DNA from: Gammaproteobacteria bacterium | Lineage (GTDB): Bacteria; Pseudomonadota; Gammaproteobacteria; JACCYU01 | NCBI GenBank assembly: GCA_050740315.1 | Contig: JBOIDC010000004.1 | Location: forward strand, 4,918-68,917 | Reading direction: 5' to 3' | Length of the DNA: 64,000 bases | In this document: positions 1 to 64,000 of the stretch, in pieces | Layout of the letters: every line of letters starts with the position of its first letter | How positions within the stretch are numbered: the first letter of the stretch is position 1 | The notes under the pieces: generated by a model | The model's input: the letters and a program-made list of their open reading frames with translations, nothing else | Databases searched by the model: none | What the model was told of the DNA's origin: nothing | Program-made: the position numbers and the translations under genes

Positions 1-9923: not shown

Positions 9924-10340
9924 GTGTTTACACCCGCTGCGGCCTGCATTGCCGCGTTCGCCCTCCGTCGCATGTGTTTATCTTGACCATTTTGCGCATA
10001 TGCCGCCACCGGGCCGCAATCGCTGGCGCGCGACAGCCGCAGCGAGCAGCGGACCGCCCGCGACACCGCGTCGATGCCCAGATTGAGAAATCCGATCACC
10101 AGAATCAGCGCCTGAACAAACTTGAGCGCCTGCATGGCGTTGTCGACGAAGAAACCCAGGGTTTGCACGCCCAATATACCCACAATGGCGGTCTCGCGCG
10201 CGCCGTGGCCATGGCCCATCGAACAACAGGAACAGACCGCCCGCATCCGAATACAAACCCATGAAGGCGGAGTGAAGGTAATAGCGCAGGGTCGGAATGC
10301 CGATGAAGCCGAGCACCGCGCCTCCGGACGATTGAATGAA
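9924..10340 (-). pseudogene. Remnant of a His-rich, metal-transporter-like membrane protein (family uncertain), frameshifted
   Basis: Two overlapping minus-strand ORF fragments read as membrane segments (GFIGIPTLRYYLHSAFMGLYSDAGGLFLLFD / MGHGHGARETAIVGILGVQTLGFFVDNAMQALKFVQALILVIGF) in different frames. No full-length ORF. Confidence 0.3.
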
Positions 10341-10396
10341 TCGAGCCTTATTACGCCGTCAGCGAGGCGATTGGATGTGGCGTGCAGGTATGGAAT

Positions 10397-12637
10397 TCAG
10401 ATAATGCTGATGGCGGTTGCAGCGCTGGGCCGGGCGCGCCCGATAACGCACGCCTGCCGGTAACCCAGTTCACGCAGTTCGGCGATGCAAGCAGTGGCCT
10501 CATCGGGCGGCACGGCGGCCAGCAGCCCGCCTGATGTCTGGGGATCGAACAGCAGTGGCCACGCCGGGTGAGTGCGTACCGTATCGGCGGCCGTTACGCT
10601 CTGCTCCAGGCGCGCATTCTGCGGCTGCAAAGAGCTAAAAATGCCGGCCGCGACACACTCCCGCGCGCCTTCCAGCAAGGGTAATGCCCGCAGCTCGATG
10701 TCGGCGCCCAGCCCCGACGGCCGCAGCAACGCCAGCAAATGGCCGATCAGACCGAAACCGGTCACGTCGGTGCAGGCGCTGGCGTGATGCGCGCGCAGAC
10801 AATCGGCCGCCTGCGCGCTGGACTGACGCATCATGGCCACGGCCAGGTCGATCCAGCGGCCGTGCGCCCGATGGCGCATGTCAGCGGCGAACAGGGCGCC
10901 GGTGCCGAGCGGTTTGGTCAGGATCAATACCTGTCCGGGCGCCAGCATACGACGGCGCGCGAGATCGTCGGCGTCGATCATGCCGGTCACGGAAAAACCG
11001 ATCCCAAGCTCGGCGCCTTCGCCGGAGTGACCGCCCAGCAACGCGGCGCCGGCAGTGTCCAAAGTGCGCATCGCGCCGGCCATCAACTGATAGAGCTGTT
11101 CCTCCATTACGCTCTCGGCGGCGTAAGGCAAAGTCGCCAGGGCCAGGGCCGAGTGCGGCCGCGCGCCCATGGCGTAGAGATCGCTCAACGCGTGATTGGC
11201 CGCGATCTCACCGAGCACGAATGGATCGTTGATAAAATCGCGGAAGTAATCAATGGATTGCACCAGCTTCACGCCCGCGGGCGGCGTGAATACCGCCGCG
11301 TCGTCCATGTCCTCCAGGCCAATATCGACGCCCTCGCCTGTTCTTTTGGCGAGGCGTTTCAACACCCGTTTAAGCACCGCGTCGCCGACCTTGGCGCCGC
11401 AACCGCCGCAGCGCATCGCGGGCTTGCGCGCGAAATCGACATCCGCTTCGCCGTGCGCTCCGCTGGTAGCGCTACGCGGCTCGCGCATCGCCGGCAAGTC
11501 GTTGTATTTCGACATCCAGCGCCGGTCGATCCAGTCCTTGACTCGCCACAGCCAGCCGCCCGCGGCATACAACCTGCCGCGCGAGGCCACGGCATAGCGA
11601 TTGCCGGTGCTGATCAACGCGAGCGCGCGCGTTTGCGGCCGGTAACGCTTGAGCCGGCGGTGCTCATGGTAGCGGCGCAGATTGCTTGCCAGCACCGCGC
11701 CCTGCTTGACCGCGTAGACGCCGGACTTGGGGTGCGGCGTCTCCATCGAACCGGCCACGTCCCCCGCCGCGAACACGTTGGCGTGCGACGTCGATTGCAG
11801 GCGCGCATCGATCCGGATGAAGCCGCGTGCGTCGAGATCCAGGCCGGTTGATTCAAGCCAATTTGGCGCGGCGACCGCCGTGGCCCACATGACGAAATCG
11901 GCGGCGATCGCGCGCCCGCTCTCGCAGCGCAATCCCGGCGGTTCTACGGCGGTGACGCACTCGCGGGTAATGACCTCAATGCCCCGCGTGGCGAGCACCT
12001 GCACGAAACGAGCGCGCACGCGGCGGTTGTGTTCTGTCAGGATTTGCGTTTGGTCAGTGACGAGCCGCGAACTGCACCGCGTTTCATCAAGTCCTTCCCG
12101 GAGCAAGCCGTGTTGCAACGCCAATATCAACTCGACGCCGCCCGCGCCGCCACCCACAACGGCAATGTCGAGGCGGCCGTTGCGGGCTTGCGCCATGCGA
12201 CATAGTTCACGGCAACCACTGAGCAAAACGTCGACCGGCTTGACCGGAAACACGCGCGCGGCTCGTTCGTCAGCCGGCGGCACGGCGGGCTGCGCGCCGA
12301 TGTTGAGCGACAGAAAATCGTAATGCAGCGGCGGCCTGCCGGTTATGAGCAGACGTTGCTTTTCAGGTTCTAGCGATTCAGCCTCGGCCTGAACAAAATC
12401 GGCGCCCGCGAAGCGCGCCAGCCGCCGCAGATCGATATGACAGGCATCAAAATCGTAATGACCGGCGATCAACCCCGGCAGCATGCCCGAATACGGCGCA
12501 TAGGTAGCGCGCGAGACGAGCGTGAGCCTGAGCCCGGGCGCGGGCCGCATGCCAAAGTGTTTGAGCACGGCCACGTGGCTGTGGCCGGCTCCCGCGAGCA
12601 CCAGATGACGGCGCGCGGGCGTTTTGGCATCGTTCAC
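10397..12637 (-). CDS. selD: Bifunctional pyridine-nucleotide-disulfide oxidoreductase (NADH-dehydrogenase-like) / selenide, water dikinase SelD fusion. The likely start is GTG at 12637.
   Basis: N-terminal HLVLAGAGHSHV Rossmann motif and GDVA FAD motif (~430 aa). C-terminal half matches SelD (MRCGGCGAKV..., DAAV, TDVTGFGL, DPQTSGG); Cys rather than Sec in the active-site loop. Confidence 0.85.
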   Translation of the reverse strand: MNDAKTPARRHLVLAGAGHSHVAVLKHFGMRPAPGLRLTLVSRATYAPYSGMLPGLIAGHYDFDACHIDLRRLARFAGADFVQAEAESLEPEKQRLLITGRPPLHYDFLSLNIGAQPAVPPADERAARVFPVKPVDVLLSGCRELCRMAQARNGRLDIAVVGGGAGGVELILALQHGLLREGLDETRCSSRLVTDQTQILTEHNRRVRARFVQVLATRGIEVITRECVTAVEPPGLRCESGRAIAADFVMWATAVAAPNWLESTGLDLDARGFIRIDARLQSTSHANVFAAGDVAGSMETPHPKSGVYAVKQGAVLASNLRRYHEHRRLKRYRPQTRALALISTGNRYAVASRGRLYAAGGWLWRVKDWIDRRWMSKYNDLPAMREPRSATSGAHGEADVDFARKPAMRCGGCGAKVGDAVLKRVLKRLAKRTGEGVDIGLEDMDDAAVFTPPAGVKLVQSIDYFRDFINDPFVLGEIAANHALSDLYAMGARPHSALALATLPYAAESVMEEQLYQLMAGAMRTLDTAGAALLGGHSGEGAELGIGFSVTGMIDADDLARRRMLAPGQVLILTKPLGTGALFAADMRHRAHGRWIDLAVAMMRQSSAQAADCLRAHHASACTDVTGFGLIGHLLALLRPSGLGADIELRALPLLEGARECVAAGIFSSLQPQNARLEQSVTAADTVRTHPAWPLLFDPQTSGGLLAAVPPDEATACIAELRELGYRQACVIGRARPSAATAISII

Positions 12638-12677
12638 ACGCTGGATTATTCGATCCGGACGCCGCCGGCATTCATGA

Positions 12678-13160
12678 TCAGTAGGCGGGCTTTTCGCTGC
12701 GCAGAAACAGCAGCGCGCCCGACGGCCTTTCCGCCGCGCCATGCGGCAGCCCCCTGGGCGCGAAATGATAGTCGCCGGCTTTCAATATCACGCCTTCTCC
12801 GAGATGCAGTTCGCCCTCCAGCACCAGACATTCCTCGTCGGCCACGTGCACGTGCGCGGGCAGCCGCGCGCCAGGCTCGCGCCGCAGCCGGAACGATGTC
12901 GCGCGCGCGGCACTGATCAATAACCAGGTGTGCGGACGGCCGCGCTTGCCGTCGCATTTCGCGGCATGGCGCCAGACCTGCGGAAACACGTCGATCACGA
13001 CATCTTCCGCCATATCCGGCTATTTGGTGGTGGCCAGCGCGACCGTAAACGCGCGGCATGGTCGCCTCGTAAAACGCATTGAAGGCGTCCCTGTCGCGGC
13101 GCGCAATCCGGTCGATGAGCAGCGCGTAGTTTTCATCCGCCGCTCCGCCGTGACGCGGGC
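12678..13160 (-). pseudogene. Degraded ECF sigma factor / ChrR-type anti-sigma remnant: sigma region-2 fused to an anti-sigma cupin domain, with a frameshift
   Basis: ADENYALLIDRIARRDRDAFNAFYEATMPRVYG (sigma-70 region 2.1) lies in one frame. AEDVVIDVFPQVWRHAAKCDGKRGRPHTWLLISAARA (region 2.2-2.4) lies in another and runs directly into a cupin (HVHVADEECLVLEGEL...GDYHFAPRGLPHG). Sigma region 4 and the anti-sigma zinc domain are absent. Confidence 0.55.
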
Positions 13161-13535
13161 ATCGAGCGAATGCAGCGGGTTGGTCGACATGATTCGAAGT
13201 ATACGGAGCACGACCGCGACTAGGCAAACGGGCGGTCCCGATGTCCGAGTCTTCCACGGGTTGCGAGCCGGACGCGCGCGGATCACGCTCCACGCGCTAG
13301 CCTGTGATCATGGGCGACCTGCTCCGTGCACTGGCAACCTGGCCACGCTCCGCTATCATTCTAATGAATGGCTTGCAGCAGCATCAGTATGCGATGGTAC
13401 GCAAGGACATGACGCTCCCGGGTTGCCCATTTGCAGTTCGCATACTGAAACGGCATTACAGCGGTCATATTTCTTTTTTGGCGATGCCAGAAGACGTAAC
13501 CATCAGCCCGATCCTTGCCCTGAAGGAGGCCGAAC

Positions 13536-14930
13536 ATGGCGCTGTGGAAACCCGACCCGACCTTTTATCCCTCCCCCCGCATGGCGATGCAGGCGCCACC
13601 CGAAACGCTGGCGTACGTCGCAGCCTTCAATCCGACGCCTGATGGCCGCCCGGATGCGATGACCGTGGTGGACCTGGCGCCCGACTCGTCCAGCTATGGC
13701 CAGATCGTCGGCCGCACCGAGATGCCGAACGCCGGCGATGAACTGCATCACTTCGGCTGGAACGCATGCAGCTCGGCGCTATGCCCGTACGCGCCGCACC
13801 CGCACATCGAGCGGCGTTATCTGGTGGTGCCGGGGCTCCGCTCGTCGCGCATCCATATCATCGATATCAAGCCTGATCCCCGCAATCCGAAGCTCGTCAA
13901 GACCATCGAGCCGGAAGACGTTTTCAAACGCGCGCCGTATTCACGCTTTCATACGATCCATTGCGGGCCGGAGGGCATCTACATCAGCGCGCTGGGATCG
14001 CAGGACGGTGATGGGCCGGGCGGCATCTTTCTGCTGGATCACTTCTCGTTCGACGTGCTGGGCCAGTGGGAAATGGAGCGCGGCCCGCAGTATCTGGCCT
14101 ACGACTTCTGGTGGCATCTGGCGCACGACACGATGATTACCAGCGAATGGGGCACGCCGAACATGATCGAGAACGGTCTGGTGCCGGATCTGCTGCTGAA
14201 CGGGAAATATGGCCGCCACGTGCACATCTGGGATTTGCGCCGGCGGCGGCACGTGCAGGCGCTCGATCTGGGCGCGGAGCAGCAACTGGTGCTGGAATTG
14301 CGCGCCGCGCATGATCCCACCAGGACATATGGTTTCGTCGGCGTGGTGATCTCGCTCAAAGACCTGTCGAGTTCGATCTGGCTCTGGCATCGCGACAACG
14401 GCGAGTGGAAAATCCAGAAGGTCGTCGAGATTCCCGCCGAATCGGCCGAACCTGAAAACCTGCCGCCGTTGCTGCAAGGCTTCAAGGCAGTGCCGCCGCT
14501 GGTCACCGACATCAATCTGTCACTTGACGATCGGTGGCTGTACGTCTCGTGCTGGGGCACGGGCGAGCTGCGGCAGTATGACGTATCCGATCCGTTCAAA
14601 CCCGAGCTCACCGGTTCGGTGCATCTGGGCGGCATCGTGCGCCGCACGCCGCATCCCAAAAAACCAGATCAACCTTTGAACGGCGCGCCGCAGATGGTGG
14701 AGGTGAGCCGCGACGGCAAGCGCGTGTATTTCACCAACTCGCTGTATCACGCCTGGGACGAGCAGTTCTATCCGGAGGGCATGCAGAGCTGGATGGTGAA
14801 GCTCGATGCGAATCCCGCCGGCGGCCTCAGGATCGATCCGGACTTCTTCGTAGCGTTCCACGGCTACCGCGCACACCAGATCCGCCTGGACGGCGGCGAC
14901 TGTTCTTCGGATTCTTATTGCTATCCGTGA
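13536..14930 (+). CDS. Selenium-binding protein SBP56 family (methanethiol oxidase MtoX / SELENBP1 homologue)
   Basis: 464 aa with the family hallmarks recalled from SELENBP1: DELHHFGWNACSS, HCGPEG, LSLDDRWLYVSCWGTGELRQYD, C-terminal GGDCSSD. An AAGGAGG ribosome-binding site precedes the ATG. Confidence 0.9.
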   Translation: MALWKPDPTFYPSPRMAMQAPPETLAYVAAFNPTPDGRPDAMTVVDLAPDSSSYGQIVGRTEMPNAGDELHHFGWNACSSALCPYAPHPHIERRYLVVPGLRSSRIHIIDIKPDPRNPKLVKTIEPEDVFKRAPYSRFHTIHCGPEGIYISALGSQDGDGPGGIFLLDHFSFDVLGQWEMERGPQYLAYDFWWHLAHDTMITSEWGTPNMIENGLVPDLLLNGKYGRHVHIWDLRRRRHVQALDLGAEQQLVLELRAAHDPTRTYGFVGVVISLKDLSSSIWLWHRDNGEWKIQKVVEIPAESAEPENLPPLLQGFKAVPPLVTDINLSLDDRWLYVSCWGTGELRQYDVSDPFKPELTGSVHLGGIVRRTPHPKKPDQPLNGAPQMVEVSRDGKRVYFTNSLYHAWDEQFYPEGMQSWMVKLDANPAGGLRIDPDFFVAFHGYRAHQIRLDGGDCSSDSYCYP

Positions 14931-15592
14931 GCGAACTATGGCCCTGGCTGACCCTGTTCGGTCTGGGCGCATACCACGGCATCAATCCCGGCATGGGCTG
15001 GCTGTTCGCCGTCGCCTTGGGCTTACAGGAAAAACGGCGCCGCGCGGTGCTGGCGGCGATCCCACCGATCGCACTGGGCCATGCGCTCTCGATAGGCGTG
15101 GTGGTCGGCCTGTTGTGGCTGGCGCAAGCGAACTTACCGGAAACCGCCCTGCGTTACGGCGCGGCGGCCCTGCTGTTCGGGTTGGGGATCTATCGCTTGG
15201 TGCGCGCGCGGCATCCAAAGTGGGTCGGCATGCGCGTCAATTTCCGTGATTTGACCTTGTGGTCTTTCCTGATGGCTTCCGCGCACGGCGCCGGCCTGAT
15301 GCTCGCGCCGATCCTGCTCGGCTGGTCTTACATGAATCATGCGGCGCATGGTGCGCACGCCGCGCATTTGCACCACCTCTCCGGCGAGCAGATCGCGGCG
15401 TTGAACGGCCCGGTGCCGTGGCTGATGGCCGTGATCGTACACACATTCGGGTATCTCGCAGTGGCGGCGCTCGTCGCGTTGCTCGTTTACGAAAAGCTCG
15501 GCTTAGCTATCCTGCGGCGCGCGTGGTTCAACCTCGATCTCTTGTGGGTGGTCGCCTTGATGATCAGCGGCGGCGTGATCCTCATCTTGTGA
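14918..15592 (+). CDS. His-rich integral membrane protein (HupE/UreJ-like metal-transporter-like; family uncertain), translationally coupled to the SBP56 gene
   Basis: Start overlaps the SBP56 stop by 13 nt. About 6 TM segments; HAAHGAHAAHLHHLSGE loop. Confidence 0.55.
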   Translation: MLSVSELWPWLTLFGLGAYHGINPGMGWLFAVALGLQEKRRRAVLAAIPPIALGHALSIGVVVGLLWLAQANLPETALRYGAAALLFGLGIYRLVRARHPKWVGMRVNFRDLTLWSFLMASAHGAGLMLAPILLGWSYMNHAAHGAHAAHLHHLSGEQIAALNGPVPWLMAVIVHTFGYLAVAALVALLVYEKLGLAILRRAWFNLDLLWVVALMISGGVILIL

Positions 15593-15650
15593 CCCTAGCG
15601 ACAATCGGCGAACGGATGCCGCGACTTCCCTCGTGTGCTAATTTAACGAA

Positions 15651-16205
15651 ATGGCGTCGGTACGCAGAATCGATTGGCTGAGTGTCGAGGACTATCTCGT
15701 CGCGGAAGAGGTGGCCGAGGTACGGCACGAGTATGTCGCGGGCGCCGTGTACGCGATGGTGGGTGCCACCGCGCGCCATAATCGCATCGCCGTCAGGCTC
15801 GCATCTCGTCTGGAGTCGCACCTTGCTGGTTCGCCGTGCCAGACGTTCATCTCCGACATGAAAGTCTGCGCCGCCGACGCGTTTTATTACCCGGACGTAA
15901 TCGTGACCTGCCAACCCGTGGCGCCCGAGGCCGTTTACCTCACCGAACCCGTGCTGATCGCGGAAGTGCTATCGGAATCCACCGAAGGACGCGACCGGCT
16001 GGAAAAGTGGGCGGCTTATCGCGCGCTGCCGAGCCTGCGCGAATACGTGTTGATCGCCCAGGACCGCCCGGCCGTTGAAGTTTATCGGCGCAATGAAGAG
16101 GGCTGGGATCAAATCAGCCTGGATTCGGGTGAGACCATGGAACTCGTCTCGCTTGACCTCGAGGTTCCCCTAGACGAACTCTACGCCGGATTGCCGACGG
16201 CGTGA
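15651..16205 (+). CDS. Uma2-family (DUF820) endonuclease
   Basis: EYVAGAVYAMVGATARHNRIAVRLASRL... pattern typical of Uma2 PD-(D/E)xK proteins; 184 aa. Confidence 0.75.
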   Translation: MASVRRIDWLSVEDYLVAEEVAEVRHEYVAGAVYAMVGATARHNRIAVRLASRLESHLAGSPCQTFISDMKVCAADAFYYPDVIVTCQPVAPEAVYLTEPVLIAEVLSESTEGRDRLEKWAAYRALPSLREYVLIAQDRPAVEVYRRNEEGWDQISLDSGETMELVSLDLEVPLDELYAGLPTA

Positions 16206-16447
16206 TTGGGTCGGCTAACTTCCGCAACTGAAACTTGCCAAAGCAATTCAGGCTTCGAAGGACGAAACCGCATCGTTGCCGATTGCTATTTGATCCCGTA
16301 GCGTAGGGCTTGGCGCGGTTGCGGCGCACGCGGTTCAATCCTGACCTGCTTGGGGGATCGCTCTGATAACCAACGGAGGCGCGATTCTTCTCGTCTAAGG
16401 CACGACTACTTTTCAGAATTACTGTCTTCCGATGTACAATCGCGTCA

Positions 16448-17503
16448 ATGGGGCGCACGGTGTACACAAATATAAGAGAATCCCTGCGGGAGCTTTACTT
16501 AAAAGATAGCTGCTCTTGGCTGGTCGGCTTCAGCGGGGGCAAAGACAGTACCATGTTGGCATCTTTGGTGTTCAATGCGGTGCTTTCAGTGCCTACCAAC
16601 CAGCGCAAGAAGCCTGTCGCTATTCTTTGTACCGACACGCGCGTGGAGATTCCAGCCATTGTTGAGATGGTTGAAACAACGTTGGCGCGGATGCACAAGC
16701 ATTCCCAGCAGCACGATCTCAACATCGAAGTACACTTGCTAAAACCGCCACCCGAGCAATCGTTCTGGGTCAACATAATCGGCCGCGGCTATCCGCCACC
16801 TAACCGTAAGTTCCGCTGGTGTACGCAGCGCATGAAAATTGACCCCGTCACTGCTTTCGTTAATCAGCGGCTGGGACATTGGGGCGAGCACCTCGGCGCG
16901 CGTCGCGCCGAAAGCTCCACTCGCGGCCAAACGATGGCGGGGCGCGAAAACCGCAATGGCCTGCATCGCCATCCCGATTTGCCCCGCGTGTGGGTGTCCA
17001 ATCCCATTGAATTTCTCACTACCGAGGAAGTCTGGGCGTATCTGTTACAGAAAGCTAATCCTTGGGGCGGCGACAATCGTGCCCTTTATAAGCTCTACGC
17101 CAGCGCCTCCAATGGGGAATGTCCCATTCAAATCGACACCAGCACTCCAGCCTGCGGGCACTCACGATTTGGCTGCTGGACATGCACAGTCGTTGTGCGA
17201 GACAGGGCCAGCGAGGGCCTGCTCGCCGCCGGCGACGAACGCATGGAACATCTGCTCGGTTTTCGCGAGACGCTCCTAGAATTCCGTGATCCTGAAAATG
17301 GCTGGCGCGACAACCGCCGTATGAACGGTGCGCGGGCACCTGGCCCGCTGACAATTGAAGCGCGGCGTGAACTTCTTAAACGCCTGCTCAAATTACAAGA
17401 AGAAACAACCCTGCCACTAATTACTCCAGAAGAATTATTGTTAATTCAGCAAATGTGGAAGGCGGCGCGCGACCCGACGGCGGTCGTGGCGTTGCCCGAA
17501 TAA
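16448..17503 (+). CDS. PAPS-reductase-family PP-loop ATP pyrophosphatase, DndC/SspD-like (DNA sulfur-modification type)
   Basis: PP-loop FSGGKDST. C-terminal CGHSRFGCWTCTVV cysteine cluster reminiscent of the DndC/SspD family; 351 aa. Confidence 0.7.
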   Translation: MGRTVYTNIRESLRELYLKDSCSWLVGFSGGKDSTMLASLVFNAVLSVPTNQRKKPVAILCTDTRVEIPAIVEMVETTLARMHKHSQQHDLNIEVHLLKPPPEQSFWVNIIGRGYPPPNRKFRWCTQRMKIDPVTAFVNQRLGHWGEHLGARRAESSTRGQTMAGRENRNGLHRHPDLPRVWVSNPIEFLTTEEVWAYLLQKANPWGGDNRALYKLYASASNGECPIQIDTSTPACGHSRFGCWTCTVVVRDRASEGLLAAGDERMEHLLGFRETLLEFRDPENGWRDNRRMNGARAPGPLTIEARRELLKRLLKLQEETTLPLITPEELLLIQQMWKAARDPTAVVALPE

Positions 17504-17694
17504 TGAATGACCAGCGGGGTGCCATAATGAATGCCGACCTCAACAAATCAAACCGCTTGCGAGAAACGGAAAAGAAGGTCGCCCAGGAACTCGGCATTCG
17601 CCCCGACACGTTACGCCGCATGTTGGCGAAGGTGGAAGAATACAGTGAAAGTCACCGCGCCCAGGTTTGCCAGATGATTTGCTTAACATCCTAA
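17500..17694 (+). CDS. Small putative HTH DNA-binding protein
   Basis: Short ORF with AQELGIRPDTLRRMLAK helix-turn-helix-like segment. Weak; start uncertain (ATG 17500 or 17524). Confidence 0.3.
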   Translation: MMNDQRGAIMNADLNKSNRLRETEKKVAQELGIRPDTLRRMLAKVEEYSESHRAQVCQMICLTS

Positions 17695-17759
17695 AGGATG
17701 ACCTTTTCGCTCATGAAGAGCGCCGCCCGGTCTCCTCGCGCAATTAACCGCCATCTTGC

Positions 17760-18674
17760 GTGCACGTATTAACTCAAGAACGGCGCTGGCTTAAAGTCGC
17801 CGCGAACCTCAGGGTTGACCGCAAGCACAATATCGCCCCCCACAAGCCGCTTTTGCTATTGGTCGTTGTAGGGCTTGCCGAAGAAGGAAAACTCGCGCGG
17901 CCAGTCTTAGCGCTGACCGGCGAGCTCACATTCCGTTTTCTTGCATTCTGGACAATCGTCGCCAACCGCCGCTCACAGCGACCGGACATTCGCCTGCCGT
18001 TCTATCATCTCCATAACGACGGTTGCTGGACGCTGCTAGACGTCGAAGGAACGACTACTAGCGAACGTAGCCGTGCAGTTACCGCGCAGCTTGACGCACA
18101 GTTCCACGCCTGCCTGCACAATCCCGACTTCCGCGAGCAGTTTCGAAGAATCCTGATCGCGAGGTACTTTACCGACGCCGGCGAACGCGCCGCTCTTTAC
18201 GACTTGACTGACCTGCCAGCTCCGCCCGATGCCATCGAAGAAGCGGACGCCAACCTTTACGTCGAGTCGCGGAGGCGAGGGCGCGAAGCGCGCTTCCGGC
18301 TGACCGTCGTACCGGCCTACAACTACACCTGTGCACTTACCGGTTATCGCTGCGTTACGGTAAATGCCGGCAGCATCGTGGACGCTGCTCACATCCACCA
18401 GTTCGCTGACAGTCGCAACAACTACCCGCAAAACGGTATTGCGCTCTGCAAGAACGCTCACTGGCTTTTCGATCAAGGTCTGTGGTCGCTTACAGACGAC
18501 TACGAGATTATTGTCGCCACACACCGCTTCCATGAGTCTGGAGATAGCGCGCTGCTGCTAGCCCGAATGGCGGGCCATCGCATTCTGCTTCCCGGCAAGC
18601 GAGACTATTGGCCTGACAAAGCGTACTTGGCGTGGCACCGACAACATAGGTACATCAAAGAAAAGACCGAATGA
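17760..18674 (+). CDS. HNH endonuclease with ~190-aa N-terminal uncharacterised (possibly modified-DNA-sensing) domain
   Basis: C-terminal HNH motif: CALTGYRC...DAAHIHQFADSRNNYPQNGIALCKNAHWLFDQGLW; 304 aa. Confidence 0.8.
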   Translation: MHVLTQERRWLKVAANLRVDRKHNIAPHKPLLLLVVVGLAEEGKLARPVLALTGELTFRFLAFWTIVANRRSQRPDIRLPFYHLHNDGCWTLLDVEGTTTSERSRAVTAQLDAQFHACLHNPDFREQFRRILIARYFTDAGERAALYDLTDLPAPPDAIEEADANLYVESRRRGREARFRLTVVPAYNYTCALTGYRCVTVNAGSIVDAAHIHQFADSRNNYPQNGIALCKNAHWLFDQGLWSLTDDYEIIVATHRFHESGDSALLLARMAGHRILLPGKRDYWPDKAYLAWHRQHRYIKEKTE

Positions 18675-18681
18675 TGGAATT

Positions 18682-21599
18682 ATGAGCATCGTTCCAAAAC
18701 ATCGTGGAGCTTCTTTTCACAAGTGTGATCTTCAAGTCCATACGCTCAGGGATGCGAATTGGAATGGGCCCTTTCATCGGCTGAATGACCGAGTAGCTTT
18801 TGCTCAGGCGCTGGTTGCCGACTGCCGGCGCAAGAGCATCGAAGCGATTGCGATCACGGACCATCACGATCTGTGCCTTTGGAGAATTATTCACGATGCT
18901 GCTCAGAATGAGCAGAAGCCGGCTGGTTCGGCAAACCAAGAAGAGGCTTCCCCTGTCGTTTTTCCTGGTGTTGAGCTCACCTTGTCCAACCCCGCTTGCC
19001 AAGCATTGCTGATACTCGATCCAGACTTGACTGACAAGACCCTAAACTACATTTGGGGCGCTCTCGGAGCGACTCCCTCGGGCGTGGACGAGGAAAAGAC
19101 AACTCAGACGGTTGCACTGCCCCTTAACAAGTCCATTGCAACGATCGCCCAAGCGCTCTCCCAAATTCGGCTTAACCCTGAGGAAGCAGATCCAAACAAG
19201 TTCAGATCGCTTAGAGGAAAATTCATATTGTTACCGAATGTGAAGTGTGGTGGACATAAGACGATCATGCGAAAAGGTAACCAGGCGGCTTATACCACGA
19301 TGCCGTTTGTGGGAGGCTACATTGAGGGATGCGAGTATTCATCAATTAATGTGGGAGACTGCAATATTCTTGAAGGACGAGTACAAGCTTGGGGATCAAA
19401 GAGTGTCGCCGTATTTCAGACCTCAGACTGCCGCGAGGCGAAAGTTGTCACTATCGATGGCAATAAGCACACCGATTTCATCAATCTCGGCAAGTGGCCG
19501 ACGTGGGTGAAATGGGCACAACCGTCAACGGAAGCCTTGCGACAGGCATGCTTGGCAAGGCAGTCACGGATCAGCCATACCGAGCCCAGCTACCCTCTTC
19601 TGCAGATCGTGGGGGTGAAGGTGAGTGACAGCCAGTTCCTCGGTCCAGTGGAACTCGGTCTCAGCCCGCAGTTCAATGCTTTTATCGGCGGGCGAGGCAC
19701 CGGTAAATCCTCGTTGATCGAGTACATTCGGTGGGCACTCTGCGATGACCCTGTGGAAGTTTCCGAAATGGTGGAGCTTCCAAATTTTCAAAAGCGCAGG
19801 AAAGCCCTGGTGGAAGCGACACTCAAACCATCCGGAGCGAAAGTGACTGTGTTTTACAAGAAAAACGAGGTCATCTACAAAATTGAAAGGACTATTACCG
19901 CCAAGGAGGACGCCATCGTGGTTGTGGATCCCTCTGGGGCGTCGCAGCAGATGTCGTCGGCTCAAGCTCGCAGACAATTTCCGGTTGTATCGTATGCCCA
20001 GAAGCAGCTAAGTTGCGTGGGTACTCTGCCGGACGAAATTAAACGGCTCATTACAGATCCTATCAGTGAGCGTCTGGCGCAGATTCAGGATCGAATTGAG
20101 ACCTCCATCCTTCCACAAATTAAAGAGCAGCGCGCAAGAGAACTACGTCTCGCCAGCCTGAACACACAGCTTGCCGACATCGCTACATCGCTCAAGGACA
20201 TAAAAGATCAGATTCACGCGCTTGAGATACAATTGCAGGATCTCGCGCCAGAGCAGCAGAGCATCATCTCGTCGCATGAGCTGCTGAGTCAGCAACATCA
20301 GTGGGTGAATCGCTCGGCGGAACTCCCGAGCAAGGTAGCAGAACTCTTGTTGCAGATGCGCCATCAGGTAAGTGCGCTAGGCAAGATTGATCTGCCCGAT
20401 GCCCTACCCAACTCGATACCGAACTCGATCCAAGTCGACGCGATCTCGGCGTCTGCCAACGCCTATGTGAAGAGAGTGCTGGATCAGTTAGATGCCTTGA
20501 TCGCTGATGCGCAATCCGGCAGCTGGCTCAACAAAGCAGATCGCCAAGCCTTAGAGCAACTCCAAAAAAAGCGTACGGTGCTCACCAACGGGAATACAAC
20601 GAATGCGTCAAAACGAGCGCGAAAAACCAGACGCAGATGGAGGAGATTCAAAAGCTCAACAAACAAGTCGGTGAACTCGAAGCCAAGCAGTCAGCGCTAG
20701 AAGCGGAGCGCAAGACTCTTATGGCAGTCTTTGACCGATTTGCTGACACGCCGTGGAAGGCTTTTATGGACGCGGTGCGTGAGCGCGCGAACGTCTTGAG
20801 GGACCAGTGCACCATCATTGGCGGGCAGGCTCAGTACGAATTCAAGCCGCACCTCGCTTTTTGTGGTGATGATCGTCAGGTCCGCGAGTCACTGTATAGC
20901 TTGGTGCAAAACAGAAACGTCAGAGACAGCGATCAGAAAGTAAGAGACTTGGCAGCTATTGTTACCTCTGCGGATCACCCGCTTCAGCGGTGGCGAGAGG
21001 TGGTGGCTGAGCTGGATGCGCTTCTGGCAAGCAAGGGCTCTAACGTACTGCCGCAGGCGCCACTATTTACAAGCTCAGGTTTCACGACAGCTAATCTTGA
21101 ATCAATTCGAAACGGGGTCACACAGGACGCGTTGGAGCAAATCCGTTTCTTGAACATCGACGATCGAATCGAATTCGTCTTTCGCATGGGCAAAAAGACA
21201 GATGGATCGGATAACTACATTCCTTTTGATTCTGCATCACCAGGACAGCAGGCTACGTGTCTGCTTCGCACGTTACTCGCGCAATCAGGTGCGCCCCTGC
21301 TGATAGATCAGCCCGAAGAAGATCTTGATAACGAGCAGATCCACCTGCTTTCCGAGCAAATTGCGGAAACCAAGCACAACAGGCAAATGCTGTTTGTAAG
21401 CCACAATGCAAATATCGTCGTCAACGGAGATGGGGAACTTATAGCCTGTTTCTGCTACCGCGACCCTAACGACAACACCCGCGGGAAGATCGAGCCGGTC
21501 GGCTCTATTGACTACGCTCCTGTGCGCGAAACTATTACATCAGTAATGGAAGGGGGCCGCCGGGCATTCGAATTACGCAAAGAAAAATATGGTTTTTGA
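18682..21599 (+). pseudogene. PHP-domain phosphoesterase fused to SMC/ABC-type coiled-coil ATPase (PplA-like / DndD-like), split by a frameshift around 20560-20640
   Basis: N-terminal PHP metal-ligand pattern (CDLQVHT...AIAITDHHD). Walker A FNAFIGGRGTGKSSL at ~aa 335; long coiled coil. The ABC signature SPGQQ, Walker B LLIDQPEEDLD and H-loop FVSHNANI lie in a second ORF (20637-21599) in a different frame. An A7 run sits at 20562-20568. Confidence 0.7.
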
Positions 21600-21740
21600 G
21601 CGCGGAACCATAAAGATTGACTACCTGATAATCGTGCCGCTAGTCGACGTACAGGAAACTTCCTTCGGTTGATAAGCTAAGAATAGCGAGTGATCGGATC
21701 GAGGCGGTTCCCAATTGGCGGCCGTTGTTAGCGATTCTCT

Positions 21741-21989
21741 ACTATGCCGTACTCGCGAGCTGACGAACATGCAATAACTCGCTGGATGTCAGCGGTTCGA
21801 TCTGAGATTCGCGCATGGTGACCACCGCAACGGTCTCCCCCACGGCGTTGAACACTTCCAAACTATAACCCGGTCCTGCTCAGATCGCCCCGGATGGTAT
21901 TCAACCACAGTCGCCACGTCTCCGGCGCGAAATCTATGCTCTGGCAAGTCCGTTTTCAGTGCTACTCGGGTAAATAGCTGGTATTTCAT
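21741..21989 (-). pseudogene. DUF4926-like small protein, frameshifted
   Basis: MKYQLFTRVALKTDLPEHRFRAGDVATVVEYHPG in one frame. GYSLEVFNAVGETVAVVTMRESQIEPL continues in another frame after an in-frame stop. Confidence 0.4.
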
Positions 21990-22001
21990 GTCTTGTCCAG
22001 A

Positions 22002-22322
22002 TTAAAGGGTGATGAACTTGGTCTTGCCGGTTCCTTCTTCAGTCATCCAAATCGTCGCGACGCGGAGAACATCGCCATTTGGTCCAGTTATGGCGCCGCG
22101 AATCATATACTTCGGACCATACTCCGTCTGATCGATCAATTCGGCTTCAATCGACAGCAGTTGCTCGCGTATATCATCGAGGAGTCTGTGTGAATTTTCG
22201 AGCGTGTAACCCGCCCGAGCTAATAACGCTGATTTGGCATCCGCTGACCGCCATTGAAGAAGATGGCTTGTAACCTTTTCGGTGGCAATGAGGGCACAGG
22301 TGGCAACCTCATCGGCCCTATC
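22002..22322 (-). CDS. DUF6883-like protein (partner of DUF4926; putative toxin-antitoxin-like pair); start codon unclear
   Basis: Translation ...ENSHRLLDDIREQLLSIEAELIDQTEYGPKYMIRGAITGPNGDVLRVATIWMTEEGTGKTKFITL matches the DUF6883 C-terminal pattern. The ORF is open right up to the stop of the upstream desulfurase gene, with no canonical in-frame start. Confidence 0.4.
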   Translation of the reverse strand, partial: DRADEVATCALIATEKVTSHLLQWRSADAKSALLARAGYTLENSHRLLDDIREQLLSIEAELIDQTEYGPKYMIRGAITGPNGDVLRVATIWMTEEGTGKTKFITL

Positions 22323-23453
22323 TCAGCCACGAAGGTCCTGAGCCGCTTGCTTCACGACAGCCGCAGTCAAATCAATCTCGTGAGCCTGCTTCATAGCGTT
22401 GAGTGAAAAACGAACCATTTGCCGTGCGGCCGGCTGATTCGGCTTCATTGCCTTAACAACATGCGACGGTTCGTCGGAATCAGCCAAGCAAGCCGACCCT
22501 CCCGACGCGCAAATACCCGCTTGGTCAAATAGTAGCAACAATGCTTCGGATTCAACGCCGTGGAAGGTAATATTGGTCGTGTTTGCCAGCCGCTGAATCT
22601 TATGCCCATTCAGCTCGGTATCCGGTACCGAGTCCAGAATACTTTCCTCTAAAGTATCGCGGAGCGGGCGCACTTTCTTCTCATAACTCGGCAAGCTCTT
22701 ACGCGCGAGTTCGGCGGCTCTGCCCATGCCGACGATCAAGGCGACGTTTTCCGTACCGCCACGCCGATTACGCTCCTGGTGTCCGCCGTGGACAAACGGC
22801 AAAAACGGTGTCTTACGGCGGACGTATAATGCGCCTATTCCCTTCGGTGCGTGGAATTTGTGGCCGGTGAGCGACAAATAATCGGTCTGCACCTCGCGCA
22901 CATCAATATCGATTTTACCAACGGCCTGTACCGCGTCGCAGTGGTATAAGACCCCTCGCGAGCGGCAAATGTCAGCTATCGCGTTCACCGGGAATAGCAC
23001 TCCGGTTTCATTATTCGCCCACATGAGCGAGACCACAGCCGTTTCATCCGAAATCGCGTTCGCCAAATCCGCCAGCTTCAAGACACCGTCGTAATCCACC
23101 GGCAGATAAGTTACCCGATAGCCCTCGCGCTCGAGCGCCATACAGTAGTTCAGCACCGAGGAATGCTCGACCGCTGATGTGACGATGTGCCGTTTGCTCG
23201 GATTGGCTTTCAGCGCCGCAAGGATGGCCGAATTATTGCTCTCCGTCGCGCAAGACGTGAAAACGATCTCCAGCGGGTGTGCTCCGATCAGCTCTGCGAC
23301 CCGCGCCCTGGCCGTCTCGACCGCCGTCTTCAGCTTCGACCCAAACTTATAGCTGCTGGATGGATTGCCCCACTCAGATGTGAAGTAAGGCATCATCGAG
23401 TCCAGCACTTCCGGGGACACCGAAGTAGTTGCATTACTATCAAGGTAAATCAT
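22323..23453 (-). CDS. Cysteine desulfurase (class V aminotransferase, IscS/NifS/DndA-like), stand-alone
   Basis: MIYLDSNATT N-terminus, PLP-lysine region SLTGHKFHAPKGIGALYV, active-site SGGSAC. No iscU/iscA/hscBA follow. Confidence 0.9.
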   Translation of the reverse strand: MIYLDSNATTSVSPEVLDSMMPYFTSEWGNPSSSYKFGSKLKTAVETARARVAELIGAHPLEIVFTSCATESNNSAILAALKANPSKRHIVTSAVEHSSVLNYCMALEREGYRVTYLPVDYDGVLKLADLANAISDETAVVSLMWANNETGVLFPVNAIADICRSRGVLYHCDAVQAVGKIDIDVREVQTDYLSLTGHKFHAPKGIGALYVRRKTPFLPFVHGGHQERNRRGGTENVALIVGMGRAAELARKSLPSYEKKVRPLRDTLEESILDSVPDTELNGHKIQRLANTTNITFHGVESEALLLLFDQAGICASGGSACLADSDEPSHVVKAMKPNQPAARQMVRFSLNAMKQAHEIDLTAAVVKQAAQDLRG

Positions 23454-23745
23454 ATTCCCCTTACAAGTAATTAATCCAAACTCGGTCGACGGCACCCGCA
23501 GCTCGCCCCCGAGCTCACGGTCGGCCGCGACCTCGGATTCGATGGGCAGTTTATGTCAGGGACACCTTGGCCCTGATCCTAAACCCATTGCGCGAGTGCC
23601 GACGGCGTTCAGCGTCGAACGGGGCCTCAGTGCCCCTATTAGCCTCGGCATAGTTTATCCCACGTTCGGTGGCCTATTTGAGCGAATGCAATACGGTCAT
23701 GGGCATTGAAAACTCACGGTACTAGCCGCAGTTCACCTCCGCAAC

Positions 23746-24390
23746 TCAAGCGATACCCTTCATGGCTCTCGCCGTCATCAATCCCCACAGCCAGTTGATC
23801 TTGTAGCGTTCGATCTCCACCTGGGCGTGCCCGGTTTCCTGCAAAAGTCGCGCGCATTCCCGCTCCGCGTAAGTCTTGAAATGCGCGCGGCTGAACCAGC
23901 GCAGATACAGATCGCAGAGACGGCAAGCCAGGTAGTCATCGCACCAGTCAGTGATGATCAGCCGGCCGCCCGGGCGCAGCACGCGATCCATCTCGTGCAA
24001 CGCCTCGACGGGCTGTCGGATGTAGTGAAATACGTTGCACGAGACGACGACATCGAATTGTTGCGCTTCGAAGGGTAGCCGCTCCGCCCAGCCTTCACGC
24101 AGATCGACCGAGTCCGAAAGCCGCCGCCGCGCAACATCGAGCATCTCCCGCACGGGATCGACGCCGGCCAATTGCGCGCGCGGGTGAGTACCAATAAGGC
24201 GATCGAGCAAAACGCCGGTACCGCAGCCGACATCGAGCACGCGGTCGCGTGGGCCCAGCCGCAGACGCGCCAGTGTCTCTTCGATCGTGGCCTCGATATA
24301 GAACCGCCACCTCTTGTCGTAATCGCTTGCGAGTCGTGCGTATTCCTCGACTATCGGCTCGCGCGATCGACGCCGCCGGGGCTTAGCCAT
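23746..24390 (-). CDS. Class I SAM-dependent methyltransferase (UbiE/COQ5-like, type 11)
   Basis: VLDVGCGTGV motif I, DVVVSCNVFHY, LRPGGRLII. Confidence 0.8.
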   Translation of the reverse strand: MAKPRRRRSREPIVEEYARLASDYDKRWRFYIEATIEETLARLRLGPRDRVLDVGCGTGVLLDRLIGTHPRAQLAGVDPVREMLDVARRRLSDSVDLREGWAERLPFEAQQFDVVVSCNVFHYIRQPVEALHEMDRVLRPGGRLIITDWCDDYLACRLCDLYLRWFSRAHFKTYAERECARLLQETGHAQVEIERYKINWLWGLMTARAMKGIA

Positions 24391-24545
24391 CGCCGGTGTA
24401 TTTCAACGCGCTCGACGCCGGGATGACGCGTCCGCTCAATTTCGCTGCGAGTTTTGTGCGGTACGGCATGCAGCGGTTTTCATCGGCAACATCCAATCTT
24501 TCAAAAGTAAGGTATATAGTACTTGTCCATACGCAAACATCCGGC

Positions 24546-25151
24546 ATGCGGCGCCATAAAAGCTTGAGCATTACTCGCCTCGGTTTAATCTTCGTTTGGG
24601 CCGGAGCAATCCTGTTCCTCGGGCCGGGTTGCGACCCGGAGACGGCTACCGACCGCGAACCCGCGGGCGCCAACGCCGATGCGGATCACGACGCAGCGGG
24701 CAAGAAAACCGCAGCGTCCAAACAGGCCGCGGCGGTGTTCGATGCGAGCTTCCACAAACTCGAAGACTGGAACCAGATGCAATCGCTCTCGAAATGGCGC
24801 GGCCAGTATCTGGTGCTGAATTTTTGGGCGACCTGGTGCAAGTCCTGCCACCACGAAGTGCCGGAGCTGAACAAGCTCTACAACCAGTTCAAGGACAAAA
24901 ATACCGTGGTCGTGGGTCTTGCCGTGGATAATGCCGACAAGGTCAAAGATTATGCGGCGAAATATGGCGTCGATTATCCGATCCTCGTGGGCGGTAACGA
25001 GGCGCTGGAATTATCGAAAAAGATGGGCAACAAGGTCGTCGGACTGCCCTTCACGATCATGATCACGCCGCAAGGCGAAGTGGTCGAGACCATTCTCGGC
25101 GCCACCGAGAAAGGCACTCTGCCCAAGGTTCTCACGCCGCATCTAATGTGA
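24546..25151 (+). CDS. TlpA/ResA-like periplasmic thiol:disulfide oxidoreductase (thioredoxin fold), probable lipoprotein
   Basis: Signal peptide ...AILFLGPGC, WATWCKSC active site. Likely start is the internal ATG at 24546. Confidence 0.8.
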   Translation: MRRHKSLSITRLGLIFVWAGAILFLGPGCDPETATDREPAGANADADHDAAGKKTAASKQAAAVFDASFHKLEDWNQMQSLSKWRGQYLVLNFWATWCKSCHHEVPELNKLYNQFKDKNTVVVGLAVDNADKVKDYAAKYGVDYPILVGGNEALELSKKMGNKVVGLPFTIMITPQGEVVETILGATEKGTLPKVLTPHLM

Positions 25152-25189
25152 GACTTCGGGCATTCAAACCCAAACAGGAGGTAACCGTT

Positions 25190-26731
25190 ATGCGACTATT
25201 AAAAATTCCGACTGCCAATACGCGCAGGGCGAGTCCCAGGGTATTGGCGGCGGCCTTCGGCGTAGGGCTTGGGGTCGCCGTGTCGGGCGCGGCGCTCGCC
25301 AAGGACTACCCAACCGTCACAGTGGTTGATCCGTCGCCGGTGAACTGGCTTTGGATAACGTGGAACACCATGGAAGAAGCGGTGCGCGTGGACTACAACG
25401 GCCACACGCAACCCGCGCTGGCGGAGAGCTGGGAATGGAAAGATAACCAAACGCTGACGCTAGACATGCGCGACGACGCGGTGTTTCAGGACGGCAGCGC
25501 GTTCGATCCCGCGGTGTTCAAGCGCAGCTTCGACGAGGTGCAGAAGTGGGAAAACCCGCATCCGCCGGGCGCCTGGCTGAATTTCTCCAAGCAGGCCAGC
25601 ATGGAGACGCCGGATGATGACACGGTGGTGTTCAACACCGCGATGGTCGACGGCACCACCATCACCAAACTGCGCGGCATGCACGTCGGCAGCCAGAAGT
25701 TCTGGGGGCAGGGCGGTTTCAACACCGCCGAAGGCTCATCCGAAGGGAATTGGTGAGTCATCAAAGAACCCGGTCCGTGGGGGACTGGGCCATTTGAACT
25801 GGTAGCAGGTACGTCGTTGCTCGACAAGCGTTCTCCCGAAGTTGTGCTGGAGCCCAATGAAGAATACTGGAATCCGGCGCGTAAACCGACGGTGCGCGTG
25901 GTGTTCGACAATGTTATTCCGAAGGCCGAGGCCGTGAAAGACGTCGGCAGCGCGGACGGCGAGATCGATATTGTCACTGAACTGACACCGGCCGAGGCCC
26001 AGCAGGTGGAAGACAGCGATGCCGCAAATGTGGTCGCGAGCGACTCGAAGACCGTGCTGCTCGGGGTCTTCAATCAGACCAGCGGCGATTCCAAATGGAA
26101 TGACGTCAATCTGCGCAAGGCGGTCAACTACGCGGTGGATCGGCAAGGCGTCATCGATGACGCGATGATGGGTTACGGCAATCTCATGCCGGCCACCATC
26201 CTCGAAGGGAATTTCGGTTACAACGATAGTCTGGAGCCTTATGCGCATGACCCGGAGCAGGCCAGGCGGCTTGCGAAGGACGCCGACAAGACCGTCACCA
26301 TCGTGACCGACGAAGCGCACAAGGGCGTGGCCGATGCCGTGGCCGCGGATCTGAACGCCGCCGGTTTCGACGCGACCGTTAAGGTCGGAGAGCCTGCAGG
26401 CGAGTGGGACATCTGGCTAGTCGAGCACTTCGACTGGTCGCCGGAGTTCCCCGCCGCCGTGGTGCATCGCGAGTTCTTCGGCGACACGGGCGGGTTCCTC
26501 AAGTCACCGGGCGACAAGCAACTACAGGGCTTGATCGATCAGGCGATGAGTACCGTCGATAAGGACGAGCAGGAAGAAATCACGCAGGCGATCGAGAAAC
26601 ACATCTACGATCACGCCGATGCGCTGTTGCTGTTCGCGCCGCAAAAACTCTACGCGGTGCGCGACGGCGTGGACTTCACGCCTTACAAGTCCACGGTGCT
26701 GGAACTGGCGGAGACCATGGTGGACGAGTAA
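25190..26731 (+). pseudogene. ABC transporter substrate-binding protein, family 5 (peptide/nickel/opine type) with a single in-frame TGA at 25754-25756. Either a nonsense pseudogene or, less likely, a UGA-Sec readthrough.
   Basis: AGGAGG ribosome-binding site then ATG 25190. Signal peptide; family-5 motifs (ALAESWEW..., GTGPFEL, EPNEEYW). The reading frame is continuous across the TGA, and ORFs 25148-25756 and 25817-26731 are in the same frame. Total ~513 codons, normal for the family. Confidence 0.6.
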
Positions 26732-26840
26732 GGATGTGGCTGCGGCAACAACCGTCTGGCCCTCGCACGGGGCCAGATTTTTTTCAGCCTTGGGTGGTTG
26801 CGAACTCGCGTAAGGCAGACCGCCCGGCCGGGAGATTGAA

Positions 26841-28793
26841 TTGATCATCGGCACTGCGGGTCATATCGATCACGGCAAGACCGCGCTCATCAAGGCATTG
26901 ACCGGCATCGACGCGGACCGCCTGGCCGAAGAGAAACGGCGCGGCATGACGATCGATCTGGGCTACGCGTATCACGAGCTGCCGGACGGCAATGTGATGG
27001 GCTTCGTGGATGTGCCCGGGCACGAGAAGTTCGTACACAACATGCTGTCGGGCGCGCTGGGTATCGACTATGTGCTGCTGGTGATCGCGGCCGATGACGG
27101 GCCGATGCCGCAGACTCGCGAACATCTGGCGATCGTCGATCTGCTGGCGATGAAGGAGGGTGTCGTGGCGCTTTCGAAAATCGATCTGGTCACACCGGCG
27201 CACATTGAAGAGACCGAACACGCGATACGCTCGATGCTGGCGGGCACGAGTCTCGCGGGAGCCGACGTTATGCGCGTATCCACGAAGAGCGGCTCTGGCC
27301 TCGATGCGCTTTACAAGCGGCTGGCGGAAGTCGCGAGAATACAATCACCCCGCGCCAGTAGCGGCCAATTCAGGCTGGCGGTGGATCGCTCATTCAGCGT
27401 GCGAGGCGCGGGCACCGTCGTGACCGGCACCGTGCATGCTGGCACGGTGCGCCCGGACGATCGTCTGACGGTTTCGCCGGCCGGCCTGAGCGCGCGGGTG
27501 CGCAGCATTCGCTGCCAGAACAAACAAACCAGTCTCGGACGGGCGGGCGATCGCTGCGCACTGAACCTGGCTGGCGCGAACCTTGATGCGCGGGCCATAC
27601 AGCGTGGCGACTGGATTCTCGCGCCGGTTCTGCACCGGCCTTCCGCGCGGCTCGATTGCCGGCTGCATATCTTGCTTTCGGAACCACGTCCGCTGCGCCA
27701 CTGGACGCCGGTGCATGTGCACGTCGGCGCGGCGGATATTAGCGGTCGCGTCGCGGTTCTGGAGAAGGAATCCATCGATCCCGGCGCGTCTGGGCTGGTA
27801 CAAATCGTACTGGACAAACCGATACCGGCGCTGCACGGCGACCGATTGATACTGCGCGATCAGTCGGCGCTGCGCACGGTTGGCGGCGGCTACGTGCTCG
27901 ATCCGACGCCGCCCGCGCGCGGGCGGCGCAAGCCGTATCGACTAGCGTCGCTTGCGGCGCTCGAACAACCGGCGCCCGCTGAGGCGCTCGAACGTCTGCT
28001 CGACCTGCGAGGCGCTACAGGACTGGATCTGGACTGGTTCGGCTTTGTCTGGAATCTGCGCGCTGAAGAATTCTACCGCCTTCAAAGCACGTGCGAGTTC
28101 CATGTCTTCGAAGCTACGGGAAATCGTACAGGCATCAAGTTTGCCGCCTGGCAGGCGCTGCGGAACGACGTTATCGAAGCGCTTGCCGAGCACCATCGGC
28201 GCGCACCGAATGAAACCGGCATCACCGAGGGCAAGCTCCGGCAGCTGCTGCGCGACCAGGCACCCGGCGCTTTGGTGAAGCTTGCGGTCAATGAATTGAT
28301 CGCCGAAGGTGCGATCCTGCGTCACGGCGCGCTGTTGCATCTGCCGGGGCATGTCGATCGCCTGTCGCCGATCGAGGAAAACCTGTGGCGGCGGTTGTAT
28401 GCGAAGATCGACGCGGGCGGACTGCGACCGCCCCGCCCGCGCGAGCTGGCCGAAATGTTCCGGGAGGATCGGACGCGCATCAAGGCGTTGCTCAAGCGCC
28501 AGGCGAAAGCCGGAAAAATCTGCGAGATTTCCGACGAGCTTTATTACCCGCTGCACACCATCGCCGAACTGGCCGCCACGACCGAGGCGCTTTGCAATGC
28601 GCAAAACGGCAACCCCATCACCATGCGCATCTTCCGCGAGGGCACGGGCATCGACCGTAACGTCACCATCGAGGTGCTGGAATATTTCGACCGCGTGGGC
28701 CTGACCTTGCGCGTCAATAACGGACGGCGGCTGCAGGGGACCGCGGCCGCAATCTTCGGCGCGCGGGACTCGAATCGGGTGGCGCGCTTATAA
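26841..28793 (+). CDS. selB: Selenocysteine-specific elongation factor SelB (TTG start)
   Basis: MIIGTAGHIDHGKT..., DVPGHEKF, then C-terminal winged-helix domains ending ...ILEYFDRVGLT. Collinear with E. coli SelB as recalled. GGAG lies 7 nt upstream of the TTG. Confidence 0.92.
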   Translation: MIIGTAGHIDHGKTALIKALTGIDADRLAEEKRRGMTIDLGYAYHELPDGNVMGFVDVPGHEKFVHNMLSGALGIDYVLLVIAADDGPMPQTREHLAIVDLLAMKEGVVALSKIDLVTPAHIEETEHAIRSMLAGTSLAGADVMRVSTKSGSGLDALYKRLAEVARIQSPRASSGQFRLAVDRSFSVRGAGTVVTGTVHAGTVRPDDRLTVSPAGLSARVRSIRCQNKQTSLGRAGDRCALNLAGANLDARAIQRGDWILAPVLHRPSARLDCRLHILLSEPRPLRHWTPVHVHVGAADISGRVAVLEKESIDPGASGLVQIVLDKPIPALHGDRLILRDQSALRTVGGGYVLDPTPPARGRRKPYRLASLAALEQPAPAEALERLLDLRGATGLDLDWFGFVWNLRAEEFYRLQSTCEFHVFEATGNRTGIKFAAWQALRNDVIEALAEHHRRAPNETGITEGKLRQLLRDQAPGALVKLAVNELIAEGAILRHGALLHLPGHVDRLSPIEENLWRRLYAKIDAGGLRPPRPRELAEMFREDRTRIKALLKRQAKAGKICEISDELYYPLHTIAELAATTEALCNAQNGNPITMRIFREGTGIDRNVTIEVLEYFDRVGLTLRVNNGRRLQGTAAAIFGARDSNRVARL

Positions 28794-28803
28794 TCGCAAG
28801 AAT

Positions 28804-28900
28804 GGAAGAGATTCGATCCCCGGTGGGGCGTCCGGACTTCAAATCCGGGAGGGGCCGTCACGCGGTCCTTGGTGGGTTCGACTCCCACTCTCTTCCGCCA
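28804..28900 (+). tRNA. selC: tRNA-Sec (selC), anticodon UCA
   Basis: 97 nt: GGAAGAG...GGACTTCAAATCC...long variable arm...GGTTCGACTCC...CTCTTCCGCCA. Near-identical architecture to E. coli selC. Confidence 0.9.
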
Positions 28901-28921
28901 TTGTGAATCCCGGAATTCCGC

Positions 28922-30346
28922 ATGGATGAAGATAGGTCCCGCCGGTTCTCGGCGCTGCCGTCGGTGGAAAAGCTGCTGCGTACCGAGTCGCTGGCGCGGC
29001 AAAGCGAACGCTACGGTCGGCGCGCCGTATTGGACGCCGTGCGCGCCGCGCTGGAACAAGCGCGCGCGGCGATCCGCACCGGCGACTGGAAGACGAACGA
29101 TAGCCTTGGTCTTCTGCAGGCGCGTTGCGAGTCTTTGCTGGAAAAACAGTTTCAATCGGCGCTCAGGCCGGTTTTTAATCTTACCGGAACCGTTTTGCAC
29201 ACCAATCTCGGCCGCGCACCGTTGCCGGCGGCGGCGGTGCACGCGCTTCGCCTGGCAGCGGGCGCCTGCAACGTCGAATACGATTTGACAACCGGCGAAC
29301 GCGGGCAGCGCGAGACGCACATCGAAAAGCTGCTCGTGGAACTCACCGGCGCGGAGGCCGCAACGGTAGTCAATAACAATGCCGCAGCCGTGGTGCTCGC
29401 GCTGAGCACCCTGGCGGCGGGGCACGAAACCATCGTCTCGCGCGGCGAGTTGGTGGAGATCGGCGGCGCCTTCAGAATCCCGGACATCATGACGAGTTCG
29501 GGCAGCCGCCTGTGCGAAGTGGGCACCACGAACCGCACGCATGCGAGAGACTATCGCGATGCGATTGACCCGAACACGGCGCTGATCATGCGGGTACACA
29601 CCAGCAATTACGAGATCCGCGGATTCACCAAGTCCGTGCCGGAGAAAACCCTGGCGGCTCTGGCGCACGAGCGCGGCCTGCCCCTGCTGGTGGATCTGGG
29701 CAGCGGCAGCCTGGTAGATTTGGCGCAATACGGTTTGCCGCACGAACCTACGCCCGCCGAGAGTCTGGACGCCGGCGCCGATCTCGTTACATTTTCCGGC
29801 GACAAGTTGCTCGGCGGGCCACAGACGGGACTGATCGTCGGACGCAAGGAATTGATCGACAGGATCAACCGGAACCCGCTCAAGCGCGCCTTACGGATCG
29901 ACAAATTGATCATGGCCGCGCTGGAGGCGGTGCTGAAGTTGTACAAATCCCCGGAGTTTTTGGCTAGAGATTTACCGGGCTTACGACTGCTGACCCGGCC
30001 CGCCAGTGAGATCGAGGAGATGGCGCGCAGGCTGCGTCCGCGCATGCAGGATGCATTGTCCGGCGTTTGTGAAATCGAGGTGGAGGCGTGCGAGAGTCAA
30101 ATCGGCAGTGGTTCGCTGCCGGTGGATTGCCTGCCGAGCTGGTGCATTTCGATCAGGCCCTCGTTCGCGCAAAAAAATGCAGGCCGTTTTCTGGAGCAAA
30201 TGACATCGCGTTTGAGAGATCTGCCCGTTCCCATCATCGGCCGCACCCACAAAGGCGCGATCAAATTGGATTTGCGCTGTCTGGAAGACGAGCCATTGTT
30301 CATCGAACAGCTGAACGCGCTACCGGACCAGCCTGCGGCCGGCTAG
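28922..30346 (+). CDS. selA: L-seryl-tRNA(Sec) selenium transferase SelA
   Basis: SALRPVFNLTGTVLHTNLGRA, VVSRGELVEIGGAFRIPD, EVGTTNRTHA, FSGDKLLGGPQ (PLP-lysine). Collinear with E. coli SelA. Confidence 0.92.
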   Translation: MDEDRSRRFSALPSVEKLLRTESLARQSERYGRRAVLDAVRAALEQARAAIRTGDWKTNDSLGLLQARCESLLEKQFQSALRPVFNLTGTVLHTNLGRAPLPAAAVHALRLAAGACNVEYDLTTGERGQRETHIEKLLVELTGAEAATVVNNNAAAVVLALSTLAAGHETIVSRGELVEIGGAFRIPDIMTSSGSRLCEVGTTNRTHARDYRDAIDPNTALIMRVHTSNYEIRGFTKSVPEKTLAALAHERGLPLLVDLGSGSLVDLAQYGLPHEPTPAESLDAGADLVTFSGDKLLGGPQTGLIVGRKELIDRINRNPLKRALRIDKLIMAALEAVLKLYKSPEFLARDLPGLRLLTRPASEIEEMARRLRPRMQDALSGVCEIEVEACESQIGSGSLPVDCLPSWCISIRPSFAQKNAGRFLEQMTSRLRDLPVPIIGRTHKGAIKLDLRCLEDEPLFIEQLNALPDQPAAG

Positions 30347-30372
30347 AACTCTAATCTGTGGTGCCGCCGGTT

Positions 30373-31179
30373 TCATACGCTCAAGGTGCAGATGGCTTTG
30401 GGCTCCATCAGCAGCGGCACGATGCTCTCGCTGATGAACAGATGATAATGAATGCCGTCGTTCGAGGAATAGCCGGCCATGGCGTCCTGGCCCACCACCA
30501 GCGCGCCGACTCTGGCGTCGACCAGCACGGCGTCCTCGATCGGCGCCTTATAGATGCCCAGCTTGCACAGGCGCCGCAGGTGGTCGTGCTGCAGCATGTC
30601 GGTGCCTTCGTAGCGCTTGAACAGGTTGTTGTAATGGCCGGGCGGTAACGCCAGCGCGTATGGCCCGTAAAAACCCGCCTTGTCCAGGGTCTCCACCGCC
30701 TTGAGCACGTCGTTGATGGACTGCTCGACCTTGGACCAGTCGCCCATCGGAACGTCATTGCGGCCCTTGGCGGTTAACAGACCTTCCACGCCAAAGTCGG
30801 GCGAACCGTTGTAGATAAAATCTTCCTCGCGGCGCGCGACCGCTTCGGCGGCGTCTTCGATGGGGCTGGACTCGAAGCGCTGCCCCATGTGCAGATGCGC
30901 CTCCACCTGCCGGATGCTGAGCTTGAAATTCTTGCGCAGCATCGGCACGGAGATGGCGCGGCTCAGCACCGCGGCGGCCTCGTCTTCGCCCGGCTCCCGG
31001 CAGAAGTCGTCCGCGCCTACTTCCAGCGAGGTCATGCCCACGCCATAAGGCCCTTCCAGATCCATGAAGCGACGCGCGGTCAGCGCGTCGCGCATGGCTT
31101 CCACGGCGGCCTTATCGATTTCGCTCCAGATCTGCGCCGGCAGGGGCGTATTTTCGCGATTGAGATAACGCATGATCAC
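30373..31179 (-). CDS. Family 1 encapsulin nanocompartment shell protein (linocin M18-like)
   Basis: 268 aa, collinear with T. maritima encapsulin as recalled (W-x-E-I-D, DLEGPYG, GPYALAL, C-terminal LLMEPKAICTL). Confidence 0.85.
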   Translation of the reverse strand: MIMRYLNRENTPLPAQIWSEIDKAAVEAMRDALTARRFMDLEGPYGVGMTSLEVGADDFCREPGEDEAAAVLSRAISVPMLRKNFKLSIRQVEAHLHMGQRFESSPIEDAAEAVARREEDFIYNGSPDFGVEGLLTAKGRNDVPMGDWSKVEQSINDVLKAVETLDKAGFYGPYALALPPGHYNNLFKRYEGTDMLQHDHLRRLCKLGIYKAPIEDAVLVDARVGALVVGQDAMAGYSSNDGIHYHLFISESIVPLLMEPKAICTLSV

Positions 31180-31580
31180 GTTCCTTTCAGACTGCCGACC
31201 GTCAGCCGCATGGTCGGCGGAGGTTCATCGGCCGCCGGGACGCCGCCGTTATCCGGGTCGGCTTCGCCACCGTTCATGGCTTCGTCCTCGACCTCGGTGA
31301 TCGGGCCTTTGCTGAACAGATAGGTCTTCAGCCGCGCGTCCAGGTCATCGCTGTTACGGCGCAGCCACTCCAGCACCATGCAGGCGTGTTCCATTTCTTC
31401 GCGCATGTTGTGCAGCAGCACCTCCCGCAGTTGTTGATCCGACGCGGCGTCCGCGCGCTGCCGGTACCAGTCCACCGCCTCCAGCTCTTCCTGCAGGGAA
31501 ACGAGCGCGCGGTGCATATCGCGGGTGGACTCGGACAATAATTCCAGCGGCTCATGATAGCTTTCGCTAGCGCCCGCCAT
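31176..31580 (-). CDS. Encapsulated ferritin-like cargo protein (EncFtn) with C-terminal encapsulin targeting peptide
   Basis: Ferritin-like EEMEHACMVLEWLRR motif; C-terminus ...PTMRLTVGSLKGT (canonical GSLKG-type targeting peptide). Overlaps the shell gene by 4 nt. Confidence 0.8.
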   Translation of the reverse strand: MAGASESYHEPLELLSESTRDMHRALVSLQEELEAVDWYRQRADAASDQQLREVLLHNMREEMEHACMVLEWLRRNSDDLDARLKTYLFSKGPITEVEDEAMNGGEADPDNGGVPAADEPPPTMRLTVGSLKGT

Positions 31581-31770
31581 GCCGTGCTCCTGTATTCGAA
31601 GGGAACTGAATCATTACATCTGGAGAAAACCAAGCAAGTTCTTTACCGTATCATCAATGCCTCGGCGCGTCAGCCCTTCATAAATCGATCCGTACGCAAC
31701 CGCTCGCGCACTGCACCGGCACCTAACTTGCGTGGCAGTTGCTTTTCAAACTTCACTTTCGGTCGTACCG

Positions 31771-32049
31771 ATGACGATTTTCTACAACCTGGCGCTGACC
31801 GTCTTGCTGCTTTGCGCGGCGGCTTACGCGCACTGGCGGCTGCCGTTTCACACCGCAACCCCGCGCCACACGCTGATTGCGCGACTGATCCTGCTGGTGG
31901 TCGGGATGGCGTTCGGTGTGGCGGTGGCGACGACCTACACGAATGCGCAAGGCGCGCAGTGGCTGATCGCGTTCTGTGCCGGCTTCGGCGCCGTGCACGT
32001 GCCCGCGGCCGCTATCCTGTTTCTCAAGCGGCAGCGTTTGAAGGGCTAA
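31771..32049 (+). CDS. Small hypothetical membrane protein
   Basis: Three hydrophobic segments; no recognisable motif. Confidence 0.3.
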   Translation: MTIFYNLALTVLLLCAAAYAHWRLPFHTATPRHTLIARLILLVVGMAFGVAVATTYTNAQGAQWLIAFCAGFGAVHVPAAAILFLKRQRLKG

Positions 32050-32075
32050 ATACTTGCGCGGCGGCGCGCAGCCGG

Positions 32076-32921
32076 TCAGATGTGCTGAGCGACCATCGCG
32101 GACGCATGGTGTGGCCGTCCGGCGCCGAGTGCAAGCCGCTCCGGCAGACGAATCTCCAGCGCAATCGGCAGATGATCGGAGTAGGACAAGTCATAAACAT
32201 GCGCGCGCTCGACGATGAGTTCGGGCGTGACCAGGATGTGATCGAGTCCGCGCTTGGGCAGCCAGCTGGGAAAGGTATGCAGTTCGCGTTCCGGCGAGCA
32301 TAGATGGGTGTCGTTCAGCAGGGCCTGGAATTCATTACTGTCGACGCGACAGTTAAAATCGCCCATCAGAATAACGTGCTCGTGAAGGCTCACCTGGCGG
32401 GCCAGATATGCAAGCTGCAGGCGGCGCGCACGCTGACCCAGCGACAGGTGCACAACGCCCACCAGCAGCGAATAGTCCTCGCCGCCGTAGCGGGCGAGCA
32501 TGACGCCGCGGCCCGGGATACGCCCGGGCAGGCGATAACCAACGACTTCGCGCGGCCGCGGACGGCTCAAAAGACCCAGACTGTGTTTGGCGATGTTGCC
32601 CAGATCACGGTTGGTCTGCGTGTACCAATTGTCGAAACCGGCGCTTTGCGCCAGATATTCGACCTGGTTGACGTAGTCGCTGCGCAGACTGCCGGCGTCG
32701 GCCTCCTGCAGGGCCACGATATCGAATCCATCGACGAAGCGCGCGATGCTGTCCAGATTGCTCTGGCGCCCGTGGAACGGCAGCACATGCCGCCAGCTGC
32801 GCGTGAGGTAATGGTGATAGCGGGTGTAGGCGATGCCGAGCTGGATGTTGTAACTAAGCACGCGCAACGTGGAGCCGGCGGTATCGCCGGAGGCATCGAA
32901 TGCGTGAAAGCGGGTTTTCAT
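32076..32921 (-). CDS. Endonuclease/exonuclease/phosphatase (EEP) family protein
   Basis: LRVLSYNIQ, ALQEAD, MGDFNCR, SDHLP motifs. Confidence 0.8.
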   Translation of the reverse strand: MKTRFHAFDASGDTAGSTLRVLSYNIQLGIAYTRYHHYLTRSWRHVLPFHGRQSNLDSIARFVDGFDIVALQEADAGSLRSDYVNQVEYLAQSAGFDNWYTQTNRDLGNIAKHSLGLLSRPRPREVVGYRLPGRIPGRGVMLARYGGEDYSLLVGVVHLSLGQRARRLQLAYLARQVSLHEHVILMGDFNCRVDSNEFQALLNDTHLCSPERELHTFPSWLPKRGLDHILVTPELIVERAHVYDLSYSDHLPIALEIRLPERLALGAGRPHHASAMVAQHI

Positions 32922-33072
32922 GCGTTGATTATAGGCTGTTGGTGCGCGCTGACCGCCCGGGTCAGCGGTCTTTTTGCGCAGCCGGTCGCTTCTAAACTAC
33001 GCTTGGTCGGCGCCAATTACCACACTCCCATGCCACGCTCCGTCCGCTGGTTCCGGCGTTAACCCGTTGTGG

Positions 33073-33705
33073 CTATTGACCGGCGGCGCCCGCTTCCATC
33101 GCAACCAGATAGTCGATGACTTTGAGCATGTTTTCGTAGCTGCCGGCCTGAGTGGCGGACGTTTGATACTGACCGTCCACAATAACCGCCGGCACCCCCG
33201 TGATGGCGTAGAGGCGCTGTAACTCGTTGGCGCGCTGCAACCGCGCCTGCGCCCCCGGTGAGTTGTAGGCCTTTCGAAACTCCGCCTCATCCACGCCTTG
33301 CTGCGCCAGAAAACGCGCTATCGAATTTATGTCCGTGAGACGGCGGCCCTGTTCGTGGATGGCCTGAAAAAACGCCTTGTGCACGCGCTCGGCTTCGCCC
33401 ATGACCTCCAGCGCATAGTAGGCGCGCGCATGTCCGATCCAGCTTGGATTTAGGATCGCCGGCATACGCACGAACTCGGCCGCTGCGGGTTTGGACTTCT
33501 GCCACTGCTCAAGATAAGGCTCGAAGTCATAGCAGTGTGGACAGCCGTACCAGAACACCTCGACGACTTCGACCTTGCCGTCAGGCACATTGGTGGGTGC
33601 CGGCGGCGAGATGCGGTCATATTCGACGCCCTCGGTAAAATTCGGCGCCGCCTGTACGCTGAACGCCAGCGCGCACAGCAAGCCCATAACCCAGTTTTTC
33701 ATCAA
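33073..33705 (-). CDS. dsbA: Thiol:disulfide interchange protein DsbA
   Basis: Signal peptide, FWYGCPHCYDFEP active site, C-terminal cis-Pro region (TGVPAVIV). Confidence 0.9.
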   Translation of the reverse strand: MMKNWVMGLLCALAFSVQAAPNFTEGVEYDRISPPAPTNVPDGKVEVVEVFWYGCPHCYDFEPYLEQWQKSKPAAAEFVRMPAILNPSWIGHARAYYALEVMGEAERVHKAFFQAIHEQGRRLTDINSIARFLAQQGVDEAEFRKAYNSPGAQARLQRANELQRLYAITGVPAVIVDGQYQTSATQAGSYENMLKVIDYLVAMEAGAAGQ

Positions 33706-33869
33706 AGCGCTCCTAACAGTTGATTACCGGCAAGTCCCGCGATCCGGTCATTAATTGTTGCCCCATAAGCAAACGGGTTGTTGTAGCTGCGTTTTTCTGA
33801 CTATTCTCATCGCCAAAGGTGCCACGCACGCGGGCCGCAGCGCAGGGCTGGTACCGGCTCGGGCCGCCG

Positions 33870-34502
33870 TCAATGGCGTGGTTTATCCGCCACGCGATGG
33901 AGTCCGGAGATGTATTGCGCCACCGCTTCGATTTCCGCTTCGCTCATGCGACCGGCGATGTCGCGCATCATCTCGGCGGGATCGTTGGTGCGTTCCCCCG
34001 CGCGATAAGCACGCAGCTGCGCGGCGACATATTGGGCATGCTGATGCGAAAGCTTGGGGAAAACCGCCGCCGCATTGCCAGCGCCAGCCGGGCCGTGACA
34101 GGCCATGCAGGCCGGCACATCACGCGCTGCCACGCCGCCACGATAAACGCGCTCTCCAGACCACAGTTTGTCCTTGTCGGCAGCCGCTGGAGCGGTGGTT
34201 TGCGCCGCGTAATAGGCCGCCAGATCGCGCATGTCTTTCTGGCTGAGACTGGCGGCCTGCGCGTTCATGATCGGGTTGACGCGCGCCTTGCTTTTGAAGT
34301 CTTGCAGCTGTTTATAGATATACTGCGGATGCTGGCCCGCGAGCTTTGGCCACTGCGGGTTGACGCTGTTACCGTCGACCCCGTGGCAGGCGGCGCAGGG
34401 CGCGGACTTCGCCTGCCCCGCTTGCGCATCCGCCGCAGGCACCTGCGCGGGCATCAGCCACAGACACGCGAGCGCTACCCATACAAGCTTTTTCGTTTCC
34501 AT
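33870..34502 (-). CDS. Cytochrome c4 (diheme)
   Basis: Signal peptide then two CXXCH (CAACH, CMACH) with the following Met ligand regions. Likely start is the internal METKKL. Confidence 0.85.
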   Translation of the reverse strand: METKKLVWVALACLWLMPAQVPAADAQAGQAKSAPCAACHGVDGNSVNPQWPKLAGQHPQYIYKQLQDFKSKARVNPIMNAQAASLSQKDMRDLAAYYAAQTTAPAAADKDKLWSGERVYRGGVAARDVPACMACHGPAGAGNAAAVFPKLSHQHAQYVAAQLRAYRAGERTNDPAEMMRDIAGRMSEAEIEAVAQYISGLHRVADKPRH

Positions 34503-34644
34503 TGATTTCCTTACAACGTGATCAGACCGTGCGGCAGAAAAGCGATGAGCACGGAACGCATCAGCGATGCAAAATACGGGGCCTGCCAACGGCAAGGGGC
34601 GGAAAGTTAGCATAAAATGCGTGTCCCGCGCCAATCGTCAGCTT

Positions 34645-35256
34645 ATGAATCCCGCCTACCAACAGACCCGCTTTGTCACGAGCGTTTTCGAGCGCCGCCA
34701 GTTACCCGCCGACGTTGGCGCCGAAGCCGCATTCGCCGGTCGCTCCAACGCCGGCAAGTCCAGCGCCATAAACGCGGTGTGCCAGCAACGACAGCTTGCC
34801 CAGATCAGCAAGACGCCCGGGCGGACGCGCGCGCTCAATTTTTTCTCGATAGATAGTGACAGAAAGCTGGTCGACCTGCCCGGCTACGGCTACGCGAACG
34901 CGCCGGCGGCGCTGCGAAAACAGTGGCAATCGCTCATTGAACATTATCTGAACCGGCGCCGAAGCCTGCGCGGTCTGGTGCTGGTGATGGATATTCGGCA
35001 CCCGCTGACCGATCACGACTGGCAATTACTGGTCTGGTGCCAGGCGCGGGCGCTGCCGTTGCACATTCTGCTCACCAAGGCGGATAAACTTAGCCGGGGC
35101 GCCGCCGCGTCGACTTTGCAGACCGTCGGTCGGTCACTGCACGCACGCGAAATCGACGCCAGCTTGCAGACGTTCTCGACGCTGAAACGCCAGGGCGTGG
35201 AACAGGTGCATGAGGTTCTCGATGCGTGGCTCGGCGTAATGACGAAAGGACGATAG
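34645..35256 (+). CDS. engB: Ribosome-biogenesis GTPase EngB/YsxC (YihA)
   Basis: GRSNAGKSS G1, DLPGYGYA G3, TKADK G4. Start at the internal MNPAYQQ. Confidence 0.9.
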   Translation: MNPAYQQTRFVTSVFERRQLPADVGAEAAFAGRSNAGKSSAINAVCQQRQLAQISKTPGRTRALNFFSIDSDRKLVDLPGYGYANAPAALRKQWQSLIEHYLNRRRSLRGLVLVMDIRHPLTDHDWQLLVWCQARALPLHILLTKADKLSRGAAASTLQTVGRSLHAREIDASLQTFSTLKRQGVEQVHEVLDAWLGVMTKGR

Positions 35257-35295
35257 ACGCGTGTACAGTTGATTTGTGCAACGCGGCGGCGCTAA

Positions 35296-35340
35296 TAAGC
35301 AGGTATAAAAAAGCCCCGGCGTAAACAGAAAGAACACCGG
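35296..35340 (-). terminator. Rho-independent terminator-like hairpin on the minus strand (GCCCCGG / CCGGGGC stem followed by a T7 tract). On the plus strand the same stem closes engB.
   Basis: Reverse complement reads gccccggtgttctttctgtttacgccggggcttttttat. Confidence 0.5.
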
Positions 35341-35530
35341 GGCATTCAAGGCTCGGCTTGGGGGGGTCCGAGCCATAAGCCCGCTCAGGGAGGGAAGCGG
35401 GAAGCGCCGGGCTACAGCGCTTGATATTACGACTAGGCTGCGGAGATAAAGTTCAGAGATGAAAATAACGAAACTGGAACCGGAGCCTGGTGAAAAACCG
35501 GGGATCATCATCCCTGATGATCCGCCGGTC
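35296..35530 (-). ncRNA. Candidate small RNA downstream of polA (positional analogue of Spot 42 / ErsA between polA and engB). Boundaries approximate.
   Basis: Several consecutive hairpins (GGATCATCA/TGATGATCC; GGCTCGG/CCGAGCC; CCCGCT/AGCGGG) end in the minus-strand terminator. There is no ORF in 35257-35942. Confidence 0.3.
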
Positions 35531-35942
35531 GGCCCCTCTTCCCTCCCCCAGAGATTTTATCGCTGACACTGCCGCGGATTGAGCCGCTTTCTATCCGCCA
35601 GCGCACCGGCTTGTCCAATGCTTTCAGGCGCTTGCAATGTCAGGTAATGAGAAGTCTCTTAAAGAGACTTATAGGCCAGCATCGAGTGGATTGACACCCG
35701 TTAACGACGGGCGGTCAATTTAGAGCGATAAACGCGCCGTATGCGCTACCGGGCGCCGACCAGGGCGATGCCAAAGATGCGCCTAAGGAACCACAGATCA
35801 GCGGCTCCTGCGGCGCAGGGATGTGCTGTCGTTTTTGACGACGGGGAGTCGTTGAAGATGAAGCAAAGCCCGGAAGTTTGTCTGCTCGGGCCGCGCCTTT
35901 GCTTGCTCTGAGAAGTCCAGGACGAATTCGTTCACAGCTTGC

Positions 35943-38699
35943 TTAATGAGCCTCGTCCCAGTTATCGCCTAACGCCGCTTCGACTTTTAGCATCACGGTC
36001 AGCTCGGCCGCCGCAGCCATGCGCGGAACGATCTCAGCCGTCACTGCCCGCGCCGCATCGGCGGCGACCTCGAACACCAGCTCGTCATGCACCTGCATTA
36101 CCATGCGCGCGGGCGCGTCGTTGTCCAGCAGCCAGGCGTCCACGGCGATCATCGCGCGCTTGATGATGTCCGCCGCGGTGCCCTGCATGGGCGCGTTGAT
36201 CGCCGTGCGCTCCGCGTACTGGCGGCGCGGCGCGTTGCGGGACTTGATCTCCGGCAGATACAAACGCCGCCCGAACACGGTTTCCACGTAGCCCTGGGCG
36301 CGCGCCTGCTCTCGGGTTGCATCCATGTAGGCCTTGACGCCGGGATAGCGCTCGAAATAGCGGTTGACGTAGTCCTGCGCCGCGCCGCGGTCGATGCCCA
36401 GTTGACGCCCCAGACCGAACGCGGACATGCCATAGATAAGCCCGAAGTTGATCGCCTTGGCCGCCCGCCGCTGTTCATTGGTCACGTACGCCGGCGGCGT
36501 GCCGAACACCTCAGCGGCGGTGGCGCGATGAATGTCCTTGTCCTCGTCGAAGGCCGCGCGCAAGCCCGCGTCGCCCGACAGATGCGCCATGATGCGCAAC
36601 TCGATCTGTGAATAATCGGCGGCCAGAATCTTGTAGCCGGGCGGCGCGATAAACGCCTGGCGGATACGCCGGCCCACCGCTGTGCGGATAGGAATGTTCT
36701 GCAGATTGGGCTCGGAGGAGGACAGCCGCCCGGTCGATGCCACTGCCTGATGATAGGACGTGTGAACCCGGCCGGTGCGGCCGTTGATCTGTTTCGGCAA
36801 TTTGTCGGTATAAGTCGATTTAAGCTTGCTCAACGCCCGATGATCGAGAATCAGACGCGGCAGCGGATAATCCAGCGCCAGTTCCGCGAGCACGTCTTCT
36901 GCGGTTGAGGGCTGACCTTTGGGCGTTTTGCGCTGCGCCGGCAAACGCAGTTTTTCGTAGAGAATCTCCTGGATCTGCTTGGGTGACCCGATATTGAATG
37001 GCTGACCGGCGGCCTCGAAAGCGTCGCGTTCGACCTCGGCCATGCGCAGTGCCAGATCGGAACTCTGCGCGGCCAACTGCGCCGCGTCGACCAGCACGCC
37101 CACACATTCCATGCGCGACAGAACCGGCACCAGCGGCATCTCGATTTCCTGATAAAGCGCGCGCAACGACGGAAGCGTTTCCAGCCGTGGCCAGAAATGG
37201 CGGTGCAGGCGCAAACTCATGTCAGCATCTTCGGCGGCGTAGGGCGTGGCCCTTTCTAACTCCACCTGATTGAAGGTCAACTGCTTTGCGCCTTTTCCCG
37301 CCACGTCTTCGAAATGGATGTTGGTGTGGCGCAGATGCTGCTCGCACAAGGTGTCCAGGTCGTGACGGCTGGCGGTGGAGTTCAACACGTACGACTCCAG
37401 CATCGTGTCGTGCGCGATGCCCGCCAGCGTAATCCCATGATTGGTCAGCACGTTGCGGTCGTATTTCAGGTGATGGCCAACCTTTAGTTTCGCCGGATCT
37501 TCGAGCCACGGCTTGAGCCGCGCCAAGGTCAGGTCGAAGTCCAACTGCGGCGGCGCGCCCGGATAATCGTGCGCCAGCGGAAGGTAAGCGGCCTGTCCTG
37601 GGCGGACCGCGAATGACATGCCGACCAGCCGCGCCTGGGCATAGTTCAAATTGTCCGTCTCCGTGTCGAAGGCGACCAGCTCCGCTGCCGCCAGCTTTGC
37701 CAGCCACTCGCTCAATTGCATGTCGGTCACAATGGTCTGGTAATCAACGGGCTGCGCCATCCTGGCTTCATCTTCGGTTTCGTCCCGCACGTCCGGCACA
37801 GGCACATCGGGCGGTTTGCCTTGCGTCTCTGGGGCTTCGCCTTTACCCAGCGCGGCCAGCCAAGCCTTGAATTCATAACGCTGATAAAGCGCGCGCAGCC
37901 GATCCGTATCCGCGGGTCTGATGGCCAGGTCTTGCGGCGCCAGCGCCAAAGGCACGTCGCACTTGATGGTTGCCAGTTCGTAAGACAGCGGCAGATCGGC
38001 GAGCGCCGCGCGCAGCTTTTCGCCGATCTTGCCCTTGATCTCGCCCGCGTGTTCGACCACGCTGTCCAGCGAATCGTAAGCCTGCAGCCACTTGGCGGCG
38101 GTCTTGGGCCCGACCCCCGGCACGCCAGGGATGTTATCGATCTTGTCGCCGACCAGCGCCAGGTAATCGATCATGCGCTCCGGCGGCACCCCGAAGCGCT
38201 CTCGGACGCCGTCGACGTCCAGGCAACGACCGTCCATGGTGTTCACCAGGGTGATGCGCGCGCTCACGATCTGCGCGAGATCTTTGTCGCTGGTTGAGAC
38301 CACCACGGGCATGTTGCCGGTTTCCGCCTCGCGCGCGAGGCTGCCGATTACGTCGTCGGCCTCCACGCCCGGGACGCACAGCAACGGCAATCCCATGGCC
38401 TCGATAATGTTGTGCAGCGGCTCGATCTGCGCGCCCAGCTCGTCCGGCATGGGCGGGCGCGTGGCCTTGTATTGCTCGTAGCGCTCGCTGCGGAAGGTCT
38501 TGCCCTTGGCATCGAACACCACGGCCATGTATTCGGGCTGATAGTCGTTCAACAGCCTCTTCAGCATACTGATAACGCCATACATCGCGCCTGTGGGCTC
38601 GCCGGACGTGTTGGTGAGCGGCGGCAACGCGTGGAATGCGCGAAAGAGGTACGACGACCCATCGACCAGCACGAGGGGCTTGCTTGAAGATTCGGTCAT
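35943..38699 (-). CDS. polA: DNA polymerase I
   Basis: 918 aa with 5'-3' exonuclease, 3'-5' exonuclease and polymerase motifs (...RRAAKAINFGLIYG..., VHDELVFE). Confidence 0.95.
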   Translation of the reverse strand: MTESSSKPLVLVDGSSYLFRAFHALPPLTNTSGEPTGAMYGVISMLKRLLNDYQPEYMAVVFDAKGKTFRSERYEQYKATRPPMPDELGAQIEPLHNIIEAMGLPLLCVPGVEADDVIGSLAREAETGNMPVVVSTSDKDLAQIVSARITLVNTMDGRCLDVDGVRERFGVPPERMIDYLALVGDKIDNIPGVPGVGPKTAAKWLQAYDSLDSVVEHAGEIKGKIGEKLRAALADLPLSYELATIKCDVPLALAPQDLAIRPADTDRLRALYQRYEFKAWLAALGKGEAPETQGKPPDVPVPDVRDETEDEARMAQPVDYQTIVTDMQLSEWLAKLAAAELVAFDTETDNLNYAQARLVGMSFAVRPGQAAYLPLAHDYPGAPPQLDFDLTLARLKPWLEDPAKLKVGHHLKYDRNVLTNHGITLAGIAHDTMLESYVLNSTASRHDLDTLCEQHLRHTNIHFEDVAGKGAKQLTFNQVELERATPYAAEDADMSLRLHRHFWPRLETLPSLRALYQEIEMPLVPVLSRMECVGVLVDAAQLAAQSSDLALRMAEVERDAFEAAGQPFNIGSPKQIQEILYEKLRLPAQRKTPKGQPSTAEDVLAELALDYPLPRLILDHRALSKLKSTYTDKLPKQINGRTGRVHTSYHQAVASTGRLSSSEPNLQNIPIRTAVGRRIRQAFIAPPGYKILAADYSQIELRIMAHLSGDAGLRAAFDEDKDIHRATAAEVFGTPPAYVTNEQRRAAKAINFGLIYGMSAFGLGRQLGIDRGAAQDYVNRYFERYPGVKAYMDATREQARAQGYVETVFGRRLYLPEIKSRNAPRRQYAERTAINAPMQGTAADIIKRAMIAVDAWLLDNDAPARMVMQVHDELVFEVAADAARAVTAEIVPRMAAAAELTVMLKVEAALGDNWDEAH

Positions 38700-38792
38700 A
38701 ACGGGCTGACTATTCGCAGATGGCGGGCGGCTGATCCTAGTGCGATCAATTTTCCAAGGTTATCATGTCGCTTTAAGCTCATCCGCAGGATT

Positions 38793-39518
38793 ATGGATCA
38801 AAACATACGCGCGTCTCATCCCGGTCTGGCGCCGGCCGACGACAGCCTGTTGACGCGGGAAAGCTGGAAGGTATTCCAGATCATGGCCGAGTTTGTCGAG
38901 GGCTTCGAGCGCCTCGCGCGAATCCAGCCCTCGGTCAGCATCTTCGGCTCGGCGCGGGTGCTGCCCGATCACCCCTATTACAAGCTCGCCGAAGGTATTG
39001 CCCGGTGCCTGTCGGACGCCGGCTTCGCCGTGGTCAGCGGCGGCGGGCCGGGCATTATGGAAGCCGCCAACAAGGGCGCGTTCGCCGGCAAATCGCCCAG
39101 TGTCGGCCTCAATATCGAACTGCCGCACGAGCAGGGGGCCAACGGCTATCAGGACATCAGTTTGCGGTTCCGGCATTTTTTCACCCGCAAGGTCATGTTC
39201 GTTAAATACGCCTCGGCTTACGTGGTATTGCCCGGCGGTTTCGGCACCTTAGATGAGCTGGCCGAGATTCTCACCCTGGTGCAGACGGGCAAGACCGCGC
39301 GCATTCCGATTATTCTGGTGCACTCGAAATTCTGGGCGGGCCTGATCGACTGGTTCAAGCATACCCTGGTCAGCGAGGGCGTCATCGACTCGAGCGATAC
39401 GGATTTATTCAAGCTGCTGGACAGTCCGGAAGAGGTCGTCGAAGCCATTTTCGAGCATTACGAGCATCGCGGCTTCGAACCCTCGGCCGAGGAACGCGAG
39501 CGGCTACTGGAATTGTGA
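38793..39518 (+). CDS. LOG-family / TIGR00730 Rossmann-fold nucleotide-binding protein
   Basis: GGGPGIMEA and PGGFGTLDE motifs. Confidence 0.85.
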   Translation: MDQNIRASHPGLAPADDSLLTRESWKVFQIMAEFVEGFERLARIQPSVSIFGSARVLPDHPYYKLAEGIARCLSDAGFAVVSGGGPGIMEAANKGAFAGKSPSVGLNIELPHEQGANGYQDISLRFRHFFTRKVMFVKYASAYVVLPGGFGTLDELAEILTLVQTGKTARIPIILVHSKFWAGLIDWFKHTLVSEGVIDSSDTDLFKLLDSPEEVVEAIFEHYEHRGFEPSAEERERLLEL

Positions 39519-39604
39519 CCGCACGATACGCAGCCGCTGGACACGGGTAATAGCTCGGCGCCTACCAATGCGGGTTTCGTTTTTGTATTGACCGTCAAAA
39601 TTTC

Positions 39605-40540
39605 ATGTCTGTTTACACACCCGTCAACCGGCCCCAGCTGGAGACCTTTCTGAGGCTTTATGACGAGGGCGCGCTGCTCGCATTCAGCGGCATCAGCGCG
39701 GGTATCGAGAACAGCAATTTCTTCGTCACCACCGAACGCGGCGAGTTCGTGCTCACCCTGTTCGAAAAACACGCCGCCTACGAGCTGCCGTTTTTCCTGA
39801 ATCTCATGGCGCATCTGGCGGAACACGGCATCCCCAGCGCCCATCCGATTCCCGATCGTCATGGCGAATTCCTGCAGCAACTGAACGGCAAACCCGCCGC
39901 CTTGGTGCGCCGTCTCAACGGGGCGAGCCCGCCGGTCGCGAACCTCCAGCATTGCCGCGGGGTGGGGCATGTGCTGGCGCGCCTGCATCTGGCTGCACGG
40001 GACTATAAAGGACATCGTGAGAACGATCGTGGTTACAGCTGGTGGCTGGCGGTGCGTGAGGTGCTTCATTCACGCCTGGCCGACAGCGACGCGCGGCTAC
40101 TGGACGCGGAATTGCAGTTTCAGCGGCAGGATAGATTCAAAGGGCTGCCGCGAGGCATCATCCACGCCGACCTGTTTCGCGACAATGCGATGTTTGTCGG
40201 CGACGAACTCACCGGTATCATCGACTTTTATTACGCCTGCGACGACGCATTCATGTACGACCTGGCGATCACGGCCAACGACTGGTGCAGCAAGGCGGAC
40301 GGCAGCCTCGAAGCACCCAAGGTCAACGCATTGCTGACCGCGTACTGCGAAGCGCGGCCGCTTGCGCCCGTGGAGCGTCGCGCCTGGCCGGTCATGGTGC
40401 GCGCCGCAGCGCTGCGTTTCTGGCTTTCCCGGCTCTACGACAAGCATTTTCCGCGCCCCGGGCATATCACGCACATCAAAGATCCGGGCCAGTTCAAGAT
40501 GATTCTGCTAGACCGAATCGAGCACTCTGACGCGCTCTAG
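39605..40540 (+). CDS. thrB: Homoserine kinase, Pseudomonas type (APH-fold ThrB)
   Basis: IIHADLFRDN, GIIDFYYAC motifs; 311 aa. polA-adjacent as in pseudomonads. Confidence 0.85.
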   Translation: MSVYTPVNRPQLETFLRLYDEGALLAFSGISAGIENSNFFVTTERGEFVLTLFEKHAAYELPFFLNLMAHLAEHGIPSAHPIPDRHGEFLQQLNGKPAALVRRLNGASPPVANLQHCRGVGHVLARLHLAARDYKGHRENDRGYSWWLAVREVLHSRLADSDARLLDAELQFQRQDRFKGLPRGIIHADLFRDNAMFVGDELTGIIDFYYACDDAFMYDLAITANDWCSKADGSLEAPKVNALLTAYCEARPLAPVERRAWPVMVRAAALRFWLSRLYDKHFPRPGHITHIKDPGQFKMILLDRIEHSDAL

Positions 40541-40576
40541 CAGGGATTCAGACCGCGGGCTTCGCATTCGCACCGG

Positions 40577-41467
40577 TTAACGGCAGGGGCTGGCCTTGGG
40601 CGCGTTGTACGCAGCAGCCTGTCCCGACGCTTCAACACAAGGTTGGCGCAACGCCTGCTGCAACCACCCCGCAATAAAGTCGGCGACCTCGCACCAGCCC
40701 GGTTCTCCGATCAGCCAATGCGCATGGTTGGAAAATTCCTTGTAAGTCGAAACGTGCCGGTATTTGCGCGCGACCTTGCGCACAACCTCGGGACGCACGA
40801 TTCGATCTTGCGTCGCGCCAATCACCAGTAACGGACAGTTAATCTTCGAGGCATCGACTTTAGCGGCCTTTCTTCTGTCCAAAAACCAGAAGCCCATTTC
40901 GAAGCCGGCTCGGCCGGATTCGTGGACGAACTTTTCGTAAATGGTTCTGCGCTCGTACGGCGGCAGCAGGTGCATCATCGAATAGGCGGCCTCATCGAAC
41001 GTTTGACGGAATGATTTTTTCCAGAACCCCCACGTTGTAAGCGCGCTCCAGTAACTCCGAATCACGGTCGGCCTTAACACTACGATGCCGTAAGGCGGCG
41101 CGGGTGTTAAAAGTATCAGCGCCCTGGCCAGCCCACGGCTGGCCAGGATTTGCGCGAGCAAGCCACCCATGGAGTGCCCGATCAGGATGGGCACCCGATC
41201 GAGTTTGCCGATTTGAGCCTCGAGATCCTGCGCGTAGTCCAGCAGGCTCGTGGTCCCCAGCCGCGGATCGACGATCCCACGTGGATTGACATCATGATGG
41301 CGCAGCGTCGGCGTAATGCATCGATGACCCTGCGCCTCGAAGAAACTACGGTAGTTGTCCCAGCACCATCCACCCAGGCACATGCCGTGGATCATGAAAA
41401 TGGTTTCGCTCACGGCGGCGTGAGGGCCCGGTTCCACGCCAGAGTTATCATGGACGACATCCGGCAA
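40577..41467 (-). CDS. Alpha/beta-hydrolase fold protein (esterase/lipase-like)
   Basis: GHSMGG nucleophile elbow; 296 aa. Confidence 0.75.
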   Translation of the reverse strand: MPDVVHDNSGVEPGPHAAVSETIFMIHGMCLGGWCWDNYRSFFEAQGHRCITPTLRHHDVNPRGIVDPRLGTTSLLDYAQDLEAQIGKLDRVPILIGHSMGGLLAQILASRGLARALILLTPAPPYGIVVLRPTVIRSYWSALTTWGFWKKSFRQTFDEAAYSMMHLLPPYERRTIYEKFVHESGRAGFEMGFWFLDRRKAAKVDASKINCPLLVIGATQDRIVRPEVVRKVARKYRHVSTYKEFSNHAHWLIGEPGWCEVADFIAGWLQQALRQPCVEASGQAAAYNAPKASPCR

Positions 41468-42023
41468 CTTCTATAGTGCCGGTGAAGCACGTCCAGGCGA
41501 TGACTATTCGAAATCTGGTTGACGCTGCGCATTAACGCGCTTCCATTGGCCATCGACGACTGATACCTACGCCCATACCTCAAAGGCCCTCTGTTCCGGA
41601 ATGGCTTGTCCGACGAGCGGACTAAAGCTGTCGCCCGGACAGCGGTGGCGAGGCCAATCTGGCCCCTATTATGACCGCCGCTTAAGAAAAGTGGTGGCCG
41701 CGCCGGCCGGGTATGCCCTTATTCTGGTCGGCGCGGCAGCCCGCCGCTACCGTTGGTCGGCGAGAGTGCTGACTTTTCGCCGAGAATCTACACCGCTCAG
41801 CCTTGGTTTTGTCCTGTCCAGCCCTGTTCCTGCGCCGCTAGTCCGGTTTTTTTGCGACGCCCGACCCGAAATAGCGCTCTTTACTTTCCAAAAAAGCCAA
41901 TAGGCAACTATTATCCTCTTTGCAAAGAACACATCGCATCAAAGGCGAAGACCCCGGAAGGTTTTTGAAACGGGCTGCGAATTTTTTACTTTTCAATCCG
42001 CCCACAAACAAAGGTGATATGCC

Positions 42024-42926
42024 ATGAGTAATATTAAGCGTAACGCGGTTGTTTCTCTTCCCTCCACCAATGCCCTGCCGTACAACCAGTTAACCACGCA
42101 TGTGGATGAGAAATACCAAGTTGCGTGGGGCTATATGTGCGCCCAACCCTCATGTTTTACACCCGCGCTGCTGGGTGATCTGGGCGCCTGGTTCAATGAG
42201 CTGGCGACTCAGACTGAAAAAGACATCCGCTATGCGGTGCTCGCCTCGGAAGTGCCCGGCGTCTACAACTTCGGCGGCGATCTTAGTCTTTTCAAAAGAC
42301 TGATCCAGGCAAAAGACCGTGATGGCTTATTAAAGTACGCAACGGCGTGTATCGATGCCCTTTATATAAAGCTCATTCACTTTCGCCGCGACATAACGCA
42401 TATCACTCTCGTTCAAGGTGACGCGCTGGGGGGTGGTTTTGAGTGTGCACTGGCCAGTGACGTATTGATCGCGGAACGCAGCGCCAAGATGGGTCTGCCC
42501 GAAATCCTGTTCAACCTGTTCCCCGGCATGGGCGCCTACAGCCTGCTGAGCCGCAAGCTGGACAGCGCGCGCGCCGAGCGCATCATCTTAAGCGGGCGCA
42601 TCTATGGCGCGGAAGAGCTGTACGAGATGGGCGTGGTGGACGTGCTGGCCGAAGACCTGCAGGGCGAGATGGCCGTATACGACTACATCAGAAAGGAAAA
42701 TCGCACCGCCAACGGATATCGCGCGCTGCGCGCCGCCAAGGATAAGGTCAATCCGATCAGCTACAAGGAACTGATGGATATCACTGAAATCTGGGTGGAC
42801 GCCGCGCTGCGCCTGGAGCCGCGGGACCTGCGCATGATGGGACGCCTGGTGGCGCGCCAAGCCGGCCGCAGCCGCAGCAGCATCGACAGACGCCAGGAAA
42901 AATTCGGCGGCAGTGGGCTCCGCTAG
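42024..42926 (+). CDS. rpfF: DSF-family signal synthase RpfF (crotonase-fold)
   Basis: Crotonase motifs with RpfF-characteristic stretches ([54 protein letters not shown]). Adjacent to an rpfC/rpfG-type pair. Confidence 0.8.
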
Positions 42927-45508
42927 CGCATGACGTTGCGCTGACGGTCGACGTATTCCGTGAGCCTGATACAGGTGCTATCGAAACAGGTTTCGATACG
43001 CGTAGCCAGTTCGGAGGTCTTGGCGCTCGACATCTCGTAAGGTTTGAGCTGCTGGGCTTCGACGCATAGCCTGACCAACTGGGTGCCGCCCAGTTCGCTG
43101 GCAGTGCCCTTGAGCGCGTGCGCAGCGTCCTGAAACTCGGGATAGTCCTGTTCGGCCACGGCGTGGCGTACGCTCGCCATAAGCCGCGCGCCGTCGCGCG
43201 TAAAGCCTTCCACCAGCTCGCGGACGAAATCACGGCCGGAACCCAGCTTGCTCAACCTGTCCAGCGCGGATTCCTCCAGCTGTATATCGCCAGTTTGCGA
43301 AGATGGGGCGTGGGCGCCCGGCTGACTCAGCGCATTTTTAGCGGCCGCGTCTCCTCCCGCCATCATCAGCGCGGCGATCGTGTCGAGCAGCTTGCGGGCA
43401 TCGATGGGCTTGGTCAGAAACGCGTTGGCGCCTGCCTCCTTGCATTGATCCATGGCTTCACGGGTCGCGTTCGCGGTTAACATGATAACCGGCACTTCCC
43501 GTTGCGTATCGATGAAGCGGGTCGCCTTGACCACTTCGATGCCGCTCATCACCGGCATCTGCATATCCGCGATGAACAGGTCGAAACGCGTTTGTCCATG
43601 CGCCAGCGTATCGAGCGCCAGCTCCCCGTTGTCCACCAAGTGAACCTTGTGCTCGGCGCGTTCCAGAACGCCTTTGATAACCTTCTGGTTCACCTCGTTG
43701 TCTTCGGCCACCAGGATATTGAGGCGGCGGCCGGCGCCGGTCTGGCGATAATGGTCGGCCAGCGAGACCACGTTCTCCTGCGGCTCGTGATCGGTATGCG
43801 CGGCATGGATGGCGTTGAACAGCAGCGTTTTGTCCAGCGGCTCGGGTAATACCGCGCTGTAGCCGCAGCGCAGCGACTCTTCTTCCTGCAAGGCGTCGAC
43901 CTTCGTGTCGATCAGCACCAGCGAGAACTTGCCGGACGGCTGTAACGCACGGGCGGCGACGGCAAAACGCTCAGGCGCAATATCGATCTGCCGCCGCTGC
44001 ACCAGCACCACCCGATGTGGTAACTGTTGCGCCGCGGCTTGCGCCAGTTTGGCGAACGCCTGCGCCGCGTCCTGCACACAGTCGTGGGCCAGGCGCCAGC
44101 CGGCCAGCGCCGGATTGATCTCGGCCGCCAGCTCCGGACTGACGATCGCCAGCACACGCACGCGGCGCAGCTTGTCCAGTATCACGCCATCCTTGCGTAT
44201 CGCCACGCGCCGCTCGAACGGCAGCTCGAACCAGAACGTGGTGCCCACGCCTTCGCTGCTGCGCACCCCGATCTGGCCGCCCATCTGATGCACCAGTTGC
44301 CGCGCGATCGCGGTACCCAGCCCGGAGCCGCCGTAACGGCGCGAGGTCGAGGCGTCCGCCTGGGTAAATGTATCGAATATCTTGGCTTGCGCGGCCTCGG
44401 CTATGCCGATGCCAGTGTCGACTACCTCGAAGCGTAGCTTGAGCGCGTCGGCCACCTCATCGGGCACCGGCGCCACTTTGACGTCGATGCGGCCGGTGGC
44501 GGTGAACTTGATGGCGTTGCCGATCAGATTGACCAACACCTGATGAATATGCGCCGCGTCGCCACGCAGCATGAATGGCGTCTGCGGCGCGACATAGGCG
44601 GCGAACTCCAGTCCCTTCTTGCGCGCCTGCGGCTCGAACAAAAGCGCGGTATCACGCATCAGCCGGTGCAGATCGAAGTCCGCGATCTGGACATTGAGCT
44701 TGCCGGCCTCGATCTTGGAAAAGTCGAGGATATTCTCGATCAGGCCCAACAAGGTATGCGCCGAGGCGTGAATGGTGCGCGCGATTTCGCGCTGCTCGGT
44801 GTCCAGCGGCGTGTCGATCAGCAGATCGCTCATGCCGATGACGCCATTGAGCGGTGTGCGCAATTCGTGGCTCATGTTCGCGACGAATTGCGACTTGGCG
44901 CGGCTGGCCAGATTAGCCTGCTCGATCGCCGCATTGAGTTTGCGAATCAAGGTCGCCGCGTATAACGGCAGCGCGATCAGCATGATCAGCACGCTGACAC
45001 TTAAGATCGGCTGCGACGACCAATAGTCATTGAAAAGAATGACGCCGATAAAACCGACGTTGCCCACCACGCTGGAGGCCAACAGATATTTGAGCCCGTA
45101 GCGAAAGCCATTGCCCATCGTGACCCAGAGGTAAACGGCCAGCAGCGGGGTCGCCATCTCACCGCCCAGGGCGAGGAAAAACGACGTGGCGCCCAGATCG
45201 TTGACCATGCCCAGCAGGCGGCGCACTCGCGACTTGGCGGGCCACAGGATGATGCCGACGAGGATCGCCAGGGAGAACGCCAGAACGCTGCCGATCGCCA
45301 CACGCGTAACAAGCAAATGCGCGGTATCAACGCCATTGCCGTAGATCGGCGAAAAGAAGTAGACGCACACGATGGCGACGATGATCACGCGCAGGATCGC
45401 CTGCTCGTGTTCGCTGTCCGGACGGCCGGACAATCGTGCCTTGAAGCTTGTTAGCATGCCGGAATACACACCCCTTCCATAACGGCTAGGCTTCGGGCGC
45501 AGATGCAC
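42923..45508 (-). CDS. rpfC: DSF sensor hybrid histidine kinase RpfC (5-TM sensor, HisKA-HATPase, REC, HPt)
   Basis: [12 protein letters not shown] membrane sensor motif, [11 protein letters not shown]-box, G-boxes, REC (VAEDNEVNQ...DMQMP), C-terminal HPt ([11 protein letters not shown]). Confidence 0.8.
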
Positions 45509-46670
45509 CCTCTGCCGTGCGCTCGATCTCGGCCAGCTGGGCGATGAAGGCGGCGACGCAACGCGGATCGAAGTGATGACCGGCTTGTTCCGTCACATAG
45601 CGGATCGCATCCTCGCGAGACCAGGCCTGTTTATAAGACCGTTTGCTGATCAGCGCGTCATAAACATCGGCCACGGTGACGATGCGCGAGACAAGCGGAA
45701 TGGCGTCGCCGCGTAGACCATGGGGATAGCCTCCGCCGTCGTAATGCTCGTGATGACTCAACGCGATCACCGCTCCCTGCTGGATGTAACGAGAGGCACT
45801 GTTCTTCAATATCTCGTGCCCTATTGTCGTATGCATCTTCATGACTTCCCACTCCGCCGGCGTTAACTCGCCCGGCTTCAGCAGCACCTGATCGGGAATG
45901 CCGATCTTGCCGATGTCATGCATAGGCGCCGCCAGCTCGATTTCATCGCACTCCACCGCCGACAGGCCCATCTGCTCGGCGATCAGCCGCGCCAGTTTCG
46001 CCATGCGCATTACGTGGTCGCCGGAGCCTTGGTCCCGGTATTCGCCGGCCTTGGCGAGCCGCAGCAGGGTTTCGCGCTCGCGATTGCGAATCTGCCGGGT
46101 GGCAAGCGAGACCTGCTCTTCCAGCCAGTGCGCGCGGTGGGTGATGATTTTCTGCTGACGGCGCAAGGTCAGCAGATTCCGGCAGCGGGCGCGGCACTCA
46201 TATTGATCGATGGGGCGCACGAGAAAATCGGTGGCGCCGGCGTCCAGCGCCTCGTATCTCACTTCGGGATCCTCCACCACCGTCACGACCACCAGCGGCA
46301 CGTCCACGCAGCTGGGCATGGCGCGCAGCCGGCGCGTGAACTCCACGCCGTTCAGATCCGGCATCTTGTAGTCGGTCAGAATCAGATCCGGCGTCTGCCG
46401 GCCGGCGTGGCGCAACGCCTCGTAAGGATCGGCAAAACTCTCGACGATGAGCGCGGGGTCGATGCTCTGGATCAATTCTTCCAGAATCTTGCGGCCGGTG
46501 AACTGATCGTCAACGATGATCACGCTCGGCGGATACCGGCCGCCCTGCTTGACGACCGCATCACCGCCCCAGTCGGGCACACTGTCGGAAGCGACGCGCA
46601 GGCGCGCAGGCTTACGCGGCGCGCGGTTGCGGCCGGCGTTGCGAGGTACCAGAGTTATTATGTTGTCCAT
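45486..46670 (-). CDS. rpfG: HD-GYP phosphodiesterase response regulator RpfG
   Basis: REC domain (VIIVDDQ...LTDYKMPD) plus HD-GYP (HDIGKIGIP ... [11 protein letters not shown]). Confidence 0.85.
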
Positions 46671-46939
46671 AATCTAGCGGCGCCAAAAGTTGTAGCCCAG
46701 TAGACGCGCCGGCTTGGTCGTAGTCAGAGCCCTCCAAAGGCCCTGATCGCCGGCCGGTGGTTATTATCTTTCCCTTAGTCCCAGGGCGGATAATACCTGA
46801 TTATAGCCGCGCTTGAAGATATCAGCGTGCTGCCGCATCGCGCTGCAATGCAGCACAATGCGGAAAACAGCCGAACCGGCTCCCGTCTCGAAGCCACTGC
46901 CGAAGCTCAACGATCCGGCAGGCGACGCCCGGACAGAGG

Positions 46940-49116
46940 CTACAGCGTCTGCAGATTCGCGTATTCCACCACCAGCCATTTGCACCCCGCGCGCTCGAAA
47001 TTGACCTGCACGCGCGCGTGGCGACCCTGACCCTCGCAATCCAGCACCACCCCCTCGCCAAACTTTGTGTGCGCGACCCTTTTGCCAATGCGAATGCCGT
47101 TTTCACTCTCGGCTTGCGACGCGATCGTGCGGCGCGCGCGCAACGGCTGACTGATCATCACCCTGGGCCGTACTTCCTGCACCAGTTCCGGCGGCAGTTC
47201 GCCGATAAAGCGCGACGGCGGGTTGTAGTTCTCGGAGCCGTACTGACGCCTGGCCTCGGCAAAAGTCATCACCAGTTGCCGGCACGCGCGGGTGATGCCG
47301 ACATAGCAGAGCCGGCGTTCCTCTTCCAGACGGCCCGGCTCATCGATAGACATCTTGCTCGGGAATATGCCCTCTTCCATGCCGACCATGAATACCAGCG
47401 GAAACTCCAGCCCCTTGGCGGCGTGCAAGGTCATGAGCTGCGCGCAGTCCTGATATGCCTCCCCCTGACCTTCGCCCGCCTCCAGCGCCGCGTGCGCGAG
47501 GAACGCGTCCAGCGGCGTCATGTCGCCGTGCTGGTCCGGGTCCAGCTTGAAACCGCGCGCGGCGGTGACCAGCTCGTCCAGGTTTTCCATGCGCGCCTGG
47601 CCTTTTTCGCCGCCTTCCGCGCCGTGATGTTTCTTCAGGCCGCTGTGCTGGATCACGTGATCGACCTGCTCGTGTAACGGCAGGCCCGCAATGGCAACGC
47701 CCATGCCTTCGATCAACCGCATAAAACCCGACAAGGCATTCGCGGCGCGGGCGCTCAATGCCCCCTCGCCGGCCAGCGCCTGTCCCGCCTGCCACAAGCT
47801 TGTGCCTTGCGTGCGGGCGCGAACGCGCAGTTCCGCCACCGTACGTTCCCCGATGCCGCGCGTCGGCAGATTCACCACGCGTTCGAAAGAGGCGTCGTCG
47901 TTGTGATTGGACGTGAGCCGCAGATACGCCAGCGCGTCCTTGATTTCGGCGCGCTCGAAGAATCGCAATCCACCGTACACGCGATAGGGAATCCTGCGCG
48001 CCATGAAAACTTCCTCGAACACGCGCGACTGCGCATTGGAGCGATAGAGGATCGCCGCTGCGCGGCGCGGCTGACCCTGCTCCACCCACTGCATCAGCCG
48101 GTCGGCGACGAAGCGCGCCTCGTCCTGCTCGTTGTATGCGGCGTAGACCTGGATCGCGTCGCCATCATTGCCGCTGGTCCACAACTGTTTGCCCATGCGG
48201 CCCTGGTTGTGGCCGATAAGGGCGTTGGCCGCGGCGAGGATCTTCGCGGTGGAGCGATAGTTTTGTTCCAGCCGGAAGATCTGCGTGTTCGCGAAATCGC
48301 GGCTGAAACTCTGGATGTTCTCGATGCGCGCGCCGCGCCAGCCGTAGATCGACTGGTCATCGTCGCCCACCGCGAAGATCGGAATCTTCTCGCCGGCCAG
48401 CAAGCGCAGCCACCCATATTGAATGGCGTTGGTGTCCTGAAATTCGTCCACCAGCAGGTGTCGGAAGCGTTCGCGGTAGTGCGCGAGCAGCCTGGCGTCG
48501 TCGCGCAGCAGCTCCAGGGAGCGCAGCAACAGTTCGGCGAAATCGACCAGCCCGGCGCGCTGGCAGACGTTCTCGTAAGCCATGTAAATGCGCACCAGCT
48601 GGCGGCTGATCGGGTCGCCGGTATCTTCCAGCTGCTGCGGGCGCAAGCCCTCGTCCTTGCGCGCGTTGATGTACCACTGCGTCTGACGCGGCGGCCAGCG
48701 CGCCTCATCCAGCTCCAGACTCTTGAGCACCCTTTTTACCAGGCGATACTGGTCGTCGGAATCCAGAATCTGAAAGGTCTCCGGCAGCCGCGCCTCGCGC
48801 CAGTGCGCGCGCAGCAGGCGATGCGAAAGCCCGTGAAACGTGCCCACCCACATGCCGCGCGTGGGCGCGCCCAGCAGCGACTCGGCCCGCCCGCGCATTT
48901 CGGCGGCCGCCTTGTTGGTGAAGGTCACCGCGAGCACACTGTACGGCGAGACGCCCTCGACCCGACAGAGCCACGCAATGCGGTGCACCAGCACGCGCGT
49001 CTTGCCGCTGCCGGCGCCGGCCAGCACCAGCGTAGGCAGCGGCGGCGCGCTGACGGCCTCGCGCTGCGCGTTATTGAGGGGATCGAGGATCGGCGAGACG
49101 TCCATGGGCGCGAATT
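46940..49116 (-). CDS. uvrD: DNA helicase II UvrD
   Basis: LLNNAQREAV...AGAGSGKT Walker A, TFTNKAAAEM, helicase motifs II-VI. The 934-aa ORF-track version carries a spurious N-terminal extension; the true start is ATG 49116. Confidence 0.9.
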
Positions 49117-49272
49117 GTAACAGAAGCGTTCCTCCATTCCGGAGCTGCGGCGGTCCCACGAAGCGGCGCGTGCGAACCGTTAATTCATTGACTGCGCCAT
49201 CGCTGTCCGGACTTCCGTCGCCCCGCTCGAGCCAGGAATGCGCATGCCGCCACAAGCCTTCGCGCAAACCGA

Positions 49273-50838
49273 TTACTGGGCGAAATACACGCTCAGCACA
49301 ACAAGCAATGCCGCGGCCACGATGGCGATCACGGTGCGCCGGTAAGCCACGTGTAATTCGTCGCGTATCTCCTTGAGCTGCTGGCTGCGCCACTCTACTT
49401 TTAATTGCCCTTCTTCCGCCTGCTTGACCAGCGAGTAGAGAAGATCGGGCATCTCCGGCAGCTTTTCGATCATAGACGGCAACGCGTCTCTGAAGCCTTC
49501 GAACAGCGCGCGCGCGCCGATCTGTTCGCTCATCCAGCGGTCCAGAAACGGTTTGGCCGTTTGCCACAGGTCCAGCTGCGGATCCAGCTGGCGGCCCAGA
49601 CCTTCGATGCTGAGCAAGGTCTTCTGCAACAACACCAGTTGCGGCTGCACCTCCATGTTGAAACGCCGCGCCGTCTGAAACAACCGCAACAGCAGATTGC
49701 CGAACGAGATCTCGTTCAGCGGCCGCTGGAAGATCGGCTCGCACACGGTGCGGATGGCCGATTCGAATTCATCCACCCGCGTGCCCTCCGGCACCCAGCC
49801 CGATTCGATGTGCAGCTCCGCCACGCGCTGGTAATCGCGATGGAAAAACGCCACGAAATTCCCCGCGAGATAACGCCGATCGAGCGGCGACAAGGTGCCG
49901 ACGATGCCGAAATCCACCGCCATATACTGAGGATCGTGTGGTGTCTCATAGGACACAAAGATGTTGCCCGGATGCATGTCGCCGTGAAAAAAATTGTGCC
50001 GGAATACCTGCGTGAAGAAGATCTCCACGCCGCGCGCCGACAGCTTTTTGAAATCTACGTGGCGCGCGCGCAACGCGGCCGTGTCGCTGATGGGAATGCC
50101 GTGGATACGCTCCATCACCATCACTTCGCGGCGCGTGTACGGCCAGTAGACCTGCGGCACGTACAACAGCGGCGAGCCCTCGAAGTTGCGCCGCAACTGG
50201 CTGGCGTTGGCCGCCTCGCGCATCAGGTCCAGCTCGTCCATGATGGTCTTGTCGTATTCGCCGACGATCGCGCGCGGGTGCAGGCGCCGGCCTTCCGTCC
50301 AGTAGCGCTCGGCCAGCCCGGCGAACCAGTGCAGAATGCTGAGATCACGGCGAATGATGCGCTTCACGTCCGGGCGCAGCACCTTGACGACGACCTCGGT
50401 GTCATCGCGCAGGCGTGCGGCGTGCACCTGGGCGATGGATGCGGAGGCCAGCGGCGCCTCGTCGAAAAAGGCGAAATATTCGTTCAGCGAATGCCCGTAG
50501 GCTTTTTCGATGACGGCTCGCGCCGCCTCGCCCGCAAACGGAGGCACGCGATCCTGCAGCAGGGCGAGCTCATCGACAATGTCGTCCGGCAATACGTCGC
50601 GGCGGGTGGACAGCATCTGCCCGAACTTCACGAAGATCGGCCCCAGGTCTTCGAGCGCGCGGCGCAGGCGTTCTCCCTGCGAGGCCTCCGCGCGCCATAC
50701 CCAGCGCCACGGCATGAACCACAGCAGAAACCGGAACGGCTTGAACACGCGGATCGAAAACACCAGCTCGTCCAGGCCGTAGCGCACCAGCACGAGATTG
50801 ATGTGCAGCATGCGCAAGACCTGTCGGGGGCCTAGCAT
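49273..50838 (-). CDS. ubiB: Ubiquinone biosynthesis protein kinase-like UbiB (ABC1/ADCK family)
   Basis: [24 protein letters not shown]-terminal TM helices. Confidence 0.9.
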
Positions 50839-51152
50839 GAGCCGACGAACTCCGGCCGCGCGGTTAAGCGGGCGGGTGGTTTGAAGCAGCCTCGCCGCGG
50901 GGGAAGCGATTCACCAACGCGCACGCGAATTTTGCAACCGGAAAGTGGATTTACCCGCTGGCATGAACGGTGTGGCGCGCCTGCGCGGCGTGGCAGCACG
51001 CGGTATCCAAGGAATCTCTGAGTAAATTTCATCCTGGATTTTGCAGCGCGCGGAAGACGAAACGTGCCTTGTAACTAACATGGCACTTCCCGTCATCTTC
51101 AACGGCCCGTAGCCGTCGAAAATGGCGGCGCAGCACCGCAGGAACCTCTGAA

Positions 51153-51809
51153 TTAATCCGAGGTTCCTCGATGATCATCTGCCGGCGCGGCATTGCCCCG
51201 GACTGCGGCAACGCGCTCAACGCGCGCCTCCAGACGATCGACGTCGCCGCGCAGATGATCGATTTCGTCCATGAATTGTTCGACCTCGACACGCGCGGGC
51301 ACCAGGCGCACTTCTTCCTGCAGATATTCCGAGATGTCCATGCGCAGCTTTTCGACGACGCCGGCAACACCCGCGGCGAGGCCGCGCGCCGCGTTACCGG
51401 CCTGATGTGCGGGAATATCGCCGATGCGCCCGGCCAGCCATTCCTCCCAGTCTATTTCCACGCCGGCGAGCACTTCGTGGAACACGCGCGCGACTTCAGC
51501 GTCGCCGCGGATTTCGACATCATCACCCAACGGGGCGGCGCCCGTCTTACGTGACGCACCGAGCCGCGTCAGCGCCAGCGGCGAACCGCGAATTATCGTG
51601 TCGGGCTCAAACGCCCGATGACCGCTCACCTGTACTTTTCCGTCCAGCGGCCGCACCAGCAGCGTCACGTCCGGCCCGGCAAGCTCGATCGCGATCAGTT
51701 TGCCGGAGATCGTCGCCAGCCGCGCGGCGGTCTCGCGGTCGAGGCCCAAATAGGCGTTGAGCGCGTTTTCCAGCAAGGGCGCGCCAAGATGTGCGAGGTT
51801 CATATTCAT
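51153..51809 (-). CDS. ubiJ: Ubiquinone biosynthesis accessory factor UbiJ (SCP2 domain)
   Basis: Positioned between ubiE and ubiB. SCP2-like N-terminus (LENALNAYL...); the weak start is assigned to the internal MNMNLAH. Confidence 0.65.
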   Translation of the reverse strand: MNMNLAHLGAPLLENALNAYLGLDRETAARLATISGKLIAIELAGPDVTLLVRPLDGKVQVSGHRAFEPDTIIRGSPLALTRLGASRKTGAAPLGDDVEIRGDAEVARVFHEVLAGVEIDWEEWLAGRIGDIPAHQAGNAARGLAAGVAGVVEKLRMDISEYLQEEVRLVPARVEVEQFMDEIDHLRGDVDRLEARVERVAAVRGNAAPADDHRGTSD

Positions 51810-51935
51810 GCGCCGGTCAGTAACGACTGTCTGATGTGCATGCGGGGTTCGAGTCCTGCGAAACCGGCCAATGCGCTTGCGGTTCAAGCGCGTCCATAAC
51901 ATTATCCGGCGTGCGCCCTGGACACGGAACGCGGA

Positions 51936-52673
51936 CTACAGCTTGTAACCGCGATGCACCGCCACGATGCCGGCGCTCAAAGCGTAATAGTCGCAGCGCT
52001 CGAAACCGGCGCGCGTCATCATGCTCAGCAAGGTCTCCTGGTCGGGCTGCATGCGGATGGACTCGGCGAGATAACGGTAACTGTCGGCGTCACCCGCCAC
52101 CAGCCGACCCATCAGCGGCAGGACGTTGAAAGTGTAAAGGTCGTAAATGGGCCTCAGCCAGGGTTTGGGTTGAGAGAACTCCAGCACCAGCAGCGATCCG
52201 CCCGGCTTGAGCACGCGATACATGGCGGCCAGCGCGGCCTCCTGATCCGTCACATTGCGCAGACCGAAGGTGATGGTGATGCGATCGAAACAATTATCCG
52301 CGAATGGCAAGTGCTCGGCGTCGGCCTGTACGTAACGCACGTTGCCGGCGACCCCGCGGTCGGTCATGCGGTCGCGGCCCCGGGCAAGCATCGCATCGTT
52401 GATGTCGCACAACACCACCTCACCCGTGGGCCCGACCTTGTCCGCCATTGGCAAGGCCAGATCGCCGGTGCCGGCGGCTACATCCAGCACCCGCTGTCCG
52501 CGCCGCAAACCGGTCAATAACAGCGCATAAAACTTCCACAAGCGGTGAATGCCCAACGACATCAAGTCGTTCATAAGATCATAGCGCGGCGCGACCGAAC
52601 GAAACACGCCCGCGACCCTGCGCGCCTTGTCCTTCGCGGCGATGCGCTCGAAGCCAAAATGCGTGGTTTTCAT
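51936..52673 (-). CDS. ubiE: Ubiquinone/menaquinone C-methyltransferase UbiE
   Basis: [44 protein letters not shown]. Confidence 0.9.
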
Positions 52674-52777
52674 TCGCTGCTCAAAGACCCAAACGCATTG
52701 TTGCAGGTTAACTGGCGTGATGGAAACGGGTCGCATGCATACCCGCCTCTGGCGCATCTTCAACTGCCGCTTCAAGG

Positions 52778-53143
52778 CTACGTACGGGCTTTGCGCGCGC
52801 GCCCGGCGGTGGCGAGCCGCTGCAGATAAGCCTGCCAGTTCTGCGCCTGCCGCGCGCCCAGTTCGTAAAGATAATCCCAGCTGAAGATGCCGGTTTTGTG
52901 GCCGTCGCTGAACACCAGCCTGACAGCATAGTTGCCGACCGGCTCTATCGCGTCAATCCCGACATCCTCCTTGTCGAGCTGCAACACGTCCTGTCCCGGC
53001 CCGTGACCGCGCACCTCAGCCGATGGCGAGTAGACGCGCAGATACTCGCAGGGCAGTTCGAACCGCGCGCCGTCGTCGAACGCGATTTCCAGCACGCGCG
53101 ATTTCTGATGCAGCGCGATGTCGGTGGGCCGGGGCTTGGACAT
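52778..53143 (-). CDS. DUF971 (gamma-butyrobetaine hydroxylase-like N-terminal domain) protein
   Basis: Conserved position upstream of ubiE; FSWDYLYEL motif. Confidence 0.65.
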
Positions 53144-53263
53144 GAGGTCAGTCCACAACAATTAACGGCAAAGCTGGCGATGACTTCGTCGCGGTGGCGG
53201 CGATCGCGATCTGGAGATCGCGCATGCAGACCGCAGACATCGAATGAGCAGAAAACGGCATGG

Positions 53264-54589
53264 TTACAGAATATACCGGCTCAAATCGTCGTCCTTGATC
53301 AGATCGCCCAGGTGCTTGTCCACGTACTTCGCATCGATCACAATCGACTCGCCGTTGCGATCCGGCGCGGCGAACGAGATGCTGTCCAGCAGGCGCTCCA
53401 TGACCGTGTGCAGCCGGCGCGCGCCGATATTCTCGGTGCGCTCGTTCACGTCGTGCGCCACCTGGGCGATGCGTTCGACGCCGTCGGCGCTGAAGGTCAC
53501 GTCCAGACCCTCGGTCTTGAGCAAAGCGGTGTACTGTTCGGTCAGCGATGCGTCGGGCTCGGTGAGGATGCGCACGAAATCCTCCGCCGATAACGCGTCC
53601 AGCTCCACGCGGATCGGCAGACGGCCCTGCAGCTCCGGCACCAGATCGGAAGGCTTGGATAGATGAAACGCGCCGGAAGCGATGAACAGAATGTGGTCGG
53701 TGCGCACCATGCCGTGCTTGGTGCTCACGGTGCAGCCTTCCACCAGCGGCAGCAGGTCGCGCTGCACGCCTTCGCGCGACACGTCCACGCCGCTGTATTC
53801 CCCGCGCCGCGCAACCTTGTCGATCTCGTCGATGAACACGATGCCGTTCTGTTCTACGTTCTGCAACGCGCGCGTCTTCAAGTCCTCCTCGTTGACCATC
53901 TTGTGCGCCTCTTCGTCGGTCAGCAGCTTGAACGCCTCCTTGATGCGCAGCTTGCGTTTCTTGCTGCGCGAACCGGCGAGATTCTGAAACATGTTCTGCA
54001 ACTGGCTGGCCATTTCCTCCATGCCGGGCGGCGTCATGATCTCCACGCCCATGGGTGACAGCTGCAGTTCGACCTCGATCTCCTTGTCGTCCAGCTCGCC
54101 TTCGCGCAGTTTCCTGCGGAATTTCTGCCGCGTGGCAGATTCCCGTTCCTCCGCCGGCTCGCCATCGAAGCGGGCGTGCGGCAGCAGGACATCGAGAATG
54201 CGCTCTTCGGCGGCTTCCATCGCCCGATAACGCACCTTGGCGACTTCCGCCTCACGCGTGAGCTTGATCGATGCATCGGCCAGATCGCGGATGATCGATT
54301 CGACATCGCGGCCCACGTAGCCGACTTCGGTAAACTTGGTGGCCTCCACCTTGATAAACGGCGCGTTGGCCAGCCGCGCCAGCCGGCGCGCGATCTCGGT
54401 CTTGCCCACGCCGGTAGGACCGATCATCAGGATATTCTTGGGCGTGACTTCGCCGCGCAAATGCTCGGACAACTGCAGCCGGCGCCAGCGGTTGCGCAGC
54501 GCGATCGCGACCGCACGCTTGGCGTCGCTCTGCCCGACAATGTGCTTGTCGAGTTCCTGAACAATTTCTCTGGGAGTCATTTCGGACAT
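53264..54589 (-). CDS. hslU: ATP-dependent protease ATPase subunit HslU
   Basis: [32 protein letters not shown] Walker A, I-domain, C-terminal DLSRYIL. Confidence 0.95.
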
Positions 54590-54706
54590 AAAAATTTACC
54601 GGGCTCATGGCGCGGCGGGATTCTTGTACGCGCGACACAGCGATCCCCCACCGCCTGGGGCCGCGATCAAGGTTCGCGCCTACGGCAACATCGCTTTGGG
54701 CCGGCC

Positions 54707-55240
54707 CTAAAGCTCTTCGATAGAAATGTTTCGGTTGGTATAAATGCAGATGTCGCCGGCGATATTCAAGGCCCTCTCCACAATCTCGCGCGCGGAAAGC
54801 CCGGTATTTTCCAGCAGCGCGCGCGCCGCGGACTGCGCGAACGGGCCGCCGGAACCGATCGCGATCAGGCTTTGCTCGGGTTCGATCACGTCGCCGTTGC
54901 CCGAAATCACCAGCGACGCATCCGCATCGGCCACCGCCAGCAGCGCCTCCAGCCGGCGCAGAATGCGATCGGTGCGCCAGTCTTTCGCCAGTTCCACCGC
55001 GGCGCGCGTCAGCTGGCCGCTGTGCTTTTCGAGCTTGCCCTCGAAGCGTTCGAACAAGGTAAACGCATCCGCCGTGCCACCCGCGAAACCCGCAATGACC
55101 TTATCCTGATACAGCCGGCGCACCTTGCGGGCATTGTTCTTCAGCACTGTCTGGCCCAGGGTCACCTGCCCGTCGCCGCCCAGCGCGACCTTGCCGTCGC
55201 GGCGCACGGATAGAATCGTCGTTCCTCTGTATTGCGGCAA
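54707..55240 (-). CDS. hslV: ATP-dependent protease subunit HslV
   Basis: [20 protein letters not shown]-terminal Thr. Annotated start is TTG, giving a short MPQYRG leader. Confidence 0.85.
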
Positions 55241-55330
55241 AACAAGCCCCAGTTCGCGAAAAGCTACATTGTATACGAGACAGTGCGATCACCCATACCG
55301 TTCCGAGGTCCCACGCCTGGGCCTCGGAGA

Positions 55331-56227
55331 CTATTTGCGGGCGCGCGGATGGGCTTTATCGTAAACCTGGGCGAGGTGTTGAAAATCGAGATGGGTATAA
55401 ACCTGCGTGGTGCCGATGTTCGCATGCCCCAGCAGTTCCTGCACGGCGCGCAGGTCGCCGGAGGATTCCAGCAGATGGCTGGCGAAGGCGTGCCGCAGCA
55501 TGTGCGGATGGACGTGCTGGGCGATGCCTCGCCGCCGCGCCCAGGCGCGCACGCGATACTGGATGGCGCGCGCCGTCAGACGGTGCCCGGAGCGCCCGAC
55601 GAACAACGCTGTCTCACCGAACGCGGCCAAGCTAGGTCTCGCCTGCAGCCATCGCTCCAGCGCCTCCCAGGCAAAGCGGCCCACCGGCACTTTGCGCTGC
55701 TTGGCGCCCTTGCCGATCACGTCCACCACGCCGTCGGCGCGATCCATGCTTGAGAGTTCCAGCGAGACCAGTTCCGCCAGTCGCAGGCCAGAGGAATAAG
55801 CCAGCTCCATGATCGCGCGGTCACGCAGCGCCAGCGGATCGTTGTCGTCAATCTGCAGCAGACGGTGCATCTGATCGGCGTCCAGCACCGACGGCAGTTT
55901 GCGCGGCGCACGTGGCGCGCGGACATGGCGCACCGGGTTATTCCGGGCGTCACCCTGCTCGGCTAAAAATCCGGCGAACGCGCGCAGCGCGGAGAGCTTG
56001 CGTTGCAGGCTGCGACCGGACAGCCCGCCACGGTACCGCCAGGCCGCATAGGCGCGCACGCATGCCACATCCACCTGCCGCCAGCGGCCACGTCCCTCAG
56101 TGGATAGATATTGTAAAAACTGACCGATATCGCACCGATACGCGGACAGGGTATGCGCCGAATAGCCGCGCGCATGGGCGAGATGCTGCAAGAACGCCTC
56201 AAGCGACGCCTTGAGTTCGGCATCCAT
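55331..56227 (-). CDS. xerC: Tyrosine recombinase XerC
   Basis: R...HxxR...Y catalytic pattern (HMLRHAFASHLL, LGHANIGTTQVYTHL). Confidence 0.85.
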   Translation of the reverse strand: MDAELKASLEAFLQHLAHARGYSAHTLSAYRCDIGQFLQYLSTEGRGRWRQVDVACVRAYAAWRYRGGLSGRSLQRKLSALRAFAGFLAEQGDARNNPVRHVRAPRAPRKLPSVLDADQMHRLLQIDDNDPLALRDRAIMELAYSSGLRLAELVSLELSSMDRADGVVDVIGKGAKQRKVPVGRFAWEALERWLQARPSLAAFGETALFVGRSGHRLTARAIQYRVRAWARRRGIAQHVHPHMLRHAFASHLLESSGDLRAVQELLGHANIGTTQVYTHLDFQHLAQVYDKAHPRARK

Positions 56228-56260
56228 GATCTTGCGGCGAAGTTCCGCGCCCCGGCGAGG

Positions 56261-56962
56261 TCAGCGGCCCAGATGAGACCCTATGGCGCGACTGACCAGT
56301 TCGCCGAGATAGCCTAAAAACAGCGTGCCCATGCCGACGTGGAAGCGATCCTGTTCGGCGCTGCCCAGGGCCAGCACGCCCAGCCGCTTGCCATCGACCA
56401 ACGGCACCATGACCGCCGAAGCGACGCCCCCGACTTCGGCATCGAACAGATAATTCACCCGCGCATCGGCCAGCAGACCGGCGACTGGACGCTTGGTCTT
56501 GAACAGCCCATCAAACAGGCTGGCCGCAGTATCGTCTTCGGCCAGCAGATGCGCGCTCGCCTGCAGGGCGGTGCGCGGATTTCTGAACAGTTTTAGCACC
56601 ACCTGCGTGGATGGGAACTCGCTGCGCAACAGCTCCCTGGTGGTGGCAATCACCTCCTGCAAACCATCGGCCTCCATCAGCGCCAGCGCCAGGCGATGCA
56701 GGCGGGAACTCAAGCTTTCGTTGTCCCGCGCCACCTGCACGAGATCAATCAGCTTGCGTTCCAGCTGCCGATTGCGCGCGCGCAGCGCCGCCACCTGCCG
56801 CTCCACCAGCGACACGGCCCCACCACGGGCATGGGGAATCGTCAGGCTTTCCAGCAGACCGGTGTGGCGCTCGAAGAAATCCGGATGGGCAAGGAGATAC
56901 TGCTCGACCGCAGGCTCAGAAAGCGCCTCGCGTTCAAGCTTCGACGTGCGCGCCCTGGTCAT
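56261..56962 (-). CDS. DUF484 family protein (YigA-like)
   Basis: Conserved dapF-DUF484-xerC arrangement; coiled-coil N-terminus. Confidence 0.7.
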   Translation of the reverse strand: MTRARTSKLEREALSEPAVEQYLLAHPDFFERHTGLLESLTIPHARGGAVSLVERQVAALRARNRQLERKLIDLVQVARDNESLSSRLHRLALALMEADGLQEVIATTRELLRSEFPSTQVVLKLFRNPRTALQASAHLLAEDDTAASLFDGLFKTKRPVAGLLADARVNYLFDAEVGGVASAVMVPLVDGKRLGVLALGSAEQDRFHVGMGTLFLGYLGELVSRAIGSHLGR

Positions 56963-57800
56963 GATCTATGCTCCCCTCAAAGACTCTTGTTGCCGGGCCG
57001 GTCATTTGCACCGGTGCGTGCCCGCCGGGCCAGCTTACCATAAGTTGTCCGCCGGCAAGCATCACACGGACCCGCTCATCGAGCAGGCCGCGCAGACGCC
57101 CGGCAACCACGGCGGCGCAGGCGCCACTGCCGCAGGCAAGCGTCTCCCCGACGCCGCGCTCGTACACCCGCAGACGAATGGTCTTGCGGTCGATGACCTG
57201 CATGAAACCCACGTTGGCGCGCCTGGGAAAACGCACATGCGCCTCGAGCTTGGCGCCAAGCGTGTCGACTGGCGCGGCCGCAACATCGTCGACTAACAGC
57301 ACCGCGTGCGGGTTGCCCATGGATACCGCGCTGAGTTCGATCGCCTCGCCGGCGACCTCGACTCGATAGCTCGACGATTCTTCGTCGGCCAGAAACGGTA
57401 TCTCCCGCGGCGCCAGTCGCGGCCGGCCCATGTCGACTGTCACCAGCCCGGTCGGTTCGATGCGGACCGCGACGATGCTTCCTGCCGTTTCCAGCTTGAC
57501 CGTGGCGTTGGAAATCAGCGCGCGCTCGTGCAGATAGCGCGCGACACAGCGTGCGCCGTTGCCGCATTGCTCGACCTCGCCGCCATCGGCGTTGAAGATG
57601 CGATAGCCAAAATCCGCACCGGGCATCCGCGCCCGCTCGATCATGAGCAATTGGTCGCAGCCCACCCCCAGCCTGCGATTGGCGATAAATCGAATCTGCG
57701 CCTCGCTCAGTTCAAGCGGCCGCTCGACGGCGTCGATCAGCACGAAGTCGTTGCCCAACCCGTGCATCTTTGTGAAAGCGAGCGGCACGGATTTGGTCAA
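56934..57800 (-). CDS. dapF: Diaminopimelate epimerase DapF
   Basis: FTKMHGLGNDFVLID, two catalytic Cys regions (CGNGARC, CGSGACA). Confidence 0.9.
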   Translation of the reverse strand: MTKSVPLAFTKMHGLGNDFVLIDAVERPLELSEAQIRFIANRRLGVGCDQLLMIERARMPGADFGYRIFNADGGEVEQCGNGARCVARYLHERALISNATVKLETAGSIVAVRIEPTGLVTVDMGRPRLAPREIPFLADEESSSYRVEVAGEAIELSAVSMGNPHAVLLVDDVAAAPVDTLGAKLEAHVRFPRRANVGFMQVIDRKTIRLRVYERGVGETLACGSGACAAVVAGRLRGLLDERVRVMLAGGQLMVSWPGGHAPVQMTGPATRVFEGSIDHDQGAHVEA

Positions 57801-58204
57801 CCGCTCTGCTGGCCGCTTGCCAGTGGCAACTCCCGCGCCACGGCCATGGACGTCCTGCGCCGGTACGGGTCGATCAAATCATGACTTTGCTGAACGATCG
57901 ATTGATGAACTTCGATACCGGGAAATTTGGGTGCGAGAAATTCGTAAGCCAATAGCAGCGCAAGACCCAGGATCAGCAGCAGACTCCCGATCAGCGCATA
58001 GCGTAACGGGCGCACTTGCCGCTGACGCACGCGTTCGCTGAAGTCCCGTCGGCGATGGATGCGCTCGCTGAGATTTGCGGGCACCTCGATGGCGAGTGCA
58101 TCGCACAGCCTGCGTTCGAGCACCGCACCGCGGCGCGCGAATTGCCGGCAACTGTCGCAGGCGCGCTCGTGCCGGGCCAGCGCCATGTCCCGCTCGCCCG
58201 GCAT
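57797..58204 (-). CDS. Anti-sigma factor (zinc-finger HxxxCxxC, single TM)
   Basis: ARHERACDSCRQF motif and one TM segment. Immediately downstream of the ECF sigma gene. Confidence 0.55.
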   Translation of the reverse strand: MPGERDMALARHERACDSCRQFARRGAVLERRLCDALAIEVPANLSERIHRRRDFSERVRQRQVRPLRYALIGSLLLILGLALLLAYEFLAPKFPGIEVHQSIVQQSHDLIDPYRRRTSMAVARELPLASGQQSG

Positions 58205-58236
58205 GGTGAGCCACCTGCGACGAAAATCCAGGCAGT

Positions 58237-58755
58237 TCAAGCTCTGGCCGTGTTGGAGCCGGCGTGCCGGGCGTCGCTCAGTACGCCCCGCAACTGTCGG
58301 CGAGCCCTGGCGACGCGCGTGGTCACCGCACTGACGCTGACACCCAGCATACGGGCAATCTCGTCGCAACTGAAACCGCCGATGACCTGCAGGATCAGCG
58401 GTTCGCAGTCATCCGGGGGCAACGCCGCGAGCGCGCGCCTGAGCATGAACACATCCGCGTTGGGCTCGTAACGCTCGGCGCCGGCGGCCATGCCGTCGGT
58501 GACGAGCTGAGCCATGTGCCCGTGTGGGCGATTGCCATGCCGGCCGTACTCGCGTTTAAGCAACATAAACAACCAGTAGCGGGAGGTGCTTGTGGCCTTG
58601 AGCCCATCCAGGCTGCGCCAGGCGCGTAAATAAGTGTCCTGCACGAGATCTTCGGCGAGCACACGGTCACCCGTAAGCCATGCCGCATAGCGATACAGGT
58701 CGGTGGAACAGCCATCCACCAGCAATTGAAACTTAGCCTGCCGGGATTTCCGCAT
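58237..58755 (-). CDS. ECF (group IV) sigma-70 family sigma factor
   Basis: Region 2 (DLVQDTYLRAWR) and region 4 (DEIARMLGVSVSAVTTRVARARRQLR). Confidence 0.85.
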   Translation of the reverse strand: MRKSRQAKFQLLVDGCSTDLYRYAAWLTGDRVLAEDLVQDTYLRAWRSLDGLKATSTSRYWLFMLLKREYGRHGNRPHGHMAQLVTDGMAAGAERYEPNADVFMLRRALAALPPDDCEPLILQVIGGFSCDEIARMLGVSVSAVTTRVARARRQLRGVLSDARHAGSNTARA

Positions 58756-58902
58756 GGTCGCGACCGTGTAGCCCTTGTTGCGTTGTGTCGTGGATGATGT
58801 CTCGATACCGAAACTATAGTACAGGTGCCGCGCGGCTGCGATAAGAGTTTTGCGCGTGGCGATTTTTCATGTAAGACGCCCCTGAATAAAATTCCCCCGC
58901 GG

Positions 58903-60150
58903 TCAGGGCAGCAGATGCTCGCCGGCGAGCATCTGCTGCAGCGTTTCACGCTCACGGATCAGGTGCGTCCGGCCGCCATCCACCATAACCTCGGCGGCGC
59001 GCGGACGCGTGTTGTAATTGCCCGCCATCGAGAATCCATAGGCGCCGGCGGCATGCACGGCCAGCAGCTCGCCGCCCTGAACGGCGAGCGCCCGCTCTTT
59101 GCCGATGAAGTCCGCGGTCTCGCAAACCGGACCGACAACGTCGTAAATGCAAGGCTGCGTCACCGCAACACGCGCAACCGGAACAATCGAATGCCAGGCG
59201 TCATACATGGCGGGACGCAGAAAGTCGTTCATCGCCGCATCCACCACCGCAAACCGCTTGTGCCCGTTGTCTTTGGTGTACTGAACGCGCGTAACCAGAA
59301 TGCCCGCATCGCCCACGATGGCGCGGCCCGGCTCCAGCAGGAGTCGGTATGGCCGCTCGGCCATGTTCGCCAGCAGCGTCTCGACATACGCGCCTGGCGT
59401 GGGCGCGGTTTCCTCATGATATCGAATACCCAGACCGCCGCCCAGATCCAGATGATCGATCGAGATGCCTTCCCGTTCGAGCTGTTCCCCAAGCCGCAGC
59501 ACGCGCCGCAACGCGTCCACGAACGGGGCAAGTTCGGTCAGCTGCGAACCGATGTGACAATCGATGCCCACCAGCCTTACGCGTGCCAGTCCGGCGGCGC
59601 GGCGGTAGACTTCGAGCGCCTGATCGATACCGATACCGAATTTGTTTTCCTTGAGCCCCGTGGAAATATAAGGATGCGTACGCGCGTCCACGTCCGGATT
59701 CACCCGCAGCGACACCGGCGCGACCGCATGCATGTCAGCCGCCACTGCCGCCAGAAGATCCAGTTCCGCTTCGGATTCGACGTTGAAACACAGGATGCCC
59801 GCCTCCAGCGCGCGCTGCATCTCGTCAGCGCGTTTGCCCACGCCGGAAAAAACGATCCTGGCCGGGTCGCCGCCCGCGCGCAGCACGCGCTCCAGCTCGC
59901 CGACAGAGACGATATCGAAACCGGAGCCCAGGCGCGCCAGCACGTTTAACACCGCGACATTGGAATTCGCCTTCACGGCGTAACAGAGCAGATGCGGATG
60001 CGCGCGCAGTGCATGATCGAACGCTCGCCATTGGCGCTCGATGGCGGCGCGGGAATAGACGTAGCAGGGCGTGCCATGCGCCTGGGCGATGTCTTCGACC
60101 GCGACATCTTCGGCGAATAATCGATCGCCGCGATAGGCGAACGGGCTCAT
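58903..60150 (-). CDS. lysA: Diaminopimelate decarboxylase LysA
   Basis: CYAVKANSN PLP-lysine region, GGGLGI, EPGR, CETAD motifs. True start ATG 60150. Confidence 0.9.
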   Translation of the reverse strand: MSPFAYRGDRLFAEDVAVEDIAQAHGTPCYVYSRAAIERQWRAFDHALRAHPHLLCYAVKANSNVAVLNVLARLGSGFDIVSVGELERVLRAGGDPARIVFSGVGKRADEMQRALEAGILCFNVESEAELDLLAAVAADMHAVAPVSLRVNPDVDARTHPYISTGLKENKFGIGIDQALEVYRRAAGLARVRLVGIDCHIGSQLTELAPFVDALRRVLRLGEQLEREGISIDHLDLGGGLGIRYHEETAPTPGAYVETLLANMAERPYRLLLEPGRAIVGDAGILVTRVQYTKDNGHKRFAVVDAAMNDFLRPAMYDAWHSIVPVARVAVTQPCIYDVVGPVCETADFIGKERALAVQGGELLAVHAAGAYGFSMAGNYNTRPRAAEVMVDGGRTHLIRERETLQQMLAGEHLLP

Positions 60151-60151
60151 G

Positions 60152-60268
60152 CTAGCGCCGCTCGGTTTTTTTCTCGTCGGGAAGATAAAGGTCGCCTGTC
60201 TGCCCGCAGGCGGCCAGCGACAAGATGGCGGACAGCAGCAGCAAAACACCGGTTTTTGAGATGGGCAT
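60152..60268 (-). CDS. Small lipoprotein (LptM/YifL-like) upstream of lysA
   Basis: MPISKTGVLLLLSAILSLAACGQTGDLYLPDEKK: signal peptide with lipobox LAAC, then the GxLYLP motif typical of YifL; 38 aa. Confidence 0.55.
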   Translation of the reverse strand: MPISKTGVLLLLSAILSLAACGQTGDLYLPDEKKTERR

Positions 60269-60442
60269 AAGCGCGCGCAACGATTGGATATCCGCGCGAG
60301 TATAAGCCCGCGCGGCCAGCGCGCCCAACCGGGCTCGAGCGGCTTCAAGCTCAGCCAGCGTACAAGCGTCGGCTCAACGGGTTGACCATCACGGCGCGCG
60401 GTCGTTAGTGTCGAGGTTCATGTTCTTCCATCGCAAACATCG

Positions 60443-61087
60443 ATGAATCTGATCGCCCTGTCAATCGCCTTCCTGGGGCTGGTGTTCCTGTTGCTGTCCA
60501 TGGCGCGTCTGCGCCGTCGACGGATGCTGGCGGCCGGCGGTCATGGCCTTGCCAGTGCCTTGTTTCTCGCCGGCGGCGTGTTGCTGGGCGCAGTGGCGCT
60601 TAATCTTCAAACGTATCAACGGCTAACCTACGAACAGCCGGTAGCGCAGCTGGCGTTTGCGCGCCTGGCGCCGGAACGCTTCGAAACTTCCCTGGATTAC
60701 CCCGATGGCGCGCGCGACGTGTTCGTGCTGACCGGGGACGAATGGCAGCTGGACGCGCGCGTGCTCAAGTGGAAGGGCTTCGCTACGGTGCTGGGACTGG
60801 ATGCGCGGTTCCGCTTAGAACGCCTGAGCGGACGTCATCGCGATCTCCAGCGCGCGCGTAACGGCCCGCACAGCGTTTATCCGTTGTCGGCTGACGCCGG
60901 ACTCAACCTGTGGCATGTCGCGCAACGCTATAAGCGCTGGATACCCTGGATAGATGCCACGTACGGCACCGCCACCTATCTGCCGATGGCGGATCGCGCC
61001 CGTTACAGCGTGTGGCTGACGCCATCCGGACTCATTGGGCGGCCCGTCAACCAGCCGGCGCGGACGGCAGTGAATCGCTGGCGATAA
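60443..61087 (+). CDS. Hypothetical protein with N-terminal TM helices
   Basis: ORF only; no recognisable motif. Confidence 0.4.
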   Translation: MNLIALSIAFLGLVFLLLSMARLRRRRMLAAGGHGLASALFLAGGVLLGAVALNLQTYQRLTYEQPVAQLAFARLAPERFETSLDYPDGARDVFVLTGDEWQLDARVLKWKGFATVLGLDARFRLERLSGRHRDLQRARNGPHSVYPLSADAGLNLWHVAQRYKRWIPWIDATYGTATYLPMADRARYSVWLTPSGLIGRPVNQPARTAVNRWR

Positions 61088-61199
61088 CATAAACACTGAG
61101 ACCTGTTCAGCCCTCGATACCGCGAGCTCGCGGCCAGCGCGCAAACTGAGCGCGCCAGGTATTGATATACTGAACGCGGAATCTTTACGAAAGCTTTCG

Positions 61200-61658
61200 A
61201 TGAACAAAACGCGGCGCCTGGTGACGCAAGCCGTGCTGGCGCTCGGCGGGATCACCGCGGCATTGAGAATTTGGCGCGGCCCGCGGGCCGCGCCGGCAAG
61301 CGCATTCGCTGCGCATGATGTGGACGGCGCCTTGCAGGACTTGTTCGGCGCAACGCAAACCGATCTCGTTGCATCCGGCAAGATCAAGCTGAGCATTCCC
61401 GACGTGGCCGAAAACGGCGCGATCGTGCCGCTGACGGTGGCCGCCGATCTGAATGGCGTGGAGCAGATCGCGATACTGGCGGCCGACAATCCGCACCCGC
61501 TGACCTCGAGCTATGCAATCCCGGCGGGCACTTTGCCGTACGTGTCCACGCGCATCAAAATGGGCGGCTCCGCCGACGTGCTGGCGGTGGTCAAGACCAG
61601 TGGCAGACTTTATTCTACCCGCAAGCACGTCAAGGTCAGCGTTGGCGGCTGCAGTTGA
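61200..61658 (+). CDS. soxY: Thiosulfate-oxidation carrier protein SoxY (Tat signal, C-terminal GGC swinging-arm cysteine)
   Basis: RRLVTQA twin-arginine leader; C-terminus VKVSVGGCS. Confidence 0.7.
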   Translation: MNKTRRLVTQAVLALGGITAALRIWRGPRAAPASAFAAHDVDGALQDLFGATQTDLVASGKIKLSIPDVAENGAIVPLTVAADLNGVEQIAILAADNPHPLTSSYAIPAGTLPYVSTRIKMGGSADVLAVVKTSGRLYSTRKHVKVSVGGCS

Positions 61659-61677
61659 TGCCCATGTTCCGTGCGCC

Positions 61678-62001
61678 ATGAGCGAAACCATCAGGATCCT
61701 CGCCGAAGTCGACGGCGACATCACGACATTCAAGACCCTCATCCGTCACCCCATGGAAACCGGGCAGCGCAGCAATGAAACCACCGGCGAGCGGATTCCC
61801 GCTCATTTCATCCGCAAGGTCACCGTGGAACATCGCGGCCGCGTGGTCATGACGGCGCTGTGGGGCACGGGGATCTCTGAGAATCCGTATCTTTCGTTCA
61901 AGTTCAAGGGTGCGAAACTCGGCGACCCGGTCAGGCTGAGCTGGGTGGACAATAAAGGCGTATCGGACACCCTCGTGGCCAAGATCGTTAAAGCGGACTA
62001 G
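61678..62001 (+). CDS. soxZ: SoxZ sulfur-carrier complex subunit
   Basis: 108 aa, follows soxY by 20 nt; ETIRILAEVDGD...KFKGAKLGDPV pattern. Confidence 0.7.
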   Translation: MSETIRILAEVDGDITTFKTLIRHPMETGQRSNETTGERIPAHFIRKVTVEHRGRVVMTALWGTGISENPYLSFKFKGAKLGDPVRLSWVDNKGVSDTLVAKIVKAD

Positions 62002-62037
62002 CTCCGGCGCACAGCGGGCCGCCGCTCACTCAGGGCA

Positions 62038-62727
62038 ATGCAAACGATGTCCAACGATTACCTGTCCGCCGTGGAAGTCAGCACCGCGCGTGATGCCGAT
62101 GCCAGCGTGATCTGGCTGCACGGACTGGGCGCCGATGGCCACGATTTCGAGCCTATCGTTCCCCAACTCAGGCTCGGGCCGCTGGCGGTCCGCTTTGTGT
62201 TTCCGCATGCGCCTGCGCGCGCGGTCACCCTTAACGGCGGCCTGCTCATGCCCGCGTGGTACGACATCGTCAGCCTGACATCGGCGGCGCACGAGGACGC
62301 GCGGGGCATTCGCGGGATGGCGCCGGCCGTCGAGGCGCTGATCGGGCGCGAGCGCGAGCGCGGCATCGCCGCCAGCCGCATCGTACTGGCGGGGTTTTCA
62401 CAGGGCGGCGCGATGGCATTACATGTCGGCCTGCGCCATCCGGAACCCTTGGCCGGCATCATGGGCCTGTCCGCCTATCTGCCTCTGCGGGCACAGCTGG
62501 GGCGCGAACGCAATCCCGCCAACGGTGACACGCCCATCTTTCTGGCGCACGGCACCCAGGACCCGGTGCTGGACGTCGCGTTTGGGACGAGCTGCAGGGA
62601 CCTGCTGCGGAACCTCGGTTATACCTTGGAATGGCATGAATATCCCATGGCGCACGCGGTCTGTCCGCAGGAGATCGAAGACATCAGACGGTGGCTGATC
62701 GGCAGACTGAGCGACGGCAGGGCTTGA
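62038..62727 (+). CDS. Phospholipase/carboxylesterase family alpha/beta hydrolase
   Basis: GFSQGGAMAL nucleophile elbow, HG...D..V triad spacing. Confidence 0.8.
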   Translation: MQTMSNDYLSAVEVSTARDADASVIWLHGLGADGHDFEPIVPQLRLGPLAVRFVFPHAPARAVTLNGGLLMPAWYDIVSLTSAAHEDARGIRGMAPAVEALIGRERERGIAASRIVLAGFSQGGAMALHVGLRHPEPLAGIMGLSAYLPLRAQLGRERNPANGDTPIFLAHGTQDPVLDVAFGTSCRDLLRNLGYTLEWHEYPMAHAVCPQEIEDIRRWLIGRLSDGRA

Positions 62728-62769
62728 TCGGGCAGATCATGTACCGCGAATGTTCCGCCGGATACGCCT

Positions 62770-63375
62770 TTACGCGCGCGCGCTGGGGCGCCGGCCGAAT
62801 CGAGCATACCAGCGCATGATGTTGTAATAGCAATCGTCGATATGCACGTCGGCGCGTTCGGCGTGCTCGAAGGCGGCGAACAAGGTGCAGTCGGCGATGC
62901 TCGGTCTTGAGCCGGCGACAAAGGTGTGATCTCCGATGCGGGCATCAATGAACCGTAGCGCCGCCGGCAGTGCTGCGCGCGCCTGTTCGGCGGCCAGCGG
63001 CACCTGTTTGCGGTGCTGGAAGATCGGGCTGGTATTCACGAAGATCTGCGTGATCCGATTCAGTATGCTTAAGTCCGCGAAGCGCTCCAACTCGCGCACG
63101 CGCGCACGCTCCAGCGGCTCGGTGCCGATCATGGGCGGATCGGGATGCAGCTCTTCCAAGAATTCGATGATGGCCAAGGATTCGGTCAGACAGGCGCCGT
63201 CGTCCAGCTCCAGCACCGGCAGTGAGCCCATCGGATTTTTGGCGAGAAATTCCGGCGTGCGATTATCGCCCCGGCGCAGGTCTATGCGTTGCAGCGGAAT
63301 CTTGAGGCCTTTTTCCGCGAGGTAAATACGCAGCTTGTGCGGATTGGGGGCGAACGGGAAGTCATAGATCCTCAC
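62770..63375 (-). CDS. Glutathione S-transferase
   Basis: N-terminal thioredoxin-like GST domain (NPHKLRIYLAEKGL..., GSLPVLELDDG...ESLAIIEFL). Confidence 0.85.
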   Translation of the reverse strand: MRIYDFPFAPNPHKLRIYLAEKGLKIPLQRIDLRRGDNRTPEFLAKNPMGSLPVLELDDGACLTESLAIIEFLEELHPDPPMIGTEPLERARVRELERFADLSILNRITQIFVNTSPIFQHRKQVPLAAEQARAALPAALRFIDARIGDHTFVAGSRPSIADCTLFAAFEHAERADVHIDDCYYNIMRWYARFGRRPSARA

Positions 63376-63379
63376 GGTG

Positions 63380-64000
63380 TTACTTTTCTCCCATGCGACG
63401 ACCGGTGTGCGGACCCGCGCCGGTGGTTTGCAGGGTCACGTCACCGGTCATGCTGATAATCTCGTGCACGATATCATCCTTGCCGCCTGCTTTCGCCTTG
63501 TACATGAGTTCATCGGCGACCTTGATCGCCACATCGACATTCAACGGCGGCCGCAAGAACGTGGCGACACCCATGCTGAACCGCACCGGCCACGCATCGC
63601 TCGCCCGGATCTGCGTCAAGCGCGCCTTGAGGGTTGCGATGCAGGCCTGCGCACCTTCATAACCGGTATCCGGCAATAACAGCACGAATTCGTCGCCGCC
63701 GCGCCGGCCGACCAGATCCGAACTTCGCACCCCCTGCCGCAGCGCCGCGGCTATCGTAGCGAGAAGCCGATCTCCAGCGCTGTGCCCGCTGCGATCATTG
63801 ACGCGCTTGAAGTCATCGACGTCGATATAGACCACCGTCGTGTGATGACCACGGCTGAGCGCGAGGTCCAGGAATCGATTGGCCGCCTCGTCGAACGCGC
63901 GCCGGTTCATAAGTCCGGTCAATGGCTCGGTTCGCGCGAGCCGTGTTTCATGCTCGACGTAGCGTGCAAGCCGCGCGCTCAAATAAGCGACGAATGCGAA
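63380..64000 (-). CDS. GGDEF-domain diguanylate cyclase, C-terminal part. The gene continues upstream beyond the window end.
   Basis: RRGGDEFVLLL and the preceding LTGLMNRRAF motif. The frame is still open at position 64000. Confidence 0.8.
   Translation of the reverse strand, partial: FAFVAYLSARLARYVEHETRLARTEPLTGLMNRRAFDEAANRFLDLALSRGHHTTVVYIDVDDFKRVNDRSGHSAGDRLLATIAAALRQGVRSSDLVGRRGGDEFVLLLPDTGYEGAQACIATLKARLTQIRASDAWPVRFSMGVATFLRPPLNVDVAIKVADELMYKAKAGGKDDIVHEIISMTGDVTLQTTGAGPHTGRRMGEK

What the first reader, a model, noticed from the sequence alone, without database searches (positions are those of the whole stretch)
25190..26731. Single in-frame TGA inside an otherwise intact family-5 ABC substrate-binding protein, directly upstream of selB-selC-selA
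The N- and C-terminal halves are in the same frame and separated only by TGA at 25754-25756 (...SEGNW-TGA-VIKEPGPWGTGPFEL...). Twelve nt downstream there is an 8-bp stem with a GUGGG loop (CCCGGUCC-GUGGG-GGACUGGG) at a SECIS-compatible distance. The gene abuts the selenocysteine operon. The simplest explanation is a TGG-to-TGA nonsense mutation giving a pseudogene. But a same-frame UGA next to the Sec machinery deserves a check for Sec readthrough.
Basis: partly seen in the sequence, partly recalled or inferred. Interest (0 to 1): 0.55.

Follow-up and report, generated by a model that had tools for sequence, protein, structure and literature searches.

The report
New selenocysteine protein with binding-protein fold
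The "broken" binding-protein gene is not a pseudogene: its single in-frame UGA is conserved in 64 gene copies from many bacteria, is followed by a conserved selenocysteine-insertion hairpin, and sits next to the selenocysteine machinery, so it most likely encodes a selenoprotein family that I could not find described anywhere.

Summary
ORF 25190-26731 carries PF00496 (family-5 solute-binding protein) and has one in-frame TGA at 25754-25756. It lies directly upstream of selB, tRNA-Sec and selA.

The pseudogene reading is rejected:
- All 64 homologous gene copies, from Alpha-, Beta- and Gammaproteobacteria and Gemmatimonadota, carry TGA at exactly this column. They include cultured Methylobacterium and Methylorubrum.
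- In 57 complete copies both halves are open, with no other stop.
- Public databases hold only N-terminal (~147-215 aa) and C-terminal (~283-339 aa) fragments.

The hairpin downstream of the UGA behaves like a bacterial SECIS. Its synonymous sites are frozen, and a lower stem covaries (GAC..CCG versus GAU..CCA). Non-Sec sister genes encode the same peptide motif with different codons and have no hairpin.

selB follows the gene in 54 of 69 loci. The family splits into exported forms, which usually have a TlpA-like thiol reductase (sometimes also DsbD) just upstream, and cytoplasmic forms without one. No Dpp/Opp-type permease or ATPase genes lie nearby.

No Cys homologue was found; sister proteins have Gly, Gln or Val at this position. 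No NCBIfam model, 2026 review table or RefSeq annotation recognises the family.

Best reading: a new selenoprotein family on a binding-protein scaffold. A redox role for the Sec residue is an inference from gene context, not shown.

The parts
25190..26731 (+). Full-length selenoprotein gene: 513 aa with Sec at residue 189, family-5 (cluster C) solute-binding-protein fold
   Evidence: One ORF with a single in-frame TGA. PF00496 spans the TGA. 69 homologous loci match query residues about 1-513 across the TGA.
25190..25300 (+). Predicted N-terminal export signal: MRLLKIPTANTRRASPRVLAAAFGVGLGVAVSGAALA, with a possible twin-arginine motif TRRAS
   Evidence: Hydrophobic stretch before the conserved VVDPSP motif (Kyte-Doolittle 10-aa maximum 2.34). 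The cleavage site and the Tat assignment are read from the sequence only.
25754..25756 (+). UGA codon read as selenocysteine
   Evidence: TGA at the same alignment column in 64/64 gene copies. No other in-frame stop in 57 complete copies.
25761..25797 (+). SECIS-like element: lower stem 25761-25765/25793-25797, upper stem 25769-25776/25782-25789, apical loop GUGGG 25777-25781
   Evidence: MFE structures. Frozen synonymous sites in codons +6, +7, +9 and +10. Covarying lower stem in homologues. Absent from non-Sec sister genes that encode the same peptide motif.
24396..25151 (+). TlpA/ResA-like thioredoxin-fold thiol:disulfide oxidoreductase (WCKSC motif, N-terminal membrane anchor or lipobox), the likely reductant partner. 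The public gene call starts at about 24546.
   Evidence: Redoxin/AhpC-TSA/Thioredoxin_8 and ResA/TlpA family hits. Sequence. A homologue lies directly upstream in 31 loci and tracks the exported forms.
26754..26785 (+). Terminator-like GC hairpin plus T-run between the selenoprotein gene and selB
   Evidence: Consensus scan. Its function was not tested.
26841..28793 (+). selB, the Sec-specific elongation factor, with SECIS-binding winged-helix domains
   Evidence: TIGR00475 430 bits; PF09106 and PF09107.
28804..28900 (+). selC, tRNA-Sec (anticodon UCA)
   Evidence: ARAGORN; Rfam RF01852, 71 bits.
28922..30346 (+). selA, selenocysteine synthase
   Evidence: TIGR00474 587 bits.
10397..12742 (-). 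selD (selenophosphate synthetase) fused to a pyridine-nucleotide-disulfide oxidoreductase domain; completes the Sec machinery in the window
   Evidence: TIGR03169 427 bits plus TIGR00476 288 bits.
8117..9912 (-). Two adjacent ORFs with weak DsbD-like features (DsbD_N domain; 28% identity to the DsbD membrane part). A possible electron supply for the TlpA-like protein.
   Evidence: PF11412 39 bits; tblastn with a Beijerinckiaceae DsbD. Weak evidence.

Best explanation
The TGA at 25754-25756 is a selenocysteine codon. SelB, loaded with Sec-tRNA(Sec), binds the hairpin that starts a few nucleotides downstream (apical GGUCC-GUGGG-GGACU stem-loop on a short lower stem). This lets the ribosome read through and make a 513-aa protein. 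selB, selC and selA lie immediately downstream, and selD is 13 kb upstream.

The protein founds a selenoprotein family that I could not find described. It has the complete fold of a family-5 (cluster C) solute-binding protein, a single Sec and (in this window) no Cys.

It is probably not the binding subunit of an ABC importer. No Dpp/Opp-type permease or ATPase genes accompany it, and a whole subfamily is cytoplasmic.

The window's copy is exported. Its Sec is most likely a redox-active residue that is kept reduced, or recycled, by the co-encoded membrane-anchored TlpA-like CxxC reductase. In several genomes that reductase lies next to DsbD, which brings electrons from the cytoplasm. The protein would then act as a periplasmic reductase or peroxidase on a substrate held in the binding cleft.

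Shown here: the conserved UGA, the conserved and covarying hairpin, the synteny, the fold, and the split into exported and cytoplasmic forms. Inferred: that Sec is actually inserted, that TlpA reduces it, and the chemistry it performs.
For: (1) Conserved UGA. TGA sits at the same column in 64/64 gene copies from 62 loci. They span Methylophilaceae/Methylotenera, Methylibium/Rhizobacter, Methylobacterium/Methylorubrum, Hyphomicrobium, Beijerinckiaceae, Acetobacteraceae, Chromatiales, Nevskia and Gemmatimonadales.

(2) Database fragments. The top 120 hits to the full-length query are C-terminal fragments of 283-339 aa. The top 120 hits to the N-half are fragments of 147-215 aa.

(3) Both halves are under coding constraint. 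Nucleotide entropy at codon positions 1/2/3 is 0.69/0.53/1.23 bits in the N-half and 0.83/0.68/1.36 in the C-half. There are no other stops in 57 genes.

(4) Frozen synonymous sites. Hairpin codons GGU CCG (UGG) GGG ACU have codon entropy 0-0.49 bits. The 52 other >=90%-conserved four-fold-degenerate columns range from 0.92 to 1.77 bits. All four hairpin codons fall below that minimum, which as a naive rank probability is about 3e-6.

(5) Covariation. The lower-stem pair is C-G in 31 sequences, U-A in 20, U-G in 2 and unpaired in 2. None of 500 shuffles reached the observed score, and 97% of cells are paired against 16-66% when the partner is slid by 1-3 columns.

(6) Control. Non-Sec sister genes encode the same GPWGTGPF motif with other codons (GGC CCC TGG GGA ACG) and have no hairpin.

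(7) Synteny. selB lies directly downstream in 54 of 69 loci and selA is found in 33. tRNA-Sec is found in 33 of 47 scanned loci. selD and a TIGR04553 putative selenate ABC transporter recur nearby.

(8) Redox partner. A TlpA-like gene lies directly upstream in 25 of 33 signal-peptide forms but 1 of 16 forms without a signal peptide (Fisher p = 5e-6). The order DsbD-TlpA-gene occurs in Hyphomicrobium and Beijerinckiaceae. An OhrR-like regulator occurs in 11 loci.

(9) Not a split gene. The codon after the TGA is GTC or GTA, not a start codon, in 22 of 57 genes.
Against: - No Cys-containing homologue was found. The closest full-length relatives (34-38% identity) have Gly, Gln or Val at the column. 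Most accepted selenoprotein families have Cys forms.
- The hairpin's stability is not exceptional for this GC-rich sequence (z = -0.85).
- No Rfam family matches it, and no dedicated bacterial SECIS predictor could be run.
- The upper stem is almost invariant, so it offers little covariation. The covariation signal rests on one lower-stem pair, and the sequences are related to each other.
- A terminator-like hairpin separates the gene from selB in the window, so co-transcription is not shown.
- The redox role rests only on gene neighbourhood.
Confidence: 0.85

Rival explanations
1. Same selenoprotein, different role. The selenolate is a ligand rather than a catalyst. The protein binds or carries a soft metal or metalloid (selenium species for delivery towards SelD, or Hg, Cu or Ni), as proposed for the selenoprotein binding proteins SaoB and SaoX. 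TlpA would simply keep the selenol reduced.
For: The fold is that of a binding protein whose nearest solved relatives are nickel/metallophore binders (NikA 4oer and 1uiv). The gene is embedded in selenium-utilisation genes: selD, the TIGR04553 putative selenate transporter, and in this window an SBP56 selenium-binding-protein homologue and a NifS-like desulfurase. Haft and Gwadz proposed metal-ligand roles for Sec in SaoB (bioRxiv 10.1101/2022.07.06.499078).
Against: There is only one Sec and no Cys, so the protein lacks a second soft ligand like the CU or CC motifs of SaoB and SaoX. No cognate permease accompanies it. Cytoplasmic paralogues exist. Linkage to sel genes is equally explained if this protein is the main client of the machinery. 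OhrR-like regulators and thiol-reductase neighbours point to redox stress rather than metal handling.
Confidence: 0.3
2. Pseudogene: a recent TGG-to-TGA (or GGA-to-TGA) nonsense mutation inactivated an ordinary binding-protein gene.
For: Gene callers split the ORF in two. A Gly codon GGA, one step from TGA, sits at this column in a sister protein.
Against: The TGA is present in 64/64 copies across three phyla or classes. Both halves are conserved (64% and 54% mean pairwise identity) with the coding pattern of substitutions and no other stops. The hairpin is under selection at synonymous sites.
Confidence: 0.01
3. A genuinely split gene. The UGA terminates translation, and the N-terminal (~188 aa) and C-terminal (~324 aa) polypeptides are made separately, by re-initiation at the GTG after the stop, and then assemble.
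For: 35 of 57 genes have GTG directly after the TGA, and public annotations call two genes.
Against: 22 of 57 genes have GTC or GTA there. In the window the next in-frame start is 20 codons downstream, which would delete the invariant GPWGTGPF motif. This reading explains neither the frozen synonymous sites and covarying stem nor the constant pairing with selB. An exported N-half and a C-half without a signal peptide could not meet.
Confidence: 0.03
4. UGA readthrough without selenium (near-cognate Trp, Cys or Gly insertion), or the UGA acts mainly as a selenium-sensing translational gate that controls expression of the downstream sel genes.
For: The gene sits directly upstream of selB in most loci. 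Sister proteins tolerate Gly or Gln at the column.
Against: A conserved SelB-type hairpin with G-U at the start of the loop and a full Sec machinery are present. Paralogues that are not next to selB keep the same UGA and hairpin (L038, L045, L048, L063). A terminator-like hairpin lies between the gene and selB in the window.
Confidence: 0.04

Closest known systems
Bacterial selenoprotein genes with an in-ORF SECIS, such as E. coli fdhF/fdnG formate dehydrogenases
   Same: In-frame UGA followed within a few nucleotides by a two-tier stem-loop whose apical loop begins with G-U. The loop starts 20 nt after the UGA. From memory, the fdhF element has its critical G23/U24 at a very similar distance. 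The genome has selA, selB, selC and selD, and the sel genes sit next to the client selenoprotein gene.
   Different: The protein is a solute-binding-protein fold with no cofactor-binding domains and no Cys-containing orthologues. It is not a molybdoenzyme or a thioredoxin-fold protein.
SaoB and SaoX, the ABC-transporter binding-protein selenoproteins of the SAO locus (Haft and Gwadz 2022/2023)
   Same: Periplasmic-binding-protein-type folds that carry Sec and are usually seen truncated in databases.
   Different: SaoB and SaoX belong to other binding-protein families (related to PDB 3VVE, 4ZV2, 4NMY). They carry CU or UxP motifs with several Cys, occur only in anaerobes, and lie with their own permease and ATPase. 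Here the fold is family 5, the motif is [HNQ]-W-U-V-[IL] with no Cys, the hosts are aerobic Proteobacteria, and there is no permease. Neither NF040727 nor NF040735 was among the hits.
NikA / CntA / DppA / GsiB family-5 (cluster C) substrate-binding proteins
   Same: PF00496 across residues 74-420. An AlphaFold model of a sister protein superposes on these structures (TM 0.64-0.84).
   Different: Only about 14-19% identity to solved structures, and all NCBIfam scores are far below their cut-offs. Sec lies in a 6-residue insertion just before the P-x-GTGP motif that NikA lacks. There is no partner transporter, and some members are cytoplasmic.
Periplasmic reductive systems DsbD/CcdA -> TlpA/ResA/CcmG -> client (for example TlpA-ScoI/CoxB, or the thioredoxin-MsrA/B protein PilB)
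   Same: A membrane-anchored TlpA-like CxxC protein is encoded next to its presumed client, with DsbD next to both in some genomes.
   Different: The client here would be a selenol on a binding-protein fold, and no such client is known to me. The electron transfer itself is inferred, not shown.

Membership tests
Bacterial selenoprotein gene (UGA-Sec with SECIS) | In-frame UGA conserved at the same position in orthologues | tested here: met
   TGA in 64/64 copies. A single stop per gene in 57 complete copies.
Bacterial selenoprotein gene (UGA-Sec with SECIS) | Stem-loop immediately downstream of the UGA with a G at the start of a small apical loop about 16-37 nt from the UGA (bSECISearch-type criteria, recalled from memory) | tested here: met
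   Loop GUGGG begins 20 nt after the UGA, on a 7-8 bp upper stem plus a 4-5 bp lower stem. Synonymous sites are frozen. The lower stem covaries. Non-Sec sisters lack it. The dedicated predictor itself was not available, and Rfam has no matching family.
Bacterial selenoprotein gene (UGA-Sec with SECIS) | Genome encodes selA, selB, selC and selD | tested here: met
   All four are in the window. selB is adjacent in 54 of 69 loci and tRNA-Sec is present in 33 of 47 scanned loci.
Bacterial selenoprotein gene (UGA-Sec with SECIS) | Cys-containing homologues aligned at the Sec position (a customary supporting criterion, not strictly defining) | tested here: not met
   The closest full-length relatives have Gly, Gln or Val. 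No full-length Cys form appears among the best 120 hits of either word-indexed search.
Bacterial selenoprotein gene (UGA-Sec with SECIS) | Selenium demonstrably incorporated (75Se labelling or mass spectrometry) | not testable with these tools
   Needs an experiment.
ABC-transporter family-5 substrate-binding protein | PF00496 domain and cluster-C two-lobe fold | tested here: met
   PF00496 158 bits. Sister-protein model pLDDT 91; best PDB matches are all family-5 binding proteins.
ABC-transporter family-5 substrate-binding protein | Exported (signal peptide or lipoprotein) | tested here: inconclusive
   The window copy and 37 others have an N-terminal hydrophobic signal. 18 copies (Methylobacterium, Acetobacteraceae, Beijerinckiaceae) have none.
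ABC-transporter family-5 substrate-binding protein | Encoded with Dpp/Opp/Nik-type permease and ATPase genes | tested here: not met
   None within about 10 kb in the window or in six other neighbourhoods. The only ABC genes nearby are PhnCDE-like, with their own TIGR04553 binding protein. An ABC ATPase query finds nothing in the window.
SaoB/SaoX selenoprotein binding proteins | Match to NF040727 or NF040735, CU or UxP motif, SAO gene neighbourhood, anaerobic hosts | tested here: not met
   Neither model is among the NCBIfam hits. The motif is NWUV with no Cys. The neighbourhood and hosts differ.

The most novel reading that the evidence does not exclude
This is the first catalytic selenoenzyme built on a cluster-C solute-binding-protein scaffold. 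It depends obligately on selenium, since no Cys orthologues exist. It comes in periplasmic forms (recycled through TlpA and DsbD) and cytoplasmic forms, and it is the principal client of the Sec machinery in many aerobic methylotroph-type Proteobacteria, including Methylobacterium. It would perform an as yet unknown reductase or peroxidase reaction, possibly under OhrR-type control responding to organic hydroperoxides.
Probability: 0.4. Interest if true: 0.8.

Novelty: new member of a known kind. Interest (0 to 1): 0.68.

Why it matters
Annotation. Public annotation splits this gene into two fragments labelled "ABC transporter substrate-binding protein", including in RefSeq records of cultured Methylobacterium. 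Recognising the gene as a selenoprotein would correct many database entries.

Biology. It would add a selenoprotein family with an unexpected fold and no Cys counterpart. It may also explain why many aerobic, non-fermenting Proteobacteria keep a complete Sec machinery: the sel genes are physically tied to this gene.

Testability. Members occur in genetically tractable methylotrophs, so selenium incorporation, the TlpA/DsbD link and the substrate can all be tested directly. If the Sec residue is catalytic, it would be a binding-protein fold recruited as a redox enzyme.

Tried and rejected
- Rfam, at gathering threshold on the whole window and at E <= 10 on 25700-25860, gave no SECIS family.
- Folding energy alone does not distinguish the hairpin from shuffled sequence. 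I therefore relied on comparative evidence.
- NCBIfam gave only sub-threshold NikA/Opp/Dpp hits and no dedicated model.
I searched with the C-half and modelled a non-Sec sister protein, P0140, instead.
- Model coordinates are not exposed, so the 3D environment of residue 189 could not be measured.
- Single-linkage clustering of all ORFs in the loci was swamped by spurious GC-rich ORFs. I replaced it with targeted tblastn and with precomputed Pfam neighbourhoods.
- A search for the exact hairpin sequence elsewhere in the window found only this site. No second gene with the same hairpin sequence was found there; selenoproteins with a different SECIS sequence would not be detected by this search.
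- Literature searches for a family-5 binding-protein selenoprotein found none. The 2026 review table and the BSepDB paper do not list it. Haft and Tolstoy 2025 could not be read; I know its families only through that review table.
- The pseudogene and split-gene readings were considered and rejected, as set out under the rival explanations.
Full report
**Observation**

An ORF starts at ATG 25190 and ends at TAA 26729-26731. It has one in-frame stop, TGA at 25754-25756 (codon 189...SEGNW*VIKEPGPWGTGPFEL...). With that codon filled in, Pfam SBP_bac_5 (PF00496) matches residues 74-420 as one stretch across the stop (158 bits). NCBIfam gives only sub-threshold NikA, CntA, Opp and Dpp hits.

Twelve nucleotides after the TGA lies CCCGGUCC-GUGGG-GGACUGGG (25769-25789). 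It sits on a lower stem UCAAA/UUUGA (25761-25765 with 25793-25797).

Downstream are selB (26841-28793), tRNA-Sec (28804-28900) and selA (28922-30346). selD, fused to a pyridine-nucleotide-disulfide oxidoreductase domain, is at 10397-12742 on the minus strand. The window therefore holds the whole Sec machinery.

**Not a pseudogene**

A search of 5.8 billion proteins with the full-length sequence returned, as its best 120 hits, only proteins of 283-339 aa. These cover the C-terminal 54-63% of the query at 45-100% identity. A search with the N-half returned, as its best 120 hits, only proteins of 147-215 aa. Gene callers everywhere stop at the same place.

A scan of one genome per GTDB species gave 69 loci. 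In all 62 loci that include the site (64 gene copies), the codon at this column is TGA. In 57 complete copies it is the only in-frame stop.

Both halves show the coding pattern of variation. Nucleotide entropy at codon positions 1/2/3 is 0.69/0.53/1.23 bits in the N-half and 0.83/0.68/1.36 bits in the C-half. Mean pairwise identity is 64% and 54%.

The carriers are:
- Methylophilaceae/Methylotenera, Methylibium/Rhizobacter and other Burkholderiales;
- Methylobacterium and Methylorubrum, including type strains DSM 14458 and DSM 19013;
- Hyphomicrobium, Beijerinckiaceae, Acetobacteraceae and other Rhodospirillales;
- Chromatiales and Nevskia;
- a Gemmatimonadales MAG.

The window's own lineage is a gammaproteobacterial MAG group.

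A split two-gene reading is also unlikely. The codon after the TGA is GTC or GTA in 22 of 57 genes. In the window the next in-frame start lies 20 codons downstream, beyond the invariant GPWGTGPF motif.

**The hairpin behaves as a SECIS**

Its stability alone is unremarkable (z = -0.85), and Rfam has no matching family. The comparative signal is strong.

- Frozen synonymous sites. Codons +6, +7, +9 and +10 after the UGA (GGU CCG [UGG] GGG ACU) form the apical stem and loop. Their codon entropy across 57 genes is 0-0.49 bits. The 52 other four-fold-degenerate columns with >=90% amino-acid conservation range from 0.92 to 1.77 bits. All four hairpin codons fall below that minimum, a naive rank probability of about 3e-6.
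- Covariation. RNAalifold adds a lower stem in which the third base of codon +3 pairs with the third base of codon +12. The pair is C-G in 31 sequences, U-A in 20, U-G in 2 and unpaired in 2. For the whole 11-pair structure, 97% of cells are paired, against 16-66% when the partner is slid by 1-3 columns. None of 500 column shuffles reaches the observed covariation score. The U-A state occurs in several separate clades in the alignment (a Burkholderiaceae group, most Hyphomicrobium, Acetobacteraceae and some second paralogues). The sequences are related, though, so this is supporting rather than decisive evidence.
- Folding. In 50 of 64 copies the minimum-energy fold of the 48 nt from the UGA contains exactly this apical hairpin. 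The other 14 fold into a register-shifted hairpin at the same place.
- Control. Two non-Sec sister genes encode the same peptide motif with other codons and have no such hairpin. L077 reads TGG-GGA-...GGC CCC TGG GGA ACG, and L078 reads TGG-CAG-...GGC GGG TGG GGU ACC.

The loop begins with G-U, 20 nt after the UGA. From memory, this matches the geometry of the E. coli fdhF element and the bSECISearch criteria. SelB in the window has the SECIS-binding winged-helix domains.

**Synteny**

selB lies directly downstream of the gene in 54 of 69 loci, and selA is found in 33. tRNA-Sec is found in 33 of 47 loci scanned.

selD recurs nearby, either free or fused to the oxidoreductase domain. So does a PhnCDE-like transporter whose binding protein is TIGR04553, 'putative selenate ABC transporter substrate-binding protein'.

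The gene is therefore the selenoprotein encoded inside a selenium-utilisation island. Whether it is the only selenoprotein in these genomes was not tested.

**What kind of protein**

An AlphaFold model of the closest full-length non-Sec relative (P0140, pLDDT 91, pTM 0.90) is a complete cluster-C binding-protein fold. Its best PDB matches are all family-5 binding proteins (TM 0.64-0.84). By sequence, the nearest solved proteins are NikA of Brucella and of E. coli. In that alignment Sec lies in a six-residue insertion (NWUVIK) just before the P-x-GTGP motif. I could not read model coordinates, so the spatial environment of Sec is unknown.

Three observations argue against a role as an ABC-importer subunit.
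- No Dpp/Opp/Nik-type permease or ATPase genes lie within about 10 kb in the window or in six other neighbourhoods.
- The family splits into 38 copies with an N-terminal signal peptide and 18 without. The window's signal peptide has a TRRAS motif, and some others have a clear SRRRFSLL twin-arginine motif. The copies without a signal peptide have a short, Gly-rich hydrophilic N-terminus; they occur in Methylobacterium, Acetobacteraceae and Beijerinckiaceae and should be cytoplasmic.
- Some genomes carry one copy of each kind.

**Partner and mechanism**

A TlpA/ResA-like thioredoxin-fold gene lies directly upstream in 31 loci. The window's copy is at 24396-25151 and has a WCKSC motif and an N-terminal anchor.

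It accompanies 25 of 33 signal-peptide copies but only 1 of 16 copies without a signal peptide (Fisher p = 5e-6).

In Hyphomicrobium and Beijerinckiaceae the order is DsbD, TlpA-like gene, then the selenoprotein. Weak DsbD-like ORFs are at 8117-9912 in the window.

An OhrR-like MarR regulator carrying the QLCFALY motif is nearby in 11 loci. Isolated neighbourhoods also show a second TlpA-like gene, an AhpD-like CMD protein, MsrA or SOD.

The window protein has no Cys at all.

The most economical reading is a redox-active selenol that is exposed to the oxidising periplasm and reduced by TlpA with electrons from DsbD. Cytoplasmic paralogues would use the general thiol systems. A reductase or peroxidase function is plausible, but it rests only on gene context.

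The main rival for function is a selenolate ligand role in trafficking selenium or a soft metal. The NikA-like fold and the surrounding selenium genes favour it. The single chalcogen ligand and the missing transporter count against it.

**The missing Cys form**

The exhaustive HMMER search of 1.84 billion cluster representatives found full-length relatives only at <=38% identity. At the Sec column these have:
- Gly in P0130, P0138, P0145, P0146, P0150 and P0153;
- Gln in P0140;
- Val in P0128.

In the one Gly-form gene whose DNA was read (L077, encoding P0138), the Gly codon is GGA, one step from UGA. P0140 and P0145 share the family's VVDPSP...NW and (A/G)EGxW motifs, so they are a true sister group.

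The absence of Cys homologues is unusual for a selenoprotein family. It is the main reason my confidence is below 0.9. It also suggests that Sec was gained on this scaffold rather than replacing a Cys.

**Comparison with known systems, and novelty**

The recoding mechanism is the standard bacterial one. The protein family is not listed as a selenoprotein in any source I could check:
- NCBIfam release 20 (June 2026) has no model for it.
- A 2026 review that tabulates prokaryotic selenoprotein families lists only SaoB and SaoX as binding-protein selenoproteins and does not mention PF00496 (PMC13188914).
- The main text of the BSepDB paper does not mention it (PMC13326102).
- Haft and Gwadz wrote in 2022 that they knew of no earlier ABC binding-protein selenoprotein. 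Their SaoB and SaoX belong to other families, from anaerobes, with CU motifs.
- RefSeq still names the fragments 'ABC transporter substrate-binding protein', for example in Methylobacterium phyllosphaerae and M. radiotolerans.

Haft and Tolstoy 2025 could not be read; its families appear in the review table.

I classify this as a new member of a known kind: a new selenoprotein family using the canonical machinery. It could prove to be a new kind of enzyme.

**Verdict**

- Observation: confirmed.
- Pseudogene reading: rejected.
- Sec decoding: very likely (about 0.85-0.9).
- Redox role with TlpA/DsbD: the best-supported but unproven mechanism (about 0.45, against about 0.3 for a ligand or trafficking role).
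- Interest: 0.68.

Noticed in passing
window 13536-14930 (+): Full-length member of the 56-kDa selenium-binding protein family (PF05694, 665 bits), with a weak match to methanethiol oxidase MtoX. It lies close to the selD fusion gene. This is another possible selenium-handling protein in the same island.
   Followed up: partly
window 10397-12742 (-): selD is fused to an N-terminal pyridine-nucleotide-disulfide oxidoreductase domain (TIGR03169 plus TIGR00476; 781-aa ORF). The same fusion recurs next to the selenoprotein gene in Hyphomicrobium and Chromatiales loci (L001, L024-L026, L032, L060).
   Followed up: partly
window about 15651-21599 (+): Five genes inserted between the selenium genes look like a DNA-defence or phosphorothioate-sensing island. 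Their Pfam hits are Uma2, PAPS_reduct, ScoMcrA sulfur-binding domain plus HNH, AAA_23/SMC-like and AAA_21. The Pfam hits come from the public contig; I mapped them to window ORFs by size and order only.
   Followed up: no
window 22323-24390 (-): A NifS-like cysteine desulfurase (TIGR03402, 525 bits, just under its cut-off) and a SAM methyltransferase lie divergently upstream of the TlpA-like gene. The methyltransferase has weak similarity to arsenite methyltransferases and to selenoprotein-type methyltransferase families. Neither neighbour is conserved in the other loci.
   Followed up: partly
window 26754-26785 (+): A 10-bp GC-rich hairpin followed by seven T's lies between the selenoprotein stop codon and selB. 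It looks like an intrinsic terminator, so selB may be transcribed separately or by readthrough.
   Followed up: no
window 30373-31580 (-): A family-1 encapsulin shell gene (NF041155, 250 bits) and an encapsulated ferritin-like cargo gene (TIGR04535) lie directly after selA.
   Followed up: no
L027 3700-7521 (= L074 7135-10978): A Beijerinckiaceae genome carries two tandem copies of the selenoprotein gene, both with UGA and the hairpin. The first has a signal peptide and follows DsbD and a TlpA-like gene. The second lacks a signal peptide and precedes selB. A small TOBE-domain gene lies between them.
   Followed up: partly
L059 6001-7421; L008 6514-6576: One Beijerinckiaceae copy (L059) has a broken N-terminal frame, with only 44 codons open before the UGA. 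This could be decay or an assembly error. The Gemmatimonadales copy (L008) keeps a hairpin through two linked changes that shift its register (GGCCC-GUG-GGGC.C).
   Followed up: no
L075 14676-19100; L074 1-4213: A PhnCDE-like ABC transporter recurs beside the sel genes in Methylophilaceae, Nevskia, Methylorubrum and Beijerinckiaceae. Its binding protein matches TIGR04553 (putative selenate transporter, 360 bits). It is a candidate dedicated selenium uptake system.
   Followed up: partly

What the first reader, a model, noticed from the sequence alone, without database searches (positions are those of the whole stretch)
26841..30346. Compact selB - tRNA-Sec - selA unit with the tRNA gene embedded between the two protein genes
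selB (TTG start) ends at 28793. selC lies at 28804-28900 and selA starts at 28922, so the tRNA sits inside what is probably one transcription unit. In E. coli selC is unlinked and the order is selAB. Here the order is selB, selC, selA with 10- and 21-nt spacers, which is an unusual and very tight arrangement.
Basis: seen in the sequence. Interest (0 to 1): 0.5.

Follow-up and report, generated by a model that had tools for sequence, protein, structure and literature searches.

The report
Compact selB–tRNA-Sec–selA selenoprotein cassette
The genes a bacterium needs to insert selenocysteine sit head to tail with the tRNA gene between the two protein genes, and this rare order turns out to be the usual companion of an apparently uncatalogued selenium-containing periplasmic protein encoded just upstream.

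Summary
Neither start codon can move upstream.

A tight selB-selC junction is ordinary in Proteobacteria: 38 of 54 selA-selB-selC loci have a gap of 20 nt or less, or an overlap. Only selA lying after the tRNA is uncommon (1 of 80 SelA-anchored genome loci).

The order is not a one-off. It is the commonest layout of a conserved cassette: TlpA-like redoxin, a family-5 solute-binding protein with an in-frame TGA, a terminator-like hairpin, then selB, selC and selA.

The binding protein (25190-26731, TGA at 25754) looks like a selenoprotein. All 87 copies have TGA and none has a Cys codon. A hairpin with covarying pairs follows the TGA. The SelB proteins linked to it form their own clade. I found the family neither in NCBIfam nor in the selenoprotein catalogues I could read.

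Transcription is probably not a simple single unit. A perfect TATAAT overlaps the selB stop, 9 nt before the tRNA, and a sister group carries a conserved TTGACA-N16-TAGCNT at the same place. Co-transcription of selC with selA is the firmer inference.

Verdict: a new variant of a known kind, of moderate interest.

The parts
24396..25151 (+). TlpA/ResA-like thiol:disulfide oxidoreductase. The ORF starts at GTG 24396; the likely true start is ATG 24546 (MRRHKSL...). It has a hydrophobic N-terminus and a WCKSC active site.
   Evidence: Pfam Redoxin and AhpC-TSA. NCBIfam ResA 85 bits and TlpA 64 bits, both below their cutoffs. Translation. A redoxin occupies this position in L001, L027, L087, L088 and many of L090-L116.
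25190..26731 (+). Family-5 solute-binding-protein gene with an in-frame TGA at 25754-25756 (motif EGNW-U-VIKEPGPWGTGPF). It is a candidate periplasmic selenoprotein, SBP(U). The mature protein has no Cys.
   Evidence: The two halves hit consecutive parts of PF00496 in one frame. All 120 best database homologues are C-terminal fragments. N-terminal fragments end exactly at the Trp before the TGA. 87 of 87 copies have TGA at this codon.
25754..25802 (+). Candidate bacterial SECIS: an extended hairpin whose base includes the UGA. The apical stem CCCGGUCC/GGACUGGG starts 12 nt after the UGA, with loop GUGGG.
   Evidence: Single-sequence folds. On 31 dereplicated sequences, 86.1% of cells are paired against 28-48% when slid, and the covariation score is reached by 0 of 500 shuffles. 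Columns 12-39 show C-G (14) swapping with U-A (13) at synonymous positions.
26754..26786 (+). Intrinsic-terminator-like hairpin (10 bp, 6 G-C pairs) plus a T7 run, between SBP(U) and selB.
   Evidence: One search folded this intergenic region in six loci: a GC-rich hairpin followed by a run of T at the same place in the window, L001, L088 and L089, and a GC-rich hairpin with a weaker T tail in L027 and L087.
26841..28793 (+). selB, the selenocysteine-specific elongation factor (650 aa, TTG start, TAA stop).
   Evidence: Pfam domains. N-terminal alignment and Shine-Dalgarno sequence. It belongs to the SelB clade made up only of SBP(U)-linked genes.
28765..28794 (+). Candidate internal promoter for selC and selA: GGGACT, 18 nt, TATAAT. 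The -10 hexamer overlaps the selB stop codon and ends 9 nt before the tRNA 5' end.
   Evidence: Sequence. L001 has CGGACA-18-TATAAT at the same place, and it is the only promoter-like site the scanner finds in 3.8 kb. A different subgroup has a conserved TTGACA-N16-TAGCNT about 8 nt before the tRNA. TATAAT as a hexamer is not enriched in the window: 4 found, 5.8 expected.
28804..28900 (+). selC, tRNA-Sec (UCA anticodon, 97 nt including the encoded CCA).
28922..30346 (+). selA, L-seryl-tRNA(Sec) selenium transferase (474 aa).
   Evidence: Pfam SelA 523 bits. 100% identical to an NCBI MAG protein named as such (P0001). Alignment A1 includes the invariant GDK PLP-lysine motif.
10397..12742 (-). 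Unlinked partner: selenophosphate synthetase SelD fused to an N-terminal pyridine-nucleotide-disulfide oxidoreductase domain (781 aa).
   Evidence: tblastn hit. Pfam Pyr_redox_2, AIRS and AIRS_C. NCBIfam TIGR03169 427 bits (cutoff 310) and TIGR00476 selD 288 bits (cutoff 125).

Best explanation
selB-selC-selA is the machinery half of a conserved, co-inherited cassette whose client is the gene directly upstream. That gene encodes a periplasmic family-5 solute-binding-fold protein with one selenocysteine, SBP(U), preceded by a TlpA-like redoxin.

Proposed expression (inferred):
1. The redoxin and SBP(U) genes form the strongly expressed part of the cassette.
2. A terminator-like hairpin after SBP(U) lets only some transcripts continue into selB, which would keep SelB low.
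3. A promoter overlapping the selB stop codon adds transcripts that start at or just before the tRNA and run on into selA.
4. The tRNA is therefore always made on a precursor that also carries selA mRNA, and sometimes selB mRNA.
5. RNase P cuts at 28804, leaving selB with its stop codon intact 10 nt upstream. This differs from nested selC genes, where the cut removes the stop.
6. 3' processing after the encoded CCA leaves selA with a leader of about 20 nt containing a weak GGA Shine-Dalgarno sequence.

Shown: the gene identities, the spacers, conservation of the order and of the cassette, the TGA plus hairpin, and the separate SelB clade. Inferred: co-transcription, the internal promoter, terminator read-through, the processing steps, and the function of SBP(U).
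For: Identity and geometry.

Conservation of B-C-A:
- The closest relatives (74% SelA identity) have the same order.
- Of 86 SBP(U) loci, 72 are informative and 42 of those have selB directly downstream.
- Of the 36 with sequence beyond selB, 19 have selC(+) immediately after it, and 17 of those continue into selA.
- In 15 of the 17, a selA start candidate lies 9-32 nt after the tRNA; no terminator-like site lies in the spacer in the two loci scanned (window; L001).

Cassette as an evolutionary unit: 34 of 34 SBP(U)-linked SelBs have an SBP(U)-linked nearest neighbour, and 32 form a pure clade that excludes all 60 other SelBs.

SBP(U) as a selenoprotein:
- TGA in 87 of 87 copies at 41-100% identity.
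- Database homologues are truncated on both sides of the TGA.
- The hairpin is 86% paired, with covariation beyond 500 of 500 shuffles.

Internal promoter:
- TATAAT lies 9 nt before the tRNA in the window and L001.
- The L001 site is the scanner's only hit in 3.8 kb.
- Seven loci of another subgroup carry a conserved TTGACA-N16-TAGCNT with variable spacer bases.

Terminator before selB: hairpin plus T run in four of the six loci inspected, hairpin with a weaker T tail in the other two. The scanner finds no sigma-70-like promoter anywhere in 24000-32000.
Against: There are no transcript data, so every transcriptional step is inference.

Weak points of the promoter idea:
- The window's -35 matches only 3 of 6, so the site fails the scanner's criteria.
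- TATAAT contains the TAA stop codon, so its presence is partly forced. The hexamer is not enriched in the window.
- L027, L087, L089 and L098 show no convincing promoter before selC.

Weak points on SBP(U):
- Blanket synonymous-site conservation after the TGA is not significant (0.67 vs 0.64, p = 0.30).
- RNAalifold alone gave a poor consensus on 31 sequences.
- No Cys-form homologue was found. The only full-length relatives have Gln or Gly at the position, so the usual Sec/Cys-pair criterion is not met.

Other limits:
- SelA from the cassettes is not cleanly monophyletic.
- 30 of the 72 informative SBP(U) loci have no adjacent selB.
- Both surveys return only the best 80 hits, so the frequencies are not population estimates.
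Confidence: 0.7

Rival explanations
1. One promoter upstream of selB, or read-through from the SBP operon, makes a single selB-selC-selA transcript. The tRNA is cut out of its middle, and there is no internal promoter.
For: The scanner finds no sigma-70-like site anywhere in 24000-32000. The 10-nt and 21-nt spacers leave no room for signals between the genes. L027, L087, L089 and L098 have no convincing promoter before selC. The scanner finds no terminator-like site at either junction.
Against: A perfect TATAAT lies 9 nt before the tRNA in the window and L001. In L001 it is a 10-of-12 site and the only one found in 3.8 kb. A sister subgroup has a conserved TTGACA-N16-TAGCNT at the same place. 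A tRNA normally needs far more transcripts than a low-abundance factor such as SelB (general knowledge). No recognisable promoter lies between the upstream terminator and selB either.
Confidence: 0.3
2. The order B-C-A is a neutral by-product of rearrangement, for example tandem duplication of selA-selB-selC followed by loss of the outer copies, or relocation of selA. Genome compaction then shortened the spacers, with no regulatory meaning.
For: In SBP(U) loci the positions of selC and selA are variable: selC lies on the opposite strand in 4 loci, is absent within 200 nt in 13, and precedes the SBP gene in L112 and L145. This shows the order is not essential. SelA is not monophyletic across cassettes. 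The selA-selB translational coupling typical of A-B-C loci (a 4-nt overlap in most) is simply lost here.
Against: B-C-A with short spacers persists across SBP identities of 45-100% and in several sequence-distinct lineages. Promoter-like hexamers are conserved against variable spacer sequence. SBP(U) followed by selB is kept in 42 of 72 informative loci.
Confidence: 0.25
3. This is a trade-off of the kind Mukai proposed for nested selC genes. Folding and excision of the tRNA destroy the neighbouring mRNAs, so tRNA-Sec production and SelB/SelA production are alternatives. That would balance SelB against its tRNA.
For: The model was proposed for nested and overlapping selC genes (PMC8124441). 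One cassette locus, L096, has selC inside the selB reading frame (gap -111). After RNase P cleavage the selB message would end 10 nt past its stop codon with no protective 3' hairpin.
Against: In the window the selB stop codon lies upstream of the cleavage site, so cleavage does not create a non-stop mRNA. selA keeps a leader of about 20 nt with a Shine-Dalgarno-like GGA. The model has no experimental support in any system.
Confidence: 0.15

Closest known systems
Proteobacterial fdoGHI-(fdhE)-selA-selB-selC(-selD) cluster (Zhang et al. 2006, cited in PMC8124441)
   Same: The Sec machinery genes are clustered on one strand beside the gene for their client selenoprotein. selC lies within a few nt of the selB stop. 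Seen here in L005 and L006 and in 54 of 80 surveyed loci.
   Different: There the client is formate dehydrogenase and the order is A-B-C, with selA-selB overlapping by 4 nt in most loci. Here the client is a solute-binding-fold protein and selB comes first. selA follows the tRNA, and selD is 15 kb away as a fusion protein.
selC nested in or overlapping selB (Mukai 2021, PMC8124441)
   Same: The link between selB and selC is extremely tight, which implies a shared precursor RNA and processing next to coding sequence.
   Different: In the window the tRNA lies wholly outside the selB ORF (TAA at 28791-28793, tRNA from 28804). What follows the tRNA is selA, not an unrelated ORF. Nesting does occur in one cassette locus, L096.
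selCAB operon of a termite-gut symbiont, where the tRNA ends 2 nt before the selA start (mentioned in PMC8124441)
   Same: tRNA-Sec lies immediately upstream of selA, so selA is presumably translated from a tRNA-led transcript.
   Different: There selB follows selA. Here selB precedes the tRNA, so the tRNA lies between two protein genes.
E. coli selAB operon with unlinked selC and selD
   Same: The same four components, and the same domain architecture for SelB and SelA.
   Different: selC is elsewhere on the E. coli chromosome with its own promoter (established knowledge). The enterobacterial loci in the survey have no tRNA-Sec within 8 kb.
tRNA-mRNA co-transcripts such as the E. coli thrU-tyrU-glyT-thrT-tufB operon (own knowledge, not tested here)
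   Same: tRNA gene(s) lie directly upstream of a protein gene of the same functional system. They are released by RNase P and 3' processing, and the mRNA survives.
   Different: Those tRNAs are housekeeping tRNAs with EF-Tu. Here it is the Sec-specific tRNA with the enzyme that converts its serine, and a further protein gene lies upstream.
SaoB, SaoX and BtuF, the known Sec-containing substrate-binding proteins (Haft & Gwadz, bioRxiv 10.1101/2022.07.06.499078; review PMC13188914)
   Same: A periplasmic or extracytoplasmic binding-protein fold carrying selenocysteine.
   Different: SaoB has a CU motif, is related to a different binding-protein class (3VVE/4ZV2-like), occurs only in anaerobes, and sits with its ABC permease. 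SBP(U) is PF00496, has a W-U-V-I motif and no Cys. No adjacent permease or ATPase was found in the loci inspected. It is partnered with a TlpA-like redoxin, DsbD and selB.

Membership tests
Bacterial SelB | An EF-Tu-like GTPase with domains II and III, plus C-terminal winged-helix domains that bind the SECIS. | tested here: met
   Pfam GTP_EFTU 103.9 bits, GTP_EFTU_D2, Beta-barrel_SelB 97.3, SelB-wing_2 34.4 and SelB-wing_3 38.7, all above their cutoffs. The G1 motif GTAGHIDHGKT lies at residues 4-14.
SelA (bacterial selenocysteine synthase) | The PF03841 fold with the N-terminal tRNA-binding domain and the PLP-binding lysine. | tested here: met
   SelA 523 bits and Se-cys_synth_N 42 bits. The FSGDKLLGGPQ stretch with K295 is invariant in 14 sequences.
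Bacterial tRNA-Sec (selC) | UCA anticodon, 8-bp acceptor and 5-bp T stem, long variable arm, and an Rfam RF01852 score above gathering. | tested here: met
   (71.2 bits against 47).
Proteobacterial selABC(D) cluster | selA, selB and selC on one strand with selC immediately after selB. | tested here: met
   All three are on the + strand, with a 10-nt selB-selC gap.
Proteobacterial selABC(D) cluster | Gene order selA-selB-selC with selA/selB translational coupling, next to fdoGHI. | tested here: not met
   The order is B-C-A. The upstream neighbours are a redoxin and SBP(U), not a formate dehydrogenase. In the survey, 54 of 80 loci are A-B-C and 1 is B-C-A.
Nested or overlapping selC (Mukai 2021) | The tRNA-Sec sequence lies inside, or overlaps, the selB reading frame. 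| tested here: not met
   The selB stop TAA is at 28791-28793 and the tRNA starts at 28804.
Polycistronic tRNA-mRNA transcription unit | A single primary transcript spanning the tRNA and the flanking coding sequences. | not testable with these tools
   Only indirect evidence is available. The scanner finds no terminator-like site at the junctions. There is a possible promoter at 28765-28794.
Bacterial selenoprotein gene, for SBP(U) at 25190-26731 | An in-frame UGA conserved among homologues, with homology continuing on both sides. | tested here: met
   87 of 87 copies have TGA. Invariant motifs lie on both sides in alignment A3. The Pfam profile continues across the TGA.
Bacterial selenoprotein gene, for SBP(U) | A SECIS hairpin starting about 11 nt after the UGA, with G/U in the apical loop. 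| tested here: met
   The stem starts 12 nt after the UGA and the loop is GUGGG. 86% of cells are paired against 28-48% when slid, and 0 of 500 shuffles reach the covariation score. No Rfam family matches it. SelB binding was not tested.
Bacterial selenoprotein gene, for SBP(U) | Cys-containing homologues aligned at the Sec position. | tested here: not met
   None was found. The full-length relatives P0249 and P0251 have Gln and Gly at the position.
Bacterial selenoprotein gene, for SBP(U) | Selenium actually incorporated into the protein. | not testable with these tools
   This needs 75Se labelling or mass spectrometry.
ABC-transporter substrate-binding protein, family 5 | The PF00496 fold and an export signal. 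| tested here: met
   PF00496 matches both halves. The PDB profile search matches DppA, NikA and AccA at E of about 1e-24. The signal-peptide-like N-terminus was judged by eye, with no predictor.
ABC-transporter substrate-binding protein, family 5 | Encoded with cognate permease and ATPase genes. | tested here: not met
   No Opp/Dpp/Nik-type permease or ATPase is adjacent in the window, L001, L087, L088, L108 or L153. L089 has an unrelated NMT1/phosphonate-type transporter after selA.

The most novel reading that the evidence does not exclude
The sel unit is the dedicated decoding module of an undescribed, widespread selenoprotein family that has no Cys form: a periplasmic family-5 solute-binding-fold protein whose single selenocysteine is its only Cys-type residue.

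The family travels with its own SelB lineage. A DsbD and TlpA-like reducing pathway accompanies it, and no ABC transporter genes were found next to it. It would therefore be a periplasmic selenium-based redox or capture protein, not a transport subunit. In some of these bacteria the Sec trait may be kept largely for this one protein. The B-C-A order, with a promoter built into the end of selB, would be the expression design of this cassette.
Probability: 0.5. Interest if true: 0.7.

Novelty: new variant of a known kind. Interest (0 to 1): 0.5.

Why it matters
For the gene order alone the stakes are modest. It adds a fourth documented way of wiring selC to selA and selB, alongside unlinked, A-B-C or nested, and C-A-B. 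It is a natural case where one precursor RNA may carry a tRNA between, or ahead of, the two proteins that act on that tRNA. That bears on how cells set the SelB : tRNA-Sec : SelA ratio.

The larger value lies in what the order points to:
- **A likely new selenoprotein family.** Gene callers and NCBI's pipeline currently split it into two 'ABC transporter substrate-binding protein' fragments.
- **Breadth.** It occurs in Gammaproteobacteria, Burkholderiales, Gemmatimonadales and many metagenomes.
- **No Cys-form relatives found.** This makes it a useful case for asking what selenium does that sulfur cannot.
- **A practical search flag.** selB directly downstream of a TGA-split ORF is a cheap way to find such families.

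Tried and rejected
- **NifS-like gene as a selenium donor: rejected.** I first thought the gene at 22323-23495 might be a selenocysteine lyase or selenium donor for the cassette. It scores as DndA/SspA (480 bits) and borders a low-GC Dnd-like defence island. It is absent from the syntenic position in L001.
- **Blanket third-codon-position conservation after the TGA: rejected.** It looked striking in 7 sequences but is not significant in 31 dereplicated ones (p = 0.30). I replaced it with an explicit pair count.
- **RNAalifold on 31 sequences: poor consensus.** Two apical hairpin designs use different registers.
- **Hairpin before selB as a SECIS-like SelB autoregulatory element (as in E. coli selAB): no support.** In five of the six loci inspected the loop is 4-5 nt; four carry a clear T run and two (L027, L087) a weaker one.
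- **6-bp leader-trailer helix around the tRNA in the window: rejected.** By eye, the L001 spacer sequences cannot form it.
- **Rfam permissive scan of the cassette:** only tRNA-Sec was found.
- **Exact-sequence look-up of the window's SelA:** not on record.
- **Haft & Tolstoy 2025 (PMC12013261):** not held. I checked its families through the review table and through NCBIfam.

Full report
**1.

ARAGORN places a tRNA-SeC (anticodon tca) at 28804-28900 on the + strand. Rfam's tRNA-Sec model scores it at 71.2 bits, against a gathering score of 47. Its drawn structure has the bacterial 8-bp acceptor and 5-bp T stems, a long variable arm and an encoded GCCA end.

The flanking ORFs are 26841-28793 (TTG, 650 aa) and 28922-30346 (ATG, 474 aa). 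The first has the full SelB domain set. The second scores 523 bits on Pfam SelA and is 100% identical to a protein from an NCBI 'MAG: Gammaproteobacteria bacterium'.

Neither start can move upstream:
- TTG 26841 is the first start codon of its ORF. It yields LIIGTAGHIDHGKT, which matches the ATG-started N-termini of relatives, and a GGGAG lies 6 nt before it.
- An in-frame TGA at 28904-28906 precedes selA's ATG, and 13 homologues begin at the same aligned residue.

The spacers are therefore 10 and 21 nt, as reported.

**2. How unusual is it?**

I anchored a survey on a SelA alignment and retrieved the 80 best loci from one-genome-per-species contigs. I located selB and selA by tblastn and selC with ARAGORN.

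| Arrangement (80 loci) | Loci |
|---|---|
| selA-selB-selC on one strand | 54 |
| selA and selB, no tRNA-Sec within the flank (includes the enterobacteria) | 19 |
| selC-selA-selB | 1 |
| selB-selC-selA (L027, a Nevskia MAG) | 1 |
| other (selA-selC without selB 2; selA alone 2; selB on the opposite strand 1) | 5 |

Within the 54 A-B-C loci, the selB-to-selC gap is 20 nt or less in 20 loci and negative (overlapping or nested) in 18.

The 10-nt junction is therefore typical of Proteobacteria. Overlapping and nested selC genes, and a selCAB operon whose tRNA ends 2 nt before selA, are already published (PMC8124441). What is uncommon is selA lying after the tRNA. I found no paper in the searchable library that uses selBCA or selB-selC-selA.

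**3. The order is conserved and has a context**

The closest relatives (74% SelA identity) come from independent ENA, Logan and JGI assemblies. All have B-C-A, with 10/20-nt spacers in L001-L003 and 80/16 nt in L004.

L001 conserves a larger block: a methyltransferase (-), a redoxin, a family-5 solute-binding-protein gene called as two ORFs, selB, selC, selA, then encapsulin (-) and EncFtn (-).

In the window the two SBP_bac_5 ORFs (25148-25756 and 25817-26731) are in one frame. They are separated by TGA at 25754-25756 and hit consecutive parts of the Pfam profile. The only other B-C-A locus in the genome survey, L027, has the same redoxin plus split-SBP pair directly upstream.

**4. The upstream gene looks like a selenoprotein, SBP(U)**

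- **Truncated homologues.** A search with the read-through protein returned 120 best hits at 45-100% identity, and every one was a C-terminal fragment of about 290-340 aa. An exhaustive HMMER search with the exact N-terminal fragment returned short proteins that end at the Trp before the TGA.
- **Universal TGA.** A metagenome scan with a read-through alignment gave 80 more loci. In all 87 gene copies (41-100% identity) the aligned codon is TGA and never a Cys codon. The motif is EG(N/H)W-U-VI..GPWGTGPF.
- **A hairpin in the right place.** Each of 31 dereplicated sequences folds into a hairpin at the same offset. The apical stem starts 12 nt after the UGA and the loop contains G and U.
- **Base pairing is maintained.** A blanket test of synonymous-site conservation was negative (p = 0.30). 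An explicit pair count on the extended hairpin gave 86.1% paired cells, against 28-48% when partners are slid. No shuffle out of 500 reached the covariation score. One pair swaps C-G (14 sequences) with U-A (13), and both columns are synonymous third positions. The sequences are related, so the shuffle control overstates significance, but the slide control does not share that weakness.
- **No Cys form.** The only full-length relatives have Gln or Gly at the position. The mature window protein contains no Cys.
- **Apparently uncatalogued.**
  - NCBIfam (June 2026) has no specific model. The best hit is NikA at 96 bits against a cutoff of 393.
  - The 2026 review table of more than 110 families, which includes the Haft & Tolstoy 2025 families, does not list it.
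  - A term search of the BSepDB paper's main text found no substrate-binding, ABC-transporter or PF00496 mention; its supplementary family table was not read.
  - The Sec-containing binding proteins that are known (SaoB, SaoX, BtuF) belong to other families.
  - I could not read Haft & Tolstoy 2025 directly.

**5. SBP(U) and the sel genes form a cassette**

Counts for the 86 SBP(U) loci:

| Category | Loci |
|---|---|
| Contig ends too early to judge | 14 |
| Informative | 72 |
| - selB directly downstream (gap 54-194 nt) | 42 |
| - no adjacent selB (mostly a 41-43% identity soil group) | 30 |
| selB present, with sequence beyond it | 36 |
| - selC(+) immediately after selB | 19 |
| - of those, continuing into selA | 17 |
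| - selC on the opposite strand | 4 |
| - no selC within 200 nt | 13 |

B-C-A is thus the commonest complete layout. It spans several sequence-distinct lineages:
- the window group
- L027
- L089
- L095
- L096, where selC is nested in the selB frame
- L098/L099
- the L126-L139 group

In a neighbour-joining tree of 94 SelB proteins, all 34 SBP(U)-linked ones have an SBP(U)-linked nearest neighbour. Thirty-two form a pure clade that excludes all 60 others. SelA is less cleanly separated.

Caveat: both surveys keep only the best 80 matches, so these are descriptive counts and not frequencies in nature.

**6. What SBP(U) may do (inference)**

It has a signal-peptide-like N-terminus (judged by eye). 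By sequence it is closest to the DppA, NikA, AccA and glutathione-binding branch of family 5.

No Opp/Dpp/Nik-type permease or ATPase genes are adjacent in any locus I inspected. The recurrent partners are instead:
- a TlpA/ResA-like redoxin with a WCKSC site;
- DsbD, in L088 and L108.

I therefore favour a periplasmic selenol-based redox or capture protein that is kept reduced by DsbD and the redoxin. This is a hypothesis only. I could not model the full-length protein.

**7. How the sel unit is probably expressed**

- **Before selB.** A terminator-like hairpin lies between SBP(U) and selB in each of the six loci inspected. Four carry a clear T run (window, L001, L088, L089) and two a weaker one (L027, L087). 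Its position is conserved and its sequence is not. No sigma-70-like promoter lies between it and selB in the window. This suggests selB is fed by attenuated read-through.
- **At the selB-selC junction.** A perfect TATAAT (28789-28794) overlaps the TAA stop and ends 9 nt before the tRNA, with GGGACT 18 nt upstream. L001 has CGGACA-18-TATAAT at the same place, and it is the scanner's only hit in 3.8 kb.
- **In a different subgroup.** L126, L131, L133, L134, L136, L139 and L143 have a 31-52-nt spacer carrying TTGACA-N16-TAGCNT about 8 nt before the tRNA. The hexamers are conserved while the bases between them vary.
- **Counter-evidence.** TATAAT is not enriched in the window. It is partly forced by the stop codon. 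L027, L087, L089 and L098 show nothing convincing.
- **Between selC and selA.** Spacers are typically 9-32 nt. The scanner found no terminator-like site there in the window or L001.

The most robust inference is that selC and selA share a transcript. The tRNA would be released by RNase P and 3' trimming, leaving selA a leader of about 20 nt. selB would join that transcript when polymerase reads through.

Unlike nested selC genes, cleavage at 28804 leaves the selB stop codon in place, so no non-stop mRNA is produced. None of this can be verified without transcript data.

**8. Verdict**

- **Observation:** confirmed.
- **Interpretation:** partly supported.
- **Novelty:** a new variant of a known kind. 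It is a sel cluster with linked selC, in an order not described in the literature I could search. That order is tied to a client selenoprotein family that appears uncatalogued.
- **Interest:** about 0.5. The gene order alone would rate lower, and the cassette and its client raise it.

Noticed in passing
window 25190-26731 (+), TGA at 25754-25756: A family-5 solute-binding-protein gene interrupted by a universally conserved in-frame TGA, followed by a SECIS-like hairpin. It is a likely new selenoprotein family, currently annotated everywhere as two fragments. No Cys-form homologue was found.
   Followed up: yes
window 10397-12742 (-): SelD is a 781-aa fusion with an N-terminal pyridine-nucleotide-disulfide oxidoreductase domain (TIGR03169 427 bits, selD 288 bits). 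It lies 15 kb from the other sel genes, on the opposite strand.
   Followed up: partly
window about 15650-23500: A low-GC stretch (52-56% against about 62%) carries a Dnd-like defence island: DndC-like 16448-17503 (384 bits), HNH 17760-18674, split Ppl-like ATPases 18682-21599, a DndA/SspA-like cysteine desulfurase 22323-23495 (-) (480 bits), and a PDC-S03 hit at 15651-16205. It is absent from the syntenic position in L001.
   Followed up: partly
window 30373-31580 (-): Encapsulin (Linocin_M18, 219 bits) and an encapsulated-ferritin cargo (EncFtn-like, 133 bits) converge on selA. Only 26 nt separate the stop codons and the scanner found no terminator-like site there. The pair is conserved next to selA in L001-L003.
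   Followed up: no
window 23746-24390 (-); L001 4812-5456 (-): A SAM-dependent methyltransferase, distantly similar to ArsM/UbiE-type and to methyltransferase selenoprotein models, is divergently oriented from the redoxin-SBP(U) genes. It is conserved at that position in L001. A link to the cassette is possible but untested.
   Followed up: no
L088 1167-12987: A fuller version of the cassette on a 3.19-Mb contig: selD, DsbD, redoxin, SBP(U) copy 1, a TOBE-domain gene, an unknown gene, and SBP(U) copy 2 (no obvious signal peptide). Then come selB, an inserted DUF2383 gene on the opposite strand, tRNA-Sec and selA.
   Followed up: partly
L096 5106-7115: In this B-C-A cassette the selB reading frame runs on through the tRNA-Sec gene (stop 111 nt past the tRNA start). 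This is the nested arrangement described by Mukai 2021, here followed by selA.
   Followed up: no
L118, L123, L128, L137: tRNA-Sec lies 5-23 nt after the selB stop but on the opposite strand. This recalls the reversed selC overlap reported for Shewanella.
   Followed up: no
L001 555-1949: A selenium-binding-protein-56 family gene (PF05694, the methanethiol-oxidase family) lies about 4 kb upstream of the cassette in the 74%-identity relative. The window has the defence island at the corresponding place.
   Followed up: no
window 33073-33705 (-); L001 14152-15441 (-): A DsbA-like thioredoxin-fold gene lies downstream of the cassette (Pfam DSBA). In L001 a DsbA-like gene and a di-haem cytochrome c gene lie side by side at the corresponding place; the window ORF next to DsbA (33870-34634, -) was not scanned. 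A cytochrome c gene also follows the sel genes in L027 and L087.
   Followed up: no
window 28794-28799 with 28901-28906: In the window, the 5' leader (UCGCAA) and the 3' trailer (UUGUGA) of the tRNA can pair into a 6-bp helix that extends the acceptor stem. By eye, the L001 spacers cannot form it, so it is probably fortuitous.
   Followed up: partly

What the first reader, a model, noticed from the sequence alone, without database searches (positions are those of the whole stretch)
35257..35942. Highly structured 0.69-kb polA-engB spacer: candidate sRNA with its own terminator on the polA strand
There is no ORF here, but the region has a succession of perfect hairpins and a minus-strand GC stem followed by T7 at 35296-35340. 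In enterics and pseudomonads an sRNA (Spot 42 / ErsA) occupies exactly this polA-engB position. This locus may encode a positional analogue.
Basis: partly seen in the sequence, partly recalled or inferred. Interest (0 to 1): 0.5.

Follow-up and report, generated by a model that had tools for sequence, protein, structure and literature searches.

The report
Stress-promoter small RNA beside polA
The gap between the polA and engB genes holds a roughly 116-base regulatory RNA gene of a known type (anti-hemB/sX13-like, with C-rich loops and a stress-type promoter), and next to it a second conserved non-coding element of unknown function.

Summary
The 686-bp spacer between convergent engB (+) and polA (-) has no credible ORF and folds far better than shuffles (z -6.7). 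It has a minus-strand GC stem plus U6 at 35343-35307.

Minus strand 35422-35307 is a ~116-nt sRNA gene.
- It matches Rfam anti-hemB (RF02837) at 46.0 bits, E 1.5e-7 for the whole window. This is just under the gathering score of 49.5.
- It matches sX13 and ErsA weakly.
- Twelve related lineages, sampled in 14 loci, carry it at the same place. Five copies score above the gathering score. Nine base pairs show compensatory changes.
- 16 of 18 copies keep an AlgU/sigma-E-type promoter, GAACTT-N16/17-TCnnA.
- The hairpin loops UUCCCUCCCUGA and ACCCCCCCAA look like anti-Shine-Dalgarno seeds of the sX13 type.

The sRNA fills only the engB-proximal sixth of the spacer. A second conserved unit, "Block B" (35716-35493), ends in an invariant G-tract and a GGA-loop hairpin with a U-run. 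It has no Rfam match. Its G-tract is the best partner in 64 kb for the sRNA's seed loop, but that complementarity is not conserved across all lineages that have Block B.

Verdict: a new member of a known sRNA kind, plus an unexplained neighbouring element.

The parts
34567..35256 (+). engB/yihA (ribosome-biogenesis GTPase), flanking gene. The true start is probably ~31 codons downstream of the first ATG.
   Evidence: ORF list. Pfam MMR_HSR1 and source names YihA/YsxC. Homologues are ~198 aa.
35943..38699 (-). polA (DNA polymerase I), flanking gene, convergent with engB.
   Evidence: ORF list. Pfam 5_3_exonuc, DNA_pol_A_exo1 and DNA_pol_A. tblastn to relatives.
35428..35454 (-). AlgU/sigma-E-type promoter of the sRNA. 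GAACTT is at 35454-35449, followed by N16, then TCGTA at 35432-35428 (with GTC at 35433-35431).
   Evidence: GAACTT-N15-GTC is the only match in the 64-kb window. GAACTT-N15/16-GTC is kept at a fixed distance in 16 of 18 homologous copies. The published AlgU consensus is GAACTT-N16/17-TCtgA (PMC10651043). The sigma-70 scan finds nothing here.
35307..35422 (-). sRNA gene (~116 nt) of the anti-hemB / sX13-like type. The 5' end is inferred from the promoter and from the start of conservation. The 3' end is the U6 run.
   Evidence: Rfam anti-hemB 46.0 bits and sX13 27 bits. Fold z -5.47. Own CM R1 gives 126.7 bits and a single copy in the window. Orthologues are present in 14 related loci.
35402..35422 (-). 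5' hairpin SL0 (AAGCGCUG / CGGCGCUU, loop UAGCC).
   Evidence: Fold. Helix 1 in the pair counts is 86% paired, with 2 pairs showing changes on both sides.
35380..35401 (-). SL1: stem CCCGC(UU)/(GA)GCGGG with loop UUCCCUCCCUGA, which contains CCUCC (anti-Shine-Dalgarno). This is the putative main seed.
   Evidence: Fold. It is the best-conserved part of the alignment. It aligns to hairpin 1 of the anti-hemB model.
35350..35374 (-). SL2: stem GGCUCGG/CCGAGCC with loop ACCCCCCCAA. This is the second C-rich loop.
   Evidence: Fold. Three of its 6 pairs show compensatory changes (GC<->AU).
35307..35343 (-). Intrinsic terminator: 10-bp GC-rich stem with an 11-nt loop (35343-35313), then U6 (35312-35307).
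   Evidence: Fold and inverted repeat I2. Helix 4 is 97% paired, with 3 compensatory pairs. The simple terminator scan missed it because its loop is longer than 8 nt.
35669..35716 (-). Conserved promoter-like 5' part of Block B: ACCGCCCGTCG (35715-35705), GTGTCAAT (35697-35690), N16, TATAA (35673-35669). The promoter class is unresolved.
   Evidence: The motif TRTMAAT-N16-TAYAA is found in 8 of 8 alignable relatives and in L082. There is no sigma-70 consensus hit.
35493..35662 (-). Block B body: a putative ~170-nt structured non-coding RNA with no known family. The 5' end is inferred.
   Evidence: Conserved in 10 lineages. Fold -69.2 kcal/mol, z -3.68. RNAalifold predicts 51 pairs, 4 of them compensatory. 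No Rfam hit on either strand in the window or in 9 relatives.
35533..35549 (-). G-tract GGGGGAGGGAAGAGGGG. It contains GGGAGGGAAG (35547-35538), the exact complement of the SL1 loop sequence CUUCCCUCCC.
   Evidence: The 10-mer occurs only here and at the sRNA gene itself in 64 kb; 0.02 matches are expected. It is the best non-self duplex site for the SL1 loop (-25.7 kcal/mol against a mean of -7.7, sd 3.3). It is identical in L018, L036, L015 and L013; the window carries one extra G.
35493..35528 (-). Block B terminal hairpin CCGGC-GGAUCAUCA-GGGA-UGAUGAUCC-CCGG followed by U5 (35497-35493). The loop always carries GGA (core CARGGAUG).
   Evidence: Terminator scan. Inverted repeat I5. The motif is unique in the window. 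The hairpin is conserved in 10 of 10 lineages. The U-run is present in 7 of 10 and is lost in L018, L075 and L081.
35783..35935 (.). Variable segment directly after the polA stop codon. It is absent from the closest relative and is not conserved.
   Evidence: Gap in L018 (97% EngB identity) and not alignable in L013 and L015. BLAST finds it only on the window's own source contig (L011), with no second copy in the window. Fold z is only -2.72.

Best explanation
The spacer carries a bona fide trans-acting small RNA gene on the polA strand at 35422-35307 (~116 nt).

Proposed mechanism:
- It is transcribed from an extracytoplasmic-stress (sigma-E/AlgU-type) promoter, GAACTT-N16-TCGTA.
- It folds into four hairpins and ends at its own intrinsic terminator.
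- The two internal hairpins present C-rich loops, UUCCCUCCCUGA (containing the anti-Shine-Dalgarno CCUCC) and ACCCCCCCAA.
- These loops most likely pair with G-rich or Shine-Dalgarno regions of target mRNAs and repress their translation, as shown for Xanthomonas sX13.
- The U-tail and the Burkholderia homologue suggest that Hfq may assist.

By sequence and structure it belongs with anti-hemB (ncS04) of beta-proteobacteria. By position and promoter type it matches ErsA.

Shown here: conservation, structure with covariation, strand, covariance-model similarity, and conservation of the promoter motif.

Inferred: expression, sigma-E dependence, anti-SD pairing and Hfq use.

The rest of the spacer is not part of this sRNA. 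It holds a second conserved non-coding unit (Block B) and a variable stretch after polA.
For: - Rfam: anti-hemB at 46.0 bits, E 2.4e-9 (1 kb) and 1.5e-7 (64 kb). It is the only sub-threshold hit in the window. sX13 (27 bits) and ErsA (18.8 bits) hit the same place and strand.
- Fold: -56.5 kcal/mol, z -5.47.
- Conservation: the same element sits on the same strand just after engB in Ectothiorhodospira, Thioalkalivibrio, a Thiotrichales MAG, a Steroidobacteraceae MAG and 8 closer metagenomic lineages. Anti-hemB scores there are 33-53.7 bits, and five copies are above the gathering score.
- Structure: in an 18-copy alignment, 94.8% of cells are paired against 28-53% for slid controls. Nine pairs have changes on both sides, a count reached by 0 of 500 shuffles.
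- Strand: conserved U.G pairs fit only the minus strand.
- Promoter: GAACTT-N15/16-GTC lies at a fixed distance in 16 of 18 copies, while the neighbouring bases vary. It is unique in the window and fits the AlgU consensus GAACTT-N16/17-TCtgA (PMC10651043).
- Literature: sX13 acts through C-rich loops on G-rich motifs at ribosome-binding sites (PMC3771888). ncS04/anti-hemB is Northern-confirmed and Hfq-bound (PMC5688073). ErsA lies in the polA-engB spacer and is sigma-22 dependent (PMC8575079; abstracts).
Against: - There is no expression data. The organism is an uncultured gammaproteobacterial MAG.
- The Rfam score is 3.5 bits below the curated gathering threshold.
- The matches to sX13 and ErsA are weak.
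- ErsA uses a U-rich single-stranded seed rather than C-rich loops, so its mechanism cannot simply be transferred.
- No convincing target was found inside the window. The best non-self sites lie inside ORFs or in Block B.
- sigma-E dependence rests on a motif only.
Confidence: 0.78

Rival explanations
1. Block B (35716-35493) is an independent G-tract sRNA that pairs with the neighbouring C-rich sRNA and antagonises it. It would act as a sponge or anti-sRNA, like RosA for RoxS or RsaI for RsaE in Firmicutes. This concerns the rest of the spacer and is compatible with the best explanation for the sRNA itself.
For: - GGGAGGGAAG is the exact complement of the SL1 loop. It occurs nowhere else in 64 kb, where 0.02 matches are expected.
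- It is the best non-self duplex site in the window for the SL1 loop.
- It extends to 14 of 15 bp with CUUCCC-G-CUUCCCUCCC (read from the sequence), and the G-tract pairs with the SL1 region in the whole-spacer MFE.
- The cofold gain is -15 to -18 kcal/mol in 6 lineages, matched by at most 1 of 60 shuffles.
- L078 shows one compensatory change: loop C->U with G-tract G->A.
- There is precedent for G-rich sponges of C-rich sRNAs (PMC8216469; bioRxiv 10.1101/278127).
Against: - The complementarity is weak or absent in L075, L078, L082 and L081, although Block B's hairpin and promoter-like part are conserved there.
- L075 and L079 carry an uncompensated G->A change in the G-tract.
- Any G-tract pairs with C-rich loops to some extent.
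- There is no expression evidence.
- The short match could be a relic of an inverted duplication; the plus strand reads CCCCTCTTCCCTCCC.
Confidence: 0.17
2. Block B's conserved 3' module (G-tract plus a hairpin with GGA in the loop) is a protein-binding RNA element. It could be a CsrA/RsmA site pair or an Hfq-binding 3' module of an sRNA with targets of its own. In this reading its complementarity to the neighbouring sRNA is incidental.
For: - The hairpin loop keeps GGA in 10 of 10 lineages, and in the six lineages whose loop is followed by U (window, L075, L078, L079, L081, L082) it matches the CARGGAUG core of the CsrA SELEX consensus RUACARGGAUGU; L018, L036, L015 and L013 read GGAC there. 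The consensus is from established knowledge, not tested here.
- The stem sequence itself is conserved, rather than covarying.
- Further GGA motifs lie in the G-tract 25-30 nt upstream, a spacing that suits a CsrA dimer.
- An A-rich stretch precedes the G-tract.
Against: - There are only 4-7 GGA motifs per ~170 nt, and only 3-4 are conserved. This is far fewer than in CsrB or RsmY/Z.
- No CsrB, CsrC or Rsm family hit appears even at E<=10.
- The presence of csrA in this genome was not checked.
Confidence: 0.2
3. There is no independent sRNA. The hairpins are only the transcription terminators and 3' UTR of polA, possibly also serving engB.
For: - Both flanking genes end here and need terminators.
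- The 35528-35493 hairpin with its U-run could end polA transcripts.
- The simple sigma-70 scan finds no promoter.
Against: - A terminator does not explain three further conserved hairpins with invariant C-rich loops.
- It does not explain the covariance-model match to a Northern-verified sRNA family.
- It does not explain the conserved AlgU-type promoter directly upstream.
- It does not explain tandem duplicated copies, each with its own promoter, in Ectothiorhodospira and Thioalkalivibrio.
- The polA-proximal part of the spacer is the least conserved part.
Confidence: 0.05
4. The element is read from the plus strand. This corresponds to the 'hemB' orientation of the hemB/anti-hemB motif, for example as a 3' UTR structure of engB.
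For: - Weinberg et al. noted comparable covariation in both orientations for the beta-proteobacterial motif (PMC1950547).
- engB ends 50 nt upstream on the plus strand.
Against: - The U-run follows the stem only on the minus strand.
- Conserved U.G pairs (alignment columns 10-18 and 34-44) would be A.C mismatches on the plus strand.
- The conserved promoter motif is on the minus strand.
- The Rfam and own-CM hits are on the minus strand only. The best plus-strand score is 10.9 bits.
Confidence: 0.03

Closest known systems
anti-hemB RNA (Rfam RF02837; Burkholderia cenocepacia ncS04)
   Same: - The three-hairpin core is the same, with a nearly identical first hairpin (CCCGCUU-CCCUCCCUGAGCGGG against consensus CCCCGCuUCuCCUCCCUGaGCGGG), a second hairpin and a GC-rich terminator with a U-run.
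- The CM match is significant, at E 1.5e-7 over the whole window.
- Orthologous copies in sister lineages pass the gathering score.
- It is a stand-alone non-coding RNA with its own terminator (PMC1950547).
   Different: - The score of 46.0 is below the gathering score of 49.5.
- The host is a gammaproteobacterium, not a beta-proteobacterium.
- The neighbour is polA, not hemB.
- It has an extra 5' hairpin that is not in the 81-nt model.
- It has longer loops in hairpin 2 and in the terminator.
sX13 (Rfam RF02232; Xanthomonadaceae)
   Same: - It lies downstream of polA on the polA strand.
- It is ~115 nt long.
- It is a series of stable stem-loops with apical C-rich loops (4C/5C motifs).
- The likely mode of action is pairing with G-rich motifs at ribosome-binding sites (PMC3771888).
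- There is a weak but co-located CM match, up to 34.5 bits in L078.
   Different: - The CM score is far below the gathering score (27 against 50).
- sX13 has been reported only in Xanthomonadaceae.
- The window's terminator loop is not C-rich, although several relatives' terminator loops are.
- The promoter type of sX13 was not compared.
ErsA / Pseudomon-1 (Rfam RF01719; Pseudomonas)
   Same: - It occupies the same polA-engB intergenic position (PMC8575079).
- ErsA is controlled by the envelope-stress sigma factor sigma-22/AlgU, and the window's sRNA and its relatives carry an AlgU-type promoter motif.
- Both have three or more stem-loops and a terminator.
   Different: - The CM score is only 18.8 bits (E 0.57).
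- ErsA pairs through a U-rich unstructured domain between SL1 and SL2, not through C-rich loops.
Spot 42 (spf; Enterobacterales, Vibrionaceae)
   Same: Position only: it lies between polA and yihA/engB on the polA strand (bioRxiv 10.64898/2026.07.10.737749).
   Different: - There is no CM match, even at E<=10.
- Spot 42 is CRP-repressed, not sigma-E dependent.
- Its seeds are different.
RosA / RsaI (G-rich sponge sRNAs of Firmicutes). Comparison for Block B only.
   Same: - It would be a stand-alone structured RNA of ~150-230 nt.
- It has a single-stranded G-rich tract complementary to the C-rich seed of another sRNA (PMC8216469; 10.1101/278127).
   Different: - There is no sequence relationship.
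- The host is a proteobacterium.
- It is genetically linked to its putative partner.
- The complementarity is not conserved in all lineages.
- Nothing has been tested experimentally.

Membership tests
anti-hemB (RF02837) | Covariance-model score at or above Rfam's gathering score (49.5 bits). | tested here: not met
   The score is 46.0 bits, E 2.4e-9 (1 kb) and 1.5e-7 (64 kb). Orthologous copies in L008, L007, L001, L003 and L082 score 50.0-53.7 bits. The window copy is therefore a borderline, divergent member rather than an unrelated sequence.
anti-hemB (RF02837) | Hairpin 1 with a CCUCCCUGA loop, hairpin 2, and a terminator hairpin with a U-run, covering the full model length. | tested here: met
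   The alignment covers model positions 1-81 of 81. MFE fold. Pair counts are 94.8% paired with 9 compensatory pairs.
anti-hemB (RF02837) | Genomic context next to hemB in beta-proteobacteria. | tested here: not met
   Here and in all 14 related loci the element lies between engB and polA in gammaproteobacteria. Context is not part of the Rfam model. A 2026 preprint notes copies that are decoupled from hemB.
anti-hemB (RF02837) | Expressed as a ~105-nt Hfq-associated sRNA. | not testable with these tools
   This is known for B. cenocepacia ncS04 (PMC5688073). No transcriptome is available for this MAG.
sX13 (RF02232) | Covariance-model score at or above the gathering score (50 bits). | tested here: not met
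   The window scores 27.0 bits, E 0.0067. Relatives score 21.8-34.5 bits.
sX13 (RF02232) | Located downstream of polA, ~115 nt long, with stem-loops carrying apical CCCC/CCCCC motifs. | tested here: met
   The sRNA is at 35422-35307 on the polA strand. Its loops are UUCCCUCCCUGA and ACCCCCCCAA. sX13 is described in PMC3771888.
ErsA / Pseudomon-1 (RF01719) | Covariance-model score at or above the gathering score (50 bits). | tested here: not met
   18.8 bits, E 0.57.
ErsA / Pseudomon-1 (RF01719) | [quoted passage not shown] | tested here: inconclusive
   The position is met. A promoter motif GAACTT-N16-TCGTA is present and is conserved in 16 of 18 copies. Actual sigma-factor dependence cannot be tested here.
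Spot 42 (RF00021) | Covariance-model match. | tested here: not met
   There is no hit in 35100-36100 at E<=10. Only the genomic position is shared.
CsrB/CsrC/Rsm sRNAs (for Block B) | Many GGA motifs in loops and a covariance-model match to a Csr/Rsm family. | tested here: not met
   There are 4-7 GGA motifs per 139-175 nt, and only 3-4 are conserved. No Csr/Rsm hit appears in the window spacer or in 9 relatives.

The most novel reading that the evidence does not exclude
Block B may encode a G-tract RNA that is a dedicated, genetically linked antagonist (sponge) of the adjacent C-rich, stress-induced sRNA. It would sequester the sRNA's anti-SD seed through a 10-15-bp duplex. This would be the first sRNA and sponge pair of the RoxS/RosA type in Proteobacteria, and the two partners would be encoded side by side.
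Probability: 0.15. Interest if true: 0.7.

Novelty: new member of a known kind. Interest (0 to 1): 0.4.

Why it matters
- It extends the anti-hemB family, described mainly from beta-proteobacteria, into Ectothiorhodospira- and Thioalkalivibrio-like gammaproteobacteria and uncultured soil lineages.
- It links three separately named sRNAs by shared features. anti-hemB shares sequence and structure. sX13 shares C-rich loops and a position downstream of polA. ErsA shares the polA-engB position and a sigma-E/AlgU-type promoter. This supports the idea that the engB/polA neighbourhood hosts one ancient, diverging stress sRNA lineage, rather than unrelated sRNAs that arrived at the same position independently.
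- It gives a ready annotation for this MAG: sRNA coordinates, strand and promoter.
- It flags an unannotated second conserved RNA-like element whose G-tract matches the sRNA seed. That hypothesis is directly testable.

Tried and rejected
- Rfam at gathering thresholds finds nothing in the spacer, only two tRNAs elsewhere. The hit appears only with E-value thresholds.
- Spot 42 gives no match at all.
- The sigma-70 promoter scan found 0 sites. The promoter is of the ECF type.
- Coding potential was rejected. The three mechanical ORFs have no significant Pfam hit and are disrupted or absent in relatives. A 212-aa gene called over the spacer in L079 and L080 is probably spurious.
- The spacer is not a repeat or mobile element. 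Self-BLAST of the spacer against the window gives only its own palindrome. The 153-nt polA-proximal segment has no other copy.
- The one metagenome scan, using the 18-nt G-tract, returned mostly chance matches in unrelated contigs. Only L036, L062 and L043 are true Block B loci.
- Block B is not a degenerate tandem or inverted paralogue of the sRNA. My CM R1 scores it at 6.5 bits or less on either strand.
- The best duplex sites for the two loops elsewhere in the window (2586 +, 17860 -) lie inside ORFs or away from start codons, so they were not pursued as targets.
- Covariation between the SL1 loop and the G-tract gave mixed results. L078 shows a compensatory change and L082 possibly a second (read by eye). 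L075 and L079 are uncompensated. L081 has no complement, and L082 shows no net cofold gain.
That remains my recollection only.
Full report
**Observation.** engB (34567-35256, +) and polA (35943-38699, -) are convergent, and the 686-bp spacer 35257-35942 lies downstream of both. The mechanical ORFs that touch the spacer have no significant Pfam match. They fall in sequence that carries single-base indels or is missing in relatives. The whole spacer folds at -287 kcal/mol, z -6.66, so the structure is more than chance.

**The sRNA.**
- An E-value Rfam scan of the spacer gives one strong match on the minus strand at 35305-35403, to anti-hemB (RF02837). It scores 46.0 bits, E 2.4e-9, and covers the full model.
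- In a scan of the whole 64-kb window it is the only sub-threshold hit, at E 1.5e-7. It lies 3.5 bits under Rfam's gathering score, which is why the default scan missed it.
- sX13 (27 bits, 35307-35422) and ErsA/Pseudomon-1 (18.8 bits) hit the same place and strand. Spot 42 does not hit.
- Minus strand 35425-35300 folds into four hairpins at -56.5 kcal/mol, z -5.47:
  - SL0, 35422-35402.
  - SL1, 35401-35380, with loop UUCCCUCCCUGA.
  - SL2, core 35374-35350, with loop ACCCCCCCAA.
  - The terminator.

**Comparative evidence.**
- EngB-anchored loci from species-representative genomes all carry the element on the same strand right after engB, with polA convergent (L003's polA was not recovered). 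These are Ectothiorhodospira, Thioalkalivibrio, a Thiotrichales MAG and a Steroidobacteraceae MAG.
- Ectothiorhodospira and Thioalkalivibrio carry two tandem copies.
- Closer relatives (66-97% EngB identity) were found through the protein database. The window itself matches MAG GCA_975322995.1. All but one of these relatives carry the element, with anti-hemB scores of 35.5-51.1 bits. The exception is L076, where the locus is rearranged.
- In an alignment of 18 copies, the four-helix structure is 94.8% paired, against 28-53% for slid controls. Nine pairs have changes on both sides, a count reached by 0 of 500 shuffles.
- Conserved U.G pairs and the U-run fix the transcribed strand as minus. This removes the strand ambiguity noted when the motif was first described (PMC1950547).
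- A covariance model built from the alignment finds exactly one copy in the window, at 126.7 bits.

**Promoter.**
- Upstream of 16 of the 18 copies, at a fixed distance from the first hairpin, lies GAACTT-N15/16-GTC. The flanking bases are otherwise not conserved.
- In the window this is GAACTT (35454-35449), N16, TCGTA (35432-35428). It is the only such site in 64 kb.
- It fits the published AlgU/sigma-E consensus GAACTT-N16/17-TCtgA (PMC10651043).
- A start about 6-9 nt downstream gives a 5' end near 35422 and an RNA of ~116 nt.
- ErsA, which lies in the Pseudomonas polA-engB spacer, is sigma-22/AlgU dependent (PMC8575079; abstracts).
- The sigma-70 scan finds nothing here.

**Likely mechanism.**
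- The two internal loops are C-rich, and SL1 carries CCUCC, the anti-Shine-Dalgarno sequence.
- In Xanthomonas, sX13 lies downstream of polA, is 115 nt long and has three C-rich loops. It represses mRNAs through G-rich motifs at ribosome-binding sites (PMC3771888).
- The Burkholderia homologue ncS04 is a Northern-verified, Hfq-bound sRNA (PMC5688073).
- I therefore infer a stress-induced, trans-acting repressor that occludes G-rich or SD regions.
- Expression, sigma-factor dependence, Hfq use and targets are inferences, not results.

**The rest of the spacer.** Alignment of whole spacers from close relatives shows two conserved blocks separated by unconserved DNA. Block A is the sRNA with its promoter.

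Block B (35716-35493, minus strand) is conserved in ten lineages. It has these parts:
- A promoter-like part, ACCGYCTGTCG ... TRTMAAT-N16-TAYAA.
- A structured body that varies between lineages. RNAalifold predicts 51 pairs, 4 of them compensatory. The minus strand folds slightly better than the plus strand.
- A G-tract that is invariant apart from one extra G in the window, GGGGAGGGAAGAGGGGCCGACC.
- A hairpin, GGAUCAUCA-(N)GGA(N)-UGAUGAUCC, followed by a U-run in 7 of 10 lineages.

Block B has no Rfam match on either strand in any lineage. It is not a degenerate copy of the sRNA.

The segment 35783-35935, directly after polA, is absent in the closest relative and has no other copy in the window.

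**Block B and the sRNA.**
- The G-tract contains GGGAGGGAAG, the exact complement of the SL1 loop. This 10-mer occurs only there and at the sRNA gene itself in 64 kb, where 0.02 matches are expected.
- It is the best non-self duplex partner of the SL1 loop among about 25,600 windows.
- Cofolding gains 15-18 kcal/mol in six lineages, matched by at most 1 of 60 shuffles.
- This recalls the G-rich sponges RosA and RsaI of Firmicutes.
- However, the gain is small in L075 and L078 and absent in L082 and L081, where Block B is otherwise conserved. Covariation is also mixed.
- The universally conserved feature is the hairpin, whose stem sequence is fixed and whose loop carries GGA; its surroundings match the CsrA-type core CARGGAUG only in six of the ten lineages. 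This could equally point to a protein-binding element.
- I leave Block B as an unexplained conserved non-coding unit, with the sponge reading at about 0.15-0.2.

**Comparison and verdict.**
- The element works like sX13.
- It is positioned like ErsA and Spot 42, and its promoter motif matches the sigma-22/AlgU control reported for ErsA.
- By sequence and structure it is a divergent member of anti-hemB. It fails the curated bit threshold by 3.5 bits and lacks the hemB neighbour, while orthologues in sister lineages pass the threshold.
- It is not a member of Spot 42, ErsA or sX13 by their models.
- Novelty: a new member of a known kind. Interest is moderate. It comes mainly from the link among anti-hemB, sX13 and ErsA around engB/polA, and from the unexplained G-tract element.

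Noticed in passing
L001 4636-4738 and 4831-4922; L009 4627-4729 and 4824-4915; L007 4710-4816 and 4954-5044; L003 4673-4779 and 4929-5021 (all minus strand): Ectothiorhodospira and Thioalkalivibrio carry two tandem anti-hemB-like sRNA genes between engB and polA. Each has its own GAACTT-N15/16-GTC promoter. In Ectothiorhodospira the polA-proximal copy has a different first hairpin and the loop UUAACCCCCUAG.
   Followed up: partly
window 28804-28896 (+) and 7788-7861 (+): A selenocysteine tRNA (71.2 bits) and an ordinary tRNA are the only Rfam gathering-level hits in the window.
   Followed up: no
window 35783-35935: A 153-nt segment directly after the polA stop codon is missing from the 97%-EngB relative L018. 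It is not alignable in the 81-82% relatives and has no second copy in the window. It is either a recent insertion here or a deletion there.
   Followed up: partly
L001 about 5090-5170 (minus); L009 about 5200-5270 (minus): The polA-proximal spacer of E. shaposhnikovii holds three G-rich GGTGGCGGAGGTGCC-like repeats, with GGAGGU complementary to that species' sRNA loop ACCUCC. E. lacustris instead has four CTTCTTCCGTCACTCCCG repeats.
   Followed up: no
L076 2598-4597: In one 70%-EngB relative, polA is no longer next to engB. The neighbours are small ORFs, a PIN-domain gene and an IS1595 transposase, and neither the sRNA nor Block B was seen.
   Followed up: partly
L079 1147-1785 (+), L080 1389-2027 (+): The source annotation calls a 212-aa gene with no Pfam domain across the whole engB-polA spacer. 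It overlaps the sRNA and Block B and is probably a spurious high-GC ORF.
   Followed up: no
window 34567-34660: The engB ORF is 229 aa from its first ATG, but nearly all homologues are ~198 aa and align from residue ~24-30. The real start is probably about 31 codons downstream.
   Followed up: no
L001 4660-4685, L009 4650-4675, L078 2665-2685, L079 1145-1165 (minus): In several relatives the terminator loop of the sRNA carries a third C-rich motif (CCCC or CCCCC), as in sX13 loop 3. The window's terminator loop (UGUUCUUUCUGUUUACG) does not.
   Followed up: no
window 35652-35670: A perfect 9+9 palindrome, AAGTCTCTT-T-AAGAGACTT, sits just after Block B's TATAA box. It is degenerate in L018 and absent in other relatives, so it is probably not functional.
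   Followed up: partly
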